The notes beneath the pieces were generated by a model. It saw only the letters and a program-made list of their open reading frames with translations. It had not been told where the DNA came from and made no database searches. Below are positions 1 through 64,000 of a DNA stretch of 64,000 nt, one piece after another; the first letter of the stretch is position 1, and each line of letters begins with the position of its first letter. The DNA is from an uncultured Methanomicrobiaceae archaeon. GTDB taxonomy: Archaea; Halobacteriota; Methanomicrobia; Methanomicrobiales; Methanoculleaceae. A program made the translations under genes and the position numbers. The DNA lies in the NCBI GenBank assembly GCA_963826525.1, contig CAWGXH010000004.1:1248001-1312000 (forward strand), given 5' to 3'.

Positions 1-32
1 TCTGCGAGCATCTCTTCGTATCTACGCATCAT
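1..32 (-). CDS. xseB: exodeoxyribonuclease VII small subunit, N-terminus only (runs off the window)
   Basis: Reads MMRRYEEMLA and overlaps the xseA stop. The YEE motif and position fit XseB. Confidence 0.6.
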   Translation of the reverse strand, partial: MMRRYEEMLA

Positions 33-1266
33 AGTCCAGATCCTCCACGATAACTCTGCTCCGTCCACCCTGCATGCAGAGGACGATCCGATCTCCCGGG
101 GCGATATCGCGCACGGAACTGACGACCCGGCCGTTCTTTGCGGCGATGCAGTACCCCTGCTGCAGGATGGCCATATGACTCCTGCCCTCGATGCGGGCAC
201 GAAGCTCTGCAAGGTGCAGCCGGTCACGCTGTATCCTGACGGTTACCGCCCGTTGGAGGTGCTCCTCCTGCTCGGCGAGCCGCTGCATCCGCTCGTTGAT
301 CCGGCGCCCAAGTCTGGCCGGGTGCATCCGTGCCCGCAGGTCTTCGACCTCCCGCCTCTTCTCTGCGAGCCGCCTCATCAGGTGCGACTGCATCCGTCCG
401 GCGATCCCCTCCGTCTCCTGTAGCAGCTCCTTTCGATCGGGAACCGCGCGCTCCGCTGCAGCAGACGGTGTGGGCGCCCGCACGTCGGCGGCGAAGTCGC
501 AGAGGGCGGTGTCGACCTCGTGCCCGACGGCGCTGATCACCGGTGTCGTGCACCCGGCCATGGCACGGACGACATCGGGGTGATTAAAGGGGAAGAGATC
601 TTCGAAACTTCCCCCGCCGCGCCCGACGATGAGGACGTCGACGAGCCCGTCTATTCTCCGGATTGCCTTCGCGATCTCGCGGTGCGCCGTTTCGCCCTGC
701 ACCGTCGTCGGCGAGAGGACGATCTCGACCGGGAAACGGCGCGAGACGACGTTGATGATATCCTGCAGCGCTGCGCCTGTCGGAGAGGTGACAACGCCGA
801 CCCGGGACGGGAACCGGGGCAAGGGGCGCTTCCGTTCCTCTGCGAAGAGCCCTTCCCGTGTGAGCTGTGTCTTCCACTCCTCGATGAGGAGGTGCTTCTC
901 CCCCCGCCCGGCCGGCAGGATATCCCGGACAATAAGCTGGTACTTTCCGTGCGGCTCGTAGACCTCGACCGATCCCATCACCAGAACGTCCATGCCGTTC
1001 CCCGGCTCAAACTCGAGCTGGCGCGCGAATGTTCGCCACATGACGCAGTTGATGACGGCATTTCCTCTGCCGCTCTGCTCTCCGAGTGAGAAGTACCGGT
1101 GGCCCGAACCGTGATTTTTATAGTTGGTTACCTCGCCCCGCACCCAGATATGCTGCAGGCGGGAGTCTTCAAGGAGGGCGCATATCATCCCCGAGACCTC
1201 AGAGACACGGAGAATCGGCGTTCCGTATAAGTCCGGACGGCCGACGTTGCCTGAGCAGTCCATCAC
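22..1266 (-). CDS. xseA: exodeoxyribonuclease VII large subunit
   Basis: N-terminal OB-fold (IWVRGEVTN..SGHRYFSL), VGVVTSPTGAALQDI, RGGGSFEDL, SAVGHEVD, RAPTPSAAAE. Confidence 0.95.
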   Translation of the reverse strand: MMDCSGNVGRPDLYGTPILRVSEVSGMICALLEDSRLQHIWVRGEVTNYKNHGSGHRYFSLGEQSGRGNAVINCVMWRTFARQLEFEPGNGMDVLVMGSVEVYEPHGKYQLIVRDILPAGRGEKHLLIEEWKTQLTREGLFAEERKRPLPRFPSRVGVVTSPTGAALQDIINVVSRRFPVEIVLSPTTVQGETAHREIAKAIRRIDGLVDVLIVGRGGGSFEDLFPFNHPDVVRAMAGCTTPVISAVGHEVDTALCDFAADVRAPTPSAAAERAVPDRKELLQETEGIAGRMQSHLMRRLAEKRREVEDLRARMHPARLGRRINERMQRLAEQEEHLQRAVTVRIQRDRLHLAELRARIEGRSHMAILQQGYCIAAKNGRVVSSVRDIAPGDRIVLCMQGGRSRVIVEDLDYDA

Positions 1267-1303
1267 AATCTATTAGACCGATAGTTTATATCAAGTAGTG
1301 ACC

Positions 1304-2125
1304 ATGGGTCGTTTCGCCGTTTCGAGCATGCTCTTCCACGAGTATCCCTGCGAGTACATCTTCGACTACGTTGCCGAATCCGGCCTAGACGGCATCGAGT
1401 TCTGGGTCGAGACCCCGCACTTCTGGCTTCGGGGAATGCCCGAGGACGAGCTCAAGCGGTGCATTGAAAACCACCCCGAATTTGCTCCGATCACGCTCCA
1501 TGCGCCCACACTCGACCTGAACCCGACCTCCATCAACCCACGTGTCGCCGCAGCCTCGGTGGAGTATACCGTCGAAGCGATCGAGCTTGCGGAGCGGATA
1601 GGTGCGGGCGTGGTGACGATACATCCCGGAAGGAGGACTGCACGGCGCGTCCCGAGTGCGTATGACTACGAGCGCTTCGAACACTACATCGCCTGCGTCA
1701 GAACCGCGGCGGAGGGAAAGCGGGTGCTCGTCGCGATCGAGAATATGGAACCGAAGGTAAACTCGCTCCTCTACACGCCCGAGGGCGCTTTCGAACTCCT
1801 CGAGCGCGAGCCGTGGCTGCACTTCACGCTCGATATGGGGCACGCCCTGATGGCCTCGGTCGAGGAGACGATCCGGTTCATCGACCTCTGCGGGAATAAA
1901 CTCGTGAACGTCCACGTCAGTGCCACGAAGAACGGCCGGCCGCATTATCCTATCCATTCCGACGGGAACGCGAGGCTGATCCTGGAATCGCTTGCCGCCC
2001 GCGGCTATGCAGGCTACCTCACGCTCGAGCTCCAGGATCTCCATTTCAGCCACGAACTCTCGTCCGAGGAGAAGATCCTGCTGCTGATGAAGGAACAGGC
2101 GGTTCTCCGTGACATAATGGCCTGA
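1304..2125 (+). CDS. sugar phosphate isomerase/epimerase (AP endonuclease 2 TIM-barrel) family protein
   Basis: Metal-binding motifs LHAP, IHPG, AIENM, LDMGH, VHVS, LTLE. Confidence 0.8.
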   Translation: MGRFAVSSMLFHEYPCEYIFDYVAESGLDGIEFWVETPHFWLRGMPEDELKRCIENHPEFAPITLHAPTLDLNPTSINPRVAAASVEYTVEAIELAERIGAGVVTIHPGRRTARRVPSAYDYERFEHYIACVRTAAEGKRVLVAIENMEPKVNSLLYTPEGAFELLEREPWLHFTLDMGHALMASVEETIRFIDLCGNKLVNVHVSATKNGRPHYPIHSDGNARLILESLAARGYAGYLTLELQDLHFSHELSSEEKILLLMKEQAVLRDIMA

Positions 2126-2218
2126 TGCGCTGGCTTTATTAGATCCGACTGCGACATTATCTCGTTACAGACGCGTATGAACACCACTGTGATGCGGCCG
2201 TTTTACGGCGTGGAGTAA

Positions 2219-3496
2219 ATGGTAGTCGTAGATATTTTAACTGTAGAAATCATCCTGTTTCTCGCTTGTTTGCTCCTGTCCGGATTTTTCTCAAGTTCCG
2301 AAGTTGCACTGATATCGATCACGCGGGCAAAGGTGCGCGCGCTCGTCAGCCAGGGTCGCAGCGGAGCGGAAGCGCTGGATACGCTGAAGCGATCACCCGA
2401 CCACATTCTGATAACCATCCTGATCGGGAACAATGTCGTTAATGTTGCTGCGGCATCGCTCGCAACCGCGATAGCGATCGGCTTTTACGGCGATGCGGGT
2501 ATCGGTATCGCGACCGGTGTCGTCGTGCTCCTGATGCTGATCTTCGGCGAGATCGGGCCGAAGATGTACGCCGCCCGCAACACCGAGAGTTTCGCGCTCC
2601 GGGTCTCAAAACCGATTCTTCTCCTCTCGCGGGTCCTTTCGCCCCTGCTCTGGGGATTCGACCGTGCGAAGCGGCGCTTCGCGTTCGGCCCGGGGCTGAC
2701 CGAACCTGTCGTCACGGAGGCGGAGATCAAGGAATGGATCGACGTCGGGGAGGAGGAAGGCACCATCGAACAGGAAGAGCGGGAGATGCTCTACTCGGTG
2801 CTCAGGTTCGGCGATACGACCGTCCGCGAGGTGATGACGCCGAGGTTCGATGTCGTCCTGATCGACGATGCGAGCACGGTCGAGAGTGCCGTCACTATCT
2901 TCAACGAGACCGGTTTTTCACGAATCCCGGTCTACCATGAGCATATCGACAATGTTGTCGGGCTGCTGAACGTCAAAGATGTCTTCGCCTCGGTCTTCCG
3001 GCAGCGGTCGAGCGCGACCATCAAAGACTTGATACACGACCCCTACTTTGTCCCGGAGAGCAAGAAGATCGACGAGCTCCTCAAAGAACTGCAGGTGAAA
3101 AAGGTTCACATGGCCGTCGTCCTCGACGAATACGGTTCGTTCACCGGTATTATCACGGTCGAGGATATGCTTGAAGAGCTCGTCGGCGAGATTATGGATG
3201 AGTTTGACGAGGAGGAGCCCGAGGTGCAGGAGCTCGAGGAAGGTGTATACCTCGTGGATGCCCGGACGTGGGTGGAGCGGTTAAACGAGGATCTCCGGAT
3301 CAACCTTCCCGAGAACGAGTCGTACGAGAGCATCGGAGGCCTTGTGATCGACCGCCTCGGCCACATTCCGCGGCGGGGTGAAGTGGTCAAGATCGAGGAG
3401 AGCAATACAACGCTCGTCGTGATGCAGATGCGCGGGAGGAGGATTATGAAGGTAAAGGTGATCCTCTCGCCGTCGGTCGTGAGTGAGTCGCACTAA
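2219..3496 (+). CDS. hemolysin-family CNNM/CBS/CorC transporter-associated protein
   Basis: SGFFSSSEVAL, GEIGPK, CBS pair (GFSRIPVY; VLDEYGSFTGIITVED), C-terminal CorC domain. Confidence 0.9.
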   Translation: MVVVDILTVEIILFLACLLLSGFFSSSEVALISITRAKVRALVSQGRSGAEALDTLKRSPDHILITILIGNNVVNVAAASLATAIAIGFYGDAGIGIATGVVVLLMLIFGEIGPKMYAARNTESFALRVSKPILLLSRVLSPLLWGFDRAKRRFAFGPGLTEPVVTEAEIKEWIDVGEEEGTIEQEEREMLYSVLRFGDTTVREVMTPRFDVVLIDDASTVESAVTIFNETGFSRIPVYHEHIDNVVGLLNVKDVFASVFRQRSSATIKDLIHDPYFVPESKKIDELLKELQVKKVHMAVVLDEYGSFTGIITVEDMLEELVGEIMDEFDEEEPEVQELEEGVYLVDARTWVERLNEDLRINLPENESYESIGGLVIDRLGHIPRRGEVVKIEESNTTLVVMQMRGRRIMKVKVILSPSVVSESH

Positions 3497-3529
3497 AAAG
3501 TGCATGCCGCCGGAGGAGTATTCGTTACC

Positions 3530-4157
3530 ATGTACAGAGATAGAGATGTCCCGAAGAAACGCATCGCCGTCATCGCTTCGGGGCGGGGGTCCAACTTTCA
3601 GGCCGTTATCGACGGTATCGCGTCGGGTTTCATCCCTGCGGTCTGTGTCGGTCTGATCACCGATAACCCGTCCGCATATGCAATCGAGCGTGCGAAGCAG
3701 GCCGGCATTCCGGTCACGGTCGTCGACTTCCGGGAGTTCCGGACCAAACAGGAGTATGAAGATGCACTCCTTGCCGCTATGAGGGGATGCGAGGCCGATC
3801 TCTTCGTCCTTGCAGGGTATATGCGGATCCTCGGGCAGCAGATCGTGCACGTCTTTTCAGGGCGTATGATGAATATTCATCCTGCCCTGTTGCCCGCCTT
3901 TTCGGGCCTGCATGCACAGCGTCAGGCGGTGGAGTACCGGGGTTCGGGTATCGGGATGCACCGTTCACCTGGTGGACGAAGGCATGGACACAGGCCCTAT
4001 CGTCCTGCAGCGGTGTGTGCCGGTGCTCGACGGCGACGATGCGGAGACGCTCTCCGAGCGAATCCTTGCAGAAGAACACCGGGCGCTCCCTGAAGCGGTC
4101 CGGCTCTTCTGCGAAGACCGGCTCTCGGTAGAGGGGCGGCGTGTCCGGATCCGGTGA
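3530..4157 (+). CDS. purN: phosphoribosylglycinamide formyltransferase (frameshift near 3940)
   Basis: ASGRGSNFQA, LAGYMRIL, NIHPALLPAF, then GCTVHLVDEGMDTGPI in the next frame. Confidence 0.9.
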
Positions 4158-4231
4158 CCCGGCATCTCCCTACTCTTATATATTCTCTCCCGGCCAAGTT
4201 TTAGGGACCCAGACGATAAGGGGGCAGTGTG

Positions 4232-4552
4232 ATGGCAGGGAAGACGCGCAAGATCAATCACAGGAAGATTGCCCGTGAACGGATCGAGGTGCTCTTCCGA
4301 CAGGCAGCAGCATTCCACCCGGAAAATCCGGCGTGGAGTAACCGCTGTGTGGAACTCGCACGCAAGATCGGAATGCGCCACCGGGTGCGGATCGACCGTC
4401 GGTTCAAAAGGCAGTTCTGTCGCCATTGCAATGCGTTTCTTGTGCCGGGAGAAAATATGAGAGTGAGGATACATCGGGGGCGGGTGATCGTCACCTGCCT
4501 TCTCTGTGGACATAGGGCACGATATCCGGTAGTGAGGTCGCAGCATGGATAA
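4232..4552 (+). CDS. rnp4: ribonuclease P protein component 4 (Rpp21)
   Basis: IARERIEVL, zinc ribbon CRHC...CLLCG, conserved position upstream of yhbY/rps19e. Confidence 0.9.
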   Translation: MAGKTRKINHRKIARERIEVLFRQAAAFHPENPAWSNRCVELARKIGMRHRVRIDRRFKRQFCRHCNAFLVPGENMRVRIHRGRVIVTCLLCGHRARYPVVRSQHG

Positions 4553-4787
4553 AGAGATGATCCATCATCTGAAGCCCACGATCTGGATCGGGAAACGGGG
4601 CTGCACTGACGTTATGATCGATGAGATCAAACGACAGATCAAGGATCGGAAAGTGATCAAGGTTAAGTGGCTCCGGAACACGGAGATCGATCCGGAAGCG
4701 ATAGCAGCTGCCGCCGGCGCTGACCTCATCAACGTGCGGGGCCGCACGCTGGTGCTTGCAGAGCGGACCTCCCGGCGCTCCAGGTGA
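4545..4787 (+). CDS. YhbY/CRM RNA-binding protein
   Basis: LKPTIWIGKRG...VIKVK...RGRTLVL. Confidence 0.85.
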   Translation: MDKEMIHHLKPTIWIGKRGCTDVMIDEIKRQIKDRKVIKVKWLRNTEIDPEAIAAAAGADLINVRGRTLVLAERTSRRSR

Positions 4788-4793
4788 GATTCT

Positions 4794-4806
4794 CGAAATA
4801 TATAAA
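4794..4806 (+). promoter_or_regulatory. putative archaeal BRE/TATA promoter of the rps19e operon
   Basis: CGAAA followed by TATATAAA, about 50 bp upstream of the rps19e start. Confidence 0.5.
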
Positions 4807-4856
4807 ACGTCATTGGACGAATATGTAAAGACTGTTAGCGATGGTGAGGATTATCA

Positions 4857-5306
4857 ATGACAACCGTATATGACATTCCTGCTGATATGTTCATTCGGCA
4901 GGTAGCAGAAGAACTGAAGAAAAACCCCGTGGTTCAGCCCCCTGAATGGGCGGCCTTCGCCAAGACGGGAGTACACAGAGAGATGCCCCCCGAAGACCCC
5001 GACTGGTGGTACATGCGCTCCGCATCGGTACTGCGGCGCGTCTATATCGACGGCCCTGTTGGCATCCAGCGGATGCGTAGTTTCTACGGCGGGAAGCGCG
5101 ACCGGGGCTCAAGCCCCTACCAGTTCAGGAGAGGCAGCGGGTCGATCCTGCGCAAAGCCCTCCAGCAGCTTGAATCTGCCGGATACGTCTCGCAGAATAA
5201 GGAAGGGCGCATCGTCACTGCGGCCGGCAGGTCATTCATGGACAACGTCGCGAACAGCGTGAAGGCCCAGGCCGTTGAGGTTGCGCCCGGCCTTTCCAGA
5301 TATTAA
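4857..5306 (+). CDS. rps19e: 30S ribosomal protein S19e
   Basis: MTTVYDIPAD, PEWAAFAKTG, WWYMRSASVLRR, RKALQQLE. Confidence 0.97.
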   Translation: MTTVYDIPADMFIRQVAEELKKNPVVQPPEWAAFAKTGVHREMPPEDPDWWYMRSASVLRRVYIDGPVGIQRMRSFYGGKRDRGSSPYQFRRGSGSILRKALQQLESAGYVSQNKEGRIVTAAGRSFMDNVANSVKAQAVEVAPGLSRY

Positions 5307-5321
5307 CCGGAGGTATGCCTG

Positions 5322-5660
5322 ATGGGAGACGACGAACTCGCTGATCTTCGTCGCCGGAGAATGGAGCAGCTGCAGCGGCAGACGGCGGATCAACAGTCGA
5401 TGGAAGACGAGCTCGAGCGGCAGAAGCAGATGGAATCGCAGGTTCACATGGTGCTGATGCAGATACTCGAACCGGAAGCGAGGGAGCGGCTCAATACCAT
5501 CAAGTTGACAAAGCCGGACTTTGCAAAGGCTGTCGAGCAGCAGCTCGTCATGCTCGCGCAGAGCGGCCGGATACGACAGCGTATCACGGACGACCAGCTG
5601 AAAGAGCTGCTCAAGCAGCTCATTCCCTCGAAGAGAGACTACAAGATAACGCGAAAGTGA
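5322..5660 (+). CDS. PDCD5-like double-stranded DNA-binding protein
   Basis: DELADLRRRRMEQLQ, LEPEARERL, ITDDQLKELL. Confidence 0.92.
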   Translation: MGDDELADLRRRRMEQLQRQTADQQSMEDELERQKQMESQVHMVLMQILEPEARERLNTIKLTKPDFAKAVEQQLVMLAQSGRIRQRITDDQLKELLKQLIPSKRDYKITRK

Positions 5661-6262
5661 TGAAAGCCGGTGTTCTCTTTTCCGGAGGGAAAGACAGCGC
5701 GCTTGCGGCGATCATGCTTGCACGCGACTACGACGTGGAACTGAACACTTTTGTGTTCGACCCCGGACGGGAGATGCCCAGCGTTGAGGCTGCCGCCGCC
5801 GCACTCGGCCTTCCGTTCAGGAAACGCGTCTTCGGGGCCGATGTCCTCGATGAGGCCGTCGCCCTCGTGCTACGGTGCCGCTACCCGAACGATGCCATCA
5901 ATCTGGTGCATCGAAGGGCGGTCGAACTCCTCTGCGGCGAGTATGCCGTGGTGGGGGACGGCACCCGCTGGCAGGACCGGGTTCCGATGCTGGCAAGACC
6001 TGAGGTGCAGCGGATCGAAGCGCTCTACCGCTGCTCATATGTCCGGCCATTGCTCGGCTATGGAAAACCCGAGGTTGAGCGCCTCGCTGAAAGGCTCCTG
6101 GTGGTGAAATACGGTGAGACGGGAACGATCGAGAACGGTGATTACGAACAGGAACTCCGCTCGACGATCCGTGCCTCTGGGTTCGACCCCGCGACGTTCT
6201 TTCCCGAACACCACCGGCAGTCACTGGTGATCGGTATCACCGACAGATACAAATTGACGTGA
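5660..6262 (+). CDS. PP-loop (N-type ATP pyrophosphatase-like) conserved archaeal protein
   Basis: LFSGGKDS PP-loop, DGTR and DYE motifs. Conserved position before rpl39e. Confidence 0.8.
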   Translation: MKAGVLFSGGKDSALAAIMLARDYDVELNTFVFDPGREMPSVEAAAAALGLPFRKRVFGADVLDEAVALVLRCRYPNDAINLVHRRAVELLCGEYAVVGDGTRWQDRVPMLARPEVQRIEALYRCSYVRPLLGYGKPEVERLAERLLVVKYGETGTIENGDYEQELRSTIRASGFDPATFFPEHHRQSLVIGITDRYKLT

Positions 6263-6268
6263 TGAACT

Positions 6269-6421
6269 ATGAGCAAAGTAACAAAAGGCCGGAAGATCCG
6301 GCTGGCAAAGGCGTGCGAGCAGAACCGCCGCGTGCCTGCATGGGTGATGATCAGAACAAACCGGGCCGTCGTCTCGCACCCGTGCCGGCGCAACTGGAGA
6401 AAGAGCACGCTGAAGGTGTAA
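6269..6421 (+). CDS. rpl39e: 50S ribosomal protein L39e (absent from the ORF track)
   Basis: Hand-translated [50 protein letters not shown]. Confidence 0.95.
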
Positions 6422-6425
6422 GATC

Positions 6426-6689
6426 ATGGCCGAGATACTCAAAGAACATATTTATGTCGTCCCCCTGCGCGATGTGAAGCGCTCTCCCCGGTGGAAGAGA
6501 TGCAACACCGCTATCAAGGATATCAGGTCGTTCCTTGTGCAGCACATGAAGAGCGAGGATATCAAACTCGACAGCACCATCAACGAAAAGGTCTGGGAAC
6601 ACGGCAGCGAAAAGCCGCCGAGAAAGATTCGCATCCGTGCGATGAAGTTCGAGGACGGTCAGGTCCAGGCCGAACTCGCAGAGGAGTGA
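6426..6689 (+). CDS. rpl31e: 50S ribosomal protein L31e
   Basis: EHIYVVPLR...[19 protein letters not shown]. Confidence 0.95.
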
Positions 6690-6690
6690 A

Positions 6691-7353
6691 ATGAGCGGTA
6701 CAACCGATCTTGCCGGTGACCCGAATATCGGTGTGTACGCCCGCGTATTTGAGGACGTCGCAGTCGTATACCCGACGACGCCCGAGAGTTTTCGCTCGGC
6801 GCTCCGGGATGCACTGGACGTCGATCTGCTCGTAACGTCTGTACAGGGGAGCGAGATCATCGGTTCGCTGCTCACCGGCAACAGCCGGGGATTCGTCGTA
6901 AGCGGCCTCATATCGGATGAGGAGCTGGCAGCGCTCGAGGAGTACCGTGATGTGTATCTCCTTGAGGGTTCCATGAACGCTGCCGGGAACGTCATCCTTG
7001 CGAACGATTACTTCGCCGCCGTCCATCCGGATATGGAAGTCGGCGTTGCGGAGGAGATAGGTTCGTTCCTCGGTGTCCCGGTCGCCCGGATCTCCCTCGG
7101 CGGGATTAAAACCGTCGGTATGGCGGGATTCGCCACCAATAAGGGCGTTCTGGTTCACCCGCGTGCAGGAGAGGCTGAGATAGCGGCGCTCGAGCGGGTG
7201 ACCGATCTTCCCATCGGCCGCGGGTCGATCAACATGGGAAGCGGCCTTGTGGGAACCGGCCTTCTTGCCAATACGAAGGGCTACGTTGCAGGTACGTATA
7301 CGAGCGGTTTCGAGCTCGGTCGAATTGAGGAAGTATTTGGGTTTTTGGAGTGA
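6691..7353 (+). CDS. eif6: translation initiation factor 6 (aIF-6)
   Basis: [38 protein letters not shown]. Confidence 0.95.
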
Positions 7354-7360
7354 CGATTCA

Positions 7361-7552
7361 ATGGAAAATCAGAAGTATGAGGTAGTCGGTGCGGTAAAGA
7401 TCAACAACGCGTGGAAACCCTACACCACCGTTGTTGAGGCTCCGAGTGAGGATCTGGCAGTTGAACGTGTGTTCTGCACCGTCGGGAGCAAACACCGCCT
7501 TAAGAGAAATTATATCAGCGTCAAGACAGTTAACGTAGTAACTGGTGAATGA
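7361..7552 (+). CDS. rpl18a: 50S ribosomal protein L18Ae (LX)
   Basis: GSKHRLKRNYI motif, position after eif6. Confidence 0.9.
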   Translation: MENQKYEVVGAVKINNAWKPYTTVVEAPSEDLAVERVFCTVGSKHRLKRNYISVKTVNVVTGE

Positions 7553-8006
7553 TTGTGGACTCTGTAGATCCCCGTGAGGTCCAGACGCTCCAGATGTACC
7601 TGAACGAGTACGGGCAGCAGATGGAGGTTCTCTCGCAGCAGACTCACTCTGATTGAGCAGCAGAGGCTCGAATCGCTCGCTGCTGTCGAGTCGATCCAGG
7701 CACTCGGACAGGGTGGCGACGGGGAAGTTCTTCTTCCTATCGGCGGCGGTGCGGTCGTGCGCGCGAAGGTGCTCGATCCCGAGCATGTGATGATGAACAT
7801 CGGCTCCGATGTGGTCGTCGAGCGTACCCATGCCGATGCGGTAGAGTATCTTCAGGATCGCATTACCGAACTTGAAGCACTTGGCAAGAAGGTGGCCGGC
7901 TCTCTCGAACAGCTCGAGAGGGCAGGTGAACGAGATCTCCCACAGGCTCGAAGCCGCATATCGGCAGCGAGGTCAGCCACCTCAGCCTGGCCAGGGTGGT
8001 CGCTAG
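7549..8006 (+). CDS. pfdA: prefoldin alpha subunit (frameshifts near 7642 and 7920)
   Basis: LQMYLNEYGQQMEVL...VLLPIGGG...VMMNIGSDVVVER, located between rpl18a and ftsY. Confidence 0.85.
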
Positions 8007-8009
8007 GTT

Positions 8010-9142
8010 ATGTTCGATTCCCTCAAAGCGAAGCTGAAAGGTATCCGGAATAAGTTCGGCTCCAGCATAGAGGAGGCCGCAGGGCCGGCTCCTTTGGAAC
8101 CGGCACCAGAGCAGCAGACGGCTGCCGCTCCGAGAGAGTAGCATCCGTGCAGAAGGCTCCTGTTCGCCGGAGATCCCCGGCACGATCGCCGGAGCCGCCT
8201 GCAAAGCCGGCAGAGGCCGCACCGGCACCGCCGAGAGAGGAACGCGACAAACCCTCGTTTTTCAACAAGTTCAAGGTGCTGGTCACCGAGCGCGAGTTTC
8301 TCCTAAAGGAGAAAGATATCGCAGAGCCGCTCTTTGAGCTGGAGATGGTGCTGCTCGAGAACGATGTGGCGCTGCCGGTGACCGACGAGATTATCTCGAG
8401 AATGAAAGAGGAACTTGTCGGGAAGCACCGGAAGATCGGCTCGTCGGTGGACGATCTCGTTCTTGAGACGCTTCGTAGCGCACTCTGCGGCGTGCTCGGC
8501 GACGGGCTTGACCTGCCCGAGTTTATCCGGCAGCACGATCGCCCGGTGAAGATCCTCTTTACCGGAGTGAACGGCACCGGGAAGACCACAACGGTGGCGA
8601 AAGTCGGCCACTATCTCAACAAAAACGGTTTTTCGGTTGTTATCGGCGCCGGCGACACCTACCGCGCGGGAGCGATCGAACAGATCCGGACGCACGCCGA
8701 CCGACTCGGTATCAAGGTCATCCAGCACCAGCAGGGTGCCGACCCGTCTGCCGTTCTCTTTGATGCGGTGCAGTACGCGAAGGCGCACGATATCGACGTC
8801 GTCCTCGCAGATACTGCAGGACGATTCCACAACCGTGCCAACCTGATGAACCAGCTCGAGAAGATCCGCCGGGTCATGAAGCCCGATCTCGTCATCTATG
8901 TCGACGAGGCGGTCGCTGGAAACGATGCGGTTATCAGGGCGGATGAGTTCAACCGGACGGTCGGCACCGACGCGGTCGTCCTGACGAAGGCCGATATGGA
9001 TCCGAAGGGCGGCGCTGCCATCTCCGTTGCCCACACCGTCGGTAAACCGATCGTCTTTCTCGGCACCGGGCAGGGCTACGACGATATCATGCCGTTCGCC
9101 CCGCGCGAGGTTGTGGAAGTACTCCTCGGTGGTGAAGCCTGA
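8010..9142 (+). CDS. ftsY: signal recognition particle receptor FtsY (frameshift in the N-terminal linker)
   Basis: MFDSLKAKL start, then GVNGTGKTTT, DTYRAGA, DTAGR, TKAD. Confidence 0.95.
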
Positions 9143-10468
9143 TGCTCGATAAACTCGGTACCTCGCTGAAAGATGCGGTGAAGAAACTCGCCGGAAAGAC
9201 GGTGATCGATCGGGCGGCGGTCGACGAGCTCGGTGCGCGATCTGCAGCGGGCGCTCCTCCAGTCCGACGTCAACGTCAAACTGGTGATGCAGCTCTCCCA
9301 GTCGATCAAACAGCGCTCTCTCGAGGAGGAGCCGGCGAAGGGAATGGGCGTGCGTGAGCACGTCCTGCGGATCGTCTACCAGGAACTCGTCCGGCTTATG
9401 GGAAGCACCACCGAAGTTACCCTCGGCCCGCAGAAGATCTTGATGGCCGGCCTTCAGGGAAGCGGCAAGACCACGACGACCGCGAAGCTCGCCCGCTACT
9501 TCCAGCGAAAAGGGCTTCGCGTCGGGGTGATCTGTGCCGATACCTTCCGTCCGGGTGCGTACGACCAGATCAAGACCCTCTGTGACCGAATCAACGTCCC
9601 CTGCTTCGGTAACCCGAAGGAGACCGATGCGGAGAAGATCACGCGGGAGGGGCTTGCCGCCTACAAGCAGCTCGAAGTGGTCATCATCGACACCCAGGGT
9701 CGCCACGCGCTTGAAGAGCACCTGATCCAGGAGATCATCAACATCAATACGCTCTCCCGGGCCGACCACCGCTGGCTGGTTATCGATGCGGCGCTCGGCC
9801 AGCAGGCGAGCGAGCAGGCACGCCGGTTCCACGAGGCTATCGGGATCGACGGTGTCATCGTCACCAAGATGGACGGCACGGCAAAGGGTGGCGGTGCGCT
9901 CTCGGCGGTATCCGAGACGAAGAGCGGGATCGTCTTCATCGGAAGCGGGGAGACGATCGAAGACCTCGAGCGGTTCGACCCGGACGGCTTCATCTCGCGG
10001 CTGCTTGGGATGGGCGATCTTCGCGCTCTCGTCGAGCGTGCCGAAGAAGCGGTCTCCGGAGAGGATCTCGACGTCAATGCCATGCTCAAGGGCAAGTTCA
10101 CGCTCCGGGACATGTACAAGCAGCTCGAGGCGCTGAACCGCATGGGGCCGCTGAAGCAGATCATGGGGATGCTGCCGCTCGGTAATCTGCAGATCCCGGA
10201 TGACGCCTACGATATCACCAGTTCCAAGATGGATCGCTACAAGGTGATCATGGACTCCATGACTCCGGACGAACTCGACGATCCGTCGGTCATCAGCAGC
10301 TCCCGCATTCACAGGATTGCCAGAGGTGCGGGTGTCCTGCCGGACGATGTCCGGGAGCTTATAAAATATTACAAGACGATGCAGCGCGCCCTGAAGGGTA
10401 TGCGGGGCATGGGCGGCGGCAAATTCAACATGCAGCGCATGATGAAGAAGTTCGGGCGGACGCAGTGA
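9142..10468 (+). CDS. srp54: signal recognition particle protein SRP54 (frameshift near 9232)
   Basis: [28 protein letters not shown]-terminal M domain. Confidence 0.95.
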
Positions 10469-10469
10469 G

Positions 10470-11048
10470 ATGAAGCGATTTGCAATCGTCGGCCATCTCG
10501 CCGCTACTGCCGGCACCTTCAGCCTGAACGATCTGCCCGGCAGCGCCGGAAGGATGGATGTGCTCTGCCGCTGCGTGAACGCGGCACTTTTTCTCTCGCA
10601 CGATCTCCGGGACGACGTCGAGTGTTATCTGATCCTCTGCGGTGAGCCGGGACCCGAAAAGACCGTCCTCTTTGTGGGCGGTGAGGTTCGCTATCTCAGC
10701 CCGGACGAGCGGAGTAGCGCATCGCTCATCAAAAAGGCGCTTGCCCTCCCCTGCGGCGACACATTCCGGGAATCGACCCCGGGCGTCTATGTGAGAAGGG
10801 GCGGGCTTGCACGGCTGCTCGGCGAGCACCCGTTTGCCGTGCTCGCTGAAGAAGGCAGTGACATCAGGCACGAATCGTCGCTGCCGGAGGCGTATCTGCT
10901 GAGCGACCACCGGAACTTTTCGAGCGAAGAGCTGGAACTGATCGCCGGGCGTTCCCGCCATTCGGTCGGGCCAAAGTCGCTCCACGCGGATCATGCAATC
11001 ACTGTCCTCCAGAACGAACTTGATCGGAGGGAACACGGATGGAGATGA
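10470..11048 (+). CDS. trmY: tRNA pseudouridine(54)-N1-methyltransferase
   Basis: FSLNDLPGSAGRMDVLCR, PDERS, LSDH, SVGPKSLHADHAI. Confidence 0.92.
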   Translation: MKRFAIVGHLAATAGTFSLNDLPGSAGRMDVLCRCVNAALFLSHDLRDDVECYLILCGEPGPEKTVLFVGGEVRYLSPDERSSASLIKKALALPCGDTFRESTPGVYVRRGGLARLLGEHPFAVLAEEGSDIRHESSLPEAYLLSDHRNFSSEELELIAGRSRHSVGPKSLHADHAITVLQNELDRREHGWR

Positions 11049-12271
11049 CGGAGAAAGTACAGTCGATTCTCGACTACGGAGAGATCTGCGATCACTGCCT
11101 CGGCAGGTTCTTCGGCAAGCGATCGCACGGTCTCTCGAACACAGAGCGTGGCAGAGCACTTAGAATCGCTCACGAAATCGCCGAGAATATCCCTCACACC
11201 GAACCGGTGCCTGAGGCCTGCTGGATCTGTGCAGGCGAATTCGGGATGATCGATATCTGGGCGGAGAAGGTCTCCGAAGCACTCGCCGGGCTCGATTTTG
11301 AGACATTTCTGATCGGCACGAAGGTTCCGCCCCTGATGGCGGAGAGTGAAGAGATGGTCTGGAGCGACCTCGCGCTCCGTGACCCGGAGCCGCTGAAGGC
11401 GGAGATGAATCGTGAGGTGGGCAAGGCGGTCTCTGCCCGGATAGGGAAACCTGCCGACATCTCGAGGCCGGATGTCGTGGCCATCCTTGATCTCGGCGCA
11501 GGGACGGTCGAGGTGCAGATAAACCCGATCTTCATTGCAGGCAGGTACATGAAGTACGAGCGAGGCATCCCCCAGACGCACTGGGACTGCCGGCTCTGCC
11601 GGGGGAAGGGCTGCGAGAAGTGCAACTACACCGGCAAGCAGTATCCCGACTCGGTGGAGGAGCTGATCGGCCGGCCGGTTATCGCTGCGTTCGACGCCGA
11701 GAACGCCGTCCTGCACGGTTCCGGACGGGAGGATATCGATGCCCGGATGCTCGGTACCGGTCGGCCGTTCGTCATGGAGGTCGTCGCACCGCGCCGCCGT
11801 CAGGTCGACCTCGGCGACCTTGAGGAGATCGTGAATACGAGCGCTGAAAACAGGGTCGGCGTGACGTTCTCCGGATGGGCGGATCGTAAGACGGTGCAAA
11901 GCCTTAAATCGGACAAAGCGCATAAAAAATACAGGATCTTGGTCGAGATCGACGGTTCCGTATCGGTAGACGAGCTCGGAACGGCTCTCGATCAACTCAA
12001 AGGTGTGACAATACAGCAGCGCACACCAAAGCGGGTGTCGCACAGACGGGCGGATAAGGTTCGGGAGCGACGGGTCATCGATATCGAATACGGAGGCGCG
12101 GAAGACGACAGGTTTTACATCGACGTTGTCGGCGAAGCAGGCCTCTATATTAAGGAACTGATATCGGGCGACGGCGGACGAACCCGGCCGAGCCTCTCGG
12201 AGATCCTCGGAAGAGACGCACGCGTTACCAGCCTTGATGTGATGCTGGTTGAAACAGGTTATGGTGAGTAG
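11039..12271 (+). CDS. pus10: tRNA pseudouridine(54/55) synthase Pus10
   Basis: [48 protein letters not shown]. Confidence 0.95.
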
Positions 12272-12273
12272 GA

Positions 12274-12567
12274 ATGGCACTTCACAACGGACCCAGGAAG
12301 AAGACGAGATATAAACTCAAGAAAGATTTGAGGAAACGCGGGCTTCCGCCTGTCACCTCCGTGATTCAGAACTTCGATGTCGGCCAGAAAGTCCACATCG
12401 TTATCGAGCCTTCTGTTCAGAAGGGTATGCCCCACCACCGGTTCCACGGTAGGACGGGGACGGTCGTCGGTCAGCGTGGCCGGGCGTGGGTTCTCGAGAT
12501 CCGCGACGGAAACTGCACCAAAATGGTAATCGCACGACCGCAACATCTAAAGGCACAAAACGTATAA
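12274..12567 (+). CDS. rpl21e: 50S ribosomal protein L21e
   Basis: [22 protein letters not shown]. Confidence 0.97.
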
Positions 12568-12586
12568 TCTCCATCAAGTGATTGGC

Positions 12587-12938
12587 ATGAAAGTAAAAAG
12601 AGTTGTGAGCGAAGAGCGAATCCTGCTTTCCGAAGGTACGTGAGATTCTGCTTGAAGTGGAAACCGGACGACTTGCTGCAGGAGAGGAGATGTCCTATGA
12701 ACTTCGCAAGAGCATCGAGCATGCCAATCATCTCTCAAAGACCTCGGCCGAGAAGGCAAAGGCGCTCCTTGCCGAGCTCCTGAAACTTGAGAAGATGAAG
12801 GAGGAGATTGCGTTCCGCATCGCCAACCTCATGCCTCGAACGCGGGACGAACTGCGTGCCATCTATGCAAAAGAACGTTTCACCCTGACACCGGAAGAAC
12901 TCGACGAAATTCTGGACCTGGTAATGACCCACTTCTAG
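12587..12938 (+). CDS. rpo4: RNA polymerase subunit Rpo4 (RpoF), frameshift near 12635
   Basis: MSYELRKSIEHA, IANLMPRTRDELRAIYAKE, position after rpl21e. Confidence 0.85.
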
Positions 12939-12950
12939 GAGAGGGCGCCT

Positions 12951-13514
12951 GTGAAAACCGACAAGAAAGAGGTCAACGCATTAGTGATTGACATCCTTCC
13001 GAAAGGGTATGTGAACGATCCCCGTCCGGTCTACAAGCGCGAGCCGGTTGTTCTGGCCGTCGGTACGGACCAGTTCAAGCTGCTCGAGCTTGTGTCGAAG
13101 CCGGGTGTCGATATTCAGATCCACGATCAGGTATACATCGGCGACTCTGAGCGTGAGAAGATCGAGCGTGTCAAGAAGCGTATCGGGTATGAGGAACTGA
13201 CCCATACGGCAAAGATCGAACTGCCGTATGCCGTCGAGACGATCGTCCAGGAGCAGGAAGAGCGGTTCGTCGAGTTCTTCAACAAATCAATCTCCATCAC
13301 GCCGAAGCTCCATATGCTTCATCTCCTCCCCGGTATCGGCAAGAAGCTGATGTGGGAAGTGATCGAACAGCGGAACAGAAAGCCGTTCGAGAGTTTCGCC
13401 GACATCAGCCAGCGGATCAAGTCGATGCCTCATCCCGACAAGATGATCGTCAACCGCATCCTGCACGAGATCGAGGATCCCGAGGAAAAATACCACCTCT
13501 TCACGACGAAATGA
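12951..13514 (+). CDS. DUF655 family putative RNA-binding protein
   Basis: FKLLEL, FVEFFN, HMLHLLPGIGKK (HhH). Conserved rpo4-DUF655-rsmA order. Confidence 0.9.
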   Translation: MKTDKKEVNALVIDILPKGYVNDPRPVYKREPVVLAVGTDQFKLLELVSKPGVDIQIHDQVYIGDSEREKIERVKKRIGYEELTHTAKIELPYAVETIVQEQEERFVEFFNKSISITPKLHMLHLLPGIGKKLMWEVIEQRNRKPFESFADISQRIKSMPHPDKMIVNRILHEIEDPEEKYHLFTTK

Positions 13515-14275
13515 GCGCTCCGAAAGACCAACATTTTCTCGTCGATACCCGGGCGATCGAGAGGATCGCTGGCTTCGTCGACGTCTCCGGCCGCCGGGTG
13601 CTTGAGATTGGGCCCGGTGAAGGACCGCTCACCCGTGCGCTCCTCGAACGGGGTGCGACGGTCATTGCGGTCGAGCTCGATCGTGCCCTCTGCGAGGAAC
13701 TGGAACTCTCTTTTGCCGATGAGATCGAGGAGGGAAGGCTCCACCTCATCCGGGGCGATGCGACACGCGTCGACCTTCCGCCCTTCGAGATGGTAGTTGC
13801 CAATCTTCCCTACTCCGCTTCGTCGAAGATAACCTTCCGCCTGCTCGAGATCGGTTTTGAGGTTGCCGTACTGATGTATCAGAAGGAGTTTGCCCAGCGG
13901 ATGATCGCGAGGCCCGGGACGCCCGCGGTCGGCCGCCTCTCGGTGATGGTGCAGACCTATGCGACGGTAAAACCGCTTCTCGAGCTCCCGCCGAGCGCAT
14001 TTCGACCAAAGCCACAGGTGCGGTCGTGGGTGGTGAAGGTAACTCCGCACGAGCCGCCGTATCCCATCAATGACCGGGACGCCTACGCCGATCTGCTCCG
14101 GGTGCTCTTCTCGCACCGCCGCAAGACGATCCGAAAAGGCCTTCGGAGCGGGAAAGGCACCTTCGATGCGGAGACGATCGAGCGGGTGATTGCAGACCTG
14201 CCGGAAGATCTGCTCGGGCGCCGCCCCGAAGAGCTCTCGCTTGAGGAGTTCGCGATGATAGCGAACCTGATCTGA
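13511..14275 (+). CDS. rsmA: 16S rRNA dimethyladenosine transferase
   Basis: DQHFL, LEIGPGEG, VANLPY, QKEFA, FSHRRKT. Confidence 0.95.
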   Translation: MSAPKDQHFLVDTRAIERIAGFVDVSGRRVLEIGPGEGPLTRALLERGATVIAVELDRALCEELELSFADEIEEGRLHLIRGDATRVDLPPFEMVVANLPYSASSKITFRLLEIGFEVAVLMYQKEFAQRMIARPGTPAVGRLSVMVQTYATVKPLLELPPSAFRPKPQVRSWVVKVTPHEPPYPINDRDAYADLLRVLFSHRRKTIRKGLRSGKGTFDAETIERVIADLPEDLLGRRPEELSLEEFAMIANLI

Positions 14276-14290
14276 ACGGGATATGCGGAT

Positions 14291-14861
14291 ATGGACGACC
14301 AGGTCTACCAGCCCGAAGCCGATACCTGCCTGCTGCTCAGGGCGGCACAAAGAGAGGTTCGCCCGGGCGATCGGGTGCTCGAGGTCGGCACCGGCAGCGG
14401 CCGGGTTGCCGCCGGGCTTATCGGGTCTGGGGGGAGTGTTACCGCAACCGATATCAACCCGTATGCCGTGCTCGCCGCCCGCTCGTGCGGTGTCGAGACG
14501 GTGCGATGCGATCTCGCCGCCGGTCTTGCCGGACCGTTCGATCTCGTCGTTTTCAACCCGCCCTATCTGCCGACGTCGCCGGAGGAGCGTATAGACGACT
14601 GGCTTGAGTATGCCCTCGATGGAGGGCCGGACGGGAGAAGGGTGATCGAGCGGTTCATCCGTGATCTCGACCGCATCTTATCGCCGTACGGGCGAGTCCT
14701 GCTGCTCGTCTCCTCGCTTACGGATCCTGATGCAGTACCGGAAGATCTTCGCCGCTCACGGGTTCGTATCGTTCATCGTCGACGAAGAAAGCCTTGAGGG
14801 GGAGATGCTGTACGTGCTCCGGGCAACACGGGACCTCTGCCGGGTCACCGCAATCGGTTGA
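14291..14861 (+). CDS. HemK2/MTQ2 family protein glutamine methyltransferase (frameshift near 14740)
   Basis: VYQPEADT, LEVGTGSG, FNPPYLP, DGGPDGR. Confidence 0.9.
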
Positions 14862-15480
14862 TGGTGCTTAAGACTCCGAGGAGTGTGGGAGTGTTCTCCT
14901 GCACCGAACGGAGCATCCTCATGCGTTCACTCAGATTCTCCGCCGTCATACATTCGTAAAAGACACAGTAGGCGAAGAATCCGTGGATTTTATGCGCCGG
15001 GAGCGGGTCGTTCTCCGCGGTGATGCTGTTTTTGTCGAAGGTATACTCAGGCTCGGTTATGATCCTATCCCAGCCTGCGATGATCCCGGTGATGTTTGGG
15101 TGTTTTAACGAGAGTTCGAAGAAAAGGGGGGATGTCTGGAGCAGATCGCAGGCCTCGCTCCGGAGTTCGTCGTCGACGATTGAAAGGCGGCTCCGGGCGA
15201 TGGTATCGAGCACCCGTGGCGTCTTCTGGAGCTCTGTCCGGAGATTCGGATACTCGAGCCACAACCGGGAAAAGATATCGGGATCGGGAGATATCCGATA
15301 CACCGCGGAGTCCGTATCCTCTGCAGCATCGGATATGATATCTCCGCTGTGTATGAGACCGTCGAGGATCTCTCTGATCCGGCCGTCATCGGCGGAGCGA
15401 CCGGCTGCAATCATCTCCTGTTTTGAGAGTTCGCCGCTCTCTAATAGGTGCCGAAAAATGTTCTCCGTGATTCCCGCCAT
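14845..15480 (-). CDS. hypothetical protein, possible N-terminal winged-HTH domain
   Basis: 211-aa ORF with GAGG RBS. IREILDGLIHSGDI...VYRI resembles a recognition helix plus wing. Confidence 0.55.
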   Translation of the reverse strand: MAGITENIFRHLLESGELSKQEMIAAGRSADDGRIREILDGLIHSGDIISDAAEDTDSAVYRISPDPDIFSRLWLEYPNLRTELQKTPRVLDTIARSRLSIVDDELRSEACDLLQTSPLFFELSLKHPNITGIIAGWDRIITEPEYTFDKNSITAENDPLPAHKIHGFFAYCVFYECMTAENLSERMRMLRSVQENTPTLLGVLSTINRLR

Positions 15481-15868
15481 GCCCTCTCCTCAACGGTGCA
15501 TATTCGTATCTGCCATTGGTGCTTCCCTGCGATATCTCTTCTGGAATGATTATTTCGGAAAACGACTCTGATGGTAAACTTTGGTTGCAATTCTCTAGGT
15601 TTTTGGAAATATTGTTCATTCTTCCTTCTTCATTCCTGAGTATTATTTCTCCGATCAGGATCGCCACGCACATGGCATCCGAGGGTGTTCGCGCGTTCTG
15701 CCACAACGATGGGCCGGGGAAAGGTAGGCTCACCCTCGGGGTCAGGAACGAAGCAGACCCCTCTTCCGGCTCGAATCGGAAGACGGATGGGAGACAGATC
15801 TGCGATAAGGTTTAAGGTGCCTGCCAGTAGTAGGGATGAGCCACACCGGGGCTCGCCGGGAGACTTGC

Positions 15869-18800
15869 ATGGAGGTACCAGGAGTGAGTGAATCGAGAGT
15901 GCGGGAACGCCGCGCACTCTGCGGCATCTGTGCTGCAGGCTGCGGCGTCATCGTTACCTACGACGACGAAGGAAGGATAGCCGGTGTGCGGCCGGATGAG
16001 AACTCTGAGATTGGGATCCTCTGCAAACTGGGCGAGCATACGCCGGAGATCGTCTACTCGCAAGACCGGGTGCTCCACCCGTTAAAGCGGGTAGGTCCGA
16101 AGGGGACGTACGAGTTTGAACGGATCTCGTGGGACGAGGCATATGCGATCATCGTGCAGAACCTCACCCGGATCAAGGAAGAGCACGGGCCGAAGGCCGC
16201 TGCAATTTACACCGGCTCGGGCAGTTTCGAACTCTCGCACTGCGACGTATTCCAGCCGAAAGACGTAGCAGTCTCCTCGGCGTCGAGCGTGCTCTTTCCC
16301 TACGGCTCCCCGAACACCATGGGCGTCGGCGCCCTCTGTTACGTTTCGTTCGCGATGATAGCCCCCCACGTCACCATGGGAAGGCTCCACATCAACACCT
16401 ACTCCGATTTTGAGAACGCCGATCTCATCGTGGTCTGGGGTACAAATCCCGCCACCGATTTCCCGCCTCTGACCCTCCGGAAGATCCTGGCGGCGAAAAA
16501 CCGCGGTGCCGAGGTCGTCGTCATCGATCCCCGTCGGACGAAGACCGTCGATCTTGCCGGTGCGGAGTGGGTGCCGATCCGTCCGGGCACCGACGGGGCA
16601 CTCGCACTCGGGCTCTGCAATGTCCTGATCGGGGAGGAACTCTACGACGAGGAGTTTGTCCGGAACTGGACACACGGTTTTCCGGAGTTTACCGCCTACG
16701 TCCAGCACTTCCGGCCGGAGGTCGTGGAGGAGATCACCGGCGTGCCTGCAGAGACCGTTCTCTCGCTCGCCCGGCGGATAACTGCGGCGGACGGCGCGAC
16801 GTGGGCGATGTACACCGGGCTTGAGTACAGCGACTCCGGTGTGCAGGCGATCCGGGCCGCCATCGTCCTCTGGGCGCTCGCCGGCAAGATGGACGTTCCC
16901 GGCGGCCGCTGCTTCTCGATGCTCGAGAATACCTTCCCCATCAATCGTTCGGAGTACCTGGCAGAATCCGGATCTGAACCGGGCGATAGGGGTCGACCGG
17001 TTCCCGGTCTATACGACATACCGGCAGGAGGCGCACCCGATCGCCCTCCCCGAATCCGTCCTGCACGGAAGACCCTACAGAATACGGGCTCTGATCATCC
17101 AGGCCGGGCACCTCCTGATTTCCTGGCCGGAGACTCCGCTCTGGCGCGAGACGCTGGAGAACCTGGAGTTCCTTGTCTGCGTCGACCGTACCCTCACTGC
17201 CGATGCGGCGTACGCCGATCTCGTGCTCCCGGCGACGACGATGTACGAGCGTGAGTCGTATATGACCTACGGTCCTCTCTTCCGGATCCGCGAAAGGGTC
17301 ATCGAGCCACTCGGCGAGGCGCGGCACGATGTCTTCATCATGGCAGAACTTGCCCGGCGCCTCGGGTACGGTCACCTCTATCCGCAGGACGAGGAGGCGA
17401 TGCTCCGGCACGTTCTGAAGGGCTCAGGGTTCAGCCTTGAGGACGTTCGGGAGGCCGGCGGGTCGGTGCAGTCGCCGACGGTGATGATGCAGTACAAAAA
17501 GTGGGAGAAGGGTCTTCTCCGGCCGGACGGAATGCCCGGGTTCGATACGCCGACGGGGAAGTTTGAGATCTGGTCGACGATCCTCGAGGAGTCCGGCTAC
17601 GACCCGCTTCCGGTCTACACGGAACCGCAGGAGAGCCCGGTCTCCAGGCCCGATGTTGCGGAGACGTATCCATTGATCTTCAACTCCGGTGCCCGGGTGA
17701 CGACCGATTTTCATGCACAGCACCACGGAGTAGAAGGCCTGCTCCGGGAGCGTCCCGAACCGACAGTGACGCTCAATACCCGCGATGCGGAGGAGCGCGG
17801 GATCAAAACCGGCGATCGGGTCTCTGTCAGAACGCTGCGTGGGCGGATTCCCCTCCGGGCGATCGTCACCGACGATATCGTTCAGGGTGCCGTGGAGGCG
17901 AATATGGGCGGCGGGTGCCACGTCGGGCCGAAGGCCTGGCAGGAGGGAAACGTCAACGAGCTGACCGATATGCAGCGTTACGATCCCATCTCCGGTTTTC
18001 CCGTCTACAAGGTGCTCCTCTGCGATGTAACCCGGATGGACAGTCCTGCCGGGGAGACGGTCGCCATCGGTTCGGGTGAGCTCGACGCTCCCCGGGACCT
18101 GCCGTCGGCCGCCGCCCCTGAGATTGCCCGGATCTACCTCGACCACAATGCCACGACCCCAATCGATCCCGCGGTCTGGCAGACGATGGTCGCTTTCGGT
18201 GAGGCGAACTACGCCAACCCGTCGAGCATCTACCGGGAAGGCAAGGCGGCAAAAAGAGCAGTGGAGGATACCCGGCGTATGCTCGCCCGGCTCCTTGGCT
18301 GCACGGCAAAACGGATCGTCTTTACCGGGTGCTGCACCGAGGCGAATAACTTCCTCATCAAGGGGCTGGCGTTCGCCTCCCGGGATGGTGAGAGAAAGCA
18401 CCTCATCACCTCGTCGGTCGAGCATTCGTCGGTGCTCGAACCTATCCGGTGGCTCAAGAAGTTCGGGTTTACCGTGACCGAGCTTCCCGTCGATCCGACC
18501 GGGCGCGTCAGTCCCGGTGATCTCGCGGAGGCGATCACGGCGGAGACGCTGCTCGTCAGTATCATGACGGCGAACAACGAGACCGGTTCGATCCAGCCGA
18601 TCCGCGAACTCGCCCGCGTAGCGCACGAGAACGGGGCACTCTTCCACACGGACGCGACGCAGGCGATAGGAAAGATCCCGGTCGACGTCGCCGACCTGGA
18701 CGTCGACTTCCTCAGCCTCTCGGGCCACAAAATCTACGGGCCGAAGGGGGTCGGTGCTCTGTACATTCGCAAGGGGATCGAGATCGATCCGCTCCTTCAC

Positions 18801-19286
18801 GGGGGCGAACAGGAGCGAGGCCTGCGTGCCGGCACGGAGAACGTGCTCGGGATCGTCGGGCTCGGCCGGGCGGCGGAGCTTGCCGGGCAGCACCTTGCCG
18901 GGATGGAGGAGGTCAGGCGGCTCCGTGACCGTCTTGAAGACGGCATACGGGCACTTGTTCCCGAAGCACGGTTGAACGGGCATCCGACGCAGCGCCTCCC
19001 GAATACGGTTAATATGACGCTCCCCGGCTATCGGGGGGAGTCGGTGGTGCTCGCCCTCGACCAGCAGGGGATCTGCATCTCCTCCGGCTCGGCGTGCCAC
19101 TCGGGGTCGCCGGCACCGTCGCACGTGCTGCGTGCGATGGGTCTCTCAGACGAGGAGGTTCACTGCTCGGTGCGGATCTCTCTCGGTGCCGGGACGACTG
19201 AAGAGGAGGTCGATCGGACGCTTGCGGTTCTGGACGAGACGCTTCATAACCGGGAGGCGGCCGTCCGGTTCGTGACCTGCCGGTAG
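15869..19286 (+). CDS. molybdo/tungstopterin oxidoreductase-cysteine desulfurase fusion (metallopterin-dependent ergothioneine synthase-like), frameshift near 16960
   Basis: 4Fe-4S CGICAAGC...C, RISWDEA, IDPRRT, IRPGTDGALA, ADLVLPAT. In-frame fusion to an IscS-like domain (YLDHNATTP, SGHKIYGPKG, SSGSAC). Adjacent to egtD. Confidence 0.88.
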
Positions 19287-19625
19287 GGAGGTTCCCTCTC
19301 TCTCCTCGCATACAGGCCGGGCAGGCTCCCGGAAAGTCTTCCGTTTATCTGCCCGGGAGCCGTGAGCGTATGCCGGGTTCTTCGGTATACCGGGCGCAGA
19401 CTTCTCTGCCGTTCCCCGCAATGTTTTTATTGCATTGGCAGGATCGATTCGGTTCTATGGCGTATTCTGACAGGGCATGTGAAAGGCTGCAGGAGGACAG
19501 ATCGGTGGATAGCCCGTCCCGGGCGCCCTCGTACGGGCAGGGTGTTCGTATGAACGCCGCCCCCGGAGTGCTCTGTTCGCAGGTGTCACAGGCCCGCCTT
19601 CCGGTTCCGGACGGTCGGAACGACG

Positions 19626-20664
19626 ATGTCTCACGCCACTGGTGCGGAACCTGCGGAGTGTCCGGAGATGCAGACCGGTGGCGGCGAGGAGTCGAGGCTT
19701 GAAGTCAGGAACTATCTCACCCGCTCGTTCTCCGAGGAGATTGCCCGCGACGTCCGTCTCGGCCTATCCGGCGACCAAAAGCGGATCCCGAGCAAATACT
19801 TCTACGACGAGCGGGGTTCGCGGCTCTTTGAAGAGATCTGCATGCTCCCCGAGTATTACCCCACCCGAACCGAGATGGCCATCCTGCAGGAGTACGCCCC
19901 GGCGATCATGGAGCCGTTTGCCGGCGGCGATCTCGTGGAGATGGGGTCGGGAGCTAACTGGAAGATCTGCCATCTGATCGATGCTGCAGAGCAGGCGGAC
20001 GGTCGCGGCATACGCTATGTCCCGGTCGATGTGAGTGAGTCTGCTCTTCGAACGGCTGCCCTTGGATCTGATCCGGCGGTATGACGCTCTCTCCGTCCTC
20101 GGGATCGTCGCCGACTTTACCCGCGACCTCGATCGCATACCGGATGACAATACCCGGATCATAAGCCTCTTCGGCGGAACGCTCGGTAACTTCACCGAGA
20201 CGGAGTCCGAACGCCTGCTCGGGATGGTCGCCGGGCTCATGCACCCGGGCGACCGGTTCCTCCTCGGCCTCGATATGGTGAAGGATATACCGGTTCTCGA
20301 GGCGGCGTACAACGACTCCCGGGGAGTGACCGCTGCGTTTAACCGGAACATCTTAAACGTCGTCAACCAGGAACTCAACGCCGACTTCGATTGCTCCCTC
20401 TTCGATCACGTTGCGTTCTTCAACAGCGAAGCGGAACAGATCGAGATGTACCTTGCGGCACAGCAGGCAGTGACCGTCGATATCGGGCTCCTCGATATGA
20501 CGGTGGAGTTCCGGGAGGGCGAGACGATTCATACCGAGATATCCCGCAAGTTCAGCAGAGAGAGTGCTATGCGGCTCTTCGACCGGGCAGGCCTTGCGGC
20601 GGAACGCTGGTTCACCGACGACGCCGGATGGTTCTCGCTCGTTGAGCTCGCCGGAAGCGACTGA
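19626..20664 (+). CDS. egtD: L-histidine N-alpha-methyltransferase (frameshift near 20050)
   Basis: KRIPSKYFYDERGSRLFEEICMLPEYYPTRTE, VEMGSG, AYNDSRGVTAAFNRN, ETIHTEISRKF. Confidence 0.92.
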
Positions 20665-20744
20665 TTCCCTCTCGCGGAGTTCGTCCGGCCGGGTGCCGGG
20701 ACACCATTTTATACTCCGGTTCCCTTCACGGATTCCGGGGAACT

Positions 20745-21212
20745 ATGAGGACACTCATCATCTACACCTCGGTACATCACGGGAATACCGAGAAGGTCGC
20801 CCAGGCGATGGCGGGGGTGCTTGGTGCCGATATCGTCGCTGCGGCACGAGCCGAGCCCGGGCTGATCGACCGCTACGATCTGATCGGTTTCGGGTCGGGT
20901 ATCTATCACGGCCGCCATCACCAGACCCTCTTCCGCTTCGTCGATCTGCTCCCGGCTGTTGACGGAATGCTTGCGTTCGTCTTCTCGACGAGCGGGCGGG
21001 GTGTGGCGCAGGATCATACCGCCCTGAAACTGGAACTCGAAGCGAAAGGGTTCCGGATAGTGGGTGACTTCACCTGTAAGGGCTGGGATACCTACACCGT
21101 GCTCGGCCTCGTCGGCGGGATCAACAAGGGAAGGCCCGATGCCCGGGACCTTATGCATGCAGGGGAATTTGCAGAGAGCCTTGCGAGACAGTGGGGAAAT
21201 GCCGGTCGATAG
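20745..21212 (+). CDS. flavodoxin family protein
   Basis: IIYTSVHHGNTEKVA, YDLIGFGSGIY, GGINKGRPD. Confidence 0.88.
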   Translation: MRTLIIYTSVHHGNTEKVAQAMAGVLGADIVAAARAEPGLIDRYDLIGFGSGIYHGRHHQTLFRFVDLLPAVDGMLAFVFSTSGRGVAQDHTALKLELEAKGFRIVGDFTCKGWDTYTVLGLVGGINKGRPDARDLMHAGEFAESLARQWGNAGR

Positions 21213-21313
21213 TCGCTTTCCTGCGGCACCGGTACCCGGGAGAGTCATACCTGCTCGTCCGCACACCCCAAACCATTATATCCGGGTGTAGGGTATATCC
21301 CGCCTGATCTCCG

Positions 21314-22198
21314 ATGCGATCCCGATTACTGGTCCTGGTGCTGGTCGTTTCATTGATTGCAAATGTATACTCCGCGGTCATCGTTCCCGCCGCGGTCGAT
21401 GGAGACCTCCGTGTTCTCAATAGCCGGATTGCCGCCCTTGAAGAAGAGAATGCCGATCTGCTGACCCGGGTGGGGGAGTATGCCTCCCCGACAGTGGTTC
21501 CTGTCCCGGAACCGGCTCCTTATCTCCCGCCGGCGGCGGTATCGTCATCCAGCACAGCGACGCTCCAGGCACCGGTGATCATCGAGAAGGTCGAGTACGT
21601 CAGGAACTATCCGTTCGTGCGGCAGCGGGTAACGGAGGAGGGTTCCATGGTGAACATCTCGGTCGAGGTCATTTCCGGGCGCGGGCGGGTGCTGGTGCAG
21701 ACCACTCCGCTGATGGGGGTGGTCTTCCAGGAGGCTGCCAACACGGCGGTCTCCGTTGCCCGGGATCAGTCCGGAGCGAATCTCTCAGAGAGCGACGTGA
21801 TCTTCTCGGTTCTGGCGGAGAGCGATGTGTCCGGGATCGACGGGCCGAGTGCCGGTGCACTGATGACGGCGCTCCTCATCTCGGTGCTCGAGAACCGGCC
21901 GGTGAACGACTCCGTCACCCTGACCGGCACCATCGACTCCGTCGGGAATGTCGGGGAGATCGGGGGTGTCGTCGAGAAGGCGCAGGCCGCAAAGGCACAC
22001 GGCAAGTCGCTCATCCTTCTTCCCCGAACAAACAGCCGGGTCATGCAGTACGGCGACACGACACGAAGCATCGGAGGTGTGGAGATCACATTGCAGCGGC
22101 CGGAGTATCTCGATGCGGAACAGTACATCGAGGATGAGATCGGCATCCGGGTGGAGTACGTGGATACAATCGACGACGTTATCGCTTTTCTGTGGTAG
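21314..22198 (+). CDS. membrane-anchored/secreted S16 (Lon-type) serine protease without ATPase domain
   Basis: N-terminal hydrophobic helix, DGPSAG catalytic Ser, IGGVVEKA catalytic Lys. Confidence 0.85.
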   Translation: MRSRLLVLVLVVSLIANVYSAVIVPAAVDGDLRVLNSRIAALEEENADLLTRVGEYASPTVVPVPEPAPYLPPAAVSSSSTATLQAPVIIEKVEYVRNYPFVRQRVTEEGSMVNISVEVISGRGRVLVQTTPLMGVVFQEAANTAVSVARDQSGANLSESDVIFSVLAESDVSGIDGPSAGALMTALLISVLENRPVNDSVTLTGTIDSVGNVGEIGGVVEKAQAAKAHGKSLILLPRTNSRVMQYGDTTRSIGGVEITLQRPEYLDAEQYIEDEIGIRVEYVDTIDDVIAFLW

Positions 22199-22261
22199 TG
22201 GCCGGAAGCGACCCGAAAGAACGGCACGGTCGCGCCGGTGGTTGAGAGACGCCCTGTCATT

Positions 22262-22750
22262 TTACTTCCCGTTCTGGCGGATGACCTCGTAGGTCACCCG
22301 CTGATCGAGAATGCAGTCGCGGACGGCCCGCTCCCGCTCCGAGAGGTTCGATCGGCCGCTCTTCACCTCGACGAAGGCGACACTCGTCACCTCCCCGTCC
22401 GAGAGGCCGTTGAAGATGACGAAGTCGACCGGGGTGCCGAGGAAGCGTGCATCCTTCGGGTTGTAGGTAAAGTCGGGGAAATAGGGGATGAGGTGTTCGG
22501 TCACCTTCCCCCGGATCACCGCCTCGCTGCGGGTGACGGCGTCGCGGCGGATGCTCTTCTCTTCGGCAAGCTTCCACTCCCGGAAGAGCACGTCCGCCTT
22601 CTCGTCGACGAGCCGCTGCATCTCGGTCGTCCGCCACTCATCAAAGAGCGATCGTGCCCGCCGCTCGACCTGCCCCGAGATGCGGGCGTAACGCCAGGCA
22701 GTATAGGCGAGCAGGAGCAGGAGGGCGGCGATGAGGATCCACTCTATCAT
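22262..22750 (-). CDS. Holliday-junction-resolvase-like endonuclease with N-terminal TM helix
   Basis: GKVTEHLIPY, DARFLGTPVDFVIFNG, FVEVKSG. Confidence 0.85.
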   Translation of the reverse strand: MIEWILIAALLLLLAYTAWRYARISGQVERRARSLFDEWRTTEMQRLVDEKADVLFREWKLAEEKSIRRDAVTRSEAVIRGKVTEHLIPYFPDFTYNPKDARFLGTPVDFVIFNGLSDGEVTSVAFVEVKSGRSNLSERERAVRDCILDQRVTYEVIRQNGK

Positions 22751-22947
22751 GACAGTACGACTCGGCGGCCGGAGATAAAGGGATTTGGAATTGCCGGCCG
22801 ATCGGCCGACGGGGGGATGCTTATGAGCCGATCCCTTATCCGGATGTTCAGCATCCGCTTCTGCAGATGACTTCTCTTTTATCGAGAGCGATCCGTCTCC
22901 TCCTCAAGCCTTTTATGGACTCCCCGCCACTGTACCCGAGAGGTACC

Positions 22948-23485
22948 ATGAATCGACAAATGCTCCTGCTGCTCGCTGCTCTCGTGGTCACGGCAGCAAT
23001 CGTTGCAGGCGCGGCGCTCCTGATGCCGGGCACCGCTCCTTCAGCCCCGACCTACACGAATACGACCTACGGCTATGCGGTCACCTACCCGGCCGGGTGG
23101 CAGTACGCCGAGACTGCCGGGAGTGTCGCGTTCTCCTCCCCGGACGGCCACGAGGAGATGCGGATCACCACCGATCCCCTCTCCGGCGACTACCCGGTCG
23201 ATTCCGTCCTCCGCTCGCTGAACGCCACCTATGCCTCGGATTTTGCGCGGGATATCCCCGGCACCGAGTGGGTCTCGACGACCGAAACCGTGCTCGACGG
23301 CGCTCCTGCGTACGAGAGCGTCTTTACGAGCCCGATCCAGGGGGAGGAGCGCTATGACATTCGTCGCCCGGTACGCGGTGCACGACGGTGTCGTCTACTC
23401 GGTGATGTACACGGTGTTTCCCCCTGCATACGATCCGTATACCGGTCATGGCGAGGAGATGCTCGAATCGTTCCGCTTCCTCTGA
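22948..23485 (+). CDS. PsbP-like secreted/membrane-anchored protein (frameshift near 23360)
   Basis: Signal/TM helix, then YTNTTYGYAVTYPAGW, LDGAPAY, EEMLESFRF. Confidence 0.65.
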
Positions 23486-23499
23486 TCCCTGCGCCGGCC

Positions 23500-23532
23500 T
23501 TCTCCCGATCGGAGCGTTCTCCGTCGGGAGAA
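23500..23532. terminator. strong intergenic hairpin
   Basis: TTCTCCCGA(T)CGGAG-CGTT-CTCCG-TCGGGAGAA, followed by an A-run and a T-run. Confidence 0.45.
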
Positions 23533-23573
23533 AAACCATGATCTTTTTTCCTGCTCCTCGCCCTATTTCTTCT

Positions 23574-24285
23574 ATGAGATCGTTTCTTCTGATCCCGATC
23601 CTCCTCTGCGCCGCTCTCATTGCATGCGGATGCACGGGAACCGCCCCGACAGCACCGGACCAGGTGCCGACCGCCACACCGACCCCGACGGATACCGCCG
23701 CTCCCGCTCCGACGCCGGACGGCGAGGTGACGGTGCTCGGCGGTGCCGGAAACGCTACCCGCGTTGTCGCGCTCGATGCCGGGCTGTACGTTTTTGCCAT
23801 GCAGCACGACGGCACCGGGCCGTTCAGCGTCGATATCGAGAGTGAAGAGGTCTTCGGCGGCCTTGCTCACGCCACCGGAGCATACGACGGAGAGCAGGCG
23901 TTCGGCCTCCCCGACTCTCGGCGAGTATGAGTTTTCGGTCACCGCCGACGGGAACTGGACGATAGCGGTCGAACGGCCGCAGGCGATCAACGGCATCCCG
24001 CCCCAGACCTTCACCGGCACCGGTGACGGTGCGACGCCGCTCTTCCAGATCCCGGCAGGGAACGCCTCTTTTGCCATGACGGTCGAGAGCCCGGCGGAGT
24101 GTGCGGTCTGGCTCTACAACAGCACCGGGTCGCTCGTCTTCGACCCGACCGGCACCTATGTCGAGCCGCTCCACTGGCACGAAGGCGCATATAACGGCAC
24201 CGCAACCGTCCGGATCACCGATGCGGATAACTACCTGCTGAATGTGATGGCGGAAGGGCCGTGGACGATCACGGTCACAGTCTGA
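23574..24285 (+). CDS. putative lipoprotein with duplicated beta-sandwich domains (frameshift near 23920)
   Basis: Lipobox-like LIACGC, Pro/Thr linker, two repeats ending VTADGNWTI / VMAEGPWTI. Confidence 0.65.
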
Positions 24286-24528
24286 CCTTTTTCACTCTTT
24301 TTCTTCCGCTTCGACCGTCACGCTCCCGTCTCCCCTCGGTGATGAGCTCGATACATCCCGCCCGACCATCGGGCTCCGGCCAGGATAGGGCGATACCATC
24401 GCCCACCCGGTGGTGAGCGTGCCGAACGCTGGGAAGGCAGAGACAATTGCGACGATCCCGACGACGCGGCCGGGGGCACGAGAAACATGACGGAAAGGAT
24501 AAGATACCGTACGCCGAATGTGGAGCGT

Positions 24529-24854
24529 ATGGATTGCTTCACCTCCGGGACGACCCGGTGCGGCGCCCCTTCGTCGCCGCCTGCAGGCGAACGGAGACGG
24601 AAGAGTGACCGGATGCAGCTCCTTATGGAGATACGGGAATTTTCCCGTGAGCATCGGGATATCCTTGCCCGGTACCACCGCTATGCACCCGGTGACCTCG
24701 ACCGGATTTACGCGGAGTGCCGGCGGCTGCAGGAGGAGGCGTGCCGCCAGGGTGCCTGCGGGACCGCCGGCGAGCTCGCGGAGTCGAGTACGTCATCGGC
24801 CGGGCGAAGGAGATGAAAGCGAAAGGAATGGAGGACGGGAGTCTTTCCGGATAG
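24529..24854 (+). CDS. hypothetical protein (probable frameshift near 24785)
   Basis: Coding-like stretch RMQLLMEIREFSREHRDILARYHRY. Start codon uncertain. Confidence 0.4.
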
Positions 24855-24879
24855 TCCTGATTTCCTCTCCCTACGCACC

Positions 24880-25383
24880 TCACGCTGCTAGCCGCACCGA
24901 GACCGGGATGCCCCTCGTGATGATGTCGACCACCGGCGACGTTTCGACCACCCTGTCGAGGAGCGTCTGTTTCTCCGCTCTTCCGGCATCGCACTCAAGA
25001 TGAACCCGGACACGAATCTGCTGATACCCGGGATGCACTCCTTCCAGGCCGAAAAATCCGCGGATGTCAAGATCCCCTTCGGTCTCGATCTCGATGGAAT
25101 CGATCTGGATTCCCTTCAGCGCCGCCATGTAACTGATCCCGACGGTCAGGCAGCCACCGAGGGCGGCCAGTACCCTGCTCCACCGGATTCGGGGCATGGT
25201 CTGTTCCGAAGAGCGCCGCCGACTCATCGGCCTCGAGCGTGAAATTGCGGATCGTGCTGACCGACCGTGCCCCCCGGCCCAGGTCGTCGTCGCCCGGAAG
25301 ACAAACTGCCCTTTCACCGGATCCTTCGTGACCTGTTCCAGTCCGGCCTTCAGGGCACCGGTATCCACTCCATTGATCTCCAT
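24880..25383 (-). CDS. OsmC family protein (probable compensating frameshifts)
   Basis: INGVD, LAALGGCLTVG, EGDLDIRGFFG, SPVVD. GGAGG RBS. Confidence 0.85.
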   Translation of the reverse strand: MEINGVDTGALKAGLEQVTKDPVKGQFVFRATTTWAGGHGRSARSAISRSRPMSRRRSSEQTMPRIRWSRVLAALGGCLTVGISYMAALKGIQIDSIEIETEGDLDIRGFFGLEGVHPGYQQIRVRVHLECDAGRAEKQTLLDRVVETSPVVDIITRGIPVSVRLAA

Positions 25384-25642
25384 TCTCAAACCTCCGGAGA
25401 TACGGACTTGGCCTGATGGGAGAAGTAGATTGCGGAGGTAATGGAAAATGTGACAGATGCCATGCGAGCGAAACTGATGAGGACTCCTGGAGATAAGCCG
25501 GAGATTGAAATACTACCTCTCCTGATACTGACCGGTCGGGAACATCTGATTATGTTCCTGCTTTCTTCAGGATGACCGGAGGTGAGCCGGGAGGAGCGAT
25601 CGCTTCACCCCTCCTGATAAAAGAGCGGGGCTCTGCCGTCTC

Positions 25643-25879
25643 TCACCAGATCTCTTCCGGGAGCTCGACAAGATCGTCTTCGTCGGACGGCACCACTACC
25701 TCGGGCGAGATATCGAAGTAATCTTCGATGATCGCGTCGTCCTGCTCGTCGTGGTATTGCTCGCCCGGCTCTTTCATCTTCATCCAGAGGCGGATCTGCT
25801 GGAGGAGTGTCATGGTCTTCCGGTCTTCTGCCTCCTCTTCCGGGAAGGCACTTTCTTCATACACTAATGCCATATTCAT
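25643..25879 (-). CDS. small acidic hypothetical protein
   Basis: 78-aa ORF, very acidic C-terminus. Confidence 0.5.
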   Translation of the reverse strand: MNMALVYEESAFPEEEAEDRKTMTLLQQIRLWMKMKEPGEQYHDEQDDAIIEDYFDISPEVVVPSDEDDLVELPEEIW

Positions 25880-25979
25880 TCTTCTGCTACAAAACTCTGT
25901 TCAAACGTTATTTCGCTGTATCCGTCGCATGGTGCTCCGCGAATGCAGAAACGGCGCCTGTAGGTTTTCTGCCGGGCAC

Positions 25980-27763
25980 TCACGTCCGCTGGAACATCCG
26001 GTCGAGCTTCTGCTTCGACAGCGCCACCACCGTCGGGCGGCCGTGCGGGCAGGTCCAGGGAGTCTTCGTCGCCGCGAGCTGATCGATGAGCCGCCGCATC
26101 TGCTCGCCCGTGAGCAGAGCTCCGGCCTTCACCGCTCCCCGGCAGGCGACGACCGTCGTTACCCGCTCCTTCACTCCGGCTGCGGTCTTCTGCCCGTCAC
26201 CGATGAGGTCGGTGATCGTCTCGCGGATCACCGCCGTATCCTCAAGCTTCCCGAGCACGACCGGTACCGCCCTGACGGCGTAGGTGTCCCGTCCGAACTC
26301 CTCGACGACGAACCCTTCTTCGGCGAGAAGGGGGATTGCCTCGCGGATGATCGCCGACTCGCCCGGCCGCAGCGAGAGGATCACCGGCATGAGCAGTTCC
26401 TGCGACCGGTCTTCTGCGTCGCGCCGCTCTACGACCTGTTCGTAGAGGACCCGCTCGTGGGCGGCGTGCTGGTCGATGAGGTAGAGCGTCCCGTCCGGCC
26501 CCGCGGGCGACGATGTAGGTCGCAGCGACCTGCCCTATCGGCTCCATCGCAGGGAGAAAGTTCTGCTCTCCCGGAGTAGCGAGTTCCGTCTGGCGGAGGC
26601 TGGCGGTCGGAGGCGGCGAGCATCCGGTGGCTGGGAGCATAGGCCGGCTCCGGTGACGCGACCAGCCCGATCTCCGGGAGCGGGGGAAGATCGGGCGCTA
26701 TAGCGGTCTGAACCGGCTCACCGTCCCTCTCGTCGCGGGAGAGATCCCGGCCGCCGAGCGCCTCCGCCACTGCATCCGTGATCGCGGAGAGGATCTCCCT
26801 CTCCCGGCTGAGCCTTACTTCGCGCTTGGTGGGGTGGACGTTCACGTCGACGAGGGTCGTGTCGATGTCGAGGTCGAGGAAGACCACCGGGTAGCGGTCT
26901 TTCGGGAGCAGGGTGCCGTATCCCTCCCTGATCGCGCCGACGATCGGGCGGGAGGCGACGCTCCGGCCGTTGATGCTGACGCTGACCTGGAACGGGCTTC
27001 CTCGGCTCTCCGCCGGACGGGAGATGTAACCTCCCATCCGCATAAACGGCGTCCGCCCTGCAACCGGGATCAGTGACCGGGCGAGATCGATCCCGTGGAG
27101 GCCGACGATGGCGTCGCGGAGCTCCGCCGACCGCTGGGTCGCTATCCGTTCCCGGCCGTTCTGTACCAGGCGGAATGCGATGTCGCTGTGGGCGAGGGCT
27201 ATCGTCTCGACCGTGCCGTAGAGGTGGGCAAGTTCGGTATTCCGGCTCTTTAAGAACTTCCGGCGGGCGGGGGTGTTGTAGAAGAGATCCTCTACAATTA
27301 CCGTCGTCCCCTCGGGAGCGCCGGTCTCGCGGTCTTCGAGCACCTCGCCGCCCCGGACGACGATCCTTCTGGCGGCGATCGTCCCCTCTCCTCTCGCCCG
27401 GGTAACCAGCGTCACCTGCGCCACAGCGGCGATGCTGGCGAGCGCCTCGCCCCGGAACCCCAGTGTCCGGATGACGTGCAGGTCCCCGATCTCCCGTATC
27501 TTACTCGTTGCATGGGGCTCGAAGGCGAGGAGCGCCTCCTCGGGCGTCATCCCGCACCCGTCGTCGGTGATCCGGATCCGCGTGATTCCTTTCATATCGG
27601 AGGTCACGTCTACGAGGATGGACGTCGCCCCGGCATCGACGGCGTTCTCGACGAGTTCCTTGACGACCGACGCCGGCCGCTCCACCACCTCGCCGGCGGC
27701 GATCTGGTTCACCGTCGCGGGGTCGAGCCGGTGGATCCGGGGTTCGGGGACAGGAGCGTTCAT
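25980..27763 (-). CDS. mutL: DNA mismatch repair endonuclease MutL (frameshifts near 26600 and 26500)
   Basis: NQIAAGEVVERPASVVKELVEN, GFRGEAL, VDVNVHPTK, ACRGAVK, CPHGRP. Confidence 0.95.
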
Positions 27764-30384
27764 CGCTGCCCGTTTCCTCCGTTTGCCAGGTTCCTGAGCC
27801 GGTGGAGGGTGTTTAAGGCCGCGAGCGGGGTCATTTCGTCGAGATTCATCGCCCGGAGCTCTTCGACCGCCGGGTTCACCTCGACGACGCCCTCACCCGT
27901 ATCGACGAGCAGCATCTGGGTGTAGCGGGGCGTCTTTCCGCCGCCTTTCAACTCCTGCGCCATCGCCTCTTTGAGGATGACGAGCGCCCGCTCGGTCACC
28001 TTCTTCGGGATACCGGCAAGCTCCGCGACGTGGACGCCGTAACTCTTATCGGTCGCACCCTGGACGAGTCGCCGGAGGAAGATCACCTCGCGTCCCGTAT
28101 CCTTCACTGCGAAGTGGAAGTTTCTCACCCGCTTGAGTCTCCCCTCGAGCTCGATCAAGCTCGTGAAAGTGGGTGGCGAAGAGCGTGCGCGGGCCGACCA
28201 CCGCTTTGCCGTGGAGGAACTCGACCACCGCCTGGGCTATCGAGAACCCATCGAGGGTGCTCGTTCCCCTGCCGATCTCGTCGAGGATTACGAGGCTCTG
28301 CGGCGTGACGTTGTTGAGGATGTTCGCAAGTTCGAGCATCTCCACCATGAAGGTGCTCTGGCCGCTCGCAAGGTCGTCGAACGCCCCGACCCGGGTGAAG
28401 ACCCGGTCGACGATTCCGATCGTGGCGTGCCGGGCGGGGACGAAGCTTCCCATCTGGGCCATGATGCAGAGGAGAGCGACCGCCCGCATGTACGTTGACT
28501 TTCCGGCCATGTTCGCGCCGGTGACGATCATGATCTGGTTGCCGCTCCCATCGAGGTCGGTGTCGTTCGGCACGAACCCGAACTCCATGCTCCGCTCCAC
28601 GACCGGGTGGCGCCCCTCCCTGAACGACGATCCGGCTGCTCTCCTCGATGACCGGGCGGGTATAGTCGTAACGGGCCGCATTCTCGGCGAGGGCCGCATA
28701 GACGTCGAGGTGCCCGATCGCCCGGGCGGTCGCCTGCAACGCGGGAACGCATTCGGCGAGCGTCCTCACCAGTTCGGCGTAGACCTCCGCCTCCAGAACC
28801 GAGAGCCGCTCTTCGGCGGTTGCGATCAGCGCCTCCTTCTCGCGAAGCTCGGGGATGGTATACCGCTCGCCGTTCGCCGTCGTCTGCCGGCGCTCGGTAC
28901 TCTTCCGGCACCAGGTGGAGGTTCGCCCTCGTCACCTCGATGAAGTAGCCGAAGATGCGGTTGTAGGAGACCTTCAGGGATTTGATTCCGGTGCGTTCCC
29001 GCTCCTGCTGCTGGAACTGCCCGATCCAGTCCTTCCCCGAGGTCGAGAGGCTCCGCAGTTCGTCGAGGTCGGCATCGAACCCTTCCCGGATCATCCCCCC
29101 CGATCGCGCCAGCGCCGGAGGTTCGTCGACGATCGCCCGGGCGATGAGATCCGCGGTCGCGGAGAGATCGCTCATGGCGTCGAGGGCTCCCCTGATATTC
29201 TCCGGCATGTCACCTGTGAGAAGTTCCTTTAAGGCCGGGATTCTCTCTATCGACTCGGTCAGCGTGACCAGATCGCGCGGCCCGGCATTCCCGTAGGATA
29301 TCCGCCCGGCGATCCGCTCGATATCGCCGCACCGGTCGAGATGGGCGCGGAGGTCTGCTCGTACCATCGCACTATCGACGAAGTACTCGACCGCATCGAG
29401 CCGCCGGCCGATAGCCTCCGGGTCGATCAGGGGGGCTATCAGGAACGATCGCATCAGGCGGCTGCCCATCGAGGTCTCGGTGACGTCGAGGGCATCGAGG
29501 AGCGTGACACCGGCCGCCTCGCCCCGGATACTCTTCGTGATTTCGAGGTTCCGGAGGGTGATGGCGTCGAGCACCATATTCCGTGCCGAAAACCTCGTTG
29601 CAAGGCCGGCGATGTGGGCGAGTCCCGACTGCTGTGTCTCCCGGGCGTAGCGGAGGGCGGCGCCTGCGGCAGCGACCGCCCCGTCGAGTTCCTCGCAGCC
29701 GTATCCGGCGAGCGAACTCGTGCCGAACTGCTCGCAGAGGAGCGAGCGGGCGGTCTCTGTGAGGAAGGCATCGTCACGGTAGCGGGAAACGAGAATGCCC
29801 TGCGCCCGGAGCCTGCCGGCGAGCGCGTCGGGAGCGCTCTCCGGGACGATGCACTCGGACGGGCGGTAGCGGACGACCTCCGAGACGACCTCGCCATAAT
29901 CGCGCCCTGCATCCGAGGCCGAGACGAAGAACTCACCGGTGGAGACGTCGAGGAATGCCGTTCCGATCGATCCCTTCTTCCCGGGAGCGACGGCCATGAG
30001 GTACTGTGCGCCCGATGACCCGAGCATCGAGGAGTCGATGACCGTGCCGGGCGTGATGACGCGCACGACATCCCGCTTCACGATGCCCTTCGCCTTCTTC
30101 GGGTCTTCGACCTGGTCGCAGACCACCACCTTGAACCCTTTGTTCACCAAGCGGGCGATGTAGCCCTCGGCGGCATGGTGAGGGACACCGGCGAGCGGCA
30201 TCCGTTCACCGTTTTTGTCCCGTCCGCGGGAGGTCAGGACTATATCGAGCTCGCGCGCAACGACGGCGGCATCTTCACCGAAGGTCTCGTAAAAGTCACC
30301 CATCTGGAAGAAGAGGATAGCATCGGGGTGCTCTGCCTTAGCCGTATAGTACTGTTTCATCGCCGGGCTTGGTCCGTCCTTCAT
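27760..30384 (-). CDS. mutS: DNA mismatch repair protein MutS (several frameshifts)
   Basis: [45 protein letters not shown]. Confidence 0.95.
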
Positions 30385-30540
30385 CGCGCTTCACTAGTAG
30401 GTCCTCGCGAGGGCACATAAGGCCTGCGTCTCCGCCGGAAAAGTGAAGATCCGGCGGAACCGGGTGCACCGGATCGGCAGAAATCGCGTGGTGCAGCCAA
30501 ACTACATACGTCATAAGAGCACAGTTTTACCCGGTAATAC

Positions 30541-31791
30541 ATGGCAGCGACGATTGTTGAGAAGATATTCTCGTCGCACTGCGGCAGAGAAATCCGTGCA
30601 GGCGACGTAGTGATGGCACCGGTAGATGCGGCGATGATTCACGATATCACCGGCCCGCTTGCAGTCAGGGTGCTGCGCGAAATGGGTGGAGAGCGAGTCT
30701 TCGATCCACGGAAGATCGTCATGCTCTTTGATCACCAGATTCCTGCGGATTCCATTCCTGCCGCAGAGAACCATGTCTTCATGCGAGAGTTTGCGCGTGA
30801 GCAGGGCATCCACAACTACGACATGCGGGAAGGCGTCTGCCACCAGGTCGTCATGGAGAAAGGCCACGCGGCTCCGGGAGAGATCGTGGTCGGCACCGAC
30901 TCGCATACCTGCACCTACGGGGCGGGCGGTGCGTTTGCCACCGGTATCGGTTCGACGGATATGGGTTTTGTCTTAAAGTTCGGAGCCCTCTACTTCAGGG
31001 TTCCCGAGAGCATCCTCGTCGAGACGAACGGCCGGTTCGGTCGGCGTGTCGGTGCAAAAGACCTCATCCTCAATATCGCAGGGGATATCGGTGCCGACGG
31101 GGCGACCTACCAGGCACTCGAGTTCGTCGGCGATACGTTCCGGACGATGGATATGGCAGGCAGGATGACCTGCGCCAACATGGCCATCGAGATGGGGGCA
31201 AAAGCCGGCATCGTGCCGCCGGACAGGGCGACCTGGGAGTATCTCGCTCCCCGGCGGGCGATGCAGCCCTTCGATCTTGCGAGCGACCCGGACGCTGTCT
31301 ACGCCGAGTACCGGCAGTACGATGTCGCCGATCTGGCTCCGCAGGTCGCCGTCCCGCACAACGTCGATAACGTCGTGGACGTCGATGAGGTGGCGGGGAC
31401 GAAGGTCGACCAGGTCTTCATCGGGTCGTGCACGAACGGCCGGTTCGAGGACCTCGCCGAGGCGGCCGAGGTGCTTGGGAAGGAGCGGTTCGCGGAGGGT
31501 GTCCGGGTTATCGTCATCCCCGCATCCCGGGACGAATACCTAAAGTCGCTCAAGGCAGGGCTCATCGAGCGGTTCGTGGAGGCCGGAGCGCTCTTCGAGG
31601 CTCCCTGTTGTGGCCCCTGCATGGGCGGCGCGTTCGGGCTCCTCGCACCCGGTGAGGTCTCGCTCTCGACCTCGAACCGGAACTTCAAAGGAAGGCAGGG
31701 CAGCACCGCCGCGTCGGTTTATCTCTGCTCCCCGGCGACTGCGGCGGCAAGCGCCATCTACGGCGAGATTACCGATCCGAGGGAGGTGTGA
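30541..31791 (+). CDS. leuC: 3-isopropylmalate dehydratase large subunit
   Basis: [37 protein letters not shown]. Confidence 0.9.
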
Positions 31792-31794
31792 ACC

Positions 31795-32293
31795 ATGCGA
31801 GTCTGGAAATTCGGCGACGATATCGATACGGATGCAATCATCCCGGGCAGGTTCCTGACGATCTACGACGAGAAGGAACTCGCAGAGCACGTCTTTGAGG
31901 GAATACGCGACGAGCTTCGCGCAACCGTCGCGGAAGGCGACATACTCGTCGCCGGCAATAACTTCGGGTGCGGGTCGTCCCGTGAACACGCTCCCCTCGC
32001 GCTGCGGGGCGCCGGGATCAGGATCGTGATCGCAAAGTCCTTTGCCCGGATCTTCTACCGGAACGCGATCAATACGGGGCTTCTGCCCCTGGTCTGCCCT
32101 GAGGCGGATACGATCGAGGACGGAAGCGAAATTGTCGTGAATCACGGCGGACGGCTCCGTCGAGGCGGACGGAAGGAAACTTCCCATCGAGCCGGTGCCG
32201 CCGTTCCTCCAGCGGATCGTCGATGCCGGGGGACTCGTCGAGTACGCGAAGGGAATGGATGAGGTGGAGACATGTACCGAATCGCAAGCATAG
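31795..32293 (+). CDS. leuD: 3-isopropylmalate dehydratase small subunit (frameshift near 32150)
   Basis: [30 protein letters not shown]. The loop reads FLTIY rather than the HacB-type YLRT. Confidence 0.85.
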
Positions 32294-33391
32294 GCGGCGA
32301 CGGCATCGGCCCTGAGATCATCGAGGCCGGAAAAGTCGTTCTGGATGCGGCCGGCGAGCGGTACGGCTTTGATATCGCATGGGAAGACTTCGCTATCGGG
32401 GCCGACCGATACCTCGCGACCGGCGAGCTCGTCACCGAGGAGGATCTCGCCGACCTCTCCCGGTTCCGAGGCGATCTACTTCGGGGCTATCGGGGACGAC
32501 CGGGTGAAACCCGGCATCCTCGAGAAGGGTATTCTGCTCGCCCTCCGGTTCCACTTCGATCAGTTCGTCAACCTCCGGCCGATCAAGCTGCTGGAGGGGG
32601 TTGCAACACCGCTTGCGAACAAAACCCCGGCGGATATCGACTTCGTCGTCGTCCGCGAGAACACCGAGGACTTCTACGTCGGTATCGGGTCGCGGTTCAC
32701 CGGCGGGAGCGAGACAGCGACGCTCGAGGTCGTCCGCGATATCTACCAGGTGAAGTTCGGGATGGACGTTACGACCGATGCGGAGGAGATTGCCTACCAG
32801 ATCGGTGTCATCACCCGCGAGGGAGCGGAGCGTGTCATGCGTTACGCCTTCGACCTTGCACAGCGGCGGGAGAAGAAACTCACCTCCGTGGACAAGGCGA
32901 ACGTCCTCTCCGATGTCTACGGCCTCTGGCGCGACGTCTTTTCGGGTGTTGCGAAGGATTACCCGGAGGTTTCGACCGAGTTCAATTTCGTGGACGCTGT
33001 CACGATGTGGTTTGTCAAGAACCCCGAGTGGTTCGACGTCGTGGTCACGCCCAATATGTTCGGCGATATCATCACCGACCTCGGGGCAATCATCCAGGGC
33101 GGGCTCGGCCTCGCCCCGGGCGGGAACATCAACCCGCAGGGCACTTCCATGTTCGAACCTATCCATGGTTCGGCACCGAAGTACAAAGGGCTCAACGTGG
33201 CAAACCCCATGGCCACCATCTGGGCGGGATCGATGATGCTCGACCATCTCGGCGAGCACGAGGCGGCGGCGGCCGTCCTCCGGGGTATCGAGCAGAGCAT
33301 CACCGAACAGTTCGTCACCCGGGATATGGGCGGGAAGGCGACGACGAGCGAGGTCGGCGACCACGTGGCGTCGCTGGTCCTGCAACGATAA
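32272..33391 (+). CDS. leuB: 3-isopropylmalate dehydrogenase (frameshift near 32470)
   Basis: [37 protein letters not shown]. Confidence 0.88.
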
Positions 33392-33444
33392 CTCCTTTTT
33401 TACACCGGTCGGAAAGCGCCACAGGAAAAAGAGAGTGTCTCGAT

Positions 33445-34050
33445 CTACTCGGCTTTCCTCTCAAGAAGCCTGCGGATAGCTTTGAGTTCCGCGAGTATGG
33501 CATCGTCTCCCGCTACTGTGCGGGGCGGCGCCGCGGGCTGCTCTGGCTGGCCTTCGGTTGCGACGGGAGGAGCGCCCCGGACAAAACTCATGATCGTCTC
33601 CCGGAGATCCTCGGCATCCTCGATCCCGTTTAAGTTGATCTCCGCCCGTGCCTGGGCGGAATAACCCGCTGTCTGGACACGGAGAGATGAGAACCCGAAG
33701 TAGCGCATCAGCGGCCCCTGGGTAATATCGACGTTTGTGATTCGGTTGTAGGGGACGATCCCGGTCTGCCGGAACCAGACCCCCCGCCTCCACGAGATCT
33801 CGGTAGGGGTGAGCTGGTAGATGACGCTTCTGTAGTAGAGCGGGATCCAGACTGCGACGAAGGCGAGGACTGCGGCGATCGGGATGCCGACGGCGAGGAC
33901 GGCGGGCAGCGATCCAGTGAGCCCCAGGGGCAGGACGACGAAGGGGAGGACGAATACCACGACGATCAGGACGAACGTGACATACATATACGTCCGGTAT
34001 GCCGGTTCGGGTTTGAACGGCTCTCCGATGTGGAAGGGTACGGTTGCCAT
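33445..34050 (-). CDS. membrane protein with bacterial PH (bPH_2) domain
   Basis: Two TM helices, then RRGVWF...VPYNRITNVDITQGPLMR...VQTAG. Confidence 0.85.
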   Translation of the reverse strand: MATVPFHIGEPFKPEPAYRTYMYVTFVLIVVVFVLPFVVLPLGLTGSLPAVLAVGIPIAAVLAFVAVWIPLYYRSVIYQLTPTEISWRRGVWFRQTGIVPYNRITNVDITQGPLMRYFGFSSLRVQTAGYSAQARAEINLNGIEDAEDLRETIMSFVRGAPPVATEGQPEQPAAPPRTVAGDDAILAELKAIRRLLERKAE

Positions 34051-34116
34051 CTGTATCACCCGTCTGGTTCGCGCTCTCCGGTGTTGAAGGTATCAGTTCG
34101 ATAGCGTGAATGCTGT

Positions 34117-34548
34117 TTATGTCTCTCCTGCGGTGACCCGGTAGTATGTTCCGTGGTACTCAAGAAGGATGTTCTGGACGTTTCCGCTCTCATCGGGGTA
34201 CCAGGCGTAGCGGGTTATCAACTGCTCCTCTTCGTCGGGCGTAATACGGAGCGAGCTATATTCGGGGGGGTTCGAGAGGCGAGGAAGGCGATCGAAGAGT
34301 GTGCCGGTCGGGCGGATGACCCTTTTCTGATCCCGGATCATCTCCGCGAGTGCCGGATGCCCGGTAAGATCGTCCTCGGTCAGGCGATAGACGATCTCGT
34401 CCTCCGGCGTATACGTAGCCGTATCGATCGCCTGCACCGTAAGGTAGCCCTGCGAGAAGCCGCCGACGGCGTATGCCGAGAGCAGCGTCATCGCGCTGAG
34501 CGAGACAAAGAGAACCAGTATCATACCTTCAACCCGCATGGTGCCCAT
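34117..34548 (-). CDS. hypothetical secreted/membrane protein
   Basis: N-terminal hydrophobic helix, C-terminal LEYHGTYYRV. Confidence 0.55.
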   Translation of the reverse strand: MGTMRVEGMILVLFVSLSAMTLLSAYAVGGFSQGYLTVQAIDTATYTPEDEIVYRLTEDDLTGHPALAEMIRDQKRVIRPTGTLFDRLPRLSNPPEYSSLRITPDEEEQLITRYAWYPDESGNVQNILLEYHGTYYRVTAGET

Positions 34549-34615
34549 TATGAATGAATCGCCTGATGGATATAAAAATCCACGGTCTCGCGGGAGACTA
34601 CAATAACCTCCGGGC

Positions 34616-35077
34616 TCACTCTATTTCCTTCCTCATAATCATCCGATCCGCTCCGGCACCGAAGTAGTCGCCGCAATAGTCGACCTGTGTAAATCCGTAC
34701 CTGTCGTAGAGGCTCCGCCCCGGGGCATTCGCCGGCGAGACCGATAGAAATACTTCGTGTATCTCCATGTCCTGAAACGCCGTGAGGATGTTCGCGACGA
34801 GACTCGCTCCCACACCCTGCCTCCGGTTTTCCTCCCGGACGGCGAGACGGATGATCCAGGCTTGCGAGTTCCTCTCCTGGATCCGGGCGCCGATGGTGTA
34901 CCCGATGATCTCACCGTCACGGTCGGCGACGAGGAAGGTCTCCGGGAAGAGGATGCCTGCCTGCCTGATGAAGACCGCGGGTTTGCATTCTCCGGGGATA
35001 TTCGCTTTTTCGAGGGAGCAGATCATGGAATAATCCGAGTCGCGGTACTGCCGGATAATCTGGTCCATGCTTGGCAT
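34616..35077 (-). CDS. GNAT family N-acetyltransferase (RimI-like)
   Basis: RLAVREENRRQGVG motif A, NAPGRSLYDRYGF. Confidence 0.85.
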   Translation of the reverse strand: MPSMDQIIRQYRDSDYSMICSLEKANIPGECKPAVFIRQAGILFPETFLVADRDGEIIGYTIGARIQERNSQAWIIRLAVREENRRQGVGASLVANILTAFQDMEIHEVFLSVSPANAPGRSLYDRYGFTQVDYCGDYFGAGADRMIMRKEIE

Positions 35078-35422
35078 ATTCGTCGCCGTTCTTGAAAAGA
35101 ATGCCCATTCGGGATCGTATTCCTTGCGATCAACCTTGCTATGATACCAATACCGACGGACACCGGGAACGGTGTGCCTGTCGATAAGAAAATGCGCATA
35201 GTCATCGCAGGATATGGAAAAATCCTGGTTATCGGCTATTTTCCGGCAATGGAGATCCCGGCACTCGCCGGCATGACGATCAGGGAGACCGGTCTTCCGG
35301 GTTTTGGCGTCCGGTTCGAGATACATATCCCGAACGGGACGTGCCAAATCTCACATGAGGCCGGGGAGCGGACATTCAGGCCGCTACCGACGTTGGGGTG
35401 AGGCCGAAAAACGGCCTCAACC

Positions 35423-35627
35423 TCACTTTTTGCCCTTTTCGAGCATGTCGCGTGCCATCTTGTAGGTCTCGACTTTATACTGCAACTGCTCGATCATATG
35501 TTCTTTCATCCGAATCTTCGACTCGATCATCCGGCCAACCAGCTGCCTGATCTGGTCCTCGTCGAGGCTGCTTCCACATCTTTTCCATAAGCTCCGAATG
35601 TACGTCGTATCCGCCACCATGTTGCAT
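35423..35627 (-). CDS. small coiled-coil hypothetical protein (frameshift near 35568)
   Basis: AGGAGG RBS. Reconstructed as MQHGGGYDVHSELMEKMWK/LDEDQIRQLVGRMIESKIRMKE. Confidence 0.55.
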
Positions 35628-35776
35628 AGAATGGTTCCTCCTGTTCTGATCCGCGGTCACTCATGGCCACGGGTGACCCCCTGTTTCGGTGCGGGTATTA
35701 ATACCTTGTGGGGTGGCGGAACCCTGTACAAGCCTGATAATCGAAGTGAAGCCTGATTCGGCATTCGTCCCCGTTA

Positions 35777-35959
35777 CTATTCCTGCCAGCCGTACGCGTA
35801 GACGACAGAGTGGAAGGGTCGGAAAGGCGAGCCCGGGTCAGGCCGCCGGTGGACATATCGCCACCGCGGCTTCTTAACGGAGAGAGGGACGATCGCTGCT
35901 GATGATCTGCGAGGATGCCCCGGTGCGAAAGAAGCTCCTGTTCTGTAGGATTCACTCAT
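35777..35959 (-). CDS. 60-aa basic hypothetical protein directly downstream of the nitrogenase-like K subunit
   Basis: ATG 12 bp after the upstream stop. MSESYRTGASF...VKKPRWRYVHRRPDPGSPFRPFHSVVYAYGWQE. Confidence 0.5.
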   Translation of the reverse strand: MSESYRTGASFAPGHPRRSSAAIVPLSVKKPRWRYVHRRPDPGSPFRPFHSVVYAYGWQE

Positions 35960-35970
35960 CCGGGTGCGGG

Positions 35971-37116
35971 CTATGCTCTTCGCCGCTGCCCGTCCATACA
36001 GGCGTTCAGTACCTCGTCGAGGAACTCGAGCGTTCCCTCGACACCGGCGAGCGCCCGGGCGCGAAGGTGCACCCGCCCCCGCACCGGCGGTGTCAGGGGG
36101 ACGAAGGGAGTCTTCGGGATGACGCTCTGTTCGTAGGACGAACCGATGACGAGATCGGGCTCGCATGCCCTGAGCAGATCCGCTATCCGGGTGAAGTCGA
36201 CCGTCTCCTCGACCCGGAAGCGGGAGGGGGGGGCGTGGTTTCGGGAGCAGATGCAGGCTATCTCGGCGTCGAGATGCTGCTCGAGCGTCTCCGCGACGAA
36301 GACTGCATATGCCCCTCCTCCGAAGACTGCCGCCCGGGGAGGCTCGAAACGGCGCAGGTACTTGTCGCATGCCTTCGCGATCCGCGCCTCGGCGGAGGCG
36401 ATCTCCCGGTAGACCGGTGCGGGGTCGATAGTGTCACGGGTGTTCGCGAGTCTCTCGAATGTCTCCGCCACTGCATCGAGGCCGAGGAGGGAGCCGCACC
36501 ACTCTCCGACGCCGCTCGCGAGGTCGGGATTCGTGCCGACCGTGAACGGAGCCGCCCTATACGCCGCATCGAACCGGTCGCAAGCGAAGGTCGTGCCGAT
36601 GCCCGCGCCTGCCGCCGTGAGCAGGCGCCGGGCTTCCAGCATGTTCCCCCGGTGCAACGGATCGATAAGGCTGATCCCGTCGATGTTGATGCCCGGCATC
36701 TCGTCGTCGACCGCCGGCTGTATCCGTTCCAGCGCCGCGTGGTACCCGGCCTCGAGCGTGCCGAGGAATCCCGGACTGTCGACGAGGAGCAGGTCGTGAT
36801 CGTCGACCACACCGGCGAGGTCCTCCCCCATAATCGCGGGCACGCAGGTGGTGACAACGGCGATATGATCGTACCGTCCGGCAACCTCGCCGATCACCTC
36901 GCCGAGCCGCTCTTCCGTCCCGAAGATGATCTCGTTCTCGACGAGAAACGTCCCGTGGATGGGGGCGGCGACGAGGGAGGCCGGGTAGAAGTAGCAGCCG
37001 CTCGAACCGTGGACGATGACGGCGAGATCTTCGAACCCGGCGAGACACGCGACCGCTCCGGTCATGGCGCAAGGCCAGAGCGGGTTTGAGCAGTCCTGCT
37101 GTGCGGGTGGGTGCAT
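35971..37116 (-). CDS. nitrogenase component-1-like oxidoreductase (K/B-like subunit)
   Basis: WPCAMTGA, VHGSSGC, ENEIIFG, TTCVPAIMGED, DSPGFLG. Confidence 0.85.
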   Translation of the reverse strand: MHPPAQQDCSNPLWPCAMTGAVACLAGFEDLAVIVHGSSGCYFYPASLVAAPIHGTFLVENEIIFGTEERLGEVIGEVAGRYDHIAVVTTCVPAIMGEDLAGVVDDHDLLLVDSPGFLGTLEAGYHAALERIQPAVDDEMPGINIDGISLIDPLHRGNMLEARRLLTAAGAGIGTTFACDRFDAAYRAAPFTVGTNPDLASGVGEWCGSLLGLDAVAETFERLANTRDTIDPAPVYREIASAEARIAKACDKYLRRFEPPRAAVFGGGAYAVFVAETLEQHLDAEIACICSRNHAPPSRFRVEETVDFTRIADLLRACEPDLVIGSSYEQSVIPKTPFVPLTPPVRGRVHLRARALAGVEGTLEFLDEVLNACMDGQRRRA

Positions 37117-37215
37117 GGTCTGGCAAGATCATCGATGCGGCGGGATAAAAGGGTGGCGCAGGGGCGGGCACTTCGCCGCAGCCGATGTGAATTACGGGGT
37201 ATTCTCTTTTTATTC

Positions 37216-38503
37216 GTGAATATATGCTGTATTAAGGCTCAGAATTGTACTCTGCTCCTAGTCGCGCTCCTGCTTCTCGCGGGAGGGTTCGTCTCTTCCG
37301 CGTCTGCTGCCGGGACCGCCGACGTGACGATCGTCTCCTCTCCCGGTGGTGCCTCCGTCACGGTAGACGGCTCCTATGTCGGCATGACCTCGCGGGGTCG
37401 ACCCTTCCATTCTCCGTCACCGTGAACGCAGGAGCCCATACTGTGGCCGTAGCACTCACCGGGTACCAGCCCTCGGTTACCACCATCCAGGCGAAGCCGG
37501 GCGAGCTGCGGACGCTCTCGATGATCCTCGCCTCCTCCCCGGCGTCGGGTGCGGCATACGTCGCCTCGACGCCCGGGAGCGCGATGGCGTCGCTTGACGG
37601 CGGCGAGACACGGGCGACTCCCGCGAACTTCACCGTCGTGGCGCCCGGAACGCACTCGGTGAAGATCACGAAACCGGGTTTCGTTCCCTGGTCGAAGACG
37701 GTGACCGCCAATGCAATCCTGAACCCGGCGCCGGATACGGGAACGCTCTCGGTCATGTCAAACCCGTCCGGTGCCGATATCTATCTTGACGGGACGTACC
37801 TGGTTTATTCCCCGATCACCCTCGGGAACGTCGTCCAGGGCGGACACGAGCTCCGCCTGCAGCTCGCCGGGTACCAGACCTGGACGGGGACGGCATCGGT
37901 TGGAGGCGGGAAGACCGCTGCGGTGAGCGCAGTCCTCATCCCGACACCTGCCGGGACGTAGGTGACATCGCCGTGACGTCCACGCCCGCGGGAGCGGCGA
38001 TATATCTCGACAACACCTACCGGGGCACGACTGCCGCCGGGAACCCGATTGATATCACCGGGGTCTCTCCCGGTACGCACGCTGTCACGCTGACGCGTGC
38101 CCGGTATGCCGATTACGTCACCGGCGTTTCCGTCGCCCCGGGACAGACGGTGCGCATAGCCGCGGTGATGATGCCCGGTGCAGGCCCGGGTGAGAAAGGC
38201 TTGGTCGCGGTCTCTTCAAAACCCTCCAGTGCAGACATCTATCTCGACAACCAGTATCTCGGGATCACGCCGCTTACGCAGGCCGGCGTCGCGCCGGGTC
38301 AGCATGCGCTGCTTATGAAGGTGAACGGCTATACGGACTGGTCGGGAGATGTCCAGGTGGCGGCAGGGAAGACCACTGAGGTCACGGCAGGCATGATGGC
38401 GAAGCAGAGCGCGCCGGAGGCAGGGAGTGCTCCTGTCCTGCTGCCGGGTGCGCTCATGCTTGCCGCGGTGCTGTACCTCGCGTGCAGGATGAAACGAGAA
38501 TAA
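37216..38503 (+). CDS. PEGA-repeat cell-surface protein (frameshifts near 37395 and 37960)
   Basis: Signal peptide, about 5 S-x-P-x-G-A-x-I-Y-L-D repeats, C-terminal TM with basic tail. Confidence 0.85.
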
Positions 38504-38530
38504 CTCCCCCCATTTTCTCTGACGGATGGT

Positions 38531-38986
38531 TTAGCGTTTCACGACCATGACCGGCTGATGAGCATTTTTGACGACATACTCGGAGACGGTGCCGAGCAGC
38601 CGGTCGCGGATGTTGCTCCTGCCGTGCGATCCTATGACGATGAGGGAGACGTTCTCCTCGTCAGCCGCTTTGACAATCGCCTTTCCCGGCTCGTCGATGG
38701 GTGTCCGGACATGCACTGCGAACCCCTCCCGCTCGAGCTGCCGGCGTGTGTCGATGATGTTGTTCTGGATATCCTCCCGTAACCGTCGCTGAACCTCGGT
38801 CTCGACGTCCGGCACCGAGCCGAGGAAACCCGCTCCACCCGATGCGATCAGGGTGATATCCTTCTGGTCGATGACATGCACCATCACGACTTCGAGGGTG
38901 CCGGCGGCCTTCAGATCCCGGATATAGTCCATTGCTTTCAATGAGGGCTCGGAGAAGTCGGTGGGGAACAAAATGCGCTGAAACAC
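38531..38986 (-). CDS. universal stress protein
   Basis: ILFPTDFS, LIVIGSHGRS, LLGTVSEYVV. Confidence 0.93.
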   Translation of the reverse strand: MFQRILFPTDFSEPSLKAMDYIRDLKAAGTLEVVMVHVIDQKDITLIASGGAGFLGSVPDVETEVQRRLREDIQNNIIDTRRQLEREGFAVHVRTPIDEPGKAIVKAADEENVSLIVIGSHGRSNIRDRLLGTVSEYVVKNAHQPVMVVKR

Positions 38987-39069
38987 GGTTGGATCCTCCT
39001 CTGTGGATAACCAAACCTTTGTTCATCCTGTATATAAGAGTACGGTCGGGCCAGGCCGGGAACCGGCCT

Positions 39070-40143
39070 TTATCGGTGGCCGCCTGAACGGATTGCCCGT
39101 TGCCAGCGGTGCAGCATCCGGTGGATGCCTGCGGTTCCGACAGGAGCCGGGTAGGGGGCAGGGAGCGGTATCCCATCCTGCGTGAGGCGGAGATCGAGCG
39201 TTTCTACTAGTTCTGCGACGATCCCGCGCCCTTCCCCATCCTCTTCGAGCATTGGGGAGAACCGGTCGAACCTGATACGGGTTCCGGCGAGATCGGCGAA
39301 CTCTGCCAGAATCTCCTTCTGGTATGCAGCCTCCTCATGCACCGGATCACGGGAGTCCTGTCCGGTAAGTCTGCCCACCTCTTCGAGGAACCGGCGGGTT
39401 CCGGCGAGACCCGCCGGAAACGATTCGACGAAGGGTGTTCCGTGTCGGTGCATAAGTTCCTCCCCGACCGGCCGGAGAGCCGGTTCGCGGAGGATGTTGA
39501 GCGATCCCGCACCAAGCCGGGCGACATCGCGCGTAGCGATATCCCGGACGAACCGGAGGTTCACCGGAAGGTCGAAGTATGCAAGCAGACGCACCATCTC
39601 GGCGTAGTTTTCGTCGACATCCGATTCGAGGTTCTTTTCCCCGATGAGCGTCACCCCGGCGTCCTGTTGTGAGCAGGGTCCGGCAAGAGTCGCGGCGGCG
39701 AGCAGTGCATTCGAAACCCCCGTCTGGAAGATGCCGCCGAGGAATCCGGCCGTCCGGATGGGAACGACCGGCAGATCCCACTCGCGCGTGCAGACGCCGT
39801 AGACGTCGTCGCCGATGGTATCGACGATACAGGTGGAGAGGACGAAGAGCGACGCCGGGGATGGCAGAACCTCGTGAGCACGGCCGATGCACCGTTCAAG
39901 CGCATCTTCACCGCCGAAGATGATCTCGTTCTCGGAAAGCCCGGTCGAGAGGAGACGTGGGACGGCAACCGTATCGTTTCCGAGCAGCGTTGCATGGAGG
40001 AGGGAAAAATTGTGGTGGGTGCATCCGGCAGGGCCGTGGATGATGCAGACCGCGTCGCGTATCTCTGTCACCACGGCGAGAGCGCCGGTCAGGGTGCATC
40101 CCTCAAACCTGGACACATTCGAGGGCAAAGGCTTCGAGTTCAT
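39070..40143 (-). CDS. nitrogenase component-1-like oxidoreductase (D/N-like subunit)
   Basis: [40 protein letters not shown]. Overlaps the end of the nifH-like gene. Confidence 0.85.
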
Positions 40144-40921
40144 CCATGTCGAAGGGAGTCGGAATGCTCGTCTGGGTGTTCTTGTAGATATCGTCGGCCA
40201 GCTGCCGGTAGACCTCTGCCTGGCCGGAATCCGGAGCATACTCGATGACCGTCTGCCTGTTCAGCTCGGCGAGCTGGACGATGCGGTCGCGCGGTATATA
40301 CGCTATCAGGGATGAGTTGATACGCCGGGCGAACTCCTCCACGAGGTCACGTTCCCCTTCGATGTTCTTCGCGTTGCAGATGACGCCGCCGAGCCTGCAG
40401 CCGTTTCTGACCCTCTTCGAGAGGCGGGCGATCGCTTTTGCGATGTTGTTTGCAGCGTAGATCGACATCAGCTCGCCGGAGGTGACGAGGTATACCTCCT
40501 CGGCGTAATTCTCCCGCATCGGCATGGCGAAACCGCCGCAGACGACGTCGCCGAGGACGTCATAGACGATCACGTCGCCGTTAAGAGCGCCGAGCCGTTC
40601 CAGAAGCTGGAAGGTTGCGATGATTCCACGTCCGGCACACCCGATCCCCGGTTCCGGACCCCCTGCCTCCACGCAGCGCACACCCGAGAAACCGGGATGG
40701 ACGACGTCGTCCACGGTGAGGTTTGCATCTCCCCGCTCACGGATAAGGTCGAGCACGGTCGGGATCCAGGTCCCGTGCATCAGCATCCTGGTGCTGTCGT
40801 GCTTCGGATCACAGCCGATCTGCAGGATCTCAAGGCCGCTTCTTGCCAGTGCTGCCGAAAGGTTAGCCGACGTCGTGGATTTGCCGATTCCACCTTTCCC
40901 GTAGAGGGCGATCTGTTTCAT
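40103..40921 (-). CDS. NifH-like (nitrogenase iron protein family) ATPase/reductase
   Basis: [46 protein letters not shown]. Confidence 0.95.
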
Positions 40922-41358
40922 CCTAGAACCTACCTTACGTTAGGCACGCTGTCCTCAAATAATTAATCTGGATTTTCGTAAAGACAAGTGGATGTGCGGG
41001 ACACCGGGTATACGGCATCTCCCGCCTTCCATTCCCCGGCGGGTGCCTATCAGGCGCCGCATGCTCGATCTCCGGGCGGTGCGGTTCCCGGCGGCTACCC
41101 GGGAACGGCGGGTCGGAGACGTTAGCCCGAGACCATCTCGCGCTTCTGCCGGTGCCGCGGAGCCGGCCGTCAAAACACATCTTCTCAAATAAATAGTTTT
41201 GTCCTTTCTTAAATCCGGTCAGATGAACTCTTTTAGAGGATATGTCACGATGAGGATTCAGTTTAATATTCTGAGTCTTATAAATTGTTATTTATTATCC
41301 AGAAGGTATATAATTGGCGAGTTGAAAACCTACGTACACCACAGGGGAGCTGACGTAT

Positions 41359-41988
41359 ATGGACCCACACTACCGTTCACGACTGATTGCCGTTGTCATC
41401 GCCATGATCGTTATCTGTTCGGCTTTTTCGGTCAGCCCGGTAGCTGGATTCCGACTGGAGAACAGGGATGGAAACGGCACCGGTGCAATACTTGCCGAAT
41501 CGCTGGTAATGCAGGAGAGCACCAAGCTTGAGGAAGAGTTTCTGGAAAACGTGACCGTCTACATCGACAGCCGGAGCGACAAGTTCGAGCCGTACCGAAA
41601 CTCCTCGCTCGAGGTTTTTGTGAACGGTGTCTATAGCCTTGAGGAGGATGCGATCTACCTGCGATCGGATCTGAATCCCGAGAGTGCGGACGAGACGCTC
41701 GTCCAGCAGATCGGATACCGGATCTACTACCGGAAGGGGCTTGAGAAGAGCGATCTTCTGCGGTCGCTCACACCGGCTCCCGGGTCTTACCTGAGCCGAA
41801 TCAGCACCCTGCCGGGCGAGGTCACCGGTGCGACCGTCTTTGCAAATGCCTTCATGCTCTACTACACATCCCCCGAGCTGCTCGAGACGGACAACCCCGG
41901 GCTCTACACCTATATCGACCTGCTCGTCGAGACAGGAGGGGATGCAGCGGTCGTCGACGACCTGTACCGCACCTCCGAGCCGGCGTGA
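41359..41988 (+). CDS. secreted protein with a degenerate lethal-factor-like zincin fold (predicted inactive)
   Basis: Signal peptide, then GVY...AIYL...LVQQIGY (HExxH position), TVFANAF, NPGLYTYID. Confidence 0.6.
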   Translation: MDPHYRSRLIAVVIAMIVICSAFSVSPVAGFRLENRDGNGTGAILAESLVMQESTKLEEEFLENVTVYIDSRSDKFEPYRNSSLEVFVNGVYSLEEDAIYLRSDLNPESADETLVQQIGYRIYYRKGLEKSDLLRSLTPAPGSYLSRISTLPGEVTGATVFANAFMLYYTSPELLETDNPGLYTYIDLLVETGGDAAVVDDLYRTSEPA

Positions 41989-42004
41989 TCCGGCTTTTCT
42001 CACG

Positions 42005-42013
42005 TTTTTTTTT
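42005..42013 (+). terminator. archaeal oligo-T terminator
   Basis: Run of T shortly after the 41988 stop. Confidence 0.45.
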
Positions 42014-42579
42014 AGGCTCATTTCAGGGCGCTTCCCTTTCAGTCTTTTCGATCCGGACTCTTCAAACCCGCAGGGAAATCGATTTACGTACGATGATATG
42101 ATCCTGCGTTCCGGCGCAATGAACGCCGGGATGAACTGATGGGCTTCAACCCTGCATGGCGAGCGTTTTTCCGGCCGGAGCCGGTGATCAATGCCTCACC
42201 GGGTTCGTTTCGCGTCTCGATGCAGATTTCCGCTGGTAGGTCTACTGCGCTCCGGTGAGATGTGCGTGACTGTCCCCTGTTCCGGGAAGAATATTCGGCT
42301 TCATGATACGTGACGGCACGGGTGCTGGATTTTTCCATACGCTGATTTTTTCCAGCGCGATTGAGATATATGCTCGACCGTTCAAGGTTTCTCAAGGGCC
42401 TGATTGCCATGCGAGAGTTTGTGGTACTTCGGATGTGCGATTAATTCAGGGAAAAGCGAGTGCTGTTCATCCCACCCTGATAAGCCGGATGAGCATACTA
42501 TAGCTCGAAGGCAGATGTGTTTGCATTCTTCAACTTAAGAGTCTGCTCGTTTTTGCCTTCGGTTTGAAGGTGATTACCA

Positions 42580-45500
42580 ATGAGCACGAAACGTATAGAG
42601 AGAGTCATTCCTCTTCTCATGGCGGTGCTGATGATAACCACGGCGTTCATCCCCGCGGTGAGCGCTATGGCACCGCAGGCAACTGCATCGAGTATGGATG
42701 CCGGGGGGATACTCGGTGCCTGACATAACCCCTTCTGCCGCAGAGATGTCCGGAGCGGCATCCGGGACGGTATCGAACGGTCAAAGCGTTGCAAAAAATA
42801 AGAAGAACCAGTCGTCGTGGTCGGCAGAGAACTGGGCACAACCCATGTCTGGGACGAACGCCACCGGCTATGCCCCTTCGGGGATTGAGTCTGCCGCAGA
42901 ACCGGGTATAGATTCTCTAGGCGGCAGGAGTTGAACGCGTGGTCACCGGTTCCGGCAAGACCAAGATCAAGGTTCACGATCCGGAGACCAGAACCATCGG
43001 GATTCAGGACGAGAGCAGGTCTGGCGGCAACGGCGGCGACGATGAACTCGAGATCAGGCTGCTGAACGCCACCCCTGACCTCGGCACCTTCACGGAGATA
43101 TTCGAGGTAACCGCACACCGCATGATCGCACTCGACGAATCGGAAGACTTCCTGGCCACGAGAGCGCTCCATAACGGGAACGAGAACGTCACACGGGCTA
43201 CCAGTGGTTCGTCTGAGAGAACAGATCGCATACCGTCGAGATTCACATCATCGAATAACGAAATGTTACCCTGCGGCATACCGCTCTCCTGAGAATGAAC
43301 CCGAGGACGTCGATCCTGACGACACCTTCGGAGATATTACCCTCGCAGAGCGGCGACTCACAAGGCAAAGCCGGGCTGAAAGTACCTATGAAGAGATCTT
43401 AATGAAGGATAAAACTCTTGAGAGCGGTGTTCACGAGGAGATCGTCCCCGAGAGCGCTCCCCACCAGAACAGCACCCCGGAAAACAGCACTTCTGAGAAC
43501 GTTCCCATCGAAGACGTCATCCCTGACATCGATATCTCCGGAAACACCACTCCTGATGAGACAACTTCCAAAACCGTCACAATCAGAGAGCCCTATATCG
43601 CCGGCACCGAGACCAGGGAGGAATCCTGGCCGGAGTGGGTGGCGTTCGACCCGGCAGGGCGGACGGCTCAATGTCGGTGAGACCTATCAGTTCAAGGTAA
43701 TCTACAAAGAATACGCCGAGATAGGACAGTTCGATATCAAGACGGCGCCGGTCATCGAGGCGTCGCATGCCCGGAGATGACCTGGTGGACTACCGCCTGG
43801 GCATACTGGGTGCCGATCACGATCATCAGCCCGCCCTCAATCGATGGCTACTCGCACTGTGAGAACGTCTCATTCCGCGACGGGATGCAGAGCGACTTCG
43901 ATGACGTCCGGTTCGCAACCGACGACGGCACCGTCCTCGACTACTGGAAAGAGTCCTATACGGCATCCGGTTCGGCGGCCATCTGGGTCGGCCTTCCCGC
44001 CGGTACGACCTCGATCTGGATGTACTACGGGAACGCGAGCTGCCACCGATATCGGCGACATGAACAGTGTCTTCACCCTCTACGATGGCTTCGACGGGCC
44101 GTCTCTCGACACCACTCTGTGGCATGAATCGCCTTATCCTGGGGTGAATTACTTCTCCAAAGGCTGGATATACAATGCCCAGTCTCATAATGCACTACGA
44201 ACTAGAATACTCGGAATAGTGTGATTCACGAGCGGCGAACCGCTGATCGTGGCGATGCACATCCATGTCGATAGTCTGCCTCGGTCTCCCACCATCAGCT
44301 GTGGGTGTTTCCCCTATTCCTTGGCGGCATTTACAACGGCATGTCTTGGTGCTGGGAGGGGCCGTACAGACCGGCGTGTCCGCGTGAATGGTGTGTCATC
44401 ATGGCGACCGGGAACATCAGCGTGGTCTCGAGGTTGGGGGTGACTACTACAGCACTTGGATCATCACTCCCTCCACTCAAACTCACACTGTCAGCGGAAG
44501 CGCCACATACACCGATGTTTTCGCTGGCACTACCGGGATATCAAACCATCAAATGTTCCTCCTAGGCGGTGACAACTACATTCCCGGTCGAGTAATACGG
44601 ATGGACTGGGTCAGGGTCCGGAAATACGTCGAGACCGAACCGGTGTTCACGTATGGAACACCGCAGGAATCACCCGTCGTGACGACGATCTCTGTCACTC
44701 CGTCGGATGTGGATCTAGCGGTGGGCGAGACCTGTCAGTTCACTGCTACTGCTTATGACGATGCTGGTAACGTGGTGGACATCACCTTCACCTGGGAGAG
44801 CAGCAACGAGACGGTCGGCACCGTGACCGAAGACGGTGTCTTTTCAGCAAATTACGACGGGACAACCGAAATATCTGCATCTGCAGGTTCGATAACCGTA
44901 ACCGCGCAGGTGACCGTCATCCCTGTCAGTGACGTACGGATCGGCATGGAACTGCTCTGCCGACGGCTGGTATCAGGCTGGTCGTCTACCGCATCGTGGA
45001 CATGCCCTAACGGCGCCTGCGCCGAATATGGCCCCGTCATGGTCGACGGTCACGGAGAACACGGTGCGGACGTCCATCTCTCGGCGGGTGCGGTGATAGC
45101 AAGTGTCGAGCACAACTTTACTGATCCCTCCGGTGTCGGGTGGGACGGCTTGGCGCTCGTCGCGCGCGTGGGGGGAAGCAGCGTCCCCTCCGGGCGGTGG
45201 ATGACCATCGAGGTGAACGGCGAGCTTGTTTACTCGGAGTCCGGTTTCTCCAGCCTCCGATCCTGACAATGCGATCCCCAGGATGTTCCAGGCCGACTTC
45301 CCGCAATCCGACACCGTGCGGATAAGATATCTCCCATGGGCAGAACCCGATGTGGAGCACTCACGTCCCGATGGACTACTATTCGCTCGAATTGCATCCG
45401 TCTACTCCCCCCATCGCCATCACCTCTCCGCGTGACGATACGGTGCCGTCCGGCGAGAACGTCACCGTGGCCGGGAACGTCTCCGATACGAGCATTACCA

Positions 45501-48500
45501 ACCTCACGCTCACTCACAACGGCGTGAATTCGACCCTCACGGTGCAGAACGGGATACTTTTCGGCCAAGGTGACCCTTGCGGATGCGAATACGATCACGG
45601 TCAGCGGCACCGACTCGTGGGGCAACCCGATCTCGAAGACGCTCCTGCTGGACGGCGATATGCTGCCAGCCGACTTCGAAGAGTCGATCGGGTTCGATCC
45701 GCTCGACGCTGATTCCGACTGGACCCAGTGGTATGGAAACCAGGCAGACAACGGGATCATCGACGGTTACGAGCACTCCTTCAACGGGCTGCCGGTCTTT
45801 GTGAAGTACCGGATCGGCGCCGATCCGTTCGCGTTTGATAGTGACGGCGATTGGCTCCTCGACGACTTCGAGCTGATGCACCTCGCCCTCACCACCAGTG
45901 TCTGCTCGTCTGATTCCGATGGCAACGGTATACTGGATAGGGACGAGGACCCGGATGATGATGGTCTTTCGAATTATGAGGAACAGACCTACGGGACCGA
46001 ACCGCTGATGGCCGATACCGACGACGACGCTCTTCCCGACCGGGAGGAGATCTCGCTGGGAACCGATCCCTGCAACGCAGATACCGACGGCGACGGCATT
46101 CTCGACGGCTATGAGGTGACACTCGGAACCGGCCTTCTGAACAACGATACGGCCGTCCTCGGCACACTAGACGGTGAGGAGGATTACTGGAGCACCGGGC
46201 ATTATATCAACGAAACGCTGAACCTGACGGTCCACGGCCGGGGCTACGCGATCGCCAACGCCAGTGTTCCCAGGTTAACTTCACCAATCTTATGCGAGAG
46301 GATGTCCTCGTCAGCAAGGTCTACGATATCGGGTTCGGCGATGGTATCGACCACGGAACGGTAACGATCAAGTATAACAGCACGTTCGTTGAAGATAACG
46401 AAACCCTGTCGGTATACCGGTTCGACGAAGATTTCGGGACGTTTTTGCCGATCAATTCGACGGTCGACGAAACACAGGGGGTCGTGACCTGCGCCGTGAC
46501 CAACTCCTCGATGTACGCCGTGCTGGATTCGGTGAAGTGGGACTCCCTTTTCGTCAACTGGCCGGGCATGTCGTCCAGTGAGGTGTCGGCACTAGGTGAG
46601 GGATGGCAGGCTGTTGCAAACGGAGATTTCTCGGAGGGGCAGACCGGTTGGGTGCCGTCCGGTCAGTATTTCTACAATCAAGCGAACTATGGAATGATAG
46701 TTGAGCCCTATTATCACTCGGGGTACGAACCTTCTCCGCCATCTTTGAGAATTTCGATCTGGAATAAAAGGCCTGAGGATTTTACAGAATGCATAGTAAT
46801 GCACCCCAATGTTGATCTGACAGATGTCGATTCCCTTACATTCAGACTACAGGTGCATTGAAAGCCATCAGAGTGGGGGCATCGCCTCGTCCGGGTTACG
46901 ATACTGGATCGATGGGGTATCCACTGCGGGATCGCCGAGTTTCAGGGATGACGGTAGTGGCCTGGTCTGGGTGGATAAGGAATGGCAGACGGCAACTATC
47001 GATGTGAGTGACGTCAAGGGTGTAAGATCTCTATATTTCAAAGTCTCGATGAACAGGGACATGGGAATAATCGAGTATAACGAAGCAGACCTGACATATC
47101 TCATTGACGATGTTACTGCCTGGTCGAAGACGGAGCCACACAGCCCGATACCGCCATCGTGCGGCTCCATGTCGAAGATATCGCAGTCGCATGCAGGCGT
47201 GCCCAACGCAAAAATCACCCTTTCCGATAGTGGGAAATATGTGTATACCGATGCATACGGAAATGCCTATGATTTTCTCTTTAAAGGCCCTTTAGTGACT
47301 CTATCTCCTACCGTATCGAAGCGGAAGGCTACAACAATCATGACGGATACATACGAATCGATCCCGATGATTTCGGCACAAACCGTACCGATAAAGCAGT
47401 CATCAACGATGGTCTCACGGGTTCGATCGAGGTAACCTACACTCAATCGCAGGTATTCATCTACGTTGACGATATGTACTATCAGGGCCACTGGAAACAC
47501 TGCTTATATTTTCGATCTCTGTGCAGAACCAGGATACAAATTCGCATATCGTTAGATTTGAAAAGGTGAGTTGGAGTCCCCAAAAACAGATGTTTGGTAC
47601 CTGCCGGTGGTCAGCCGCACGTTTCCTTTAACCTGATGGATGCAACGGGGGCAATCGAGGTCACCTCCACGCCGCCGGGTGCCGCCGTGTACCTCGATCA
47701 GGTGTATAGAAACACCACGTCAGAGGGTTCCGGACTCCTCACGATATCGAATGTCAACTCCGGCCAGCACCGGATCGACGTTCAAAAGGACGGCTATGCT
47801 CCGTTCTGGACGACGGTAACGGTGGCCGATGGTCAGACTGCTCAGGTGGAGGCGGACCTCGACAACACGACGAAGAGGAGGACGGCATACTGGATTACTA
47901 CGAGAGGAACGGGTTCGTCGACGGCTTCGGCAATCGGCACGTAACCAATCCCGACTCGGTCGACACCGACGGCGACGGGCTCTCGGACGGATACGAGGTG
48001 ACGGAACTCGTCCATCTGGGTGGGAATCTCTTCTTCTTCAAGTCCAGGAGCGACCTGACGAAAGTAGACAGCGATGACGATGGGATTAATGATCCCGACG
48101 AGCCCGAGTTCTTGACGCAGCCGATGAGACGCGATACCGATTCGGATAGGATCCTCGATAGGTGCGAGCTCCTGCTCGGGACCGATCCGATCAACCGTGA
48201 CACGGACTATGACGGGAATGATGACTATCTCGAGTTACAGTTTGACTATCCCTACGGTCCGCTGGTTCATGCCGACAGGAGTTACATTGAAAACGCCATT
48301 GCTCTTGCCGACGGTTTTGCCTCCGGCGAGAGGGGCGCAGACCGTTGCGACAACCTGTACGACCTTGCCGGGTGGATGTTAAGTGGTGTTGTCCTTGCAG
48401 GAGATATCCGTGATATAGGCGGGTCGATAGTGCGCGGCGACGGGATGGGAACGCTGGCGAATGCCTTTGCTCAGATCCCGGCAATAGGAGATGCTGAAAG

Positions 48501-49340
48501 GGCGGTTATATAAGGAGCCAAATATTTGAAACGATCACGAGAAGAATCGAGGTAGCGCAACGTTTGTTCCGAGGTATATCGCCTCGTCCATCGATTCGGT
48601 TAAGAAGATCATCGGTTAATACGTCATCGACGGGTTGAGGGCAAAAGGGTTTAAGGATGATGCAAGCGTACGCTTACTAAACAGGGGATCAAATCTAAAT
48701 TGCTCGACGAAGCGCTGGACAATGCCGTCGTCAACGGCCAGAGCATCTACGTGCGGTACCCGGGTCTCAAGAATTTCTTTAGCGATAAGAATGACCCTGG
48801 AGGGCTCTGGTCTTCAAGGAACAGGGGACGTTCAACACACTGAATATCGTTCGCGCCGGAAACTGGACAGTCGGTCCTTCGGTATACGAACAATCTCCAG
48901 GGAGCCTATTCCGAGTTCTGCGCGAAAGGCTGGACATCGGCGGCGATGCGGGTACGCGACCTGAGCGACATCAACACGGGCGGCGTCGACTACGCCGCGC
49001 TGGTGGATGGCGGAAACACCCTGAAGATCGTGGAGGTCAAAGCTCGGCAGAGACTGGAGCGAGCGGATCTTAGGAATTACATAAAATTCGATCGAACAGT
49101 ACAATCCCGAGTCTTTCAACGTGGACTACGTGATTCTGAGCCTCGGAGAGGACTTCTTCAAGGAGCAGTCGACCGTCAGCAAGGAATTCGTGCTGTATAT
49201 CAACAGCCCCGAGAGCACGGCGATCAGGAGTCACCTGAACTTTGATCCCGACCTGTGTTTATGGTATGAATTTACAGGTAAGGACGGTACAAAACATTCG
49301 GGAACCGTAAAAATTACGGTGACGGCGGTGAAAAAACAGG
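42580..49340 (+). CDS. large secreted multidomain protein with C-terminal PD-(D/E)xK nuclease (candidate polymorphic toxin). Heavily frameshifted, may be a pseudogene.
   Basis: GAAGGTGA RBS and signal peptide (...FIPAVSA). DUF2341-like (SDFDDVRF...LDYW...IWMYYGN), Big_2 Ig, DxDxDG repeats, ZU5/GPS-like segment, PEGA, GDIRDI..QIPAIGDA helices, GAYSE..GVD..IVEVK. Confidence 0.7.
45650..46180 (+). repeat. DxDxDG(L)xDxxE calcium-binding (TSP3-like) peptide repeats
   Basis: DSDGDWLLDDFE, DSDGNGILD, DPDDDGLSNYEE, DTDDDALPDREE, DTDGDGILDGYE. A second set lies at about 47960-48240. Confidence 0.8.
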
Positions 49341-49348
49341 TGAAGAGC

Positions 49349-50539
49349 ATGGCGGGTAATGCATTTCAAAAGTATTTATTTGAGGAGCGGGAACGATGCG
49401 AGTCGCTCCTGAAGGGATTGGGAGCGGTACGATAGGTTGCCGGAAAAACTCGACTCAGAGCCGATCATATGCTATGAGAAACTCGGATCCATCTATCTGT
49501 ATTCCGGAGAGACCGACCTTGCCGGAAGGATGTTCTCCAACCTCTCCCTTTTCGGCACGGCCATCAGAAAATCCCGGTTCGACATCAAAGGGTTCAAAGA
49601 AGAAGATAAAGCCAAACCGGATCTTCTCGTGATGATAGCAAAGGGAGATATAGAGAATGCGATTTATCTCCTTCTTGCAGGGAAGAACCCGGATCAGGTT
49701 CATCGACTCGTTACGTGGGCGGCGGAGAACACCGATCTTCCACCCGACTACGTCAGGGGGCGACTGGGGGTTCAGGACTATAGCGAAGTCGCCGTCGGGT
49801 ACCTCTGGCACGGCTACGCCCTGATCTGCCTCGGGCGGTACGGGGAGGCGCTTCCGCTGCTCACGGGAGGTGACCCCGCTCTTCGTCCAGGAGCGGAAGA
49901 GCGGCGTCGAGGTCTGGCAGAAGGTCGAGTATGCCCTCCCGAAGGCGCTCGTACCCCTCTGCGAGTTCGAGCTCGATCCCACCGCCGACCGCCTGAAAGC
50001 GGCGCAGGAGGGGATCGAGACCTACCTCAAAAGCCTGAAGATGTACCGCGATCGTCTCAGCGGCCTCCTCTACTATTTCCACCTCAAGAAGCAGTTCGCC
50101 GACGTCTACGAAGCCGATCCGGCATCGTTCGTCCCACCATCCGCAAACGGTAGCGGAAAAGCCGGCTATGGCCTCGCAACCGGTCACCGGCCGGGAGAAG
50201 GACCCCGAAGGTATGATCGTCATGGGACTGACCCAGTTGGATCCGCCGAAGGTCTGGACGCTGGGATCGTTTGGGTGCTACGCGGATTTCGAGGCGTTCA
50301 CTGCGTACGTCCGCTCTCTCGGCGGGTATCCTGCGCTCGCGGCACTGATGGACACCTATACCCTCGAAGAGCAGCAGGAGGCCGCGCCGTTTATCGAGGA
50401 GTGCGAACGGCTTCTCCAGCTCCGGGATCTCGATCCGAGGGTTCGTGCCGTTGCGGAGGAGATCCTTTCGGCTCTGCAGACCGCGGTGCAGGAAGGTGCA
50501 ATACCGGACGATCTGGTGGTGGAGATCTACCAGGGGTAA
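49349..50539 (+). CDS. helical hypothetical protein, candidate immunity protein (probably one gene with frameshifts near 49420, 49865 and 50160, possibly two genes)
   Basis: AGGTGA RBS, abuts the nuclease C-terminus, no signal peptide. TPR-like segments (YEKLGSIYL; GYALICLGRYGEALPLL). Confidence 0.6.
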
Positions 50540-50687
50540 GGGCTGCTGTGAGGGATCGGTTCCAATCCCTTCAGGGCACGGTGCTATCCTGAATTACCTA
50601 TCGGCCGGATGCACCCACTTTTTCTGAGAGACGCCGACGGCAATCCCGATAGCAAAAAGCGGTGCGCCCCGGCTGGCCCCGCCCCCC

Positions 50688-52146
50688 TCAGTCGAACCGC
50701 TTGAATATCCCGAGGAAGAGCATGATCACCGGGATGATCTCAAGACGCCCGATCCACATGATCATGATGAAGAGCACCTTTGCCGAGGCGGACATATCGG
50801 GGGAGACGAACCCGGTGCTGATCCCGTTGTTGCACATCGCCGACACGACCTCGAAGATGACATTGCTCGACTCGAACCCGGTCGGCTGCAGGTGCATCGC
50901 GAGGACGGTGGCGATGAAGATGATCAGGAAATAGAGCATGATCACCAGCATGTTCCGGGAGACCTCGAGGTCGGCGATATTCTTCGGGATGACCTTCCCC
51001 TCGTACTTGAACGGAACGAGCACCTTCCCCGAGACGAGCATCCTCCGGAACCACCACAAAAGACTCTGTGTACCGAGGACGACGCGGGAGAGCTTGATAC
51101 CTCCGGCAGTGCTCCCGGACGCTCCACCGATCACCATCAGCATCGAGAGGAAGAGCACCGTGACGCTCGCCCATTCGTTCGGCGAGCTCGATCTGAAAGC
51201 CGGTGCTGGTGGCGGCCGCGATCGACATGAAGAGCGCCTGCCGGATCGCCGTCGGCGTATCGGCGAAGGAGAGGGTGACGAGGTCCCAGGCGATGACCAC
51301 GATACCGACCGCGATGAGGATGAAGAGCAGCCGTGCCTGTGAATCGCCGAAGAACTTCACTCCTTTCTTGTTGTACATGTAGTAGTACAGTTTGAACGGC
51401 AGGGCGCCGGCGATCATGACGGGTATGATGAGGATCTCAAGAAGCGGGTTGTCGTAGTAGGGAATTCCTGCCGCATGGACGGAGAACCCGCCGGTGGAGA
51501 TCCCGACGAGTGCGATATTGATTGCGTCCCAGACCGGTATCCCGGAGAGGAGGATCATCCCGACCGAGGCGGCCGTCAGGACGAGATAGATCTTCCACAT
51601 CTCAAGCCCTGTTGCCACCACGCTCGGCATCAGCGCCTCGCTCCGCCCCTCCGACCGGTAGAGCCGGAACTGCGTCAGGCCCGTCCTGCTCGCCATGGCG
51701 ATGGTGAATGCGACGATCCCGATACCGCCGAGCCACTGCATGAGCGACCGCCAGAAGAGCAGCGTCTTTGGTAGTGTGTCGATATCGGGGGCAAGCGTCA
51801 GGCCGGTATCCGTCCACCCCGACATCGCTTCAAAGACGCTGTCGAGGTAGGGCATCCCTATCCCGAGCGTGAACGGGAGCGCCCCCACGATAGCACAGAT
51901 CAGCCAGATGATGGCGACCGCCATGAGGGCTGCGGAGAGAGGCGGTTCCCGCTCCCGGTGCGGAACCCGCGTGAGCAGCGTGCCGAGGAGAAAGAGGGTG
52001 ATCGGAACCGATGCCATCGGGAGCAGCATATTCCACTCCTGGTAGATCAGCGTGATAAGGAGCGGCACCGCTGTACCGATGCTGATAAATCTGAAGATAT
52101 TGCCGATATCGGGTGCGATGATGGAGAACTGCTCGACCCTGTCCAT
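50688..52146 (-). CDS. trkH: TrkH family potassium uptake protein (frameshift near 51190)
   Basis: FEAMSGWTDTG, QWLGGIG, ISTGGF, GGASGSTAGGIK, MWIGRLE. Confidence 0.92.
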
Positions 52147-52268
52147 CGATAAAACAACGCTCTATCGCGTATTATCTCTTTTCTTGTAAGACCTTTGAAA
52201 TCGGGCGGGAAATGGCGGGGAGAGGGGATACTTACCCGCTGTTCCGCAGACTCGCGAAGCCCCGCGGT

Positions 52269-53240
52269 TCAGGTGCGATCGGGCGTTGCCTCGATGAAGA
52301 TTCTGCGATTGATGATCTGCCAGGCGAGGATGAGCTGGACCACCTCACCCGCCGTCAGGTAGGAATCGTCGACGGCGAACTTAATGGGGTGAATCTCGGT
52401 CTGATCCTCGATGTTCTCCTCAAGTTTCCCGATGACATCGGCGTTTACCTCTCCGTCGAGGGTGAGCGCCCCCATAGGCCGGCCGTAGATATCGTCGACG
52501 GAGTATTCGAGGAGGAAGTTCCTCTCCGAGAGCGAGAGGAGCGAGAAGAGATCAATCGAGAGATCGATCTCCCTGATGCTCCGATCAAGCCTGCTCTGGC
52601 AGAGTGAAACCTGGTAGACGTTCCGCTCTTCGCTCACCGCCCGTCCGTACTTCGAGTATGAGATCCTGATGATCGCATCGGCAAACCCGCACTGCGGGGC
52701 AACATACCGCTCGTAATCGGGTTTGCGCCGGATCATCTCCTGAACGACTGCCTCCGGCCGGTAACCCCGCCGATCGACATCGCGTTGTATCTTCCAGGCA
52801 CGTTTGACCTCGGGGTCGGGATCGACGTAGAGTTTGAAGTCGATGAGCTCCCGGAGGCGGGGCGTGAAGAAGGGATGCAGTCCTTCGAGGATGACGATCT
52901 TGCTCGGCGAGAAGGGAACGGGGTCTTCGAAGGTGCCTTTGTCGTGATTGTACACCGGCTTTTCGATGGTTTCTCCTGCTTTCAGTGCCGCTACGTGCTC
53001 TTCAAGGAGTTTGAATCTGTTCGCTTCCGGGACGAGTGGCGTGATCCCGAGTTCTGCCCGTTCCTGCCGGTCGAGCGAGTGGTAGTCGTCGAGCGTGATG
53101 GTGGATACGAGATCCTCGCCGAATATCTGCCGTATCGTCCGGGTGAAGGTCGTTTTTCCGGAACCGCTGTCTCCTGCGACCCCGATGATATAGATATATG
53201 GAGACTCTGCGATGATATCCCTGAAGTTCGCGGGCTGCAT
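52269..53240 (-). CDS. prk: phosphoribulokinase (archaeal type, PRK/uridine kinase family)
   Basis: IIGVAGDSGSGKTTF, LDDYHSLDR, YNHDKG, EGLHPF, WKIQRD, long C-terminal extension. Confidence 0.8.
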   Translation of the reverse strand: MQPANFRDIIAESPYIYIIGVAGDSGSGKTTFTRTIRQIFGEDLVSTITLDDYHSLDRQERAELGITPLVPEANRFKLLEEHVAALKAGETIEKPVYNHDKGTFEDPVPFSPSKIVILEGLHPFFTPRLRELIDFKLYVDPDPEVKRAWKIQRDVDRRGYRPEAVVQEMIRRKPDYERYVAPQCGFADAIIRISYSKYGRAVSEERNVYQVSLCQSRLDRSIREIDLSIDLFSLLSLSERNFLLEYSVDDIYGRPMGALTLDGEVNADVIGKLEENIEDQTEIHPIKFAVDDSYLTAGEVVQLILAWQIINRRIFIEATPDRT

Positions 53241-53349
53241 GGTTGGTGATCGGGTGGACGGTAGTGCATCGTTAAGATTTCGGTAGCGGGAGCACTGAAG
53301 CGCCCTGTGCAGAAAAAAAGTGGTGTGATAATCGATCCGATCTTCGGTG

Positions 53350-53751
53350 TTACTGCTTGTTCGTCCAGAGCTGGTGAATATTGCAGTAGATCCGCGCTTT
53401 TACGTTCGTATCGTCGATCCAGGGAAATGTCGCCTCGGGAGGCCCTGTCGGGTCGAGTTTCTGGATAAAGAGGTATGGGCCTTTCCTGACCTCGACCCAC
53501 TCGATGTGGTGTTCGGGTATCATGGGATGGGGCGTCGAGCCGATCTTCACCCGGATGCCCTGGTCGGCCTTCTCGATCACCGGCACGTGCTTCTCCGTAA
53601 GCCCTTCCTCACGCATCTTCTCCGGGAGGTGCTGCCACTCGCAGGTTGTCTCGCCGGTGCAGATCGTATCCTCGGGGCTGTTTCCGGAATGCGATACCTT
53701 CACCACGTCTCCCGTGGACGGGCACTTGTATAACTCCAGCAATCTGCTCAT
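53350..53751 (-). CDS. superoxide reductase (desulfoferrodoxin family)
   Basis: Centre-II ligands EKHVP, PHPM, EHHIEW, YCNIHQLW. Confidence 0.9.
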   Translation of the reverse strand: MSRLLELYKCPSTGDVVKVSHSGNSPEDTICTGETTCEWQHLPEKMREEGLTEKHVPVIEKADQGIRVKIGSTPHPMIPEHHIEWVEVRKGPYLFIQKLDPTGPPEATFPWIDDTNVKARIYCNIHQLWTNKQ

Positions 53752-54953
53752 GCTATGTTGCCTCCTTCTCTGACGAGGGAGTCGTTCTCATGCCTTTTAA
53801 CGATTTCGTCGGCGAGGCGATCGAGTGCGGCGAACGCTTCTTCGTCGGGATTGCCCCGGATCATCACCGGTTCGATGAATTCGACCTTGAGCCGATCGAG
53901 CATCCCGGTTGTCCGGTCGACTGCCTTTCCTCCCCACCCATACGACCCGATGACTGCGGCATACCGGGTCTTCGGGCGGAGGAGGTTCGTGATGTAGGCG
54001 GCGGAGATGACCTCCGGGTGCGGGCCGAAAAGGACCGTCGGCGTCCCGATGACGATGGTGGCGGCGTCGACGATCGCCATGGCAAGCTCGCCGGGGTCCG
54101 TTCTCGTCAGATTGAAGGGCTTGACGGTGACGCCTCGTGCAATCAGCGCCCCGGTAAGATGGTCGACCATCTCCCGGGTGCTTCCGTGCATGGAGACGAA
54201 AGGAAGGACGACCTCGTTCTTCACCGCATCGTCCGTCCAGTCGCGGTAGGCGTCGAGGATCCGTGACGGCTGGTCGTGGAGCGGCCCGTGGCTCGGTGCG
54301 ATGATCTCGATCCCAAGCGGTTCGAGCCTCTCCAGGTATCCCTGGATGCTCTTTCGAAACGGCATCATGAGCTCGGCGTAGTAGCGCTTCGCTGCAGGAT
54401 AGAGGGCAGCCGTATCGTCTGCATAGAGATCGCTCGTGGCGTAGTGAGCGCCGAAGAGATCGCAGGAGAAGAGGAGGCGATCCCCCTCGAGGTACGAAAG
54501 TCTGCGTATCCGGCCAGTGGACCCAGGGAGTGATGAAGAATCGGAGTGTCCGGTCGCCGAGAGAGAGCGTGTCGTTGTCCGCGATGACGCGGATCTTTTC
54601 GGATGGGATATGCAGAAGGCTCATCAGGAGATCGCGGGCCTTCGCGTTTGTCACCACCTCCGCACCCTCGTAGCGTTTGAGCAGCACCGGAAGGGATCCC
54701 GAGTGATCCTGCTCGGCGTGGTTGACGACGATGTAATCGATCGACGCGATCCCGAGTCCGTCCAGGTTCGCCAGAGCTCGCTCGTCTTCGTCGGATCGAC
54801 GGTGTCGATCAGGGCTACCTTCTCGCTGCCGCGGACGATATAGGCGTTGTAGCTCGTTCCGTTGGGGAGCGGGATGAGTGCATCGAAGATCTCTCTATCC
54901 CAGTCTATTGCACCGACAGCGAAGCACCCGGGCAGAATCTGCCGTGCCGGCAT
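53748..54953 (-). CDS. fprA: FprA family A-type flavoprotein (flavodiiron protein), frameshifted
   Basis: GTSYNAY, VHWPD, IAPSHGP, flavodoxin SMHGST, GSYGWGG. Confidence 0.9.
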
Positions 54954-55178
54954 GATCAGGCCTCCTCCGGTGGGTGGGTGTTCTCCGTAGCGGCTCTGTG
55001 TGGGTTATGTCGATATACTGCCATCTCGTCTGACCTCCAGGTTCTGCTATGACGATCGGATCCGGCTCTGCTCCGCCCTTGCGCCGTGAATCAGGAGCCC
55101 AAAAGGGGAGCGATCCGATCCGCCCGTTAATTCCCTCTATCCGGCCTGATCGTGGATAACCGTTTCGGCGGTGGCAGA

Positions 55179-55889
55179 TCAGAGAAGTGTCGTCTGTATC
55201 GCTTCACCGCTCCCGCGGCCGTGTCGCCGGACGGTGTTTGAGAAGAGGTGTGCCTGTCGTGTCGGTTCGGGGAGGCGGTACCCCCGGTCGGCGGCGAGGA
55301 CGATTGCGATCGCCGGTGCAAGGTCGATCCGGTGCCCCACGGAGACGTAGACCGATCTGACCCGGCTCTTCGTCCGCACTGCCATCCCGATCGTCTCACC
55401 TTCGTTCATGATCGGGCTCGTCGCCCCCCGCTCCGGTGCAGGTTCGGCCGCCGTTCCGGTGAGGAGCCTCTTTGCGACGCCGATTGTCGGCCGGTCGAGA
55501 AGCACTCCCATGTGGCTCGCTATCCCGAGGCCGCGGGGGTGGGCGATCCCCTGACCGTCGAAGAGGATCACCTCCGGTTCCGACCGTACCTTTCGGAACG
55601 CTTCGAGGAGTGCCGGCCCCTCCCGGAAGGTCAGGAGGCCGGGGATATAGGGAAAACTTGTCTCCGCCCGTGCCCAGGCGTACTCGACCGGAATAAGCTC
55701 CGGAAACGCGAGGACGACGACGGCGGCGTAGATGATGTTCTCCCCCTTCGCATACGATGCGTCCGCGCCGGCGATCAGGCGGATATCTCCGGGATCGCCG
55801 TGGGGGACGACTCTTTTGCGAAGTTCCTCCTGAAGGCTGACCGCCTCTTTTGGCGTGCAATCGAAAGAATGGACGGCAGGGTTCTTCAT
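55179..55889 (-). CDS. nfi: endonuclease V
   Basis: GADASY, FPYIPGLLTFREGP, DGQGIAHPR, GVAK, YRLPEPTR. Confidence 0.95.
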   Translation of the reverse strand: MKNPAVHSFDCTPKEAVSLQEELRKRVVPHGDPGDIRLIAGADASYAKGENIIYAAVVVLAFPELIPVEYAWARAETSFPYIPGLLTFREGPALLEAFRKVRSEPEVILFDGQGIAHPRGLGIASHMGVLLDRPTIGVAKRLLTGTAAEPAPERGATSPIMNEGETIGMAVRTKSRVRSVYVSVGHRIDLAPAIAIVLAADRGYRLPEPTRQAHLFSNTVRRHGRGSGEAIQTTLL

Positions 55890-57085
55890 ATCCGCCTCCC
55901 CACGCCGCTTTCCACCGCCGCCTCGTACACCGCCTCCGAAACCTCCTTCGTCACCCGTTTGTCAAGGATACTCGGGAGGATCCGCTCCCTGGTCGGCCGG
56001 GTTACGAATCCGGCGAGGGCGTGGGCGGCAGCGAGTTTCATCGTATCGTTGATAGCCGTTGCCCGGGCGTCGAGTGCTCCCCGGAAGACACCGGGAAATG
56101 CGAGGACGTTGTTGATCTGGTTAGGAAAGTCTGAGCGGCCGGTGCCGATCACCGCTGCTCCCGCACGTTCGGCGGCATCCGGCATGATCTCGGGGACGGG
56201 GTTTGCGAGAGCGAAGACGATTGGGTGGGGAGCCATGGCCCTCACCATCGATTCGGTGACGATCCCTCCCACAGAGACCCCTATAAGTGCGTCCGCTCCC
56301 TGCATGGCATCGGCGAGTGTCCCGTGCCGGTTCTCCGGGTTGGTCTCGTGGGCAAGGATATATTTGTGCGTGTTCTTCAGGAGATCGCCCCGTCCCCGGT
56401 AGAGGATCCCCTGCGTATCGGCGACGACGATCTCCCTGACCGGGCTGCAGCTGCCCCCCTCCACCCCGAGGCACCGGAGTAGCCGGACTACGGCGTACCC
56501 CGCCGCCCCCGCACCGCTCACCGCGATGGTGAGGTCCTCGAATTTCCTTCCGGTGACCAGGGCGGCGTTCATGAGTGCGGCGAGAACCACGATCGCCGTC
56601 CCATGCTGGTCGTCATGCATCACCGGGATGCCGAGATCTCCGAGCGCCTCTTCAACCTCAAAACAGTTCGGTGCGGCGATATCCTCGAGGTTAATCCCGC
56701 CGAAGACCGGGGCGATCTTTCTGACACCGTCGACGAGATCGGCAGGGGAGCCATCAAAGCAGATCGGGATGGCATCGATCCCGGCGAATTCCCGGAAGAG
56801 TATCGCCTTCCCCTCCATCACCGGGATTGCGGCGGAAGCGCCGATGTTGCCGAGGCCGAGCACCGCCGAGCCGTCCGTTACTATCGCGACGGTGTTTGCC
56901 TTCATGGTGTAATCGTAGGCTTTTGCCGGGTCTCTCCGGATCTCCCGGCAGACCTCTGCCACACCGGGCGTATAGGCCAGGGCAAGGTCGTGCATGGTCC
57001 GAAGAGGCACTTTGGAACAGACTGCGAGTTTTCCACGGCATTTCCTGTGCAGAGTGAGTGACTCGCGGTAGAGTTCCTCATCCAT
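55886..57085 (-). CDS. NAD(P)-dependent malic enzyme
   Basis: LAYTPGVA, MEGKAILF, NLEDIAAP, HDDQHGTA, GAGAAG, NQINNVLAFPG. Confidence 0.93.
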   Translation of the reverse strand: MDEELYRESLTLHRKCRGKLAVCSKVPLRTMHDLALAYTPGVAEVCREIRRDPAKAYDYTMKANTVAIVTDGSAVLGLGNIGASAAIPVMEGKAILFREFAGIDAIPICFDGSPADLVDGVRKIAPVFGGINLEDIAAPNCFEVEEALGDLGIPVMHDDQHGTAIVVLAALMNAALVTGRKFEDLTIAVSGAGAAGYAVVRLLRCLGVEGGSCSPVREIVVADTQGILYRGRGDLLKNTHKYILAHETNPENRHGTLADAMQGADALIGVSVGGIVTESMVRAMAPHPIVFALANPVPEIMPDAAERAGAAVIGTGRSDFPNQINNVLAFPGVFRGALDARATAINDTMKLAAAHALAGFVTRPTRERILPSILDKRVTKEVSEAVYEAAVESGVGRRI

Positions 57086-57267
57086 ACTGCCGACTTGCCG
57101 GTAAGCTACATCTACCTTTCCGTAACCCGCTCCCGGGCCTGCTGGGTGGCCGCTACGACCCTCTGACCGGGTGGCTGGCTGTTTGAGGCGGCCTCATGCC
57201 GTATCTTCGATACTGCGGAACGTATTTATGCTCTGAGTTAGGGGTATCCGCCTGACTGAAATGTGAG

Positions 57268-57471
57268 GTGGGAACTGTGGTCAGGTGGGTCTGCAGTATC
57301 TGTGACTATGTATACGACGAGGAGATGGGGGATCCGGCAACCGGGATTCCGCCCGGAACCGCTTTCCACGACCTTCCCGACGACTGGCAGTGTCCGGGCT
57401 GCCGGGTCGGCAAGGAGGCGTTCGTGCGCAGCGAAGGGAGAGAGGATGTGAATGACGATGACGAACTCTGA
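57268..57471 (+). CDS. rubredoxin (possibly fused to the downstream TPP enzyme)
   Basis: WVCSICDYVYD...GIPPGTAFHDLPDDWQCPGC. Confidence 0.92.
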   Translation: MGTVVRWVCSICDYVYDEEMGDPATGIPPGTAFHDLPDDWQCPGCRVGKEAFVRSEGREDVNDDDEL

Positions 57472-59065
57472 ATCGACCACGGTCGCCGATCTCATGGCGG
57501 CCGAGCTCGCTGCGTGGGGTATCCGCCTGATTTTCGGGATGCCTGGGGGTTCGTCGCTCCCGCTCGTCGATGCTATCCGGAGACGGGACGACCTCCGGTA
57601 TATCGTCGTCCGGCACGAGGAGACGGCGGCGATGGCGGCGTCGGCGTACAACAAACTCACCGGTGGAATTGCCGTCTGCCTGACCATCGCCGGTCCCGGC
57701 GCCACCAACCTTGCGACGGGCCTGTACGACGCCAAAGAGGATCGCGCTTCGGTCCTTGCGCTGAACGGGCAGGTGAAGACGCAGTACACCGGTCCCGGCG
57801 GATTTCAGGAGATTGACCAGGACGCGTTCTTCCGGCCGGTGACGGTCTTCAACAATACTGTCTCCGATCGGTCGACGGCAGTCGAGCTCCTGACACGAGC
57901 CCTGCGCTACGCGATCATCGATCACGGTGTCGCCCAGCTCTCCGTGCCGAGCGACATCCAGAAAGAGAGGCTTACGGCCTCCTCCTGCAGGCGGGAGGCC
58001 TGCCTGCAGGACGGGGCGATCGTTCCTGCCGGGGATGCTGTCGATGGCGCGGCGAAGGTGATCGACCGGGCGAATCATCCCGTTATCGTTGCCGGATGGG
58101 GTGCCATGAAGGCTGCCCCGCACGTCCTCAACCTTGCCCGGAAGATTGGAGCGCCGATCGTCACCACGTTCCGTGCCAAAGGCATCATTCCGGAGGATAA
58201 CGAGTGGGTTATCGGTATTCACGGTCCCATAGGGCCCCCGCAGGCGGCACAGGCAGTGAAGGACGCCGATCTCCTGATCACCTGTGGGGTCGGTTTCTCG
58301 CAGTATACGGGTCTCCCGGGCGACAAACCGACGGTGCAGATCGAGGTCGACCCGCTCCGGATCGGGAGGCACCCGTTCGCCGCTGCGCTCTGGGGGAGCA
58401 CCGAGCACGTCCTCCCGAAACTCGTCGGGCGCGTTCGGAAGCGGGAGAGGGAACCGGTCCTGCAGAGCATCGCCGCTATGAAGCGGGAGTGGAGAGAGAC
58501 GCTCGACCGCGAGGCAGACCCTGAGGCGGTTCCGCTCCGCCCGCCGTTCATTATGAAGGTTCTCTCGGAGACCCTTCCCGAAGATGCGGTGATCACCGTT
58601 GACGTCGGGGAGAACGGGTGGTGGTTCGGCCGGAACTTCCTGATGAAGAACCAGCGCTTCGCAATGTCGGGCTACCTCGGCACGATGGGGTTTGGGCTTC
58701 CCGGTGCGATCGCGGGAAAACTCGCCTACCCCGAAAAGACCGTCGTCTGCATAACCGGTGACGGCAGTTTTGCCATGGTGATGGGGGAGTTCCTCACCGC
58801 CGTCAAGTACAACCTCCCCATGGTGGTGGTTATCCTGAACAACCACGAGCTCGCCATGATCACGCAGGAGCAGAAAGAGGCGCACTACCCGCCCTATGCG
58901 ACCGATCTCCTCAATCCGGACTTCGCCGCCTACGCTGGACTCTGCGGCGGCGCCGGGCGGAGGGTTACCCGACCGGCAGACCTCCAGGATGCGCTCATCG
59001 AAGCGATAGAGGCCGACCAGCCGTTCATCGTGGATATCGAGACGGATCCGAAACGGTTCGAATGA
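57452..59065 (+). CDS. thiamine pyrophosphate-dependent enzyme, pyruvate oxidase/acetolactate synthase family
   Basis: VRHEETAA, GPGATN, FQEID, GTMGFGLPGA, GDGSF..NN. Confidence 0.9.
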   Translation: MTMTNSESTTVADLMAAELAAWGIRLIFGMPGGSSLPLVDAIRRRDDLRYIVVRHEETAAMAASAYNKLTGGIAVCLTIAGPGATNLATGLYDAKEDRASVLALNGQVKTQYTGPGGFQEIDQDAFFRPVTVFNNTVSDRSTAVELLTRALRYAIIDHGVAQLSVPSDIQKERLTASSCRREACLQDGAIVPAGDAVDGAAKVIDRANHPVIVAGWGAMKAAPHVLNLARKIGAPIVTTFRAKGIIPEDNEWVIGIHGPIGPPQAAQAVKDADLLITCGVGFSQYTGLPGDKPTVQIEVDPLRIGRHPFAAALWGSTEHVLPKLVGRVRKREREPVLQSIAAMKREWRETLDREADPEAVPLRPPFIMKVLSETLPEDAVITVDVGENGWWFGRNFLMKNQRFAMSGYLGTMGFGLPGAIAGKLAYPEKTVVCITGDGSFAMVMGEFLTAVKYNLPMVVVILNNHELAMITQEQKEAHYPPYATDLLNPDFAAYAGLCGGAGRRVTRPADLQDALIEAIEADQPFIVDIETDPKRFE

Positions 59066-59126
59066 CTGCCGCCGTCCGTGGCGGTGTGGAAACGGTGATA
59101 TACCGGCGGCGAGATGATGGCGTTCT

Positions 59127-59462
59127 ATGACCACTACAGATGAGGAGATGGCGACGGTTGCGGCGAAGGTGCGGCGAGCTGTTCCCGGTCTTGCTGCCCG
59201 GGAAGAGCAGGAACGAAAAGACGCTCTTAAGGCTCTTCGGGAGCTCTGCAACTGTCCGGGATGCCCGACATACAACATCTGTGCGGAGCAGGCCGGTGAG
59301 AGGTTCTTCTGTGCAGAGGGAGGAAGCACAGTCTGCATCTCGAGCGAACGCGGGTGTCTCTGCCCCGACTGTCCTGTCCATGCCGAAATGGGTCTTCAGC
59401 ACCGATCCTTCTGCACGAGAGGCTCGGAGGCGATACAGGGGTACGAGACATCCCCCCGTTGA
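59127..59462 (+). CDS. DUF2769-like Cys-rich protein
   Basis: CNCPGCPTY...C...FC..G...C...CLCPDCPV...FCTRG. Confidence 0.8.
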   Translation: MTTTDEEMATVAAKVRRAVPGLAAREEQERKDALKALRELCNCPGCPTYNICAEQAGERFFCAEGGSTVCISSERGCLCPDCPVHAEMGLQHRSFCTRGSEAIQGYETSPR

Positions 59463-59641
59463 GCGGGGCGGAATGCTTAATAGCACCCGGATGCACCGGC
59501 CATGAAAAGGGGACGCGAGGATGATTAATCTGTTTGAGGCGGTCCGTTGCACGAGGATGGAATCCAAGGCTGGAGCCAGCAGTATGAACGCACCGCATGG
59601 GGTATCCGGTTCTGAAGCGATCCGGTGCGGGGGAGCGTAGC

Positions 59642-59956
59642 ATGCCGAAGTTCGAGGAGCAGGGACGGGATCTGGCTGAGCGGGATCGGAACGAACGGAT
59701 GCGGATGATCGCATCGCTCAACCTCCAATGCAGGTGTCCCGGATGCCCGACACACACTGACTGCGCAAAAAGGAACCGGGAGAAACTCTTCTGCTTCAAC
59801 GGGAAGAGTTTCATATGCATCGATACGGAGAGGGAATGCCTCTGTCCCGGCTGCCCGGTTCACGATGAGATGGGGCTCCGCTACAACTTTTTCTGCACGC
59901 GGGGTTCGGAGAAGGCACAGCGCTATGAACACGATGTATGGGGGATCCAGCACTAA
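59642..59956 (+). CDS. DUF2769-like Cys-rich protein (paralog)
   Basis: CRCPGCPTH...FC..GKS..C...CLCPGCPV...FFCTRG. Confidence 0.8.
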   Translation: MPKFEEQGRDLAERDRNERMRMIASLNLQCRCPGCPTHTDCAKRNREKLFCFNGKSFICIDTERECLCPGCPVHDEMGLRYNFFCTRGSEKAQRYEHDVWGIQH

Positions 59957-59976
59957 CGGTTCCGAAAAATGGGGAG

Positions 59977-60215
59977 TCATCCGCCGCTTACGTAGTCATA
60001 CAGAAAGGCGGCGAGAACTGCCCCGACGATCGGCCCGATGATGTAGATCGGGAAGAACTCCCAGAAATTCGTACCGCCGAGGAGCCAGTCGCCAAGATAC
60101 GGGTCGAAGGTTCGTGTGGGGTTGAGCGACGAACCGGCGATGTTCCCGGTCGTCGTGATGATCCCGGCAACGGTCAGTCCGACGACGAGTCCGGCAAAAC
60201 CGGGAGGCGCTCGCC
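59977..60215 (-). pseudogene. truncated aquaporin (AqpM-like) C-terminal fragment
   Basis: APPGFAGLVVG...GSSLNPTRTF...IYIIGPIVGA. First NPA half absent. Confidence 0.75.
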
Positions 60216-60323
60216 TCTGCGTATACGCAACGAGGCAAGGCGCATCCGGTACCGGCGTGCCCCTCCGGTTGCTAGGCAAAAAAGATTCAGGGGGATAGTC
60301 CCTTCTATTCCCTTCTATCCGGC

Positions 60324-60542
60324 TCAGGATCGCTTCTGTCCGCCGAATGCCTCACGACATTCCGGGCAGAGGACCCGCGGCACCTGTCGTTTCATCTCCC
60401 TGGCCGGGAACGGGTAGCCGCCCTCCCAGAGTTCGACGCTATCCCGCATGGTATGCTCCATACACAGACCCATTCCGCAGACGATGCAGACGGCAACCGC
60501 ATCGCTCCCCGCTCCTTCCGTGGCACATACATAGCACCGCAT
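60324..60542 (-). CDS. DUF2180-like zinc-finger protein
   Basis: MRCYVC...AVAVCIVCGMGLCMEH...GYPFP...LCPEC. GGAGG RBS. Confidence 0.8.
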   Translation of the reverse strand: MRCYVCATEGAGSDAVAVCIVCGMGLCMEHTMRDSVELWEGGYPFPAREMKRQVPRVLCPECREAFGGQKRS

Positions 60543-60760
60543 TTGTAACCCCTCCTGTTCCACCGGCAGTGCAGAAGACCGTTTCGTATGCTGAAGAGAT
60601 TGGTTCTCTATGTCCCTGTCTAAAAACGGGGCACGCACGGCTCGATGGGAGCACATGTGTAGCGGCGATCATCGCGCATATACATTTCGGTGGACTGGGA
60701 AGAGGCCCCCGGATTCTACTGGTCCGTGTTGGTTCTAGCAAAGTGTCGTCCGGTCATCTG

Positions 60761-61762
60761 CTAGAACCACTGATCCAGCGTCTTCTGATGTGCCTTTACC
60801 GAGAACTTCTCGAGAGCCCCTTCGACGCGCTCCCGTGAAAAATCGAACCTGCCGGAGAGCATCTCGACGACGCCGTCGGTATCCGGCGGCGACCAGGTGA
60901 GGTGGTAGTCGTCGGAGACCGGGGGGTTTAAGAAGAACTCCCTGATGGGCGTGGGATCGAACCCCGGCAGCCTTTCGGCGATGACGGATTCAAACTCCCC
61001 GTTTCGCACCAGTTTGAGTGCGGTCTTTCCGCCGACGCCCTTTATCCCGGGATGGTAGTCGGTGCCGACCAGGATACCGATCTCGACGAGGCCTTCACGG
61101 GTGATGCCGAGACAGTCAAGCAGGGTGTCAAGGACGATTCGCTCCGGACTGACCGTTATCGTCCGCCCCCGCATCTTTCGCCGTCCGCTTACGGTGAGGT
61201 TCCGGACGAGGACCGGCGAGCCGAAGAGGAGTGAGTCATAGTCCTGCGAGACGGCGAACCGGACGCTTCCCTTCTGTGCCATGTAGGCTGCCTGCGCTTC
61301 ACCCTCGCTTGGCGCCTGCACCCAGGGGATGCCGAGGAGCGTTAAGAGTTCCTGCGCGCTCCCGGTGATTGAGGCGTCGACGCGGGCGGAAGCACTCGCT
61401 TGCTTGTATGCTTCGGTTATGTCGCCGACCCGGAGCGCCTCCTTCCAGGCATCTCCCGCGCGGGTTCTGACCTCCCGCCGCTGATCGATCGTCTCCTGCT
61501 TGAACGTCGGGGGTGTGCCGTCGAAGACGTAGACCGGGCGGAGGCCCTTCTCGACGAAATTTGCGGTCCGGAAGAGGAGTCCCGTCAGGTGCGAGGTTAT
61601 CTGTCCCTCGGCGCTCATCAGTGGCGTGCCGTCGGGCTGCCGGATGATCGAGAGAAACTGGTACAGCGCATTGTGCGCGTCTATGGCGGCGATACCGGAA
61701 AGCGCGTCCAGGTCGACCGTCTCCCTGCAGTCGGCAGCAAGATCGCGGAGTGCAACACCCAT
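60761..61762 (-). CDS. fen: flap endonuclease 1
   Basis: MGV, IDAHNALYQFL, APSEGEAQAA, SQDYDSLLFG, GTDY, C-terminal PIP box QKTLDQWF. Confidence 0.96.
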   Translation of the reverse strand: MGVALRDLAADCRETVDLDALSGIAAIDAHNALYQFLSIIRQPDGTPLMSAEGQITSHLTGLLFRTANFVEKGLRPVYVFDGTPPTFKQETIDQRREVRTRAGDAWKEALRVGDITEAYKQASASARVDASITGSAQELLTLLGIPWVQAPSEGEAQAAYMAQKGSVRFAVSQDYDSLLFGSPVLVRNLTVSGRRKMRGRTITVSPERIVLDTLLDCLGITREGLVEIGILVGTDYHPGIKGVGGKTALKLVRNGEFESVIAERLPGFDPTPIREFFLNPPVSDDYHLTWSPPDTDGVVEMLSGRFDFSRERVEGALEKFSVKAHQKTLDQWF

Positions 61763-61812
61763 ATATCCTACCAATGAGCCGGGATGTGCGTATAAATGTT
61801 GGTGATCGGGGG

Positions 61813-62127
61813 TCAGCGGTACATCCGCCGTGAGAGCCCGTCGACGATATCCTCCATATGAGCGACGGTATTATCATATTTGGCGTTCATTGTCGCTGCC
61901 ATCTCTTCGAGGTTTACCCGCATGGTGCGTTCTCTGTTGATGACATTCTGTTCGAGGCTTATGATCTTCATGCCGAGGGAGATGATCAGACCGCCAAGAG
62001 AGAGCATCATGAAGGTGGCCGCCACCGCGAGGATCAGATCCTGCCAGAACCGCATCACCAGAACGACGGTGGAGATCACCATCACGATGGTCAGAATAAT
62101 GTCCGTGATGAGTTCACGAATATCCAT
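61813..62127 (-). CDS. hypothetical membrane protein with C-terminal coiled coil
   Basis: Two TM helices followed by a heptad region. Confidence 0.65.
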   Translation of the reverse strand: MDIRELITDIILTIVMVISTVVLVMRFWQDLILAVAATFMMLSLGGLIISLGMKIISLEQNVINRERTMRVNLEEMAATMNAKYDNTVAHMEDIVDGLSRRMYR

Positions 62128-62181
62128 ACTTTTAGATGATGAAAATGAATTAATTAACCTACCTATAAGTAACGGAGAAGT

Positions 62182-63096
62182 ATGATGCAGATACGTGACT
62201 GGTTACCGTTTGTCGGGATGCCCCTGATGCTCCTGTTTGTTCAGTTGATCGCAATAGTACTCTCCATCCCCATGCAGGAGGCAGGACTTGCGGCCTTCGA
62301 GGATCCGACCTCGGTAGCAAACCCCCTGATATTCATCGGCATGCTGCTTGCGTTTACACTCGTCCTGTTGATCCTTATAAAAAAGGGTGGGAAGCGCATC
62401 ATCGGTCTCTTTATCGCATTCTCGATATTTCTGACCTTCACCTATATCTTCGGGGCGATCGGCCTCTGGTACCTCGGTCTCTCGGATGTTACGGCGGTTG
62501 CGACGCTGCTCCTTGCCGCCGGAGCGACGGCACTCCTGTACTTCTATCCCGAGTGGTACGTCATCGACGTTCTCGGGGTGCTGATATCGGCCGGCGTCGC
62601 CTCCATATTCGGGATATCGCTCGCGATCCTGCCGGTGCTGGTGCTTCTCGTCCTGCTTGCGGTGTACGATGCGATCTCGGTCTACAAGACAAAGCACATG
62701 ATAACGCTCGCGGAAGGCGTCCTTGAGATGAAGACCCCTATTCTGGTGGTCGTCCCGAAGAGGAGGGACTACTCGTTCCGCAAAGAAGGTCTTGATATTG
62801 GAAAGGATAAAGGAGAGCGGGGTGCGTTCGTCATGGGAATGGGAGATCTGATCATGCCTTCCATCCTCGTGGCCTCCTCGTATATCTTCGTCGCCGCGCC
62901 GCCGGTCATCTGGGTGCTCTCCCTCCCCACCCTCGGCGCGATGGCAGGATCGCTTGCGGGCCTTGCGGTGCTGCTCTTCTTCGTCAACCAGGGAAAACCT
63001 CAGGCAGGTCTTCCCCCGCTGAACGGGGGAGCCATCGCCGGTTTTATTCTTGGATGTATTCTGGCGGGGACACTGGCCGGATGCTTCGGTGTGTGA
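62182..63096 (+). CDS. presenilin-family intramembrane aspartyl protease (PSH)
   Basis: YD (LAVYDAISV), GMGD, AGLPPLN. Confidence 0.93.
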   Translation: MMQIRDWLPFVGMPLMLLFVQLIAIVLSIPMQEAGLAAFEDPTSVANPLIFIGMLLAFTLVLLILIKKGGKRIIGLFIAFSIFLTFTYIFGAIGLWYLGLSDVTAVATLLLAAGATALLYFYPEWYVIDVLGVLISAGVASIFGISLAILPVLVLLVLLAVYDAISVYKTKHMITLAEGVLEMKTPILVVVPKRRDYSFRKEGLDIGKDKGERGAFVMGMGDLIMPSILVASSYIFVAAPPVIWVLSLPTLGAMAGSLAGLAVLLFFVNQGKPQAGLPPLNGGAIAGFILGCILAGTLAGCFGV

Positions 63097-64000
63097 GCAG
63101 GGCTTCGACCGCCTCCTCTATCCCCTCTCCGGTCACGGTGGACATGACCGGGTATCCGTCAACCTTCAGGATATCGGCCTTGTTCACGACGGCAATAACC
63201 GGCACGTCCACCATCCCGCTGACTTCATCGAGGAGCGCCTTCTGGTCTTCGATCGAGTAGCCGCACTGTTCGCTCGCGTCCAGCACGAAGAGAACGGCGT
63301 CGGCGACGTTCACAAGAGCGCTCACCGCCTGCTGTTCGATCTGGTTCCGCTCGGCGGCGGGCCGCTCGAGCACCCCGGGGGTATCGATGAGTTGCATCCG
63401 GTCCCGGGTCCCGAGTATGCGGTGGCCGACGATGATCCCCTTCGTGGTGAAGGGGTATGCGGCGATCTCGGGCTCTGCGGAGGAGACGAGCCTGATGAAC
63501 GAGGATTTTCCCACGTTCGGGTATCCGGCGACGACGACCGTGAACTCTTCCTCGGTGACGTGGGGAATCTTCCGGAGGATGTTCCTCGCTTCATTGAGGA
63601 ACAGCAGGTCGTCCTCTACCTGATGGACGATCGAGGCGATCCGCGCAACCGCCTGCCTTCTGACCTGGCCCGTATCGAGAGCGGGACGCATGGCGCGTGC
63701 ATGCTGGGTTCCGACGGTGCGCACCTGTTCCCCCGCCCATGTAACGGCGCCGAGTGACTTCTTCAGATGATCGACGCTGAAGAGAATATCCGCGATATCG
63801 CGATAGAAGGGGGGGAGACGGTCGAAGGTTGGGAACGATCTGACAACGGTATCGAGTTTGTCGTGGACAGCACTTGCTACCGATCTGACAAACTCTTCGT
63901 TCGCCTTGTCTTTATTTGTCTTCAGTTTCTTTCTTGCCGCTGCCCGGCGGAAACTGCGGTCGAGTATCTCTTCCGCAGTGGGTACGGTCGGTATTGTTTC
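63044..64000 (-). CDS. NOG1 family GTP-binding protein (start just outside the window, frameshift near 63720)
   Basis: IPTVPTAEEILDRSF, GYPNVGKS, YPFTTKG, DTPG, NKAD. Confidence 0.92.
   Translation of the reverse strand, partial: ETIPTVPTAEEILDRSFRRAAARKKLKTNKDKANEEFVRSVASAVHDKLDTVVRSFPTFDRLPPFYRDIADILFSVDHLKKSLGAVTWAGEQVRTVGTQHARAMRPALDTGQVRRQAVARIASIVHQVEDDLLFLNEARNILRKIPHVTEEEFTVVVAGYPNVGKSSFIRLVSSAEPEIAAYPFTTKGIIVGHRILGTRDRMQLIDTPGVLERPAAERNQIEQQAVSALVNVADAVLFVLDASEQCGYSIEDQKALLDEVSGMVDVPVIAVVNKADILKVDGYPVMSTVTGEGIEEAVEALLTHRSIRPVSPPEYIQE

Follow-up and report, generated by a model that had tools for sequence, protein, structure and literature searches.

The window (the whole 64,000-nucleotide stretch of DNA analyzed here) carries three minus-strand genes of the nitrogenase family at the positions originally predicted: a NifH-family Fe protein (nflH/cfbC, hereafter H), an alpha-type component-1 subunit (nflD, D-like or D) and a beta-type component-1 subunit (nflK, K-like or K) (Table 1). 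The D-like reading frame is open from 40239 to 39070 (389 amino acids), and the ATG at 40143 is the start conserved in the family, giving 357 amino acids and an overlap of 41 nt with the 3' end of H. The three genes are not contiguous in the window, as a universal stress protein (Usp) gene and a PEGA-domain gene separate D from K. In our synteny comparison a Usp gene followed D in Methanoculleus-type loci only, and just one further locus had a homologue of the PEGA gene at the corresponding position. A TATA-like stretch upstream of the Usp gene may represent a promoter.

Table 1. Features of the nflH-nflD-nflK locus, in positions of the window.
Feature	Position	Strand	Remarks
nflH/cfbC	40103..40921	-	NifH-family Fe protein, 272 aa; Pfam Fer4_NifH, E 1.2e-109
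nflD (D-like)	39070..40143	-	Alpha-type component-1 subunit, 357 aa; Pfam Oxidored_nitro, E 1e-44
D-like Cys16 codon	40096..40098	-	GCT motif; aligns with NifE Cys37 / NifD Cys62
D-like Cys41 codon	40021..40023	-	AGC motif; aligns with NifE Cys62 / NifD Cys88
D-like Cys105 codon	39829..39831	-	TCI motif; aligns with NifE Cys124 / NifD Cys154
D-like Arg219-Glu220 in 'LNILRE'	39484..39489	-	Coordinates counted from the start at 40143
Universal stress protein gene	38531..38986	-	Between D and K; Pfam Usp, E 5.4e-29
PEGA-domain surface-protein gene	37111..38503	+	Between D and K; three frames: 37111-37425, 37245-37961, 37973-38503
nflK (K-like)	35971..37116	-	Beta-type component-1 subunit, 381 aa; Pfam Oxidored_nitro, E 2e-46
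K-like C9, C16, C41, C91 codons	37092-37090, 37071-37069, 36996-36994, 36846-36844	-	Invariant cysteines

H, D and K were contiguous in all 18 D-like-bearing regions compared, which spanned six families, and K directly followed D in 41 of 41 Methanoregula-type loci. Even where K lay 13 to 14 kb away or on a separate contig it had been kept (4 of 4 genomes). The locus in the window is the Methanoculleus version of an order-wide nflH-nflD-nflK operon, with K displaced about 2 kb downstream. Rather than being an orphan, as originally supposed, the system occurs across the Methanomicrobiales: a strong D-like match was seen in 118 of its 121 genomes examined, and a CfbC-type H was present in all 61 genomes sampled, directly upstream of a D-like gene in 60 of them. 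Within our sample of the phylum, D and K were limited to this one order. One genus, represented by a single 99%-complete genome, has kept H and cfbD and lost both D and K.

H scored 420.8 bits against the NCBIfam model F430_CfbC (NF033200, cut-off 402), which was possibly trained on these very sequences, while the nifH of the nif cluster fell below the same cut-off with 382.1 bits; across the order, H exceeded it in 59 of 61 genomes. The protein has a P-loop (GKGGIGKS) from residue 8 and cluster cysteines C95 and C128, which we take to be the equivalents of NifH C97 and C132. Judged by its sequence, H is the CfbC of this lineage, that is, the ATP-dependent Fe protein that takes part in making coenzyme F430, and the claim that it is neither Nif nor Cfb must be withdrawn. 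Because H and the nif-cluster nifH are the only two NifH homologues in the genome, and because its genuine cfbD (500 bits) lies on contig 3 in a cfbE-cfbD-cfbB cluster without cfbC, H would be available to CfbD as Fe protein. The original prediction expected a separate cfbCD elsewhere and held that it would fail if these genes were the genome's only cfbC and cfbD candidates; cfbD was indeed found on another contig, whereas H is the sole candidate for cfbC. With the window's genome at 87.6% completeness, another Fe-protein gene may have been left unassembled, but this is disfavored because H is the single NifH-family gene in 43 of the 61 genomes of the order. Each of the 61 genomes had one cfbD, which never adjoined H; elsewhere in the phylum, four of five complete genomes, all from other families, had cfbD immediately upstream of cfbC.

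H might serve CfbD alone, with D and K sharing its transcript while using another reductant or persisting as decaying relics. Co-transcription is no proof of interaction, and the genus that retained H after losing D and K is compatible with such an arrangement. However, the H and D genes overlap, and all component-1 homologues known to us require a NifH-type partner, for which those 43 genomes offer no other candidate. Decay is excluded because 37 D-like and 36 K-like columns, including every cluster cysteine, are invariant down to 36-39% identity. We therefore regard this explanation as very improbable.

Among nitrogenase component-1 paralogues, D-like and K-like make up an alpha/beta pair of their own. 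In a tree that held no named Mar, Isr, Nfa or Bch sequences, D-like formed its own clade, excluded from both the CfbD clade and the NifD/E clade (support 100 each), and K-like formed a clade (support 100) inside the beta-type group. This phylogeny bears out the view that the pair is neither NifDK nor CfbD, as do the family models, all of which remained far below their cut-offs. On the CfbD model (TIGR03282, cut-off 268.4) D-like and K-like reached 52.0 and 48.7 bits, and two paralogues in one operon take the place of the single homomeric CfbD-type subunit with two cluster cysteines. Scores were 72 bits for nifD (cut-off 653.6) and 58 for nifK (427), with the Vnf and Anf models lower still; 96 for nifE (505) and 28 for nifN (327); and, for DPOR and COR, 37.9 for BchN (420), 34.5 for BchB (490) and 37.9 for BchZ (529). 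With PF00148, a NifH homologue and a position outside Groups I-III and V, the proteins can be classed as Group IV nitrogenase-like in the broad sense, a lettered subgroup (A-F) being assignable only with named reference sequences.

Alignments to NifE and NifK revealed that all six P-cluster cysteine positions are kept across the two subunits, in agreement with the earlier suggestion that the 3+3 cysteines could bridge a P-cluster-like center. C16, C41 and C105 of D-like were present in 15/16, 16/16 and 16/16 members (the single miss being an N-terminally truncated row), and C16 (PCA), C41 (SGC) and C91 (TCV) of K-like were invariant in 18/18. The motifs quoted at the outset are thus real and conserved, although the count of three was too low for K-like, which has a fourth invariant cysteine, C9. 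At the column of the ligand cysteine for FeMo-co or the L-cluster (NifD 'LNLVHC', NifE 'LNIVQC'), D-like has Glu220; following the invariant R219, all 16 D-like rows carry E, D or S where NifD and NifE rows carry C. The column of FeMo-co ligand Cys275 thus lacks a cysteine despite the six P-cluster cysteines, which argues against a nitrogenase, and the missing L-cluster ligand argues against NifEN. The pair does not match MarDK either, with no cysteine at the MarD Cys270 column.

NifN has one cluster cysteine, and NifEN holds a [4Fe-4S] cluster at a 3+1 Cys site. Among PDB structures, the D-like profile matched NifEN with 152 bits, NifD with 121 and MarD (9FMG) with 95, and the K-like profile matched NifEN with 92 bits and NifK with 76, the best matches of the two subunits being the NifE and NifN halves of a NifEN fusion. 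This raises the question of whether NflDK is a NifEN-like metallocluster scaffold or carrier, for instance for the MCR activation machinery, rather than a substrate reductase. We consider this improbable: the cysteine that binds the L-cluster in NifE is replaced in D-like, the cysteine set is 3+3(+1) instead of 3+1, nifB and nifX are missing from the operon, and an order-restricted pair that one genus has lost is at odds with a universal MCR activation system. In its favor, NifB is described as universal in methanogens and as supplying clusters to targets other than nitrogenase (10.1101/2023.10.20.563283, PMC13474568).

The idea of a heteromer gained ground from the contiguity of H, D and K in other genera and from structure prediction. 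The predicted D:K complex scored 0.82, compared with 0.00 for the best of three controls. For reference, 116 of 157 solved complexes attained that mark, as did 2 of 215 mismatched pairs, and likeness to solved NifDK or NifEN structures can lift a prediction past it. Runs showed at least 79% contact agreement, with partner pLDDT of 89 or higher. The predicted interface took in five of the seven conserved cysteines (D C16, C41 and C105; K C9 and C16), and K C41 and C91 lay at the edge of the named interface segments. A D:K heteromer is plausible.

We propose, with about equal confidence for and against, that CfbC serves not only CfbD but also a second catalytic partner, an NflDK heteromer, which would reduce an organic substrate directly. 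By analogy with related enzymes, D and K would form an alpha2beta2 tetramer with either a P-type [8Fe-7S] cluster or a pair of [4Fe-4S] clusters at the interface. The CfbC dimer that serves CfbD would also dock on NflDK and hydrolyze ATP, and electrons would pass through the interfacial cluster to a substrate bound in a cofactor-free pocket of D, as in DPOR, COR and CfbCD. The substrate could conceivably be an F430-branch or corrinoid-branch tetrapyrrole, or else some other anionic intermediate of a cofactor, and our guess would rank such a tetrapyrrole first and C-S cleavage second. As one genus keeps H and cfbD without D and K, we suspect that F430 synthesis can proceed without the NflDK reaction. 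The best sequence matches, to the maturase NifEN, speak against the proposal, as do the lack of a tetrapyrrole gene in or beside the operon and the C-S bond cleavage carried out by Mar and Isr, the nearest characterized Group IV enzymes (PMC13474568). A more specific version is tentative, and we lean against it as a whole: one Fe protein would drive both CfbD and NflDK throughout the order, and a P-type [8Fe-7S] cluster would pass electrons to an organic substrate without an L- or M-cluster, making or modifying a tetrapyrrole or cofactor peculiar to the order. We know of no characterized nitrogenase relative with this combination.

Gene context bears on the nature of the substrate. The genes conserved beside the operon are those for TrkH, a flavodiiron protein and desulfoferrodoxin, together with PRK and aconitase/IPMDH-type genes. 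Across 26 loci, 14 neighbor clusters were identified with Pfam, a survey that covers the commoner neighbors, and among them we found no tetrapyrrole gene, no cysteine synthase, methionine synthase or other sulfur gene, and no radical SAM gene of the nflB/MarB/IsrB type. Sulfur-gene neighbors are described as a hallmark of the bacterial Group IV systems (PMC13753814), and the sulfur-scavenging role once suggested for the locus finds no support in its surroundings. A CfbC-driven reductase resembling methylthio-alkane reductase (Mar) or isethionate reductase (Isr), which would cleave C-S bonds or otherwise act on a sulfur compound such as a thioether or sulfonate relevant to methanogens (CoM-like compounds, DMS), nevertheless deserves consideration as an unlikely alternative. 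Outside the order, the closest relatives are uncharacterized proteins of bacteria, for which MarD is the best solved match. The same six P-cluster cysteines are also present in Mar (PMC12552129), and the characterized Group IV members other than Cfb and Nfa are reported to act on sulfur compounds (PMC13474568, PMC13753814). Besides the gene context, the replaced Mar cofactor ligand and the ranking of MarD below NifEN and NifD count against it, and near-universal presence across habitats suits a housekeeping function more than scavenging.

Most Group IV nitrogenase-like clades still lack a function, and additional ones are known in methanogens. An order-wide operon that joins the F430 Fe protein to two uncharacterized nitrogenase-like subunits points to a second ATP-driven reductase with the same electron donor, and H-D-K offers a defined archaeal system for assays with an Fe protein that already has one known function. 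One Fe protein with two unrelated catalytic partners would bear on how specificity evolved in the nitrogenase family, and a full set of P-cluster ligands without the catalytic-cofactor ligand places the pair between the simple tetrapyrrole reductases and the Mar and Nif enzymes. A cofactor variant as product would mean one more step in the biochemistry of the hydrogenotrophic methanogens that are dominant in wetlands and digesters.

Compared with known systems, NflDK would resemble NifEN in pairing alpha and beta subunits and relying on a NifH-type protein, and finds its best sequence matches there, but differs in the lost L-cluster cysteine and in the three to four cluster cysteines of K-like, against one in NifN. 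MarDK and IsrDK are likewise heteromers of Group IV type (bacterial Groups IV-C and IV-F) and are presented as the nearest characterized Group IV enzymes, cleaving C-S bonds (PMC13474568). In Mar, according to PMC12552129, Cys270 and His429 bind an [Fe8S9C] cluster, and a NifB-type maturase is required, whereas D-like lacks the cofactor cysteine; Isr has been proposed to be without a complex cofactor (PMC13474568). Both are bacterial and encoded amid sulfur-metabolism genes, unlike the present pair. Dos Santos et al. (2012) described unnamed NifE/NifN-like pairs with three cysteines each and both FeMo-co ligands missing, a description that fits D and K and lists Archaea among the hosts; as described there, the Methanomicrobiales pair, its order-wide conservation and its link to cfbC are not named (PMC3464626). 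CfbD differs in being one homomeric subunit instead of two paralogues, in having Ser at the first cluster-Cys column in 8/8 rows (Cys in 15/16 D-like rows, the other being truncated) and in being encoded elsewhere in the same genome. CfbCD nonetheless shares with the locus its Fe protein, its restriction to methanogens and a catalytic component without a FeMo-co-type Cys ligand, so that substrate would bind directly. The cluster of DPOR is a [4Fe-4S] center held by three Cys and one Asp (PMC3464626, PMC13474568). With DPOR and COR (BchLNB and BchXYZ), the pair likely shares the overall route of electrons from an Fe protein through an interfacial Fe-S cluster to an organic substrate in a cofactor-free pocket.

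The minus strand of the window carries three ORFs that agree with the Fe protein (H) and the two component-1 subunits of the original prediction, here the alpha-type D-like (nflD) and beta-type K-like (nflK) genes, together termed NflDK. The family start of D-like corresponds to the N-terminus common to 16 family members, and from this ATG its 5' end overlaps the 3' end of H by 41 nt. D and K are non-contiguous in the window, with a universal-stress-protein (USP) gene and a PEGA-domain gene in between. Among named proteins, K-like is closest to one from Methanoculleus taiwanensis (88% identity). The window spans C4:1248001-1312000 of genome G000, which is 87.6% complete. Several genes of this genome are split between frames, namely nifD, cfbB, and the PEGA-domain, IPMDH-type and mutS genes, for which assembly indel errors seem a likelier explanation than a set of pseudogenes; unlike these, the reading frames of H, D-like and K-like are all intact. 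Downstream of H, window positions 41359-47435 hold a series of large ORFs with Asp-rich, surface-protein-like translations; the sole one scanned (41359-41988) had no Pfam match.

Features of the nitrogenase-like operon and frame-split genes of the same genome (window positions unless a contig or locus is named)
Feature	Position	Strand	Description
H	40921-40103	minus	272 aa, NifH-family Fe protein, Pfam Fer4_NifH 1.2e-109
D-like	ORF open from 40239; family start ATG at 40143	minus	357 aa, Pfam Oxidored_nitro
K-like	37116-35971	minus	381 aa, Pfam Oxidored_nitro
Universal-stress-protein gene	38986-38531		Between D and K
PEGA-domain gene	37111-38503	opposite to D/K	Readable in three frames only
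nifD	G000:C4:163088-164474 (L004, L007)		Split into two ORFs, 367 and 253 aa
cfbB	L015:2550-3924		Spread over two or three frames
IPMDH-type gene, N-terminus	32272-33391		Spread over two or three frames
mutS, C-terminal part	28528-30384		Spread over two or three frames

H scored 420.8 bits on the NCBIfam model F430_CfbC (cut-off 402), so the earlier view of it as neither Nif nor Cfb does not hold. The one other NifH homologue of the genome lies in a nifH-D-K-E-N cluster (contig 4, 158.9-166.3 kb) and scored 382, below the CfbC cut-off. A genuine cfbD, for the catalytic component of coenzyme F430 synthesis, is present on contig 3 (TIGR03282, 500 bits versus a cut-off of 268) with cfbE and cfbB as neighbours, but no cfbC stands beside it. 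Across a sample of 61 Methanomicrobiales genomes (at least 95% complete, plus G000), each has exactly one cfbD, which adjoins H in none, and each has a CfbC-type H, above cut-off in 59. Comparing match coordinates by eye, we found H abutting the D-like gene in 60 of the 61, the exception being G053, which lacks a D-like gene. Outside the order, four of five complete genomes belonging to the phylum's other families have cfbD immediately upstream of cfbC. No NifH-family gene other than H was detected at E <= 1e-50 in 43 of the 61 genomes (one of the 43 being a contig-end fragment). F430 synthesis is known to require an Fe protein, and H must therefore be CfbC in those 43. We conclude that H is the CfbC of this lineage.

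The system is also not the orphan that had been proposed, but is conserved across Methanomicrobiales. A search of 121 genomes of the order with the D-like protein gave matches at E <= 1e-20 in 119; the match was strong in 118 and NifE-type only in one, and the two genomes without any were G053 (99% complete) and G098 (62% complete). In a phylum sample of 251 genomes, D-like matches of at least 392 bits occurred in 47/48 genomes of the order and 0/203 others, the next-best matches (at most 194 bits) being 740-810-aa H-D fusion proteins and NifE/NifD. In three DNA runs from a single soil study, at most 0.26 of sampled words were present.

Gene order was compared in 80 named loci. Among the 41 Methanoregula-type loci, K directly follows D in all and H directly precedes D in 40, the contig beginning at D in the remaining one. 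All 39 Methanoculleus-type loci have H-D; K lay inside the fetched flank in 25 of them, adjoining D in none and inverted in 21, and in the four genomes checked without K in the flank it was 13-14 kb off or on another contig. An apparent insert of ~500 bp in Methanoregula D-like genes is no intein, but arose where the D query also hit the neighbouring K gene. H-D-K is contiguous in 18 of 19 regions from six families. The nineteenth, G053 (L134, G053:C13:19000-38000), retains H and cfbD and lacks D-like and K-like, and the small gene that usually follows K comes directly after H. D and K have been cleanly lost here, and because H and cfbD are nevertheless kept, NflDK is probably dispensable for F430 synthesis itself.

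D and K fall below the cut-off of every curated equivalog model. On the CfbD model (cut-off 268) they scored 52 and 49 bits, respectively; other scores were 72 versus 654 for nifD, 58 versus 427 for nifK and 96 versus 505 for nifE, and Bch models gave less than 40. The D-like family profile matched alpha-type chains (NifEN fusion, 152 bits; Clostridium NifD, 121; VnfD, 115; NifE, 112; MarD/MarK, 95; BchB, 85), and the K-like profile matched beta-type chains (NifEN, 92 bits; NifK, 76; AnfK, 71; MarK, 58). The Mar structure, entry 9FMG, is MarDK2H2 according to PMC12552129. An ESM Atlas search returned only the family's own clusters.

We then computed a quick maximum-likelihood tree of 94 rows, including 8 fusions and, as unassigned rows, 36 of 98 long representative hits; Bch, Mar, Isr and Nfa sequences were not among the rows. 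K-like formed a single clade (100*) within a beta-type group (97*) that also contains NifK and NifN. D-like formed a single clade (SH-aLRT 83), outside both the CfbD (100*) and NifD/E (100*) clades, inside an unresolved group with H-D fusions, a very long CfbD branch and uncharacterised proteins of Nitrospinae, Chloroflexi, Tectomicrobia and Limnochordia. Model scores and tree thus bear out the prediction that D and K are neither NifDK nor CfbD. Fused NifH-NifD-like proteins of 720-810 aa (P0281, P0289, P0297 and others) are among the nearest D-like relatives and come from other families of the phylum (G243, G251, G294, G306) and Desulfococcaceae bacteria; two genomes of the order, G033 (G033:C1:569839-570834) and G051, carry a fusion alongside H-D-K.

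Pairwise alignment placed D-like C16, C41 and C105 on NifE Cys37, Cys62 and Cys124, and K-like C16, C41 and C91 on NifK Cys70, Cys95 and Cys153; all six are conserved across their families. K-like also carries C9, which is invariant, and C250, present in at least 90% of rows; D-like has no other conserved Cys. The FeMo-co/L-cluster ligand column reads LNLVHC in NifD, LNIVQC in NifE and LNILRE in D-like, with Glu, Asp or Ser after an invariant Arg in 16/16 D-like rows. Three bacterial proteins, P0273 (Limnochordia; 372 aa, near the short length of D-like), P0279 (unclassified bacterium) and P0292 (Chloroflexota), share the motif LN(I/V)(I/V/L)R(D/A) at this site and may be bacterial counterparts of the same enzyme type.

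A complex prediction from the D-like and K-like family alignments scored 0.82 (best of three controls, 0.00) and supports D:K binding; of 157 solved complexes, 116 attained that mark, as did 2 of 215 mismatched pairs. Contacts agreed by at least 79% between runs, with partner pLDDT of at least 89. The predicted interface includes D C16, C41 and C105 and K C9 and C16, with K C41 and C91 adjoining named interface segments. As NifDK and NifEN structures are solved, this result may reflect likeness rather than independent evidence.

In several families the conserved neighbours are TrkH, flavodiiron protein, desulfoferrodoxin and PRK genes on the upstream side, plus aconitase/IPMDH-type genes on the opposite strand, none informative on substrate. 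The 14 neighbour clusters identified by Pfam from 26 loci yielded no partner gene of tetrapyrrole, sulfur or radical SAM type, and a 148-aa protein after K in seven loci matched no Pfam model and did not resemble the USP of the window. A TspO/MBR-family gene, from a family known to bind tetrapyrroles, lies on the same strand a few genes upstream of H in 5 of 26 clustered loci (cluster 15; L063, L068 and three more). In one family (f4; L116, L117, L118, L120) a conserved block on the other strand 3' of K, including CDP-alcohol phosphatidyltransferase and class I/II aminotransferase genes, may be a lipid head-group pathway.

One operon encodes a CfbC-type Fe protein together with an alpha/beta pair whose P-cluster-type ligand set is complete and which offers no Cys to a catalytic cofactor. 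We infer that CfbC would pass electrons to an interfacial [8Fe-7S] or double-cubane centre of an NflDK heteromer, which would reduce a substrate sitting directly in the pocket of the alpha subunit. Several invariant arginines (D-like R185, R197, R219, R348 and R349; K-like R164 and R292) would suit an anionic substrate. We favour a tetrapyrrole or cofactor substrate, given the tie to cfbC and a pocket free of cofactor; C-S cleavage ranks next, followed by a scaffold role. Replacement of CbiJ (cobalt-precorrin-6A reductase) by NflDK was considered and dropped: Pfam CbiJ (PF02571), found in the controls M. jannaschii and Synechococcus, was not found in G000 or in any of 251 sampled phylum genomes, 203 of them without NflDK, so its absence does not single out the order. 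The absence points to a replacement enzyme, as yet unrecognised, throughout the phylum.

The original prediction of a heteromeric nitrogenase-like enzyme holds in part: D and K make up a distinct heteromeric nitrogenase-like pair, but the Fe protein is CfbC and conservation of the system is order-wide. Neither the order-wide operon nor its capture of cfbC was described in the literature we searched, though these genes may be listed in the supplements to Anderson 2009, Dos Santos 2012 and a 2026 mBio paper. In the available text, Dos Santos 2012 describes NifE/N-like pairs, left unnamed, that have three Cys each and lack FeMo-co ligands, in Archaea and other groups, a 2023 preprint notes additional nitrogenase-like proteins of unknown function in methanogens, and a 2026 mBio screen covers bacterial systems only. 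As excerpted, a 2026 review (PMC13474568) lists the Group IV members as IV-A Nfa, IV-B Cfb, IV-C Mar and IV-F Isr, with other clades uncharacterised, and the names Methanomicrobiales, Methanoculleus and Methanoregula are all absent from it. Ser occupies the first Cys column in CfbD (8/8 rows), whereas D-like has C16 there among its conserved cluster cysteines.

Follow-up and report, generated by a model that had tools for sequence, protein, structure and literature searches.

The 64,000-nucleotide stretch of an uncultured Methanomicrobiaceae genome analysed here (the window) probably carries the gene for a methanogen's Sec-exported polymorphic toxin and, next to it, the cognate immunity gene, a reading to which we assign a probability of roughly 0.8. 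This view, which an earlier sequence-only reading had proposed, is supported at the level of sequence: the fragments in the region make up one gene, the C-termini vary and the downstream gene goes with the tail. Polymorphic toxin weapons are known from bacteria, while in methanogens they are predicted from loci such as this one. The mcrA gene was found in the source genome. The features of the locus are listed below.

42326..42442, plus strand: last block common to the sister genome G001, before the variable segment (blastn)
42580..49343, plus strand: giant toxin gene, collinear with the L018 protein and P0092
42580..42672, plus strand: Sec-type signal peptide of 31 residues, ending in SAMA (read by eye)
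43894..44128, plus strand: DUF2341, split over two frames (Pfam PF10102, two pieces, E 3.2e-10 and 0.0033)
44679..44918, plus strand: Big_2 Ig-like domain (Pfam PF02368, E 6.3e-10)
45407..45532, plus strand: second Ig-like domain, Big_7 / Glucodextran_B-like (Pfam, E 1e-4)
45705..46142, plus strand: first Asp-rich TSP3 block (translation; TSP3_bac E 3.8e-7, best stretch 46080-46130)
47648..47869, plus strand: PEGA domain (Pfam PF08308, E 2.6e-13)
47830..48240, plus strand: second TSP3 block (translation; TSP3_bac E 2.2e-4, below cut-off, stretch 47962-48003)
48400..48510, plus strand: junction motif and end of carrier homology, common to the window and paralogues
48511..48689, plus strand: helical linker with two in-frame stops (frameshift-aware alignment with P0003, P0004, the L035 tail and P0092)
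48690..49336, plus strand: tail domain of ~200 residues, putative PD-(D/E)xK-type nuclease, spread over several frames
49349..50539, plus strand: candidate immunity gene of 393 codons, TPR-like; 18/18 loci have a homologue right behind the tail

Collinearity with intact homologues identifies the plus-strand pieces between 42580 and 49343 as one gene of about 2250 codons, which as assembled is broken into more than 15 frame pieces. An intact 1975-residue paralogue from genome G024 (L018, positions 1199-7123) is collinear with 42580-48543, and all 1816 residues of the intact metagenome protein P0092, which carries the same tail as the window protein, align to 43885-49336 with 64% identity. The single protein of ~2200 residues that the sequence-only reading had stitched together from fragments between 42580 and about 49340 is thus borne out. 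The start codon at 42580 (ATG) is preceded by AGGTGAT; at the other end, the C-termini of the homologues align to 49334-49336, and the next frame has a TGA at 49341. Position 41359, formerly taken as the start of the locus, belongs instead to an unrelated 209-residue ORF (41359-41988). The nifH-like gene named as a flank does exist, on the minus strand at 40103-40921, but the immediate left neighbour is this ORF. No Rfam family was found in 41000-51000 and no tRNA in 38000-54000.

Most of the frame breaks in this copy are somewhat more probably assembly errors than anything else. At rather less than even odds, the toxin and immunity genes are instead a real pseudogene pair, in which the breaks and stops exist in the cell and no toxin is made. 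The toxin gene shows 24-27 frameshift events in 5.5-6 kb, and its frameshift density (4.4 per kb), like that of the immunity gene (2.5 per kb), is 3-6 times the 0.77 per kb obtained for 26 flanking genes with the same scoring method, as would be expected of a dead locus. Breaks also occur in the second toxin-like locus, on contig C3, and two in-frame stops within 107 nt (TAA 48511 and TAA 48617) precede the tail, which likewise fits decay. The second of them is read with all four guides (P0003, P0004, the L035 tail and P0092) and the first with P0003 and P0092; the L035 path meets a stop at 48527 instead of 48511, and the P0004 alignment starts behind 48511. As assembled, the frame of the tail has no stop codon between the tail and the ATG at 49349, and the only stops flagged in the flanks are those bordering stop-to-stop segments. 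Decay with 3-5 substitutions per indel would give 2-3 stops; an argument that stop codons are too few for decay was set aside, as it proved to have only modest strength once computed.

Against a dead locus stands an assembly-wide error mode, the insertion of bases, which is the same across the window. Compared with the intact ORFs of G001, 19 of the 52 ORF segments in the flanks require a change of frame, and nearly all isolated indels between the two genomes are single extra bases in the window. The toxin gene has the same bias as the flanks (22 extra and 5 missing bases), whereas gene decay usually shows a deletion bias. One sequencing run (X1) matched, covering a small share of the stretch (0.08) and nothing at 42677-42953 and 44339-44615; its short-read contigs derive from a relative at about 88% identity, another strain than that of the window. 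In 11 of the 12 indels listed against these contigs, the relative is without a base present in the window, and 7 of the indels fall within 15 nt of extra bases called by the protein guides. One contig of this run has 193 other letters in place of 48528-48735. The immunity gene contains three single extra bases (at 49427, 49866 and 50149), yet along its whole length the encoded protein has kept 85% identity (335 of 393) with its intact G001 counterpart. Furthermore, the completeness of the source genome (87.6%, in 16 contigs) fits an error-rich long-read assembly, and such an assembly can make a 2250-codon gene look like fragments.

The carrier largely has the composition that the sequence-only reading had described. 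The signal peptide (MSTKRIERVIPLLMAVLMITTAFIPAVSAMA) was read by eye in the translation, and the N-termini of the paralogues L018, L015 and L019 resemble that of the window protein. Pfam recovers the DUF2341-like domain, the Ig domains and PEGA; the second Ig-like match stays just under the Big_7 cut-off (23.3 bits, cut-off 24.1), and Glucodextran_B is matched there by the intact paralogue and by P0092. Both blocks of DxDxDG repeats were found as well, the second scoring under the TSP3_bac cut-off. The ZU5/GPS-like segment was not recovered, with no Pfam match at E<=1 in the pieces of 46178-47566 or in the same region of the intact paralogue.

Carriers and tails exchange modularly. The same carrier with differing C-termini, a pattern that the sequence-only reading had singled out for a search, is present in G024, which holds at least five carrier copies; among these paralogues the carrier is 61-81% identical and the last 125-180 residues are unrelated. 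Between the L018 and L016 paralogues, homology stops at residues 1795 and 1655 of 1975 and 1822, respectively, and L016 shares 81.5% identity with L015 across 1238 residues, after which the tails are unrelated. The window's tail is in turn found on four other carrier architectures, including PEGA+TSP3, VWA+TSP3 and DUF4114+TSP3. Paralogue homology ends just 3' of the motif GDIRDIGG...IPAIGDAE, which occurs in the window, in the L018, L016 and L015 paralogues, in P0003 and P0007 and in the C3 locus. This junction motif is likely to be the site where recombination swaps tails. It had been described as a pre-toxin-like hairpin; the motif is there and recurs in paralogues, but no Pfam pre-toxin family matched the junction pieces. 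Orphan tail cassettes were found in L018, L030, L031 and L032, in the case of L018 together with a SUKH-1 immunity gene (E 1.4e-9), and none in the window's own locus.

Behind the linker, intact homologues have one domain to which both 48868-49083 and 49085-49345 align. A search of 1.84 billion representatives returned eight matches, seven of them true tail homologues. Residues D95, E108 and K110 are invariant in 13/13 tail homologues and E71 is kept in at least 90%; in the window, the motif reads GVDY ... VEVK. The tail thereby shows the E ... D ... (D/E)xK residue pattern of PD-(D/E)xK nucleases. The core of these enzymes is arranged as alpha-beta-beta-beta-alpha-beta; the helix bears the E, the second strand marks the place of the D, and the ExK lies on the third. 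For the Methanosarcina tail homologue, a model (pLDDT 88.2, pTM 0.86) has the order helix-strand-strand-strand-helix-strand (helix 55-78; strands 81-84, 96-100 and 103-110; last strand 158-165), with later helices at 118-121 and 138-145 and short strands at 125-127 and 134-136. In this model, the conserved residues sit where the core fold expects them. A nuclease fold is likely, and the tail is a candidate nuclease.

The terminal PD-(D/E)xK nuclease of the sequence-only reading thus stands as a residue pattern, but not as a significant fold match: Foldseek of the tail model against the PDB gave none at E<=0.001 (best 0.043). Weak, non-significant rows include an McrBC chain (E 0.10) and SfsA (E 0.16), both of which we take to be nucleases of the PD-(D/E)xK fold. 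At the profile level, PDDEXK_4 (Pfam) was matched by 1/13 tails (E 0.0038), and NCBIfam YraN reached E 0.005, far below its cut-off; YraN (PF02021) is found in 0/61 genomes of the order. Comparison with Mrr_cat by hhalign gave E 0.008-0.015 at a probability of 3-5%, with the motifs in register at E 0.008 (4.9%) and an unrelated control profile at E 0.28; a tail alignment extended to 29 sequences brought no improvement here. Pfam toxin-tail (Tox-REase and others) and pre-toxin families were found neither in the 13 tails at E<=10 nor in the seven intact homologues at E<=1. A profile search of PDB sequences with the tail returned nothing credible (best E 0.15, legumain), plasmids, phages, viral contigs and PADLOC gave no tail match, and structural look-alikes in the Atlas serve as leads only.

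The partner gene lies 5 nt 3' of the toxin gene. A cytoplasmic gene with its own RBS had been placed directly after the tail; its ATG (49349) is indeed preceded by GGTGAAG, but the gene is broken by the three extra bases. A partner homologue follows the tail directly in all 18 other loci (7 from genomes and 11 from metagenomes, about 15 of them independent once duplicates are removed), which come from other genera and orders, with intergenic gaps of 0-12 nt. In 7/7 genome loci, the ORF that follows the tail shares 35-41% identity with the G001 protein (E 6e-68 to 8e-91), and the partner is present in 10 of the 11 metagenome loci, the eleventh holding a 69-residue remnant only. Tail and partner also diverge in parallel (Mantel r 0.877 for 36 pairs of 9 loci, a value reached by 1 of 5000 permutations), a pattern that can arise from shared descent alone. 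Outside these loci the partner is rare, occurring in 2/151 genomes of the order (single-protein search) and 3/401 of the phylum (profile search).

Binding of the partner to the tail is supported by a complex model, built with the Methanosarcina pair and alignments made in this analysis, which scored 0.83 (best of three controls, 0.01); the mark applied to such scores is reached by 58/80 solved complexes and 2/110 mismatched pairs. At least 70% of contacts are common to the runs, the pLDDT of the partner is at least 87, and the modelled contacts (88, 90-93 and 111-114) flank D95 and E108/K110. Together with the adjacency counts and the parallel divergence, this model upholds the earlier pairing of the downstream gene with the tail. 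In Pfam, the G001 partner protein matches only TPR_12 (E 0.0058, below cut-off) and no known immunity family (SUKH, Imm families), and searches of NCBIfam and PADLOC found nothing. Structure rows for the partner in the Atlas are TPR proteins with a TM of at most 0.42, and a profile search of PDB sequences gave a short TPR stretch (E 1.4e-4), with no stretch passing alone. The tail-partner pair is also present in the cultured strains Methanosarcina sp. 2.H.T.1A.6 (L033) and Methanolobus psychrotolerans YSF-03 (L032).

In the mechanism proposed here, the ~2250-residue protein would be exported through its signal peptide and would display a long stalk in which beta-sandwich domains (DUF2341, Ig-like, PEGA) are combined with calcium-binding TSP3 repeats. 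Behind the junction motif, the protein would end in an exchangeable domain of ~200 residues centred on E...D...ExK. Such a tail, as a putative nuclease, would damage the nucleic acid of neighbouring archaea that are without the antidote. The 393-residue cytoplasmic TPR-like protein would bind the tail face around the catalytic motif and, when bound, would shield the producing cell and its kin. In this scheme we infer the tail's nuclease activity and toxicity as well as its target, its release and its entry.

Alternatively, the giant protein might serve as an adhesin or in the envelope, its tail breaking down extracellular nucleic acid as a nutrient or for biofilm remodelling, with the TPR-like protein as a chaperone or export helper. 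Its stalk domains (Ig-like, PEGA and TSP3, with VWA in relatives) are typical of adhesins, TPR-like proteins often serve as chaperones, and neither an anchor nor a release protease nor a delivery route or machinery was found in this analysis. We nevertheless consider such a role improbable, as the paralogues exchange unrelated tails on one carrier and orphan tail cassettes lie with SUKH immunity genes within the same loci. In addition, G001 keeps a partner without any tail, which would be useless for a chaperone, and the modelled contacts flank the catalytic motif, as those of an inhibitor would.

Comparison with G001 also throws light on the history of the site under the toxin-immunity reading. 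In blastn against L003, 76% identity over 119 nt (42326..42442) is followed by no homology until 49329. The left junction falls within 42443-42501, and homology to the G024 paralogues starts at ~42502; the variable segment ends 20 nt before the ATG of the partner, and the two junctions have no 9-mer in common. At the same site, G001 has the partner gene and no toxin (the tail was found in 0/3 genomes searched), and G002 has a 39-nt partner remnant. The G+C of the partner is genome-like (0.586), and that of linker plus tail is 0.514. Given this contrast and the toxin-free site of G001, toxin and partner may have arrived at different times. Synteny with G001 was considered as an argument against immunity and rejected: the G001 partner makes better sense as an immunity gene that has been orphaned. 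That the downstream gene is an ordinary resident of the genus, adjoining the toxin only through toxin insertion, would agree with the toxin-free G001 site, the G002 remnant, the genome-like G+C and a variable segment that stops ahead of the ATG, but this is most improbable for an otherwise rare gene that follows the same tail in every locus of other genera and orders and is modelled to bind it, and it was dropped after the adjacency counts. In view of its G+C and its retention in the sister species, the immunity gene seems to predate the toxin at this site, which suggests that a resident orphan immunity gene can be a landing pad for a later toxin.

A broader reading, for which we see the odds as even, joins a mobile methanogen toxin-antidote cassette, kin-discriminating antagonism and an immunity-gene landing pad. 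Under it, a cassette so far found almost only in methanogens and methane-oxidising archaea would combine a nuclease-like tail family with a large TPR-like immunity family, neither of them in Pfam or NCBIfam, and would move between Methanomicrobiales and Methanosarcinales on interchangeable Sec-exported carriers. If true, methanogens would practise contact-dependent, kin-discriminating antagonism. The outcome of the analysis is a well-delimited tail-immunity pair, conserved yet rare, modelled to bind and present in cultured strains. Genetic tools are available for Methanosarcina. With the pair in cultured strains, including this tractable genus, contact-dependent toxin warfare among methanogens becomes directly testable.

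Among known systems, CdiA/CdiI consists of a giant surface protein, a motif bounding a variable toxic tail and an immunity protein that binds the tail. The methanogen locus resembles it in its giant surface protein, motif-demarcated variable tail and cognate immunity protein, whose binding is modelled here. Unlike CdiA, however, it has no two-partner secretion domain and no VENN motif, and archaea are without an outer membrane; the CdiA-CT/CdiI entry 4zqu was a weak, non-significant Foldseek row (E 0.12). The available part of Zhang et al. 2012 (PMC3482391) describes closely similar bacterial systems: Sec-dependent polymorphic toxins with a signal peptide, a repeat/adhesion stalk and a pre-toxin junction; exchangeable C-terminal toxins of the Tox-REase type with an E, D, ExK signature; and downstream immunity genes, orphan cassettes and orphan immunity genes. 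Measured against the definition of polymorphic toxins in Zhang et al. 2012, the locus has an export signal with a central repeat/adhesion region, a variable C-terminus on a kept carrier and a downstream immunity gene tied to the tail, and standalone cassettes or orphan immunity genes occur in its relatives. The differences lie in the host, a methanogenic archaeon; in a tail that, unlike the Tox-REase families, matches no Pfam family at E<=10 save weakly PDDEXK_4; in a 390-residue TPR-like immunity protein of no Pfam or NCBIfam family; and in a stalk of DUF2341, Ig, PEGA and TSP3 units rather than RHS or filamentous haemagglutinin repeats.

According to the same available part of Zhang et al. 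2012 (PMC3482391), archaea have few classical polymorphic toxin systems and lack most immunity superfamilies. The known cases of antagonism between archaea, in the accessible portions of the sources, are almost confined to halocins and an injection system, both of haloarchaea (10.64898/2026.07.27.741052; PMC11566945). Makarova et al. 2019, as represented in the available text of PMC8416519 and PMC6393860, predicted archaeal contact-dependent toxin systems in which DNase/RNase tails are the commonest and PD-DExK domains are mentioned, a description that the present tail resembles. As of 2021, archaeal polymorphic toxins were predicted and none was experimentally characterised, according to the accessible part of PMC8416519. 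The VARTIG modules of Thermococcales, as set out there, are alike in their large Ig-domain surface protein, hypervariable C-terminus and variable downstream genes; whereas that account gives them no recognisable toxin domain, the methanogen locus has a nuclease-like signature and a conserved partner that is modelled to bind it.

Throughout 42500-50600 (+ strand) a long ORF is absent, and a chain of overlapping pieces runs across all three frames. The sequence-only reading had stitched these fragments into one protein, and intact relatives bear this out. G024, a genome from a different genus of the same family, has five or more copies resembling window 42500-46550, with nucleotide identity near 72%. 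Its intact 1975-aa protein (locus L018, 1199-7123) is collinear in alignment with 42580-48543, along which the window changes frame repeatedly. Likewise, all residues of the 1816-aa database protein P0092 align to 43885-49336, with 64% identity overall and 73% in the last 142 residues, and its Pfam content (DUF2341, Big_2, Glucodextran_B, PEGA, TSP3) is that of the window pieces. The locus and its neighbours are as follows.

39070-40921, minus: adjoining NifH-family and nitrogenase-component-1-type genes
40103-40921, minus: the nifH-like gene of this pair (Fer4_NifH, 1e-109)
41359-41988: unrelated small ORF (209 aa)
42580-49343, plus: toxin gene; C-terminal tail at 48690-49336
toxin pieces, plus: DUF2341 (Pfam E 3.2e-10)
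toxin pieces, plus: Big_2 (Pfam E 6.3e-10)
toxin pieces, plus: second Ig-like domain, Big_7 (Pfam E 1e-4, slightly below cut-off)
toxin pieces, plus: TSP3_bac repeats (Pfam E 3.8e-7; second block 2.2e-4, below cut-off)
toxin pieces, plus: PEGA (Pfam E 2.6e-13)
49349-50539, plus: partner (immunity) gene
50.7-52.1 kb: TrkH, confirmed on its ortholog in the sister genome G001

The first piece opens with ATG 42580, preceded by AGGTGAT, and its N-terminus, judged by eye, looks like a typical signal peptide ending in ...SAMA, in line with the earlier claim. The DUF2341, Ig, Ca-binding and PEGA modules were also recovered by Pfam; the ZU5/GPS-like segment was not, neither family matching at E<=1 in the pieces that span 46.2-47.6 kb or in the corresponding part of an intact paralogue.

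The downstream gene had been proposed as the immunity gene for the tail, and its recurrence supports a pairing of the two. When 185,579 species genomes were scanned with a pattern, seven tail loci came up; in each, the ORF that follows after a gap of 0-12 nt shares 35-41% identity with the G001 protein. Eleven further loci came from a metagenome scan, ten with a partner homologue and one with a 69-aa remnant (the 18 include three duplicates: L041 of L029, L045 of L035 and L044 of L043). Synteny had pointed to a resident gene: in G001 the corresponding site holds the partner as an open frame of 393 codons, with a DUF4013 membrane-protein gene upstream in place of the toxin and no tail, and in G002, also of this genus, its last 39 nt alone remain. 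That explanation was dropped in view of the adjacency counts above.

Among 401 sampled genomes of the phylum, the tail profile matched one (the window's own) and the partner profile three. Among 5.8 billion proteins the partner family forms 74 clusters, every one of them labelled either hypothetical or TPR; where an organism is given, it is a methanogen or Methanoperedens, save for one Desulfobacterales MAG (2.9-kb contig). The sole non-archaeal label among the tail loci, at L029/L041, is on a 2.9-kb Desulfobacterales-binned contig whose sequence recurs in a second record, and may be a binning error. Tail and partner identities are correlated over nine loci (r 0.877, reached by 1 of 5000 permutations), a correlation to which shared descent adds. 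A complex model of the Methanosarcina pair, built from custom alignments, also supports binding of the two proteins: the score was 0.83 against 0.01 for the best of three controls (the mark for this score is reached by 58 of 80 solved complexes, as against 2 of 110 mismatched pairs), runs share at least 70% of contacts with partner pLDDT of at least 87, and the modelled contacts border the catalytic residues of the tail.

The tail itself was searched with piece 48868-49083 against 1.84 billion representatives, of which eight proteins matched at E<=0.001. Leaving aside one spurious repeat protein, the hits are seven intact domains of about 200 residues ending in ...AVNK or similar, and one of them, P0003, also bears the junction motif found where carrier homology ends. 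Pieces 48868-49083 and 49085-49345, in different frames, map to a single such domain. All of 13 tails have D95, E108 and K110, and nearly all have E71, in keeping with the proposed PD-(D/E)xK nuclease. The modelled Methanosarcina tail (AlphaFold, pLDDT 88.2, pTM 0.86) places E71 in a long helix, D95 at the opening of the second strand and E108-x-K110 in the third, but a Foldseek search against the PDB gave no match at E<=0.001. Pfam matched the 13 tails only once (PDDEXK_4, E 0.0038). YraN (E 0.005), Mrr_cat (hhalign E 0.008, probability 4.9%, motifs in register; unrelated control E 0.28) and an Atlas cluster with Mrr_cat (score 0.90) are further weak leads, all hinting at one superfamily. A nuclease fold is likely, at roughly two chances in three.

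Exchange of tails on a common carrier, which the sequence-only reading had offered as a check, is found in the G024 paralogues. Homology between the L018 and L016 carriers stops at residues 1795 and 1655, leaving 180 and 167 residues that are unrelated; L016 and L015 share 81.5% identity across 1238 residues and diverge beyond. The L018 toxin is followed by a 403-aa ORF, a short cassette that joins a TSP3 repeat to a different tail, and a SUKH-1 protein. The reverse is also seen: the tail family of the window occurs on PEGA+TSP3, VWA+TSP3 and DUF4114+TSP3 carriers and as a 160-aa orphan. A second tail type (...NGY.VTAYP...) occurs in L018, L016, L030 and L031, followed in several loci by ORFs with a common end (...GRVDL..IE), and looks like a further co-varying tail-partner pair of this carrier family. 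In Methanolobus psychrotolerans (L032, 6001-12475), the same type of tail occurs twice in tandem, each copy followed by an immunity-family member, of which the second is split and runs on into a 751-aa ORF. A second toxin-like locus lies on another contig of the window's genome (C3, about 362400-367500, partly covered by L002); it carries PEGA, TSP3, a similar junction motif and a different tail, and its frames are broken as well. An open 352-aa ORF resembling the SUKH-bearing immunity ORF of L018 follows, then further ORFs; an orphan cassette seems to begin at 367277.

The genome carries mcrA, and the 39070-40921 pair presumably resembles nitrogenase-like enzymes of methanogen cofactor synthesis. 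The locus does lie between nifH-like and trkH genes as described, but the range first assigned to it took in the unrelated ORF 41359-41988. The window is syntenic with G001 throughout (86-91% identity), 42443-49328 excepted. Between the 209-aa ORF and trkH (42040-50700 against L003 and L028), each of the genus's three genomes has a different content: toxin and immunity gene here, DUF4013 and immunity gene in G001, and a 39-nt immunity remnant with an HI0933-like flavoprotein gene in G002. G+C is 51.4% in linker plus tail (48511-49343), compared with 59.7% genome-wide and 58.6% in the immunity gene; a value this low is reached in only 4.7% of the genome's 800-nt windows.

The broken frames may reflect assembly error or decay. 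Isolated single extra bases relative to G001 occur along the full window (e.g., 3938, 9233, 16962, 28157, 28621, 28896, 51189), trkH being among the broken ORFs. Of 52 flanking ORF segments, some possibly shadow frames, 19 require at least one frame switch (25 in total), their G001 counterparts being open. Insertion errors run throughout the assembly, in keeping with a completeness of 87.6% over just 16 contigs.

Frameshift events from custom frameshift-aware alignment to guide proteins or ORFs
26 flanking genes, 34.9 kb (G001 ORFs): 27 events (19 extra, 8 missing), 0.77 per kb
Toxin (L018 protein): 27 events (22 extra, 5 missing)
Toxin (P0092): 24 events, 4.4 per kb
Immunity gene (G001 protein): exactly 3 single extra bases

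By these counts the error mode is the assembly's own, yet the density is 3-6 times that of the flanks. Contigs of a public microbial mat metagenome run (X1) hold a relative at about 88% identity, one of 3680 nt spanning 45729-49392 in three pieces. Among the 12 of 40 indels listed against them, 11 are bases absent from the contigs, and seven of these are no more than 15 nt from extra bases detected with the protein guides. Against pure assembly error argue TAA 48617, in frame with all four guides, TAA 48511, in frame with two (P0003 and P0092; a third guide's path hits a stop at 48527), and a missing terminal stop: the assembled frame runs from the tail to the next ATG, TGA 49341 sitting in the next frame. 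This copy may be damaged. The stop-to-indel ratio does not settle the choice between error and decay, and we put the odds that the gene is intact in the cell at about 60:40.

The polymorphic toxin reading is supported at the level of sequence. Both the tail and the immunity family are missing from current Pfam and NCBIfam. Polymorphic toxin systems as such had already been predicted in archaea: Zhang et al. 2012 (PMC3482391) describe them as scarce there, and later work predicted many, termed uncharacterised (as cited in PMC8416519, PMC6393860). At the level of sequence, the locus fits polymorphic toxin systems as Zhang et al. define them.
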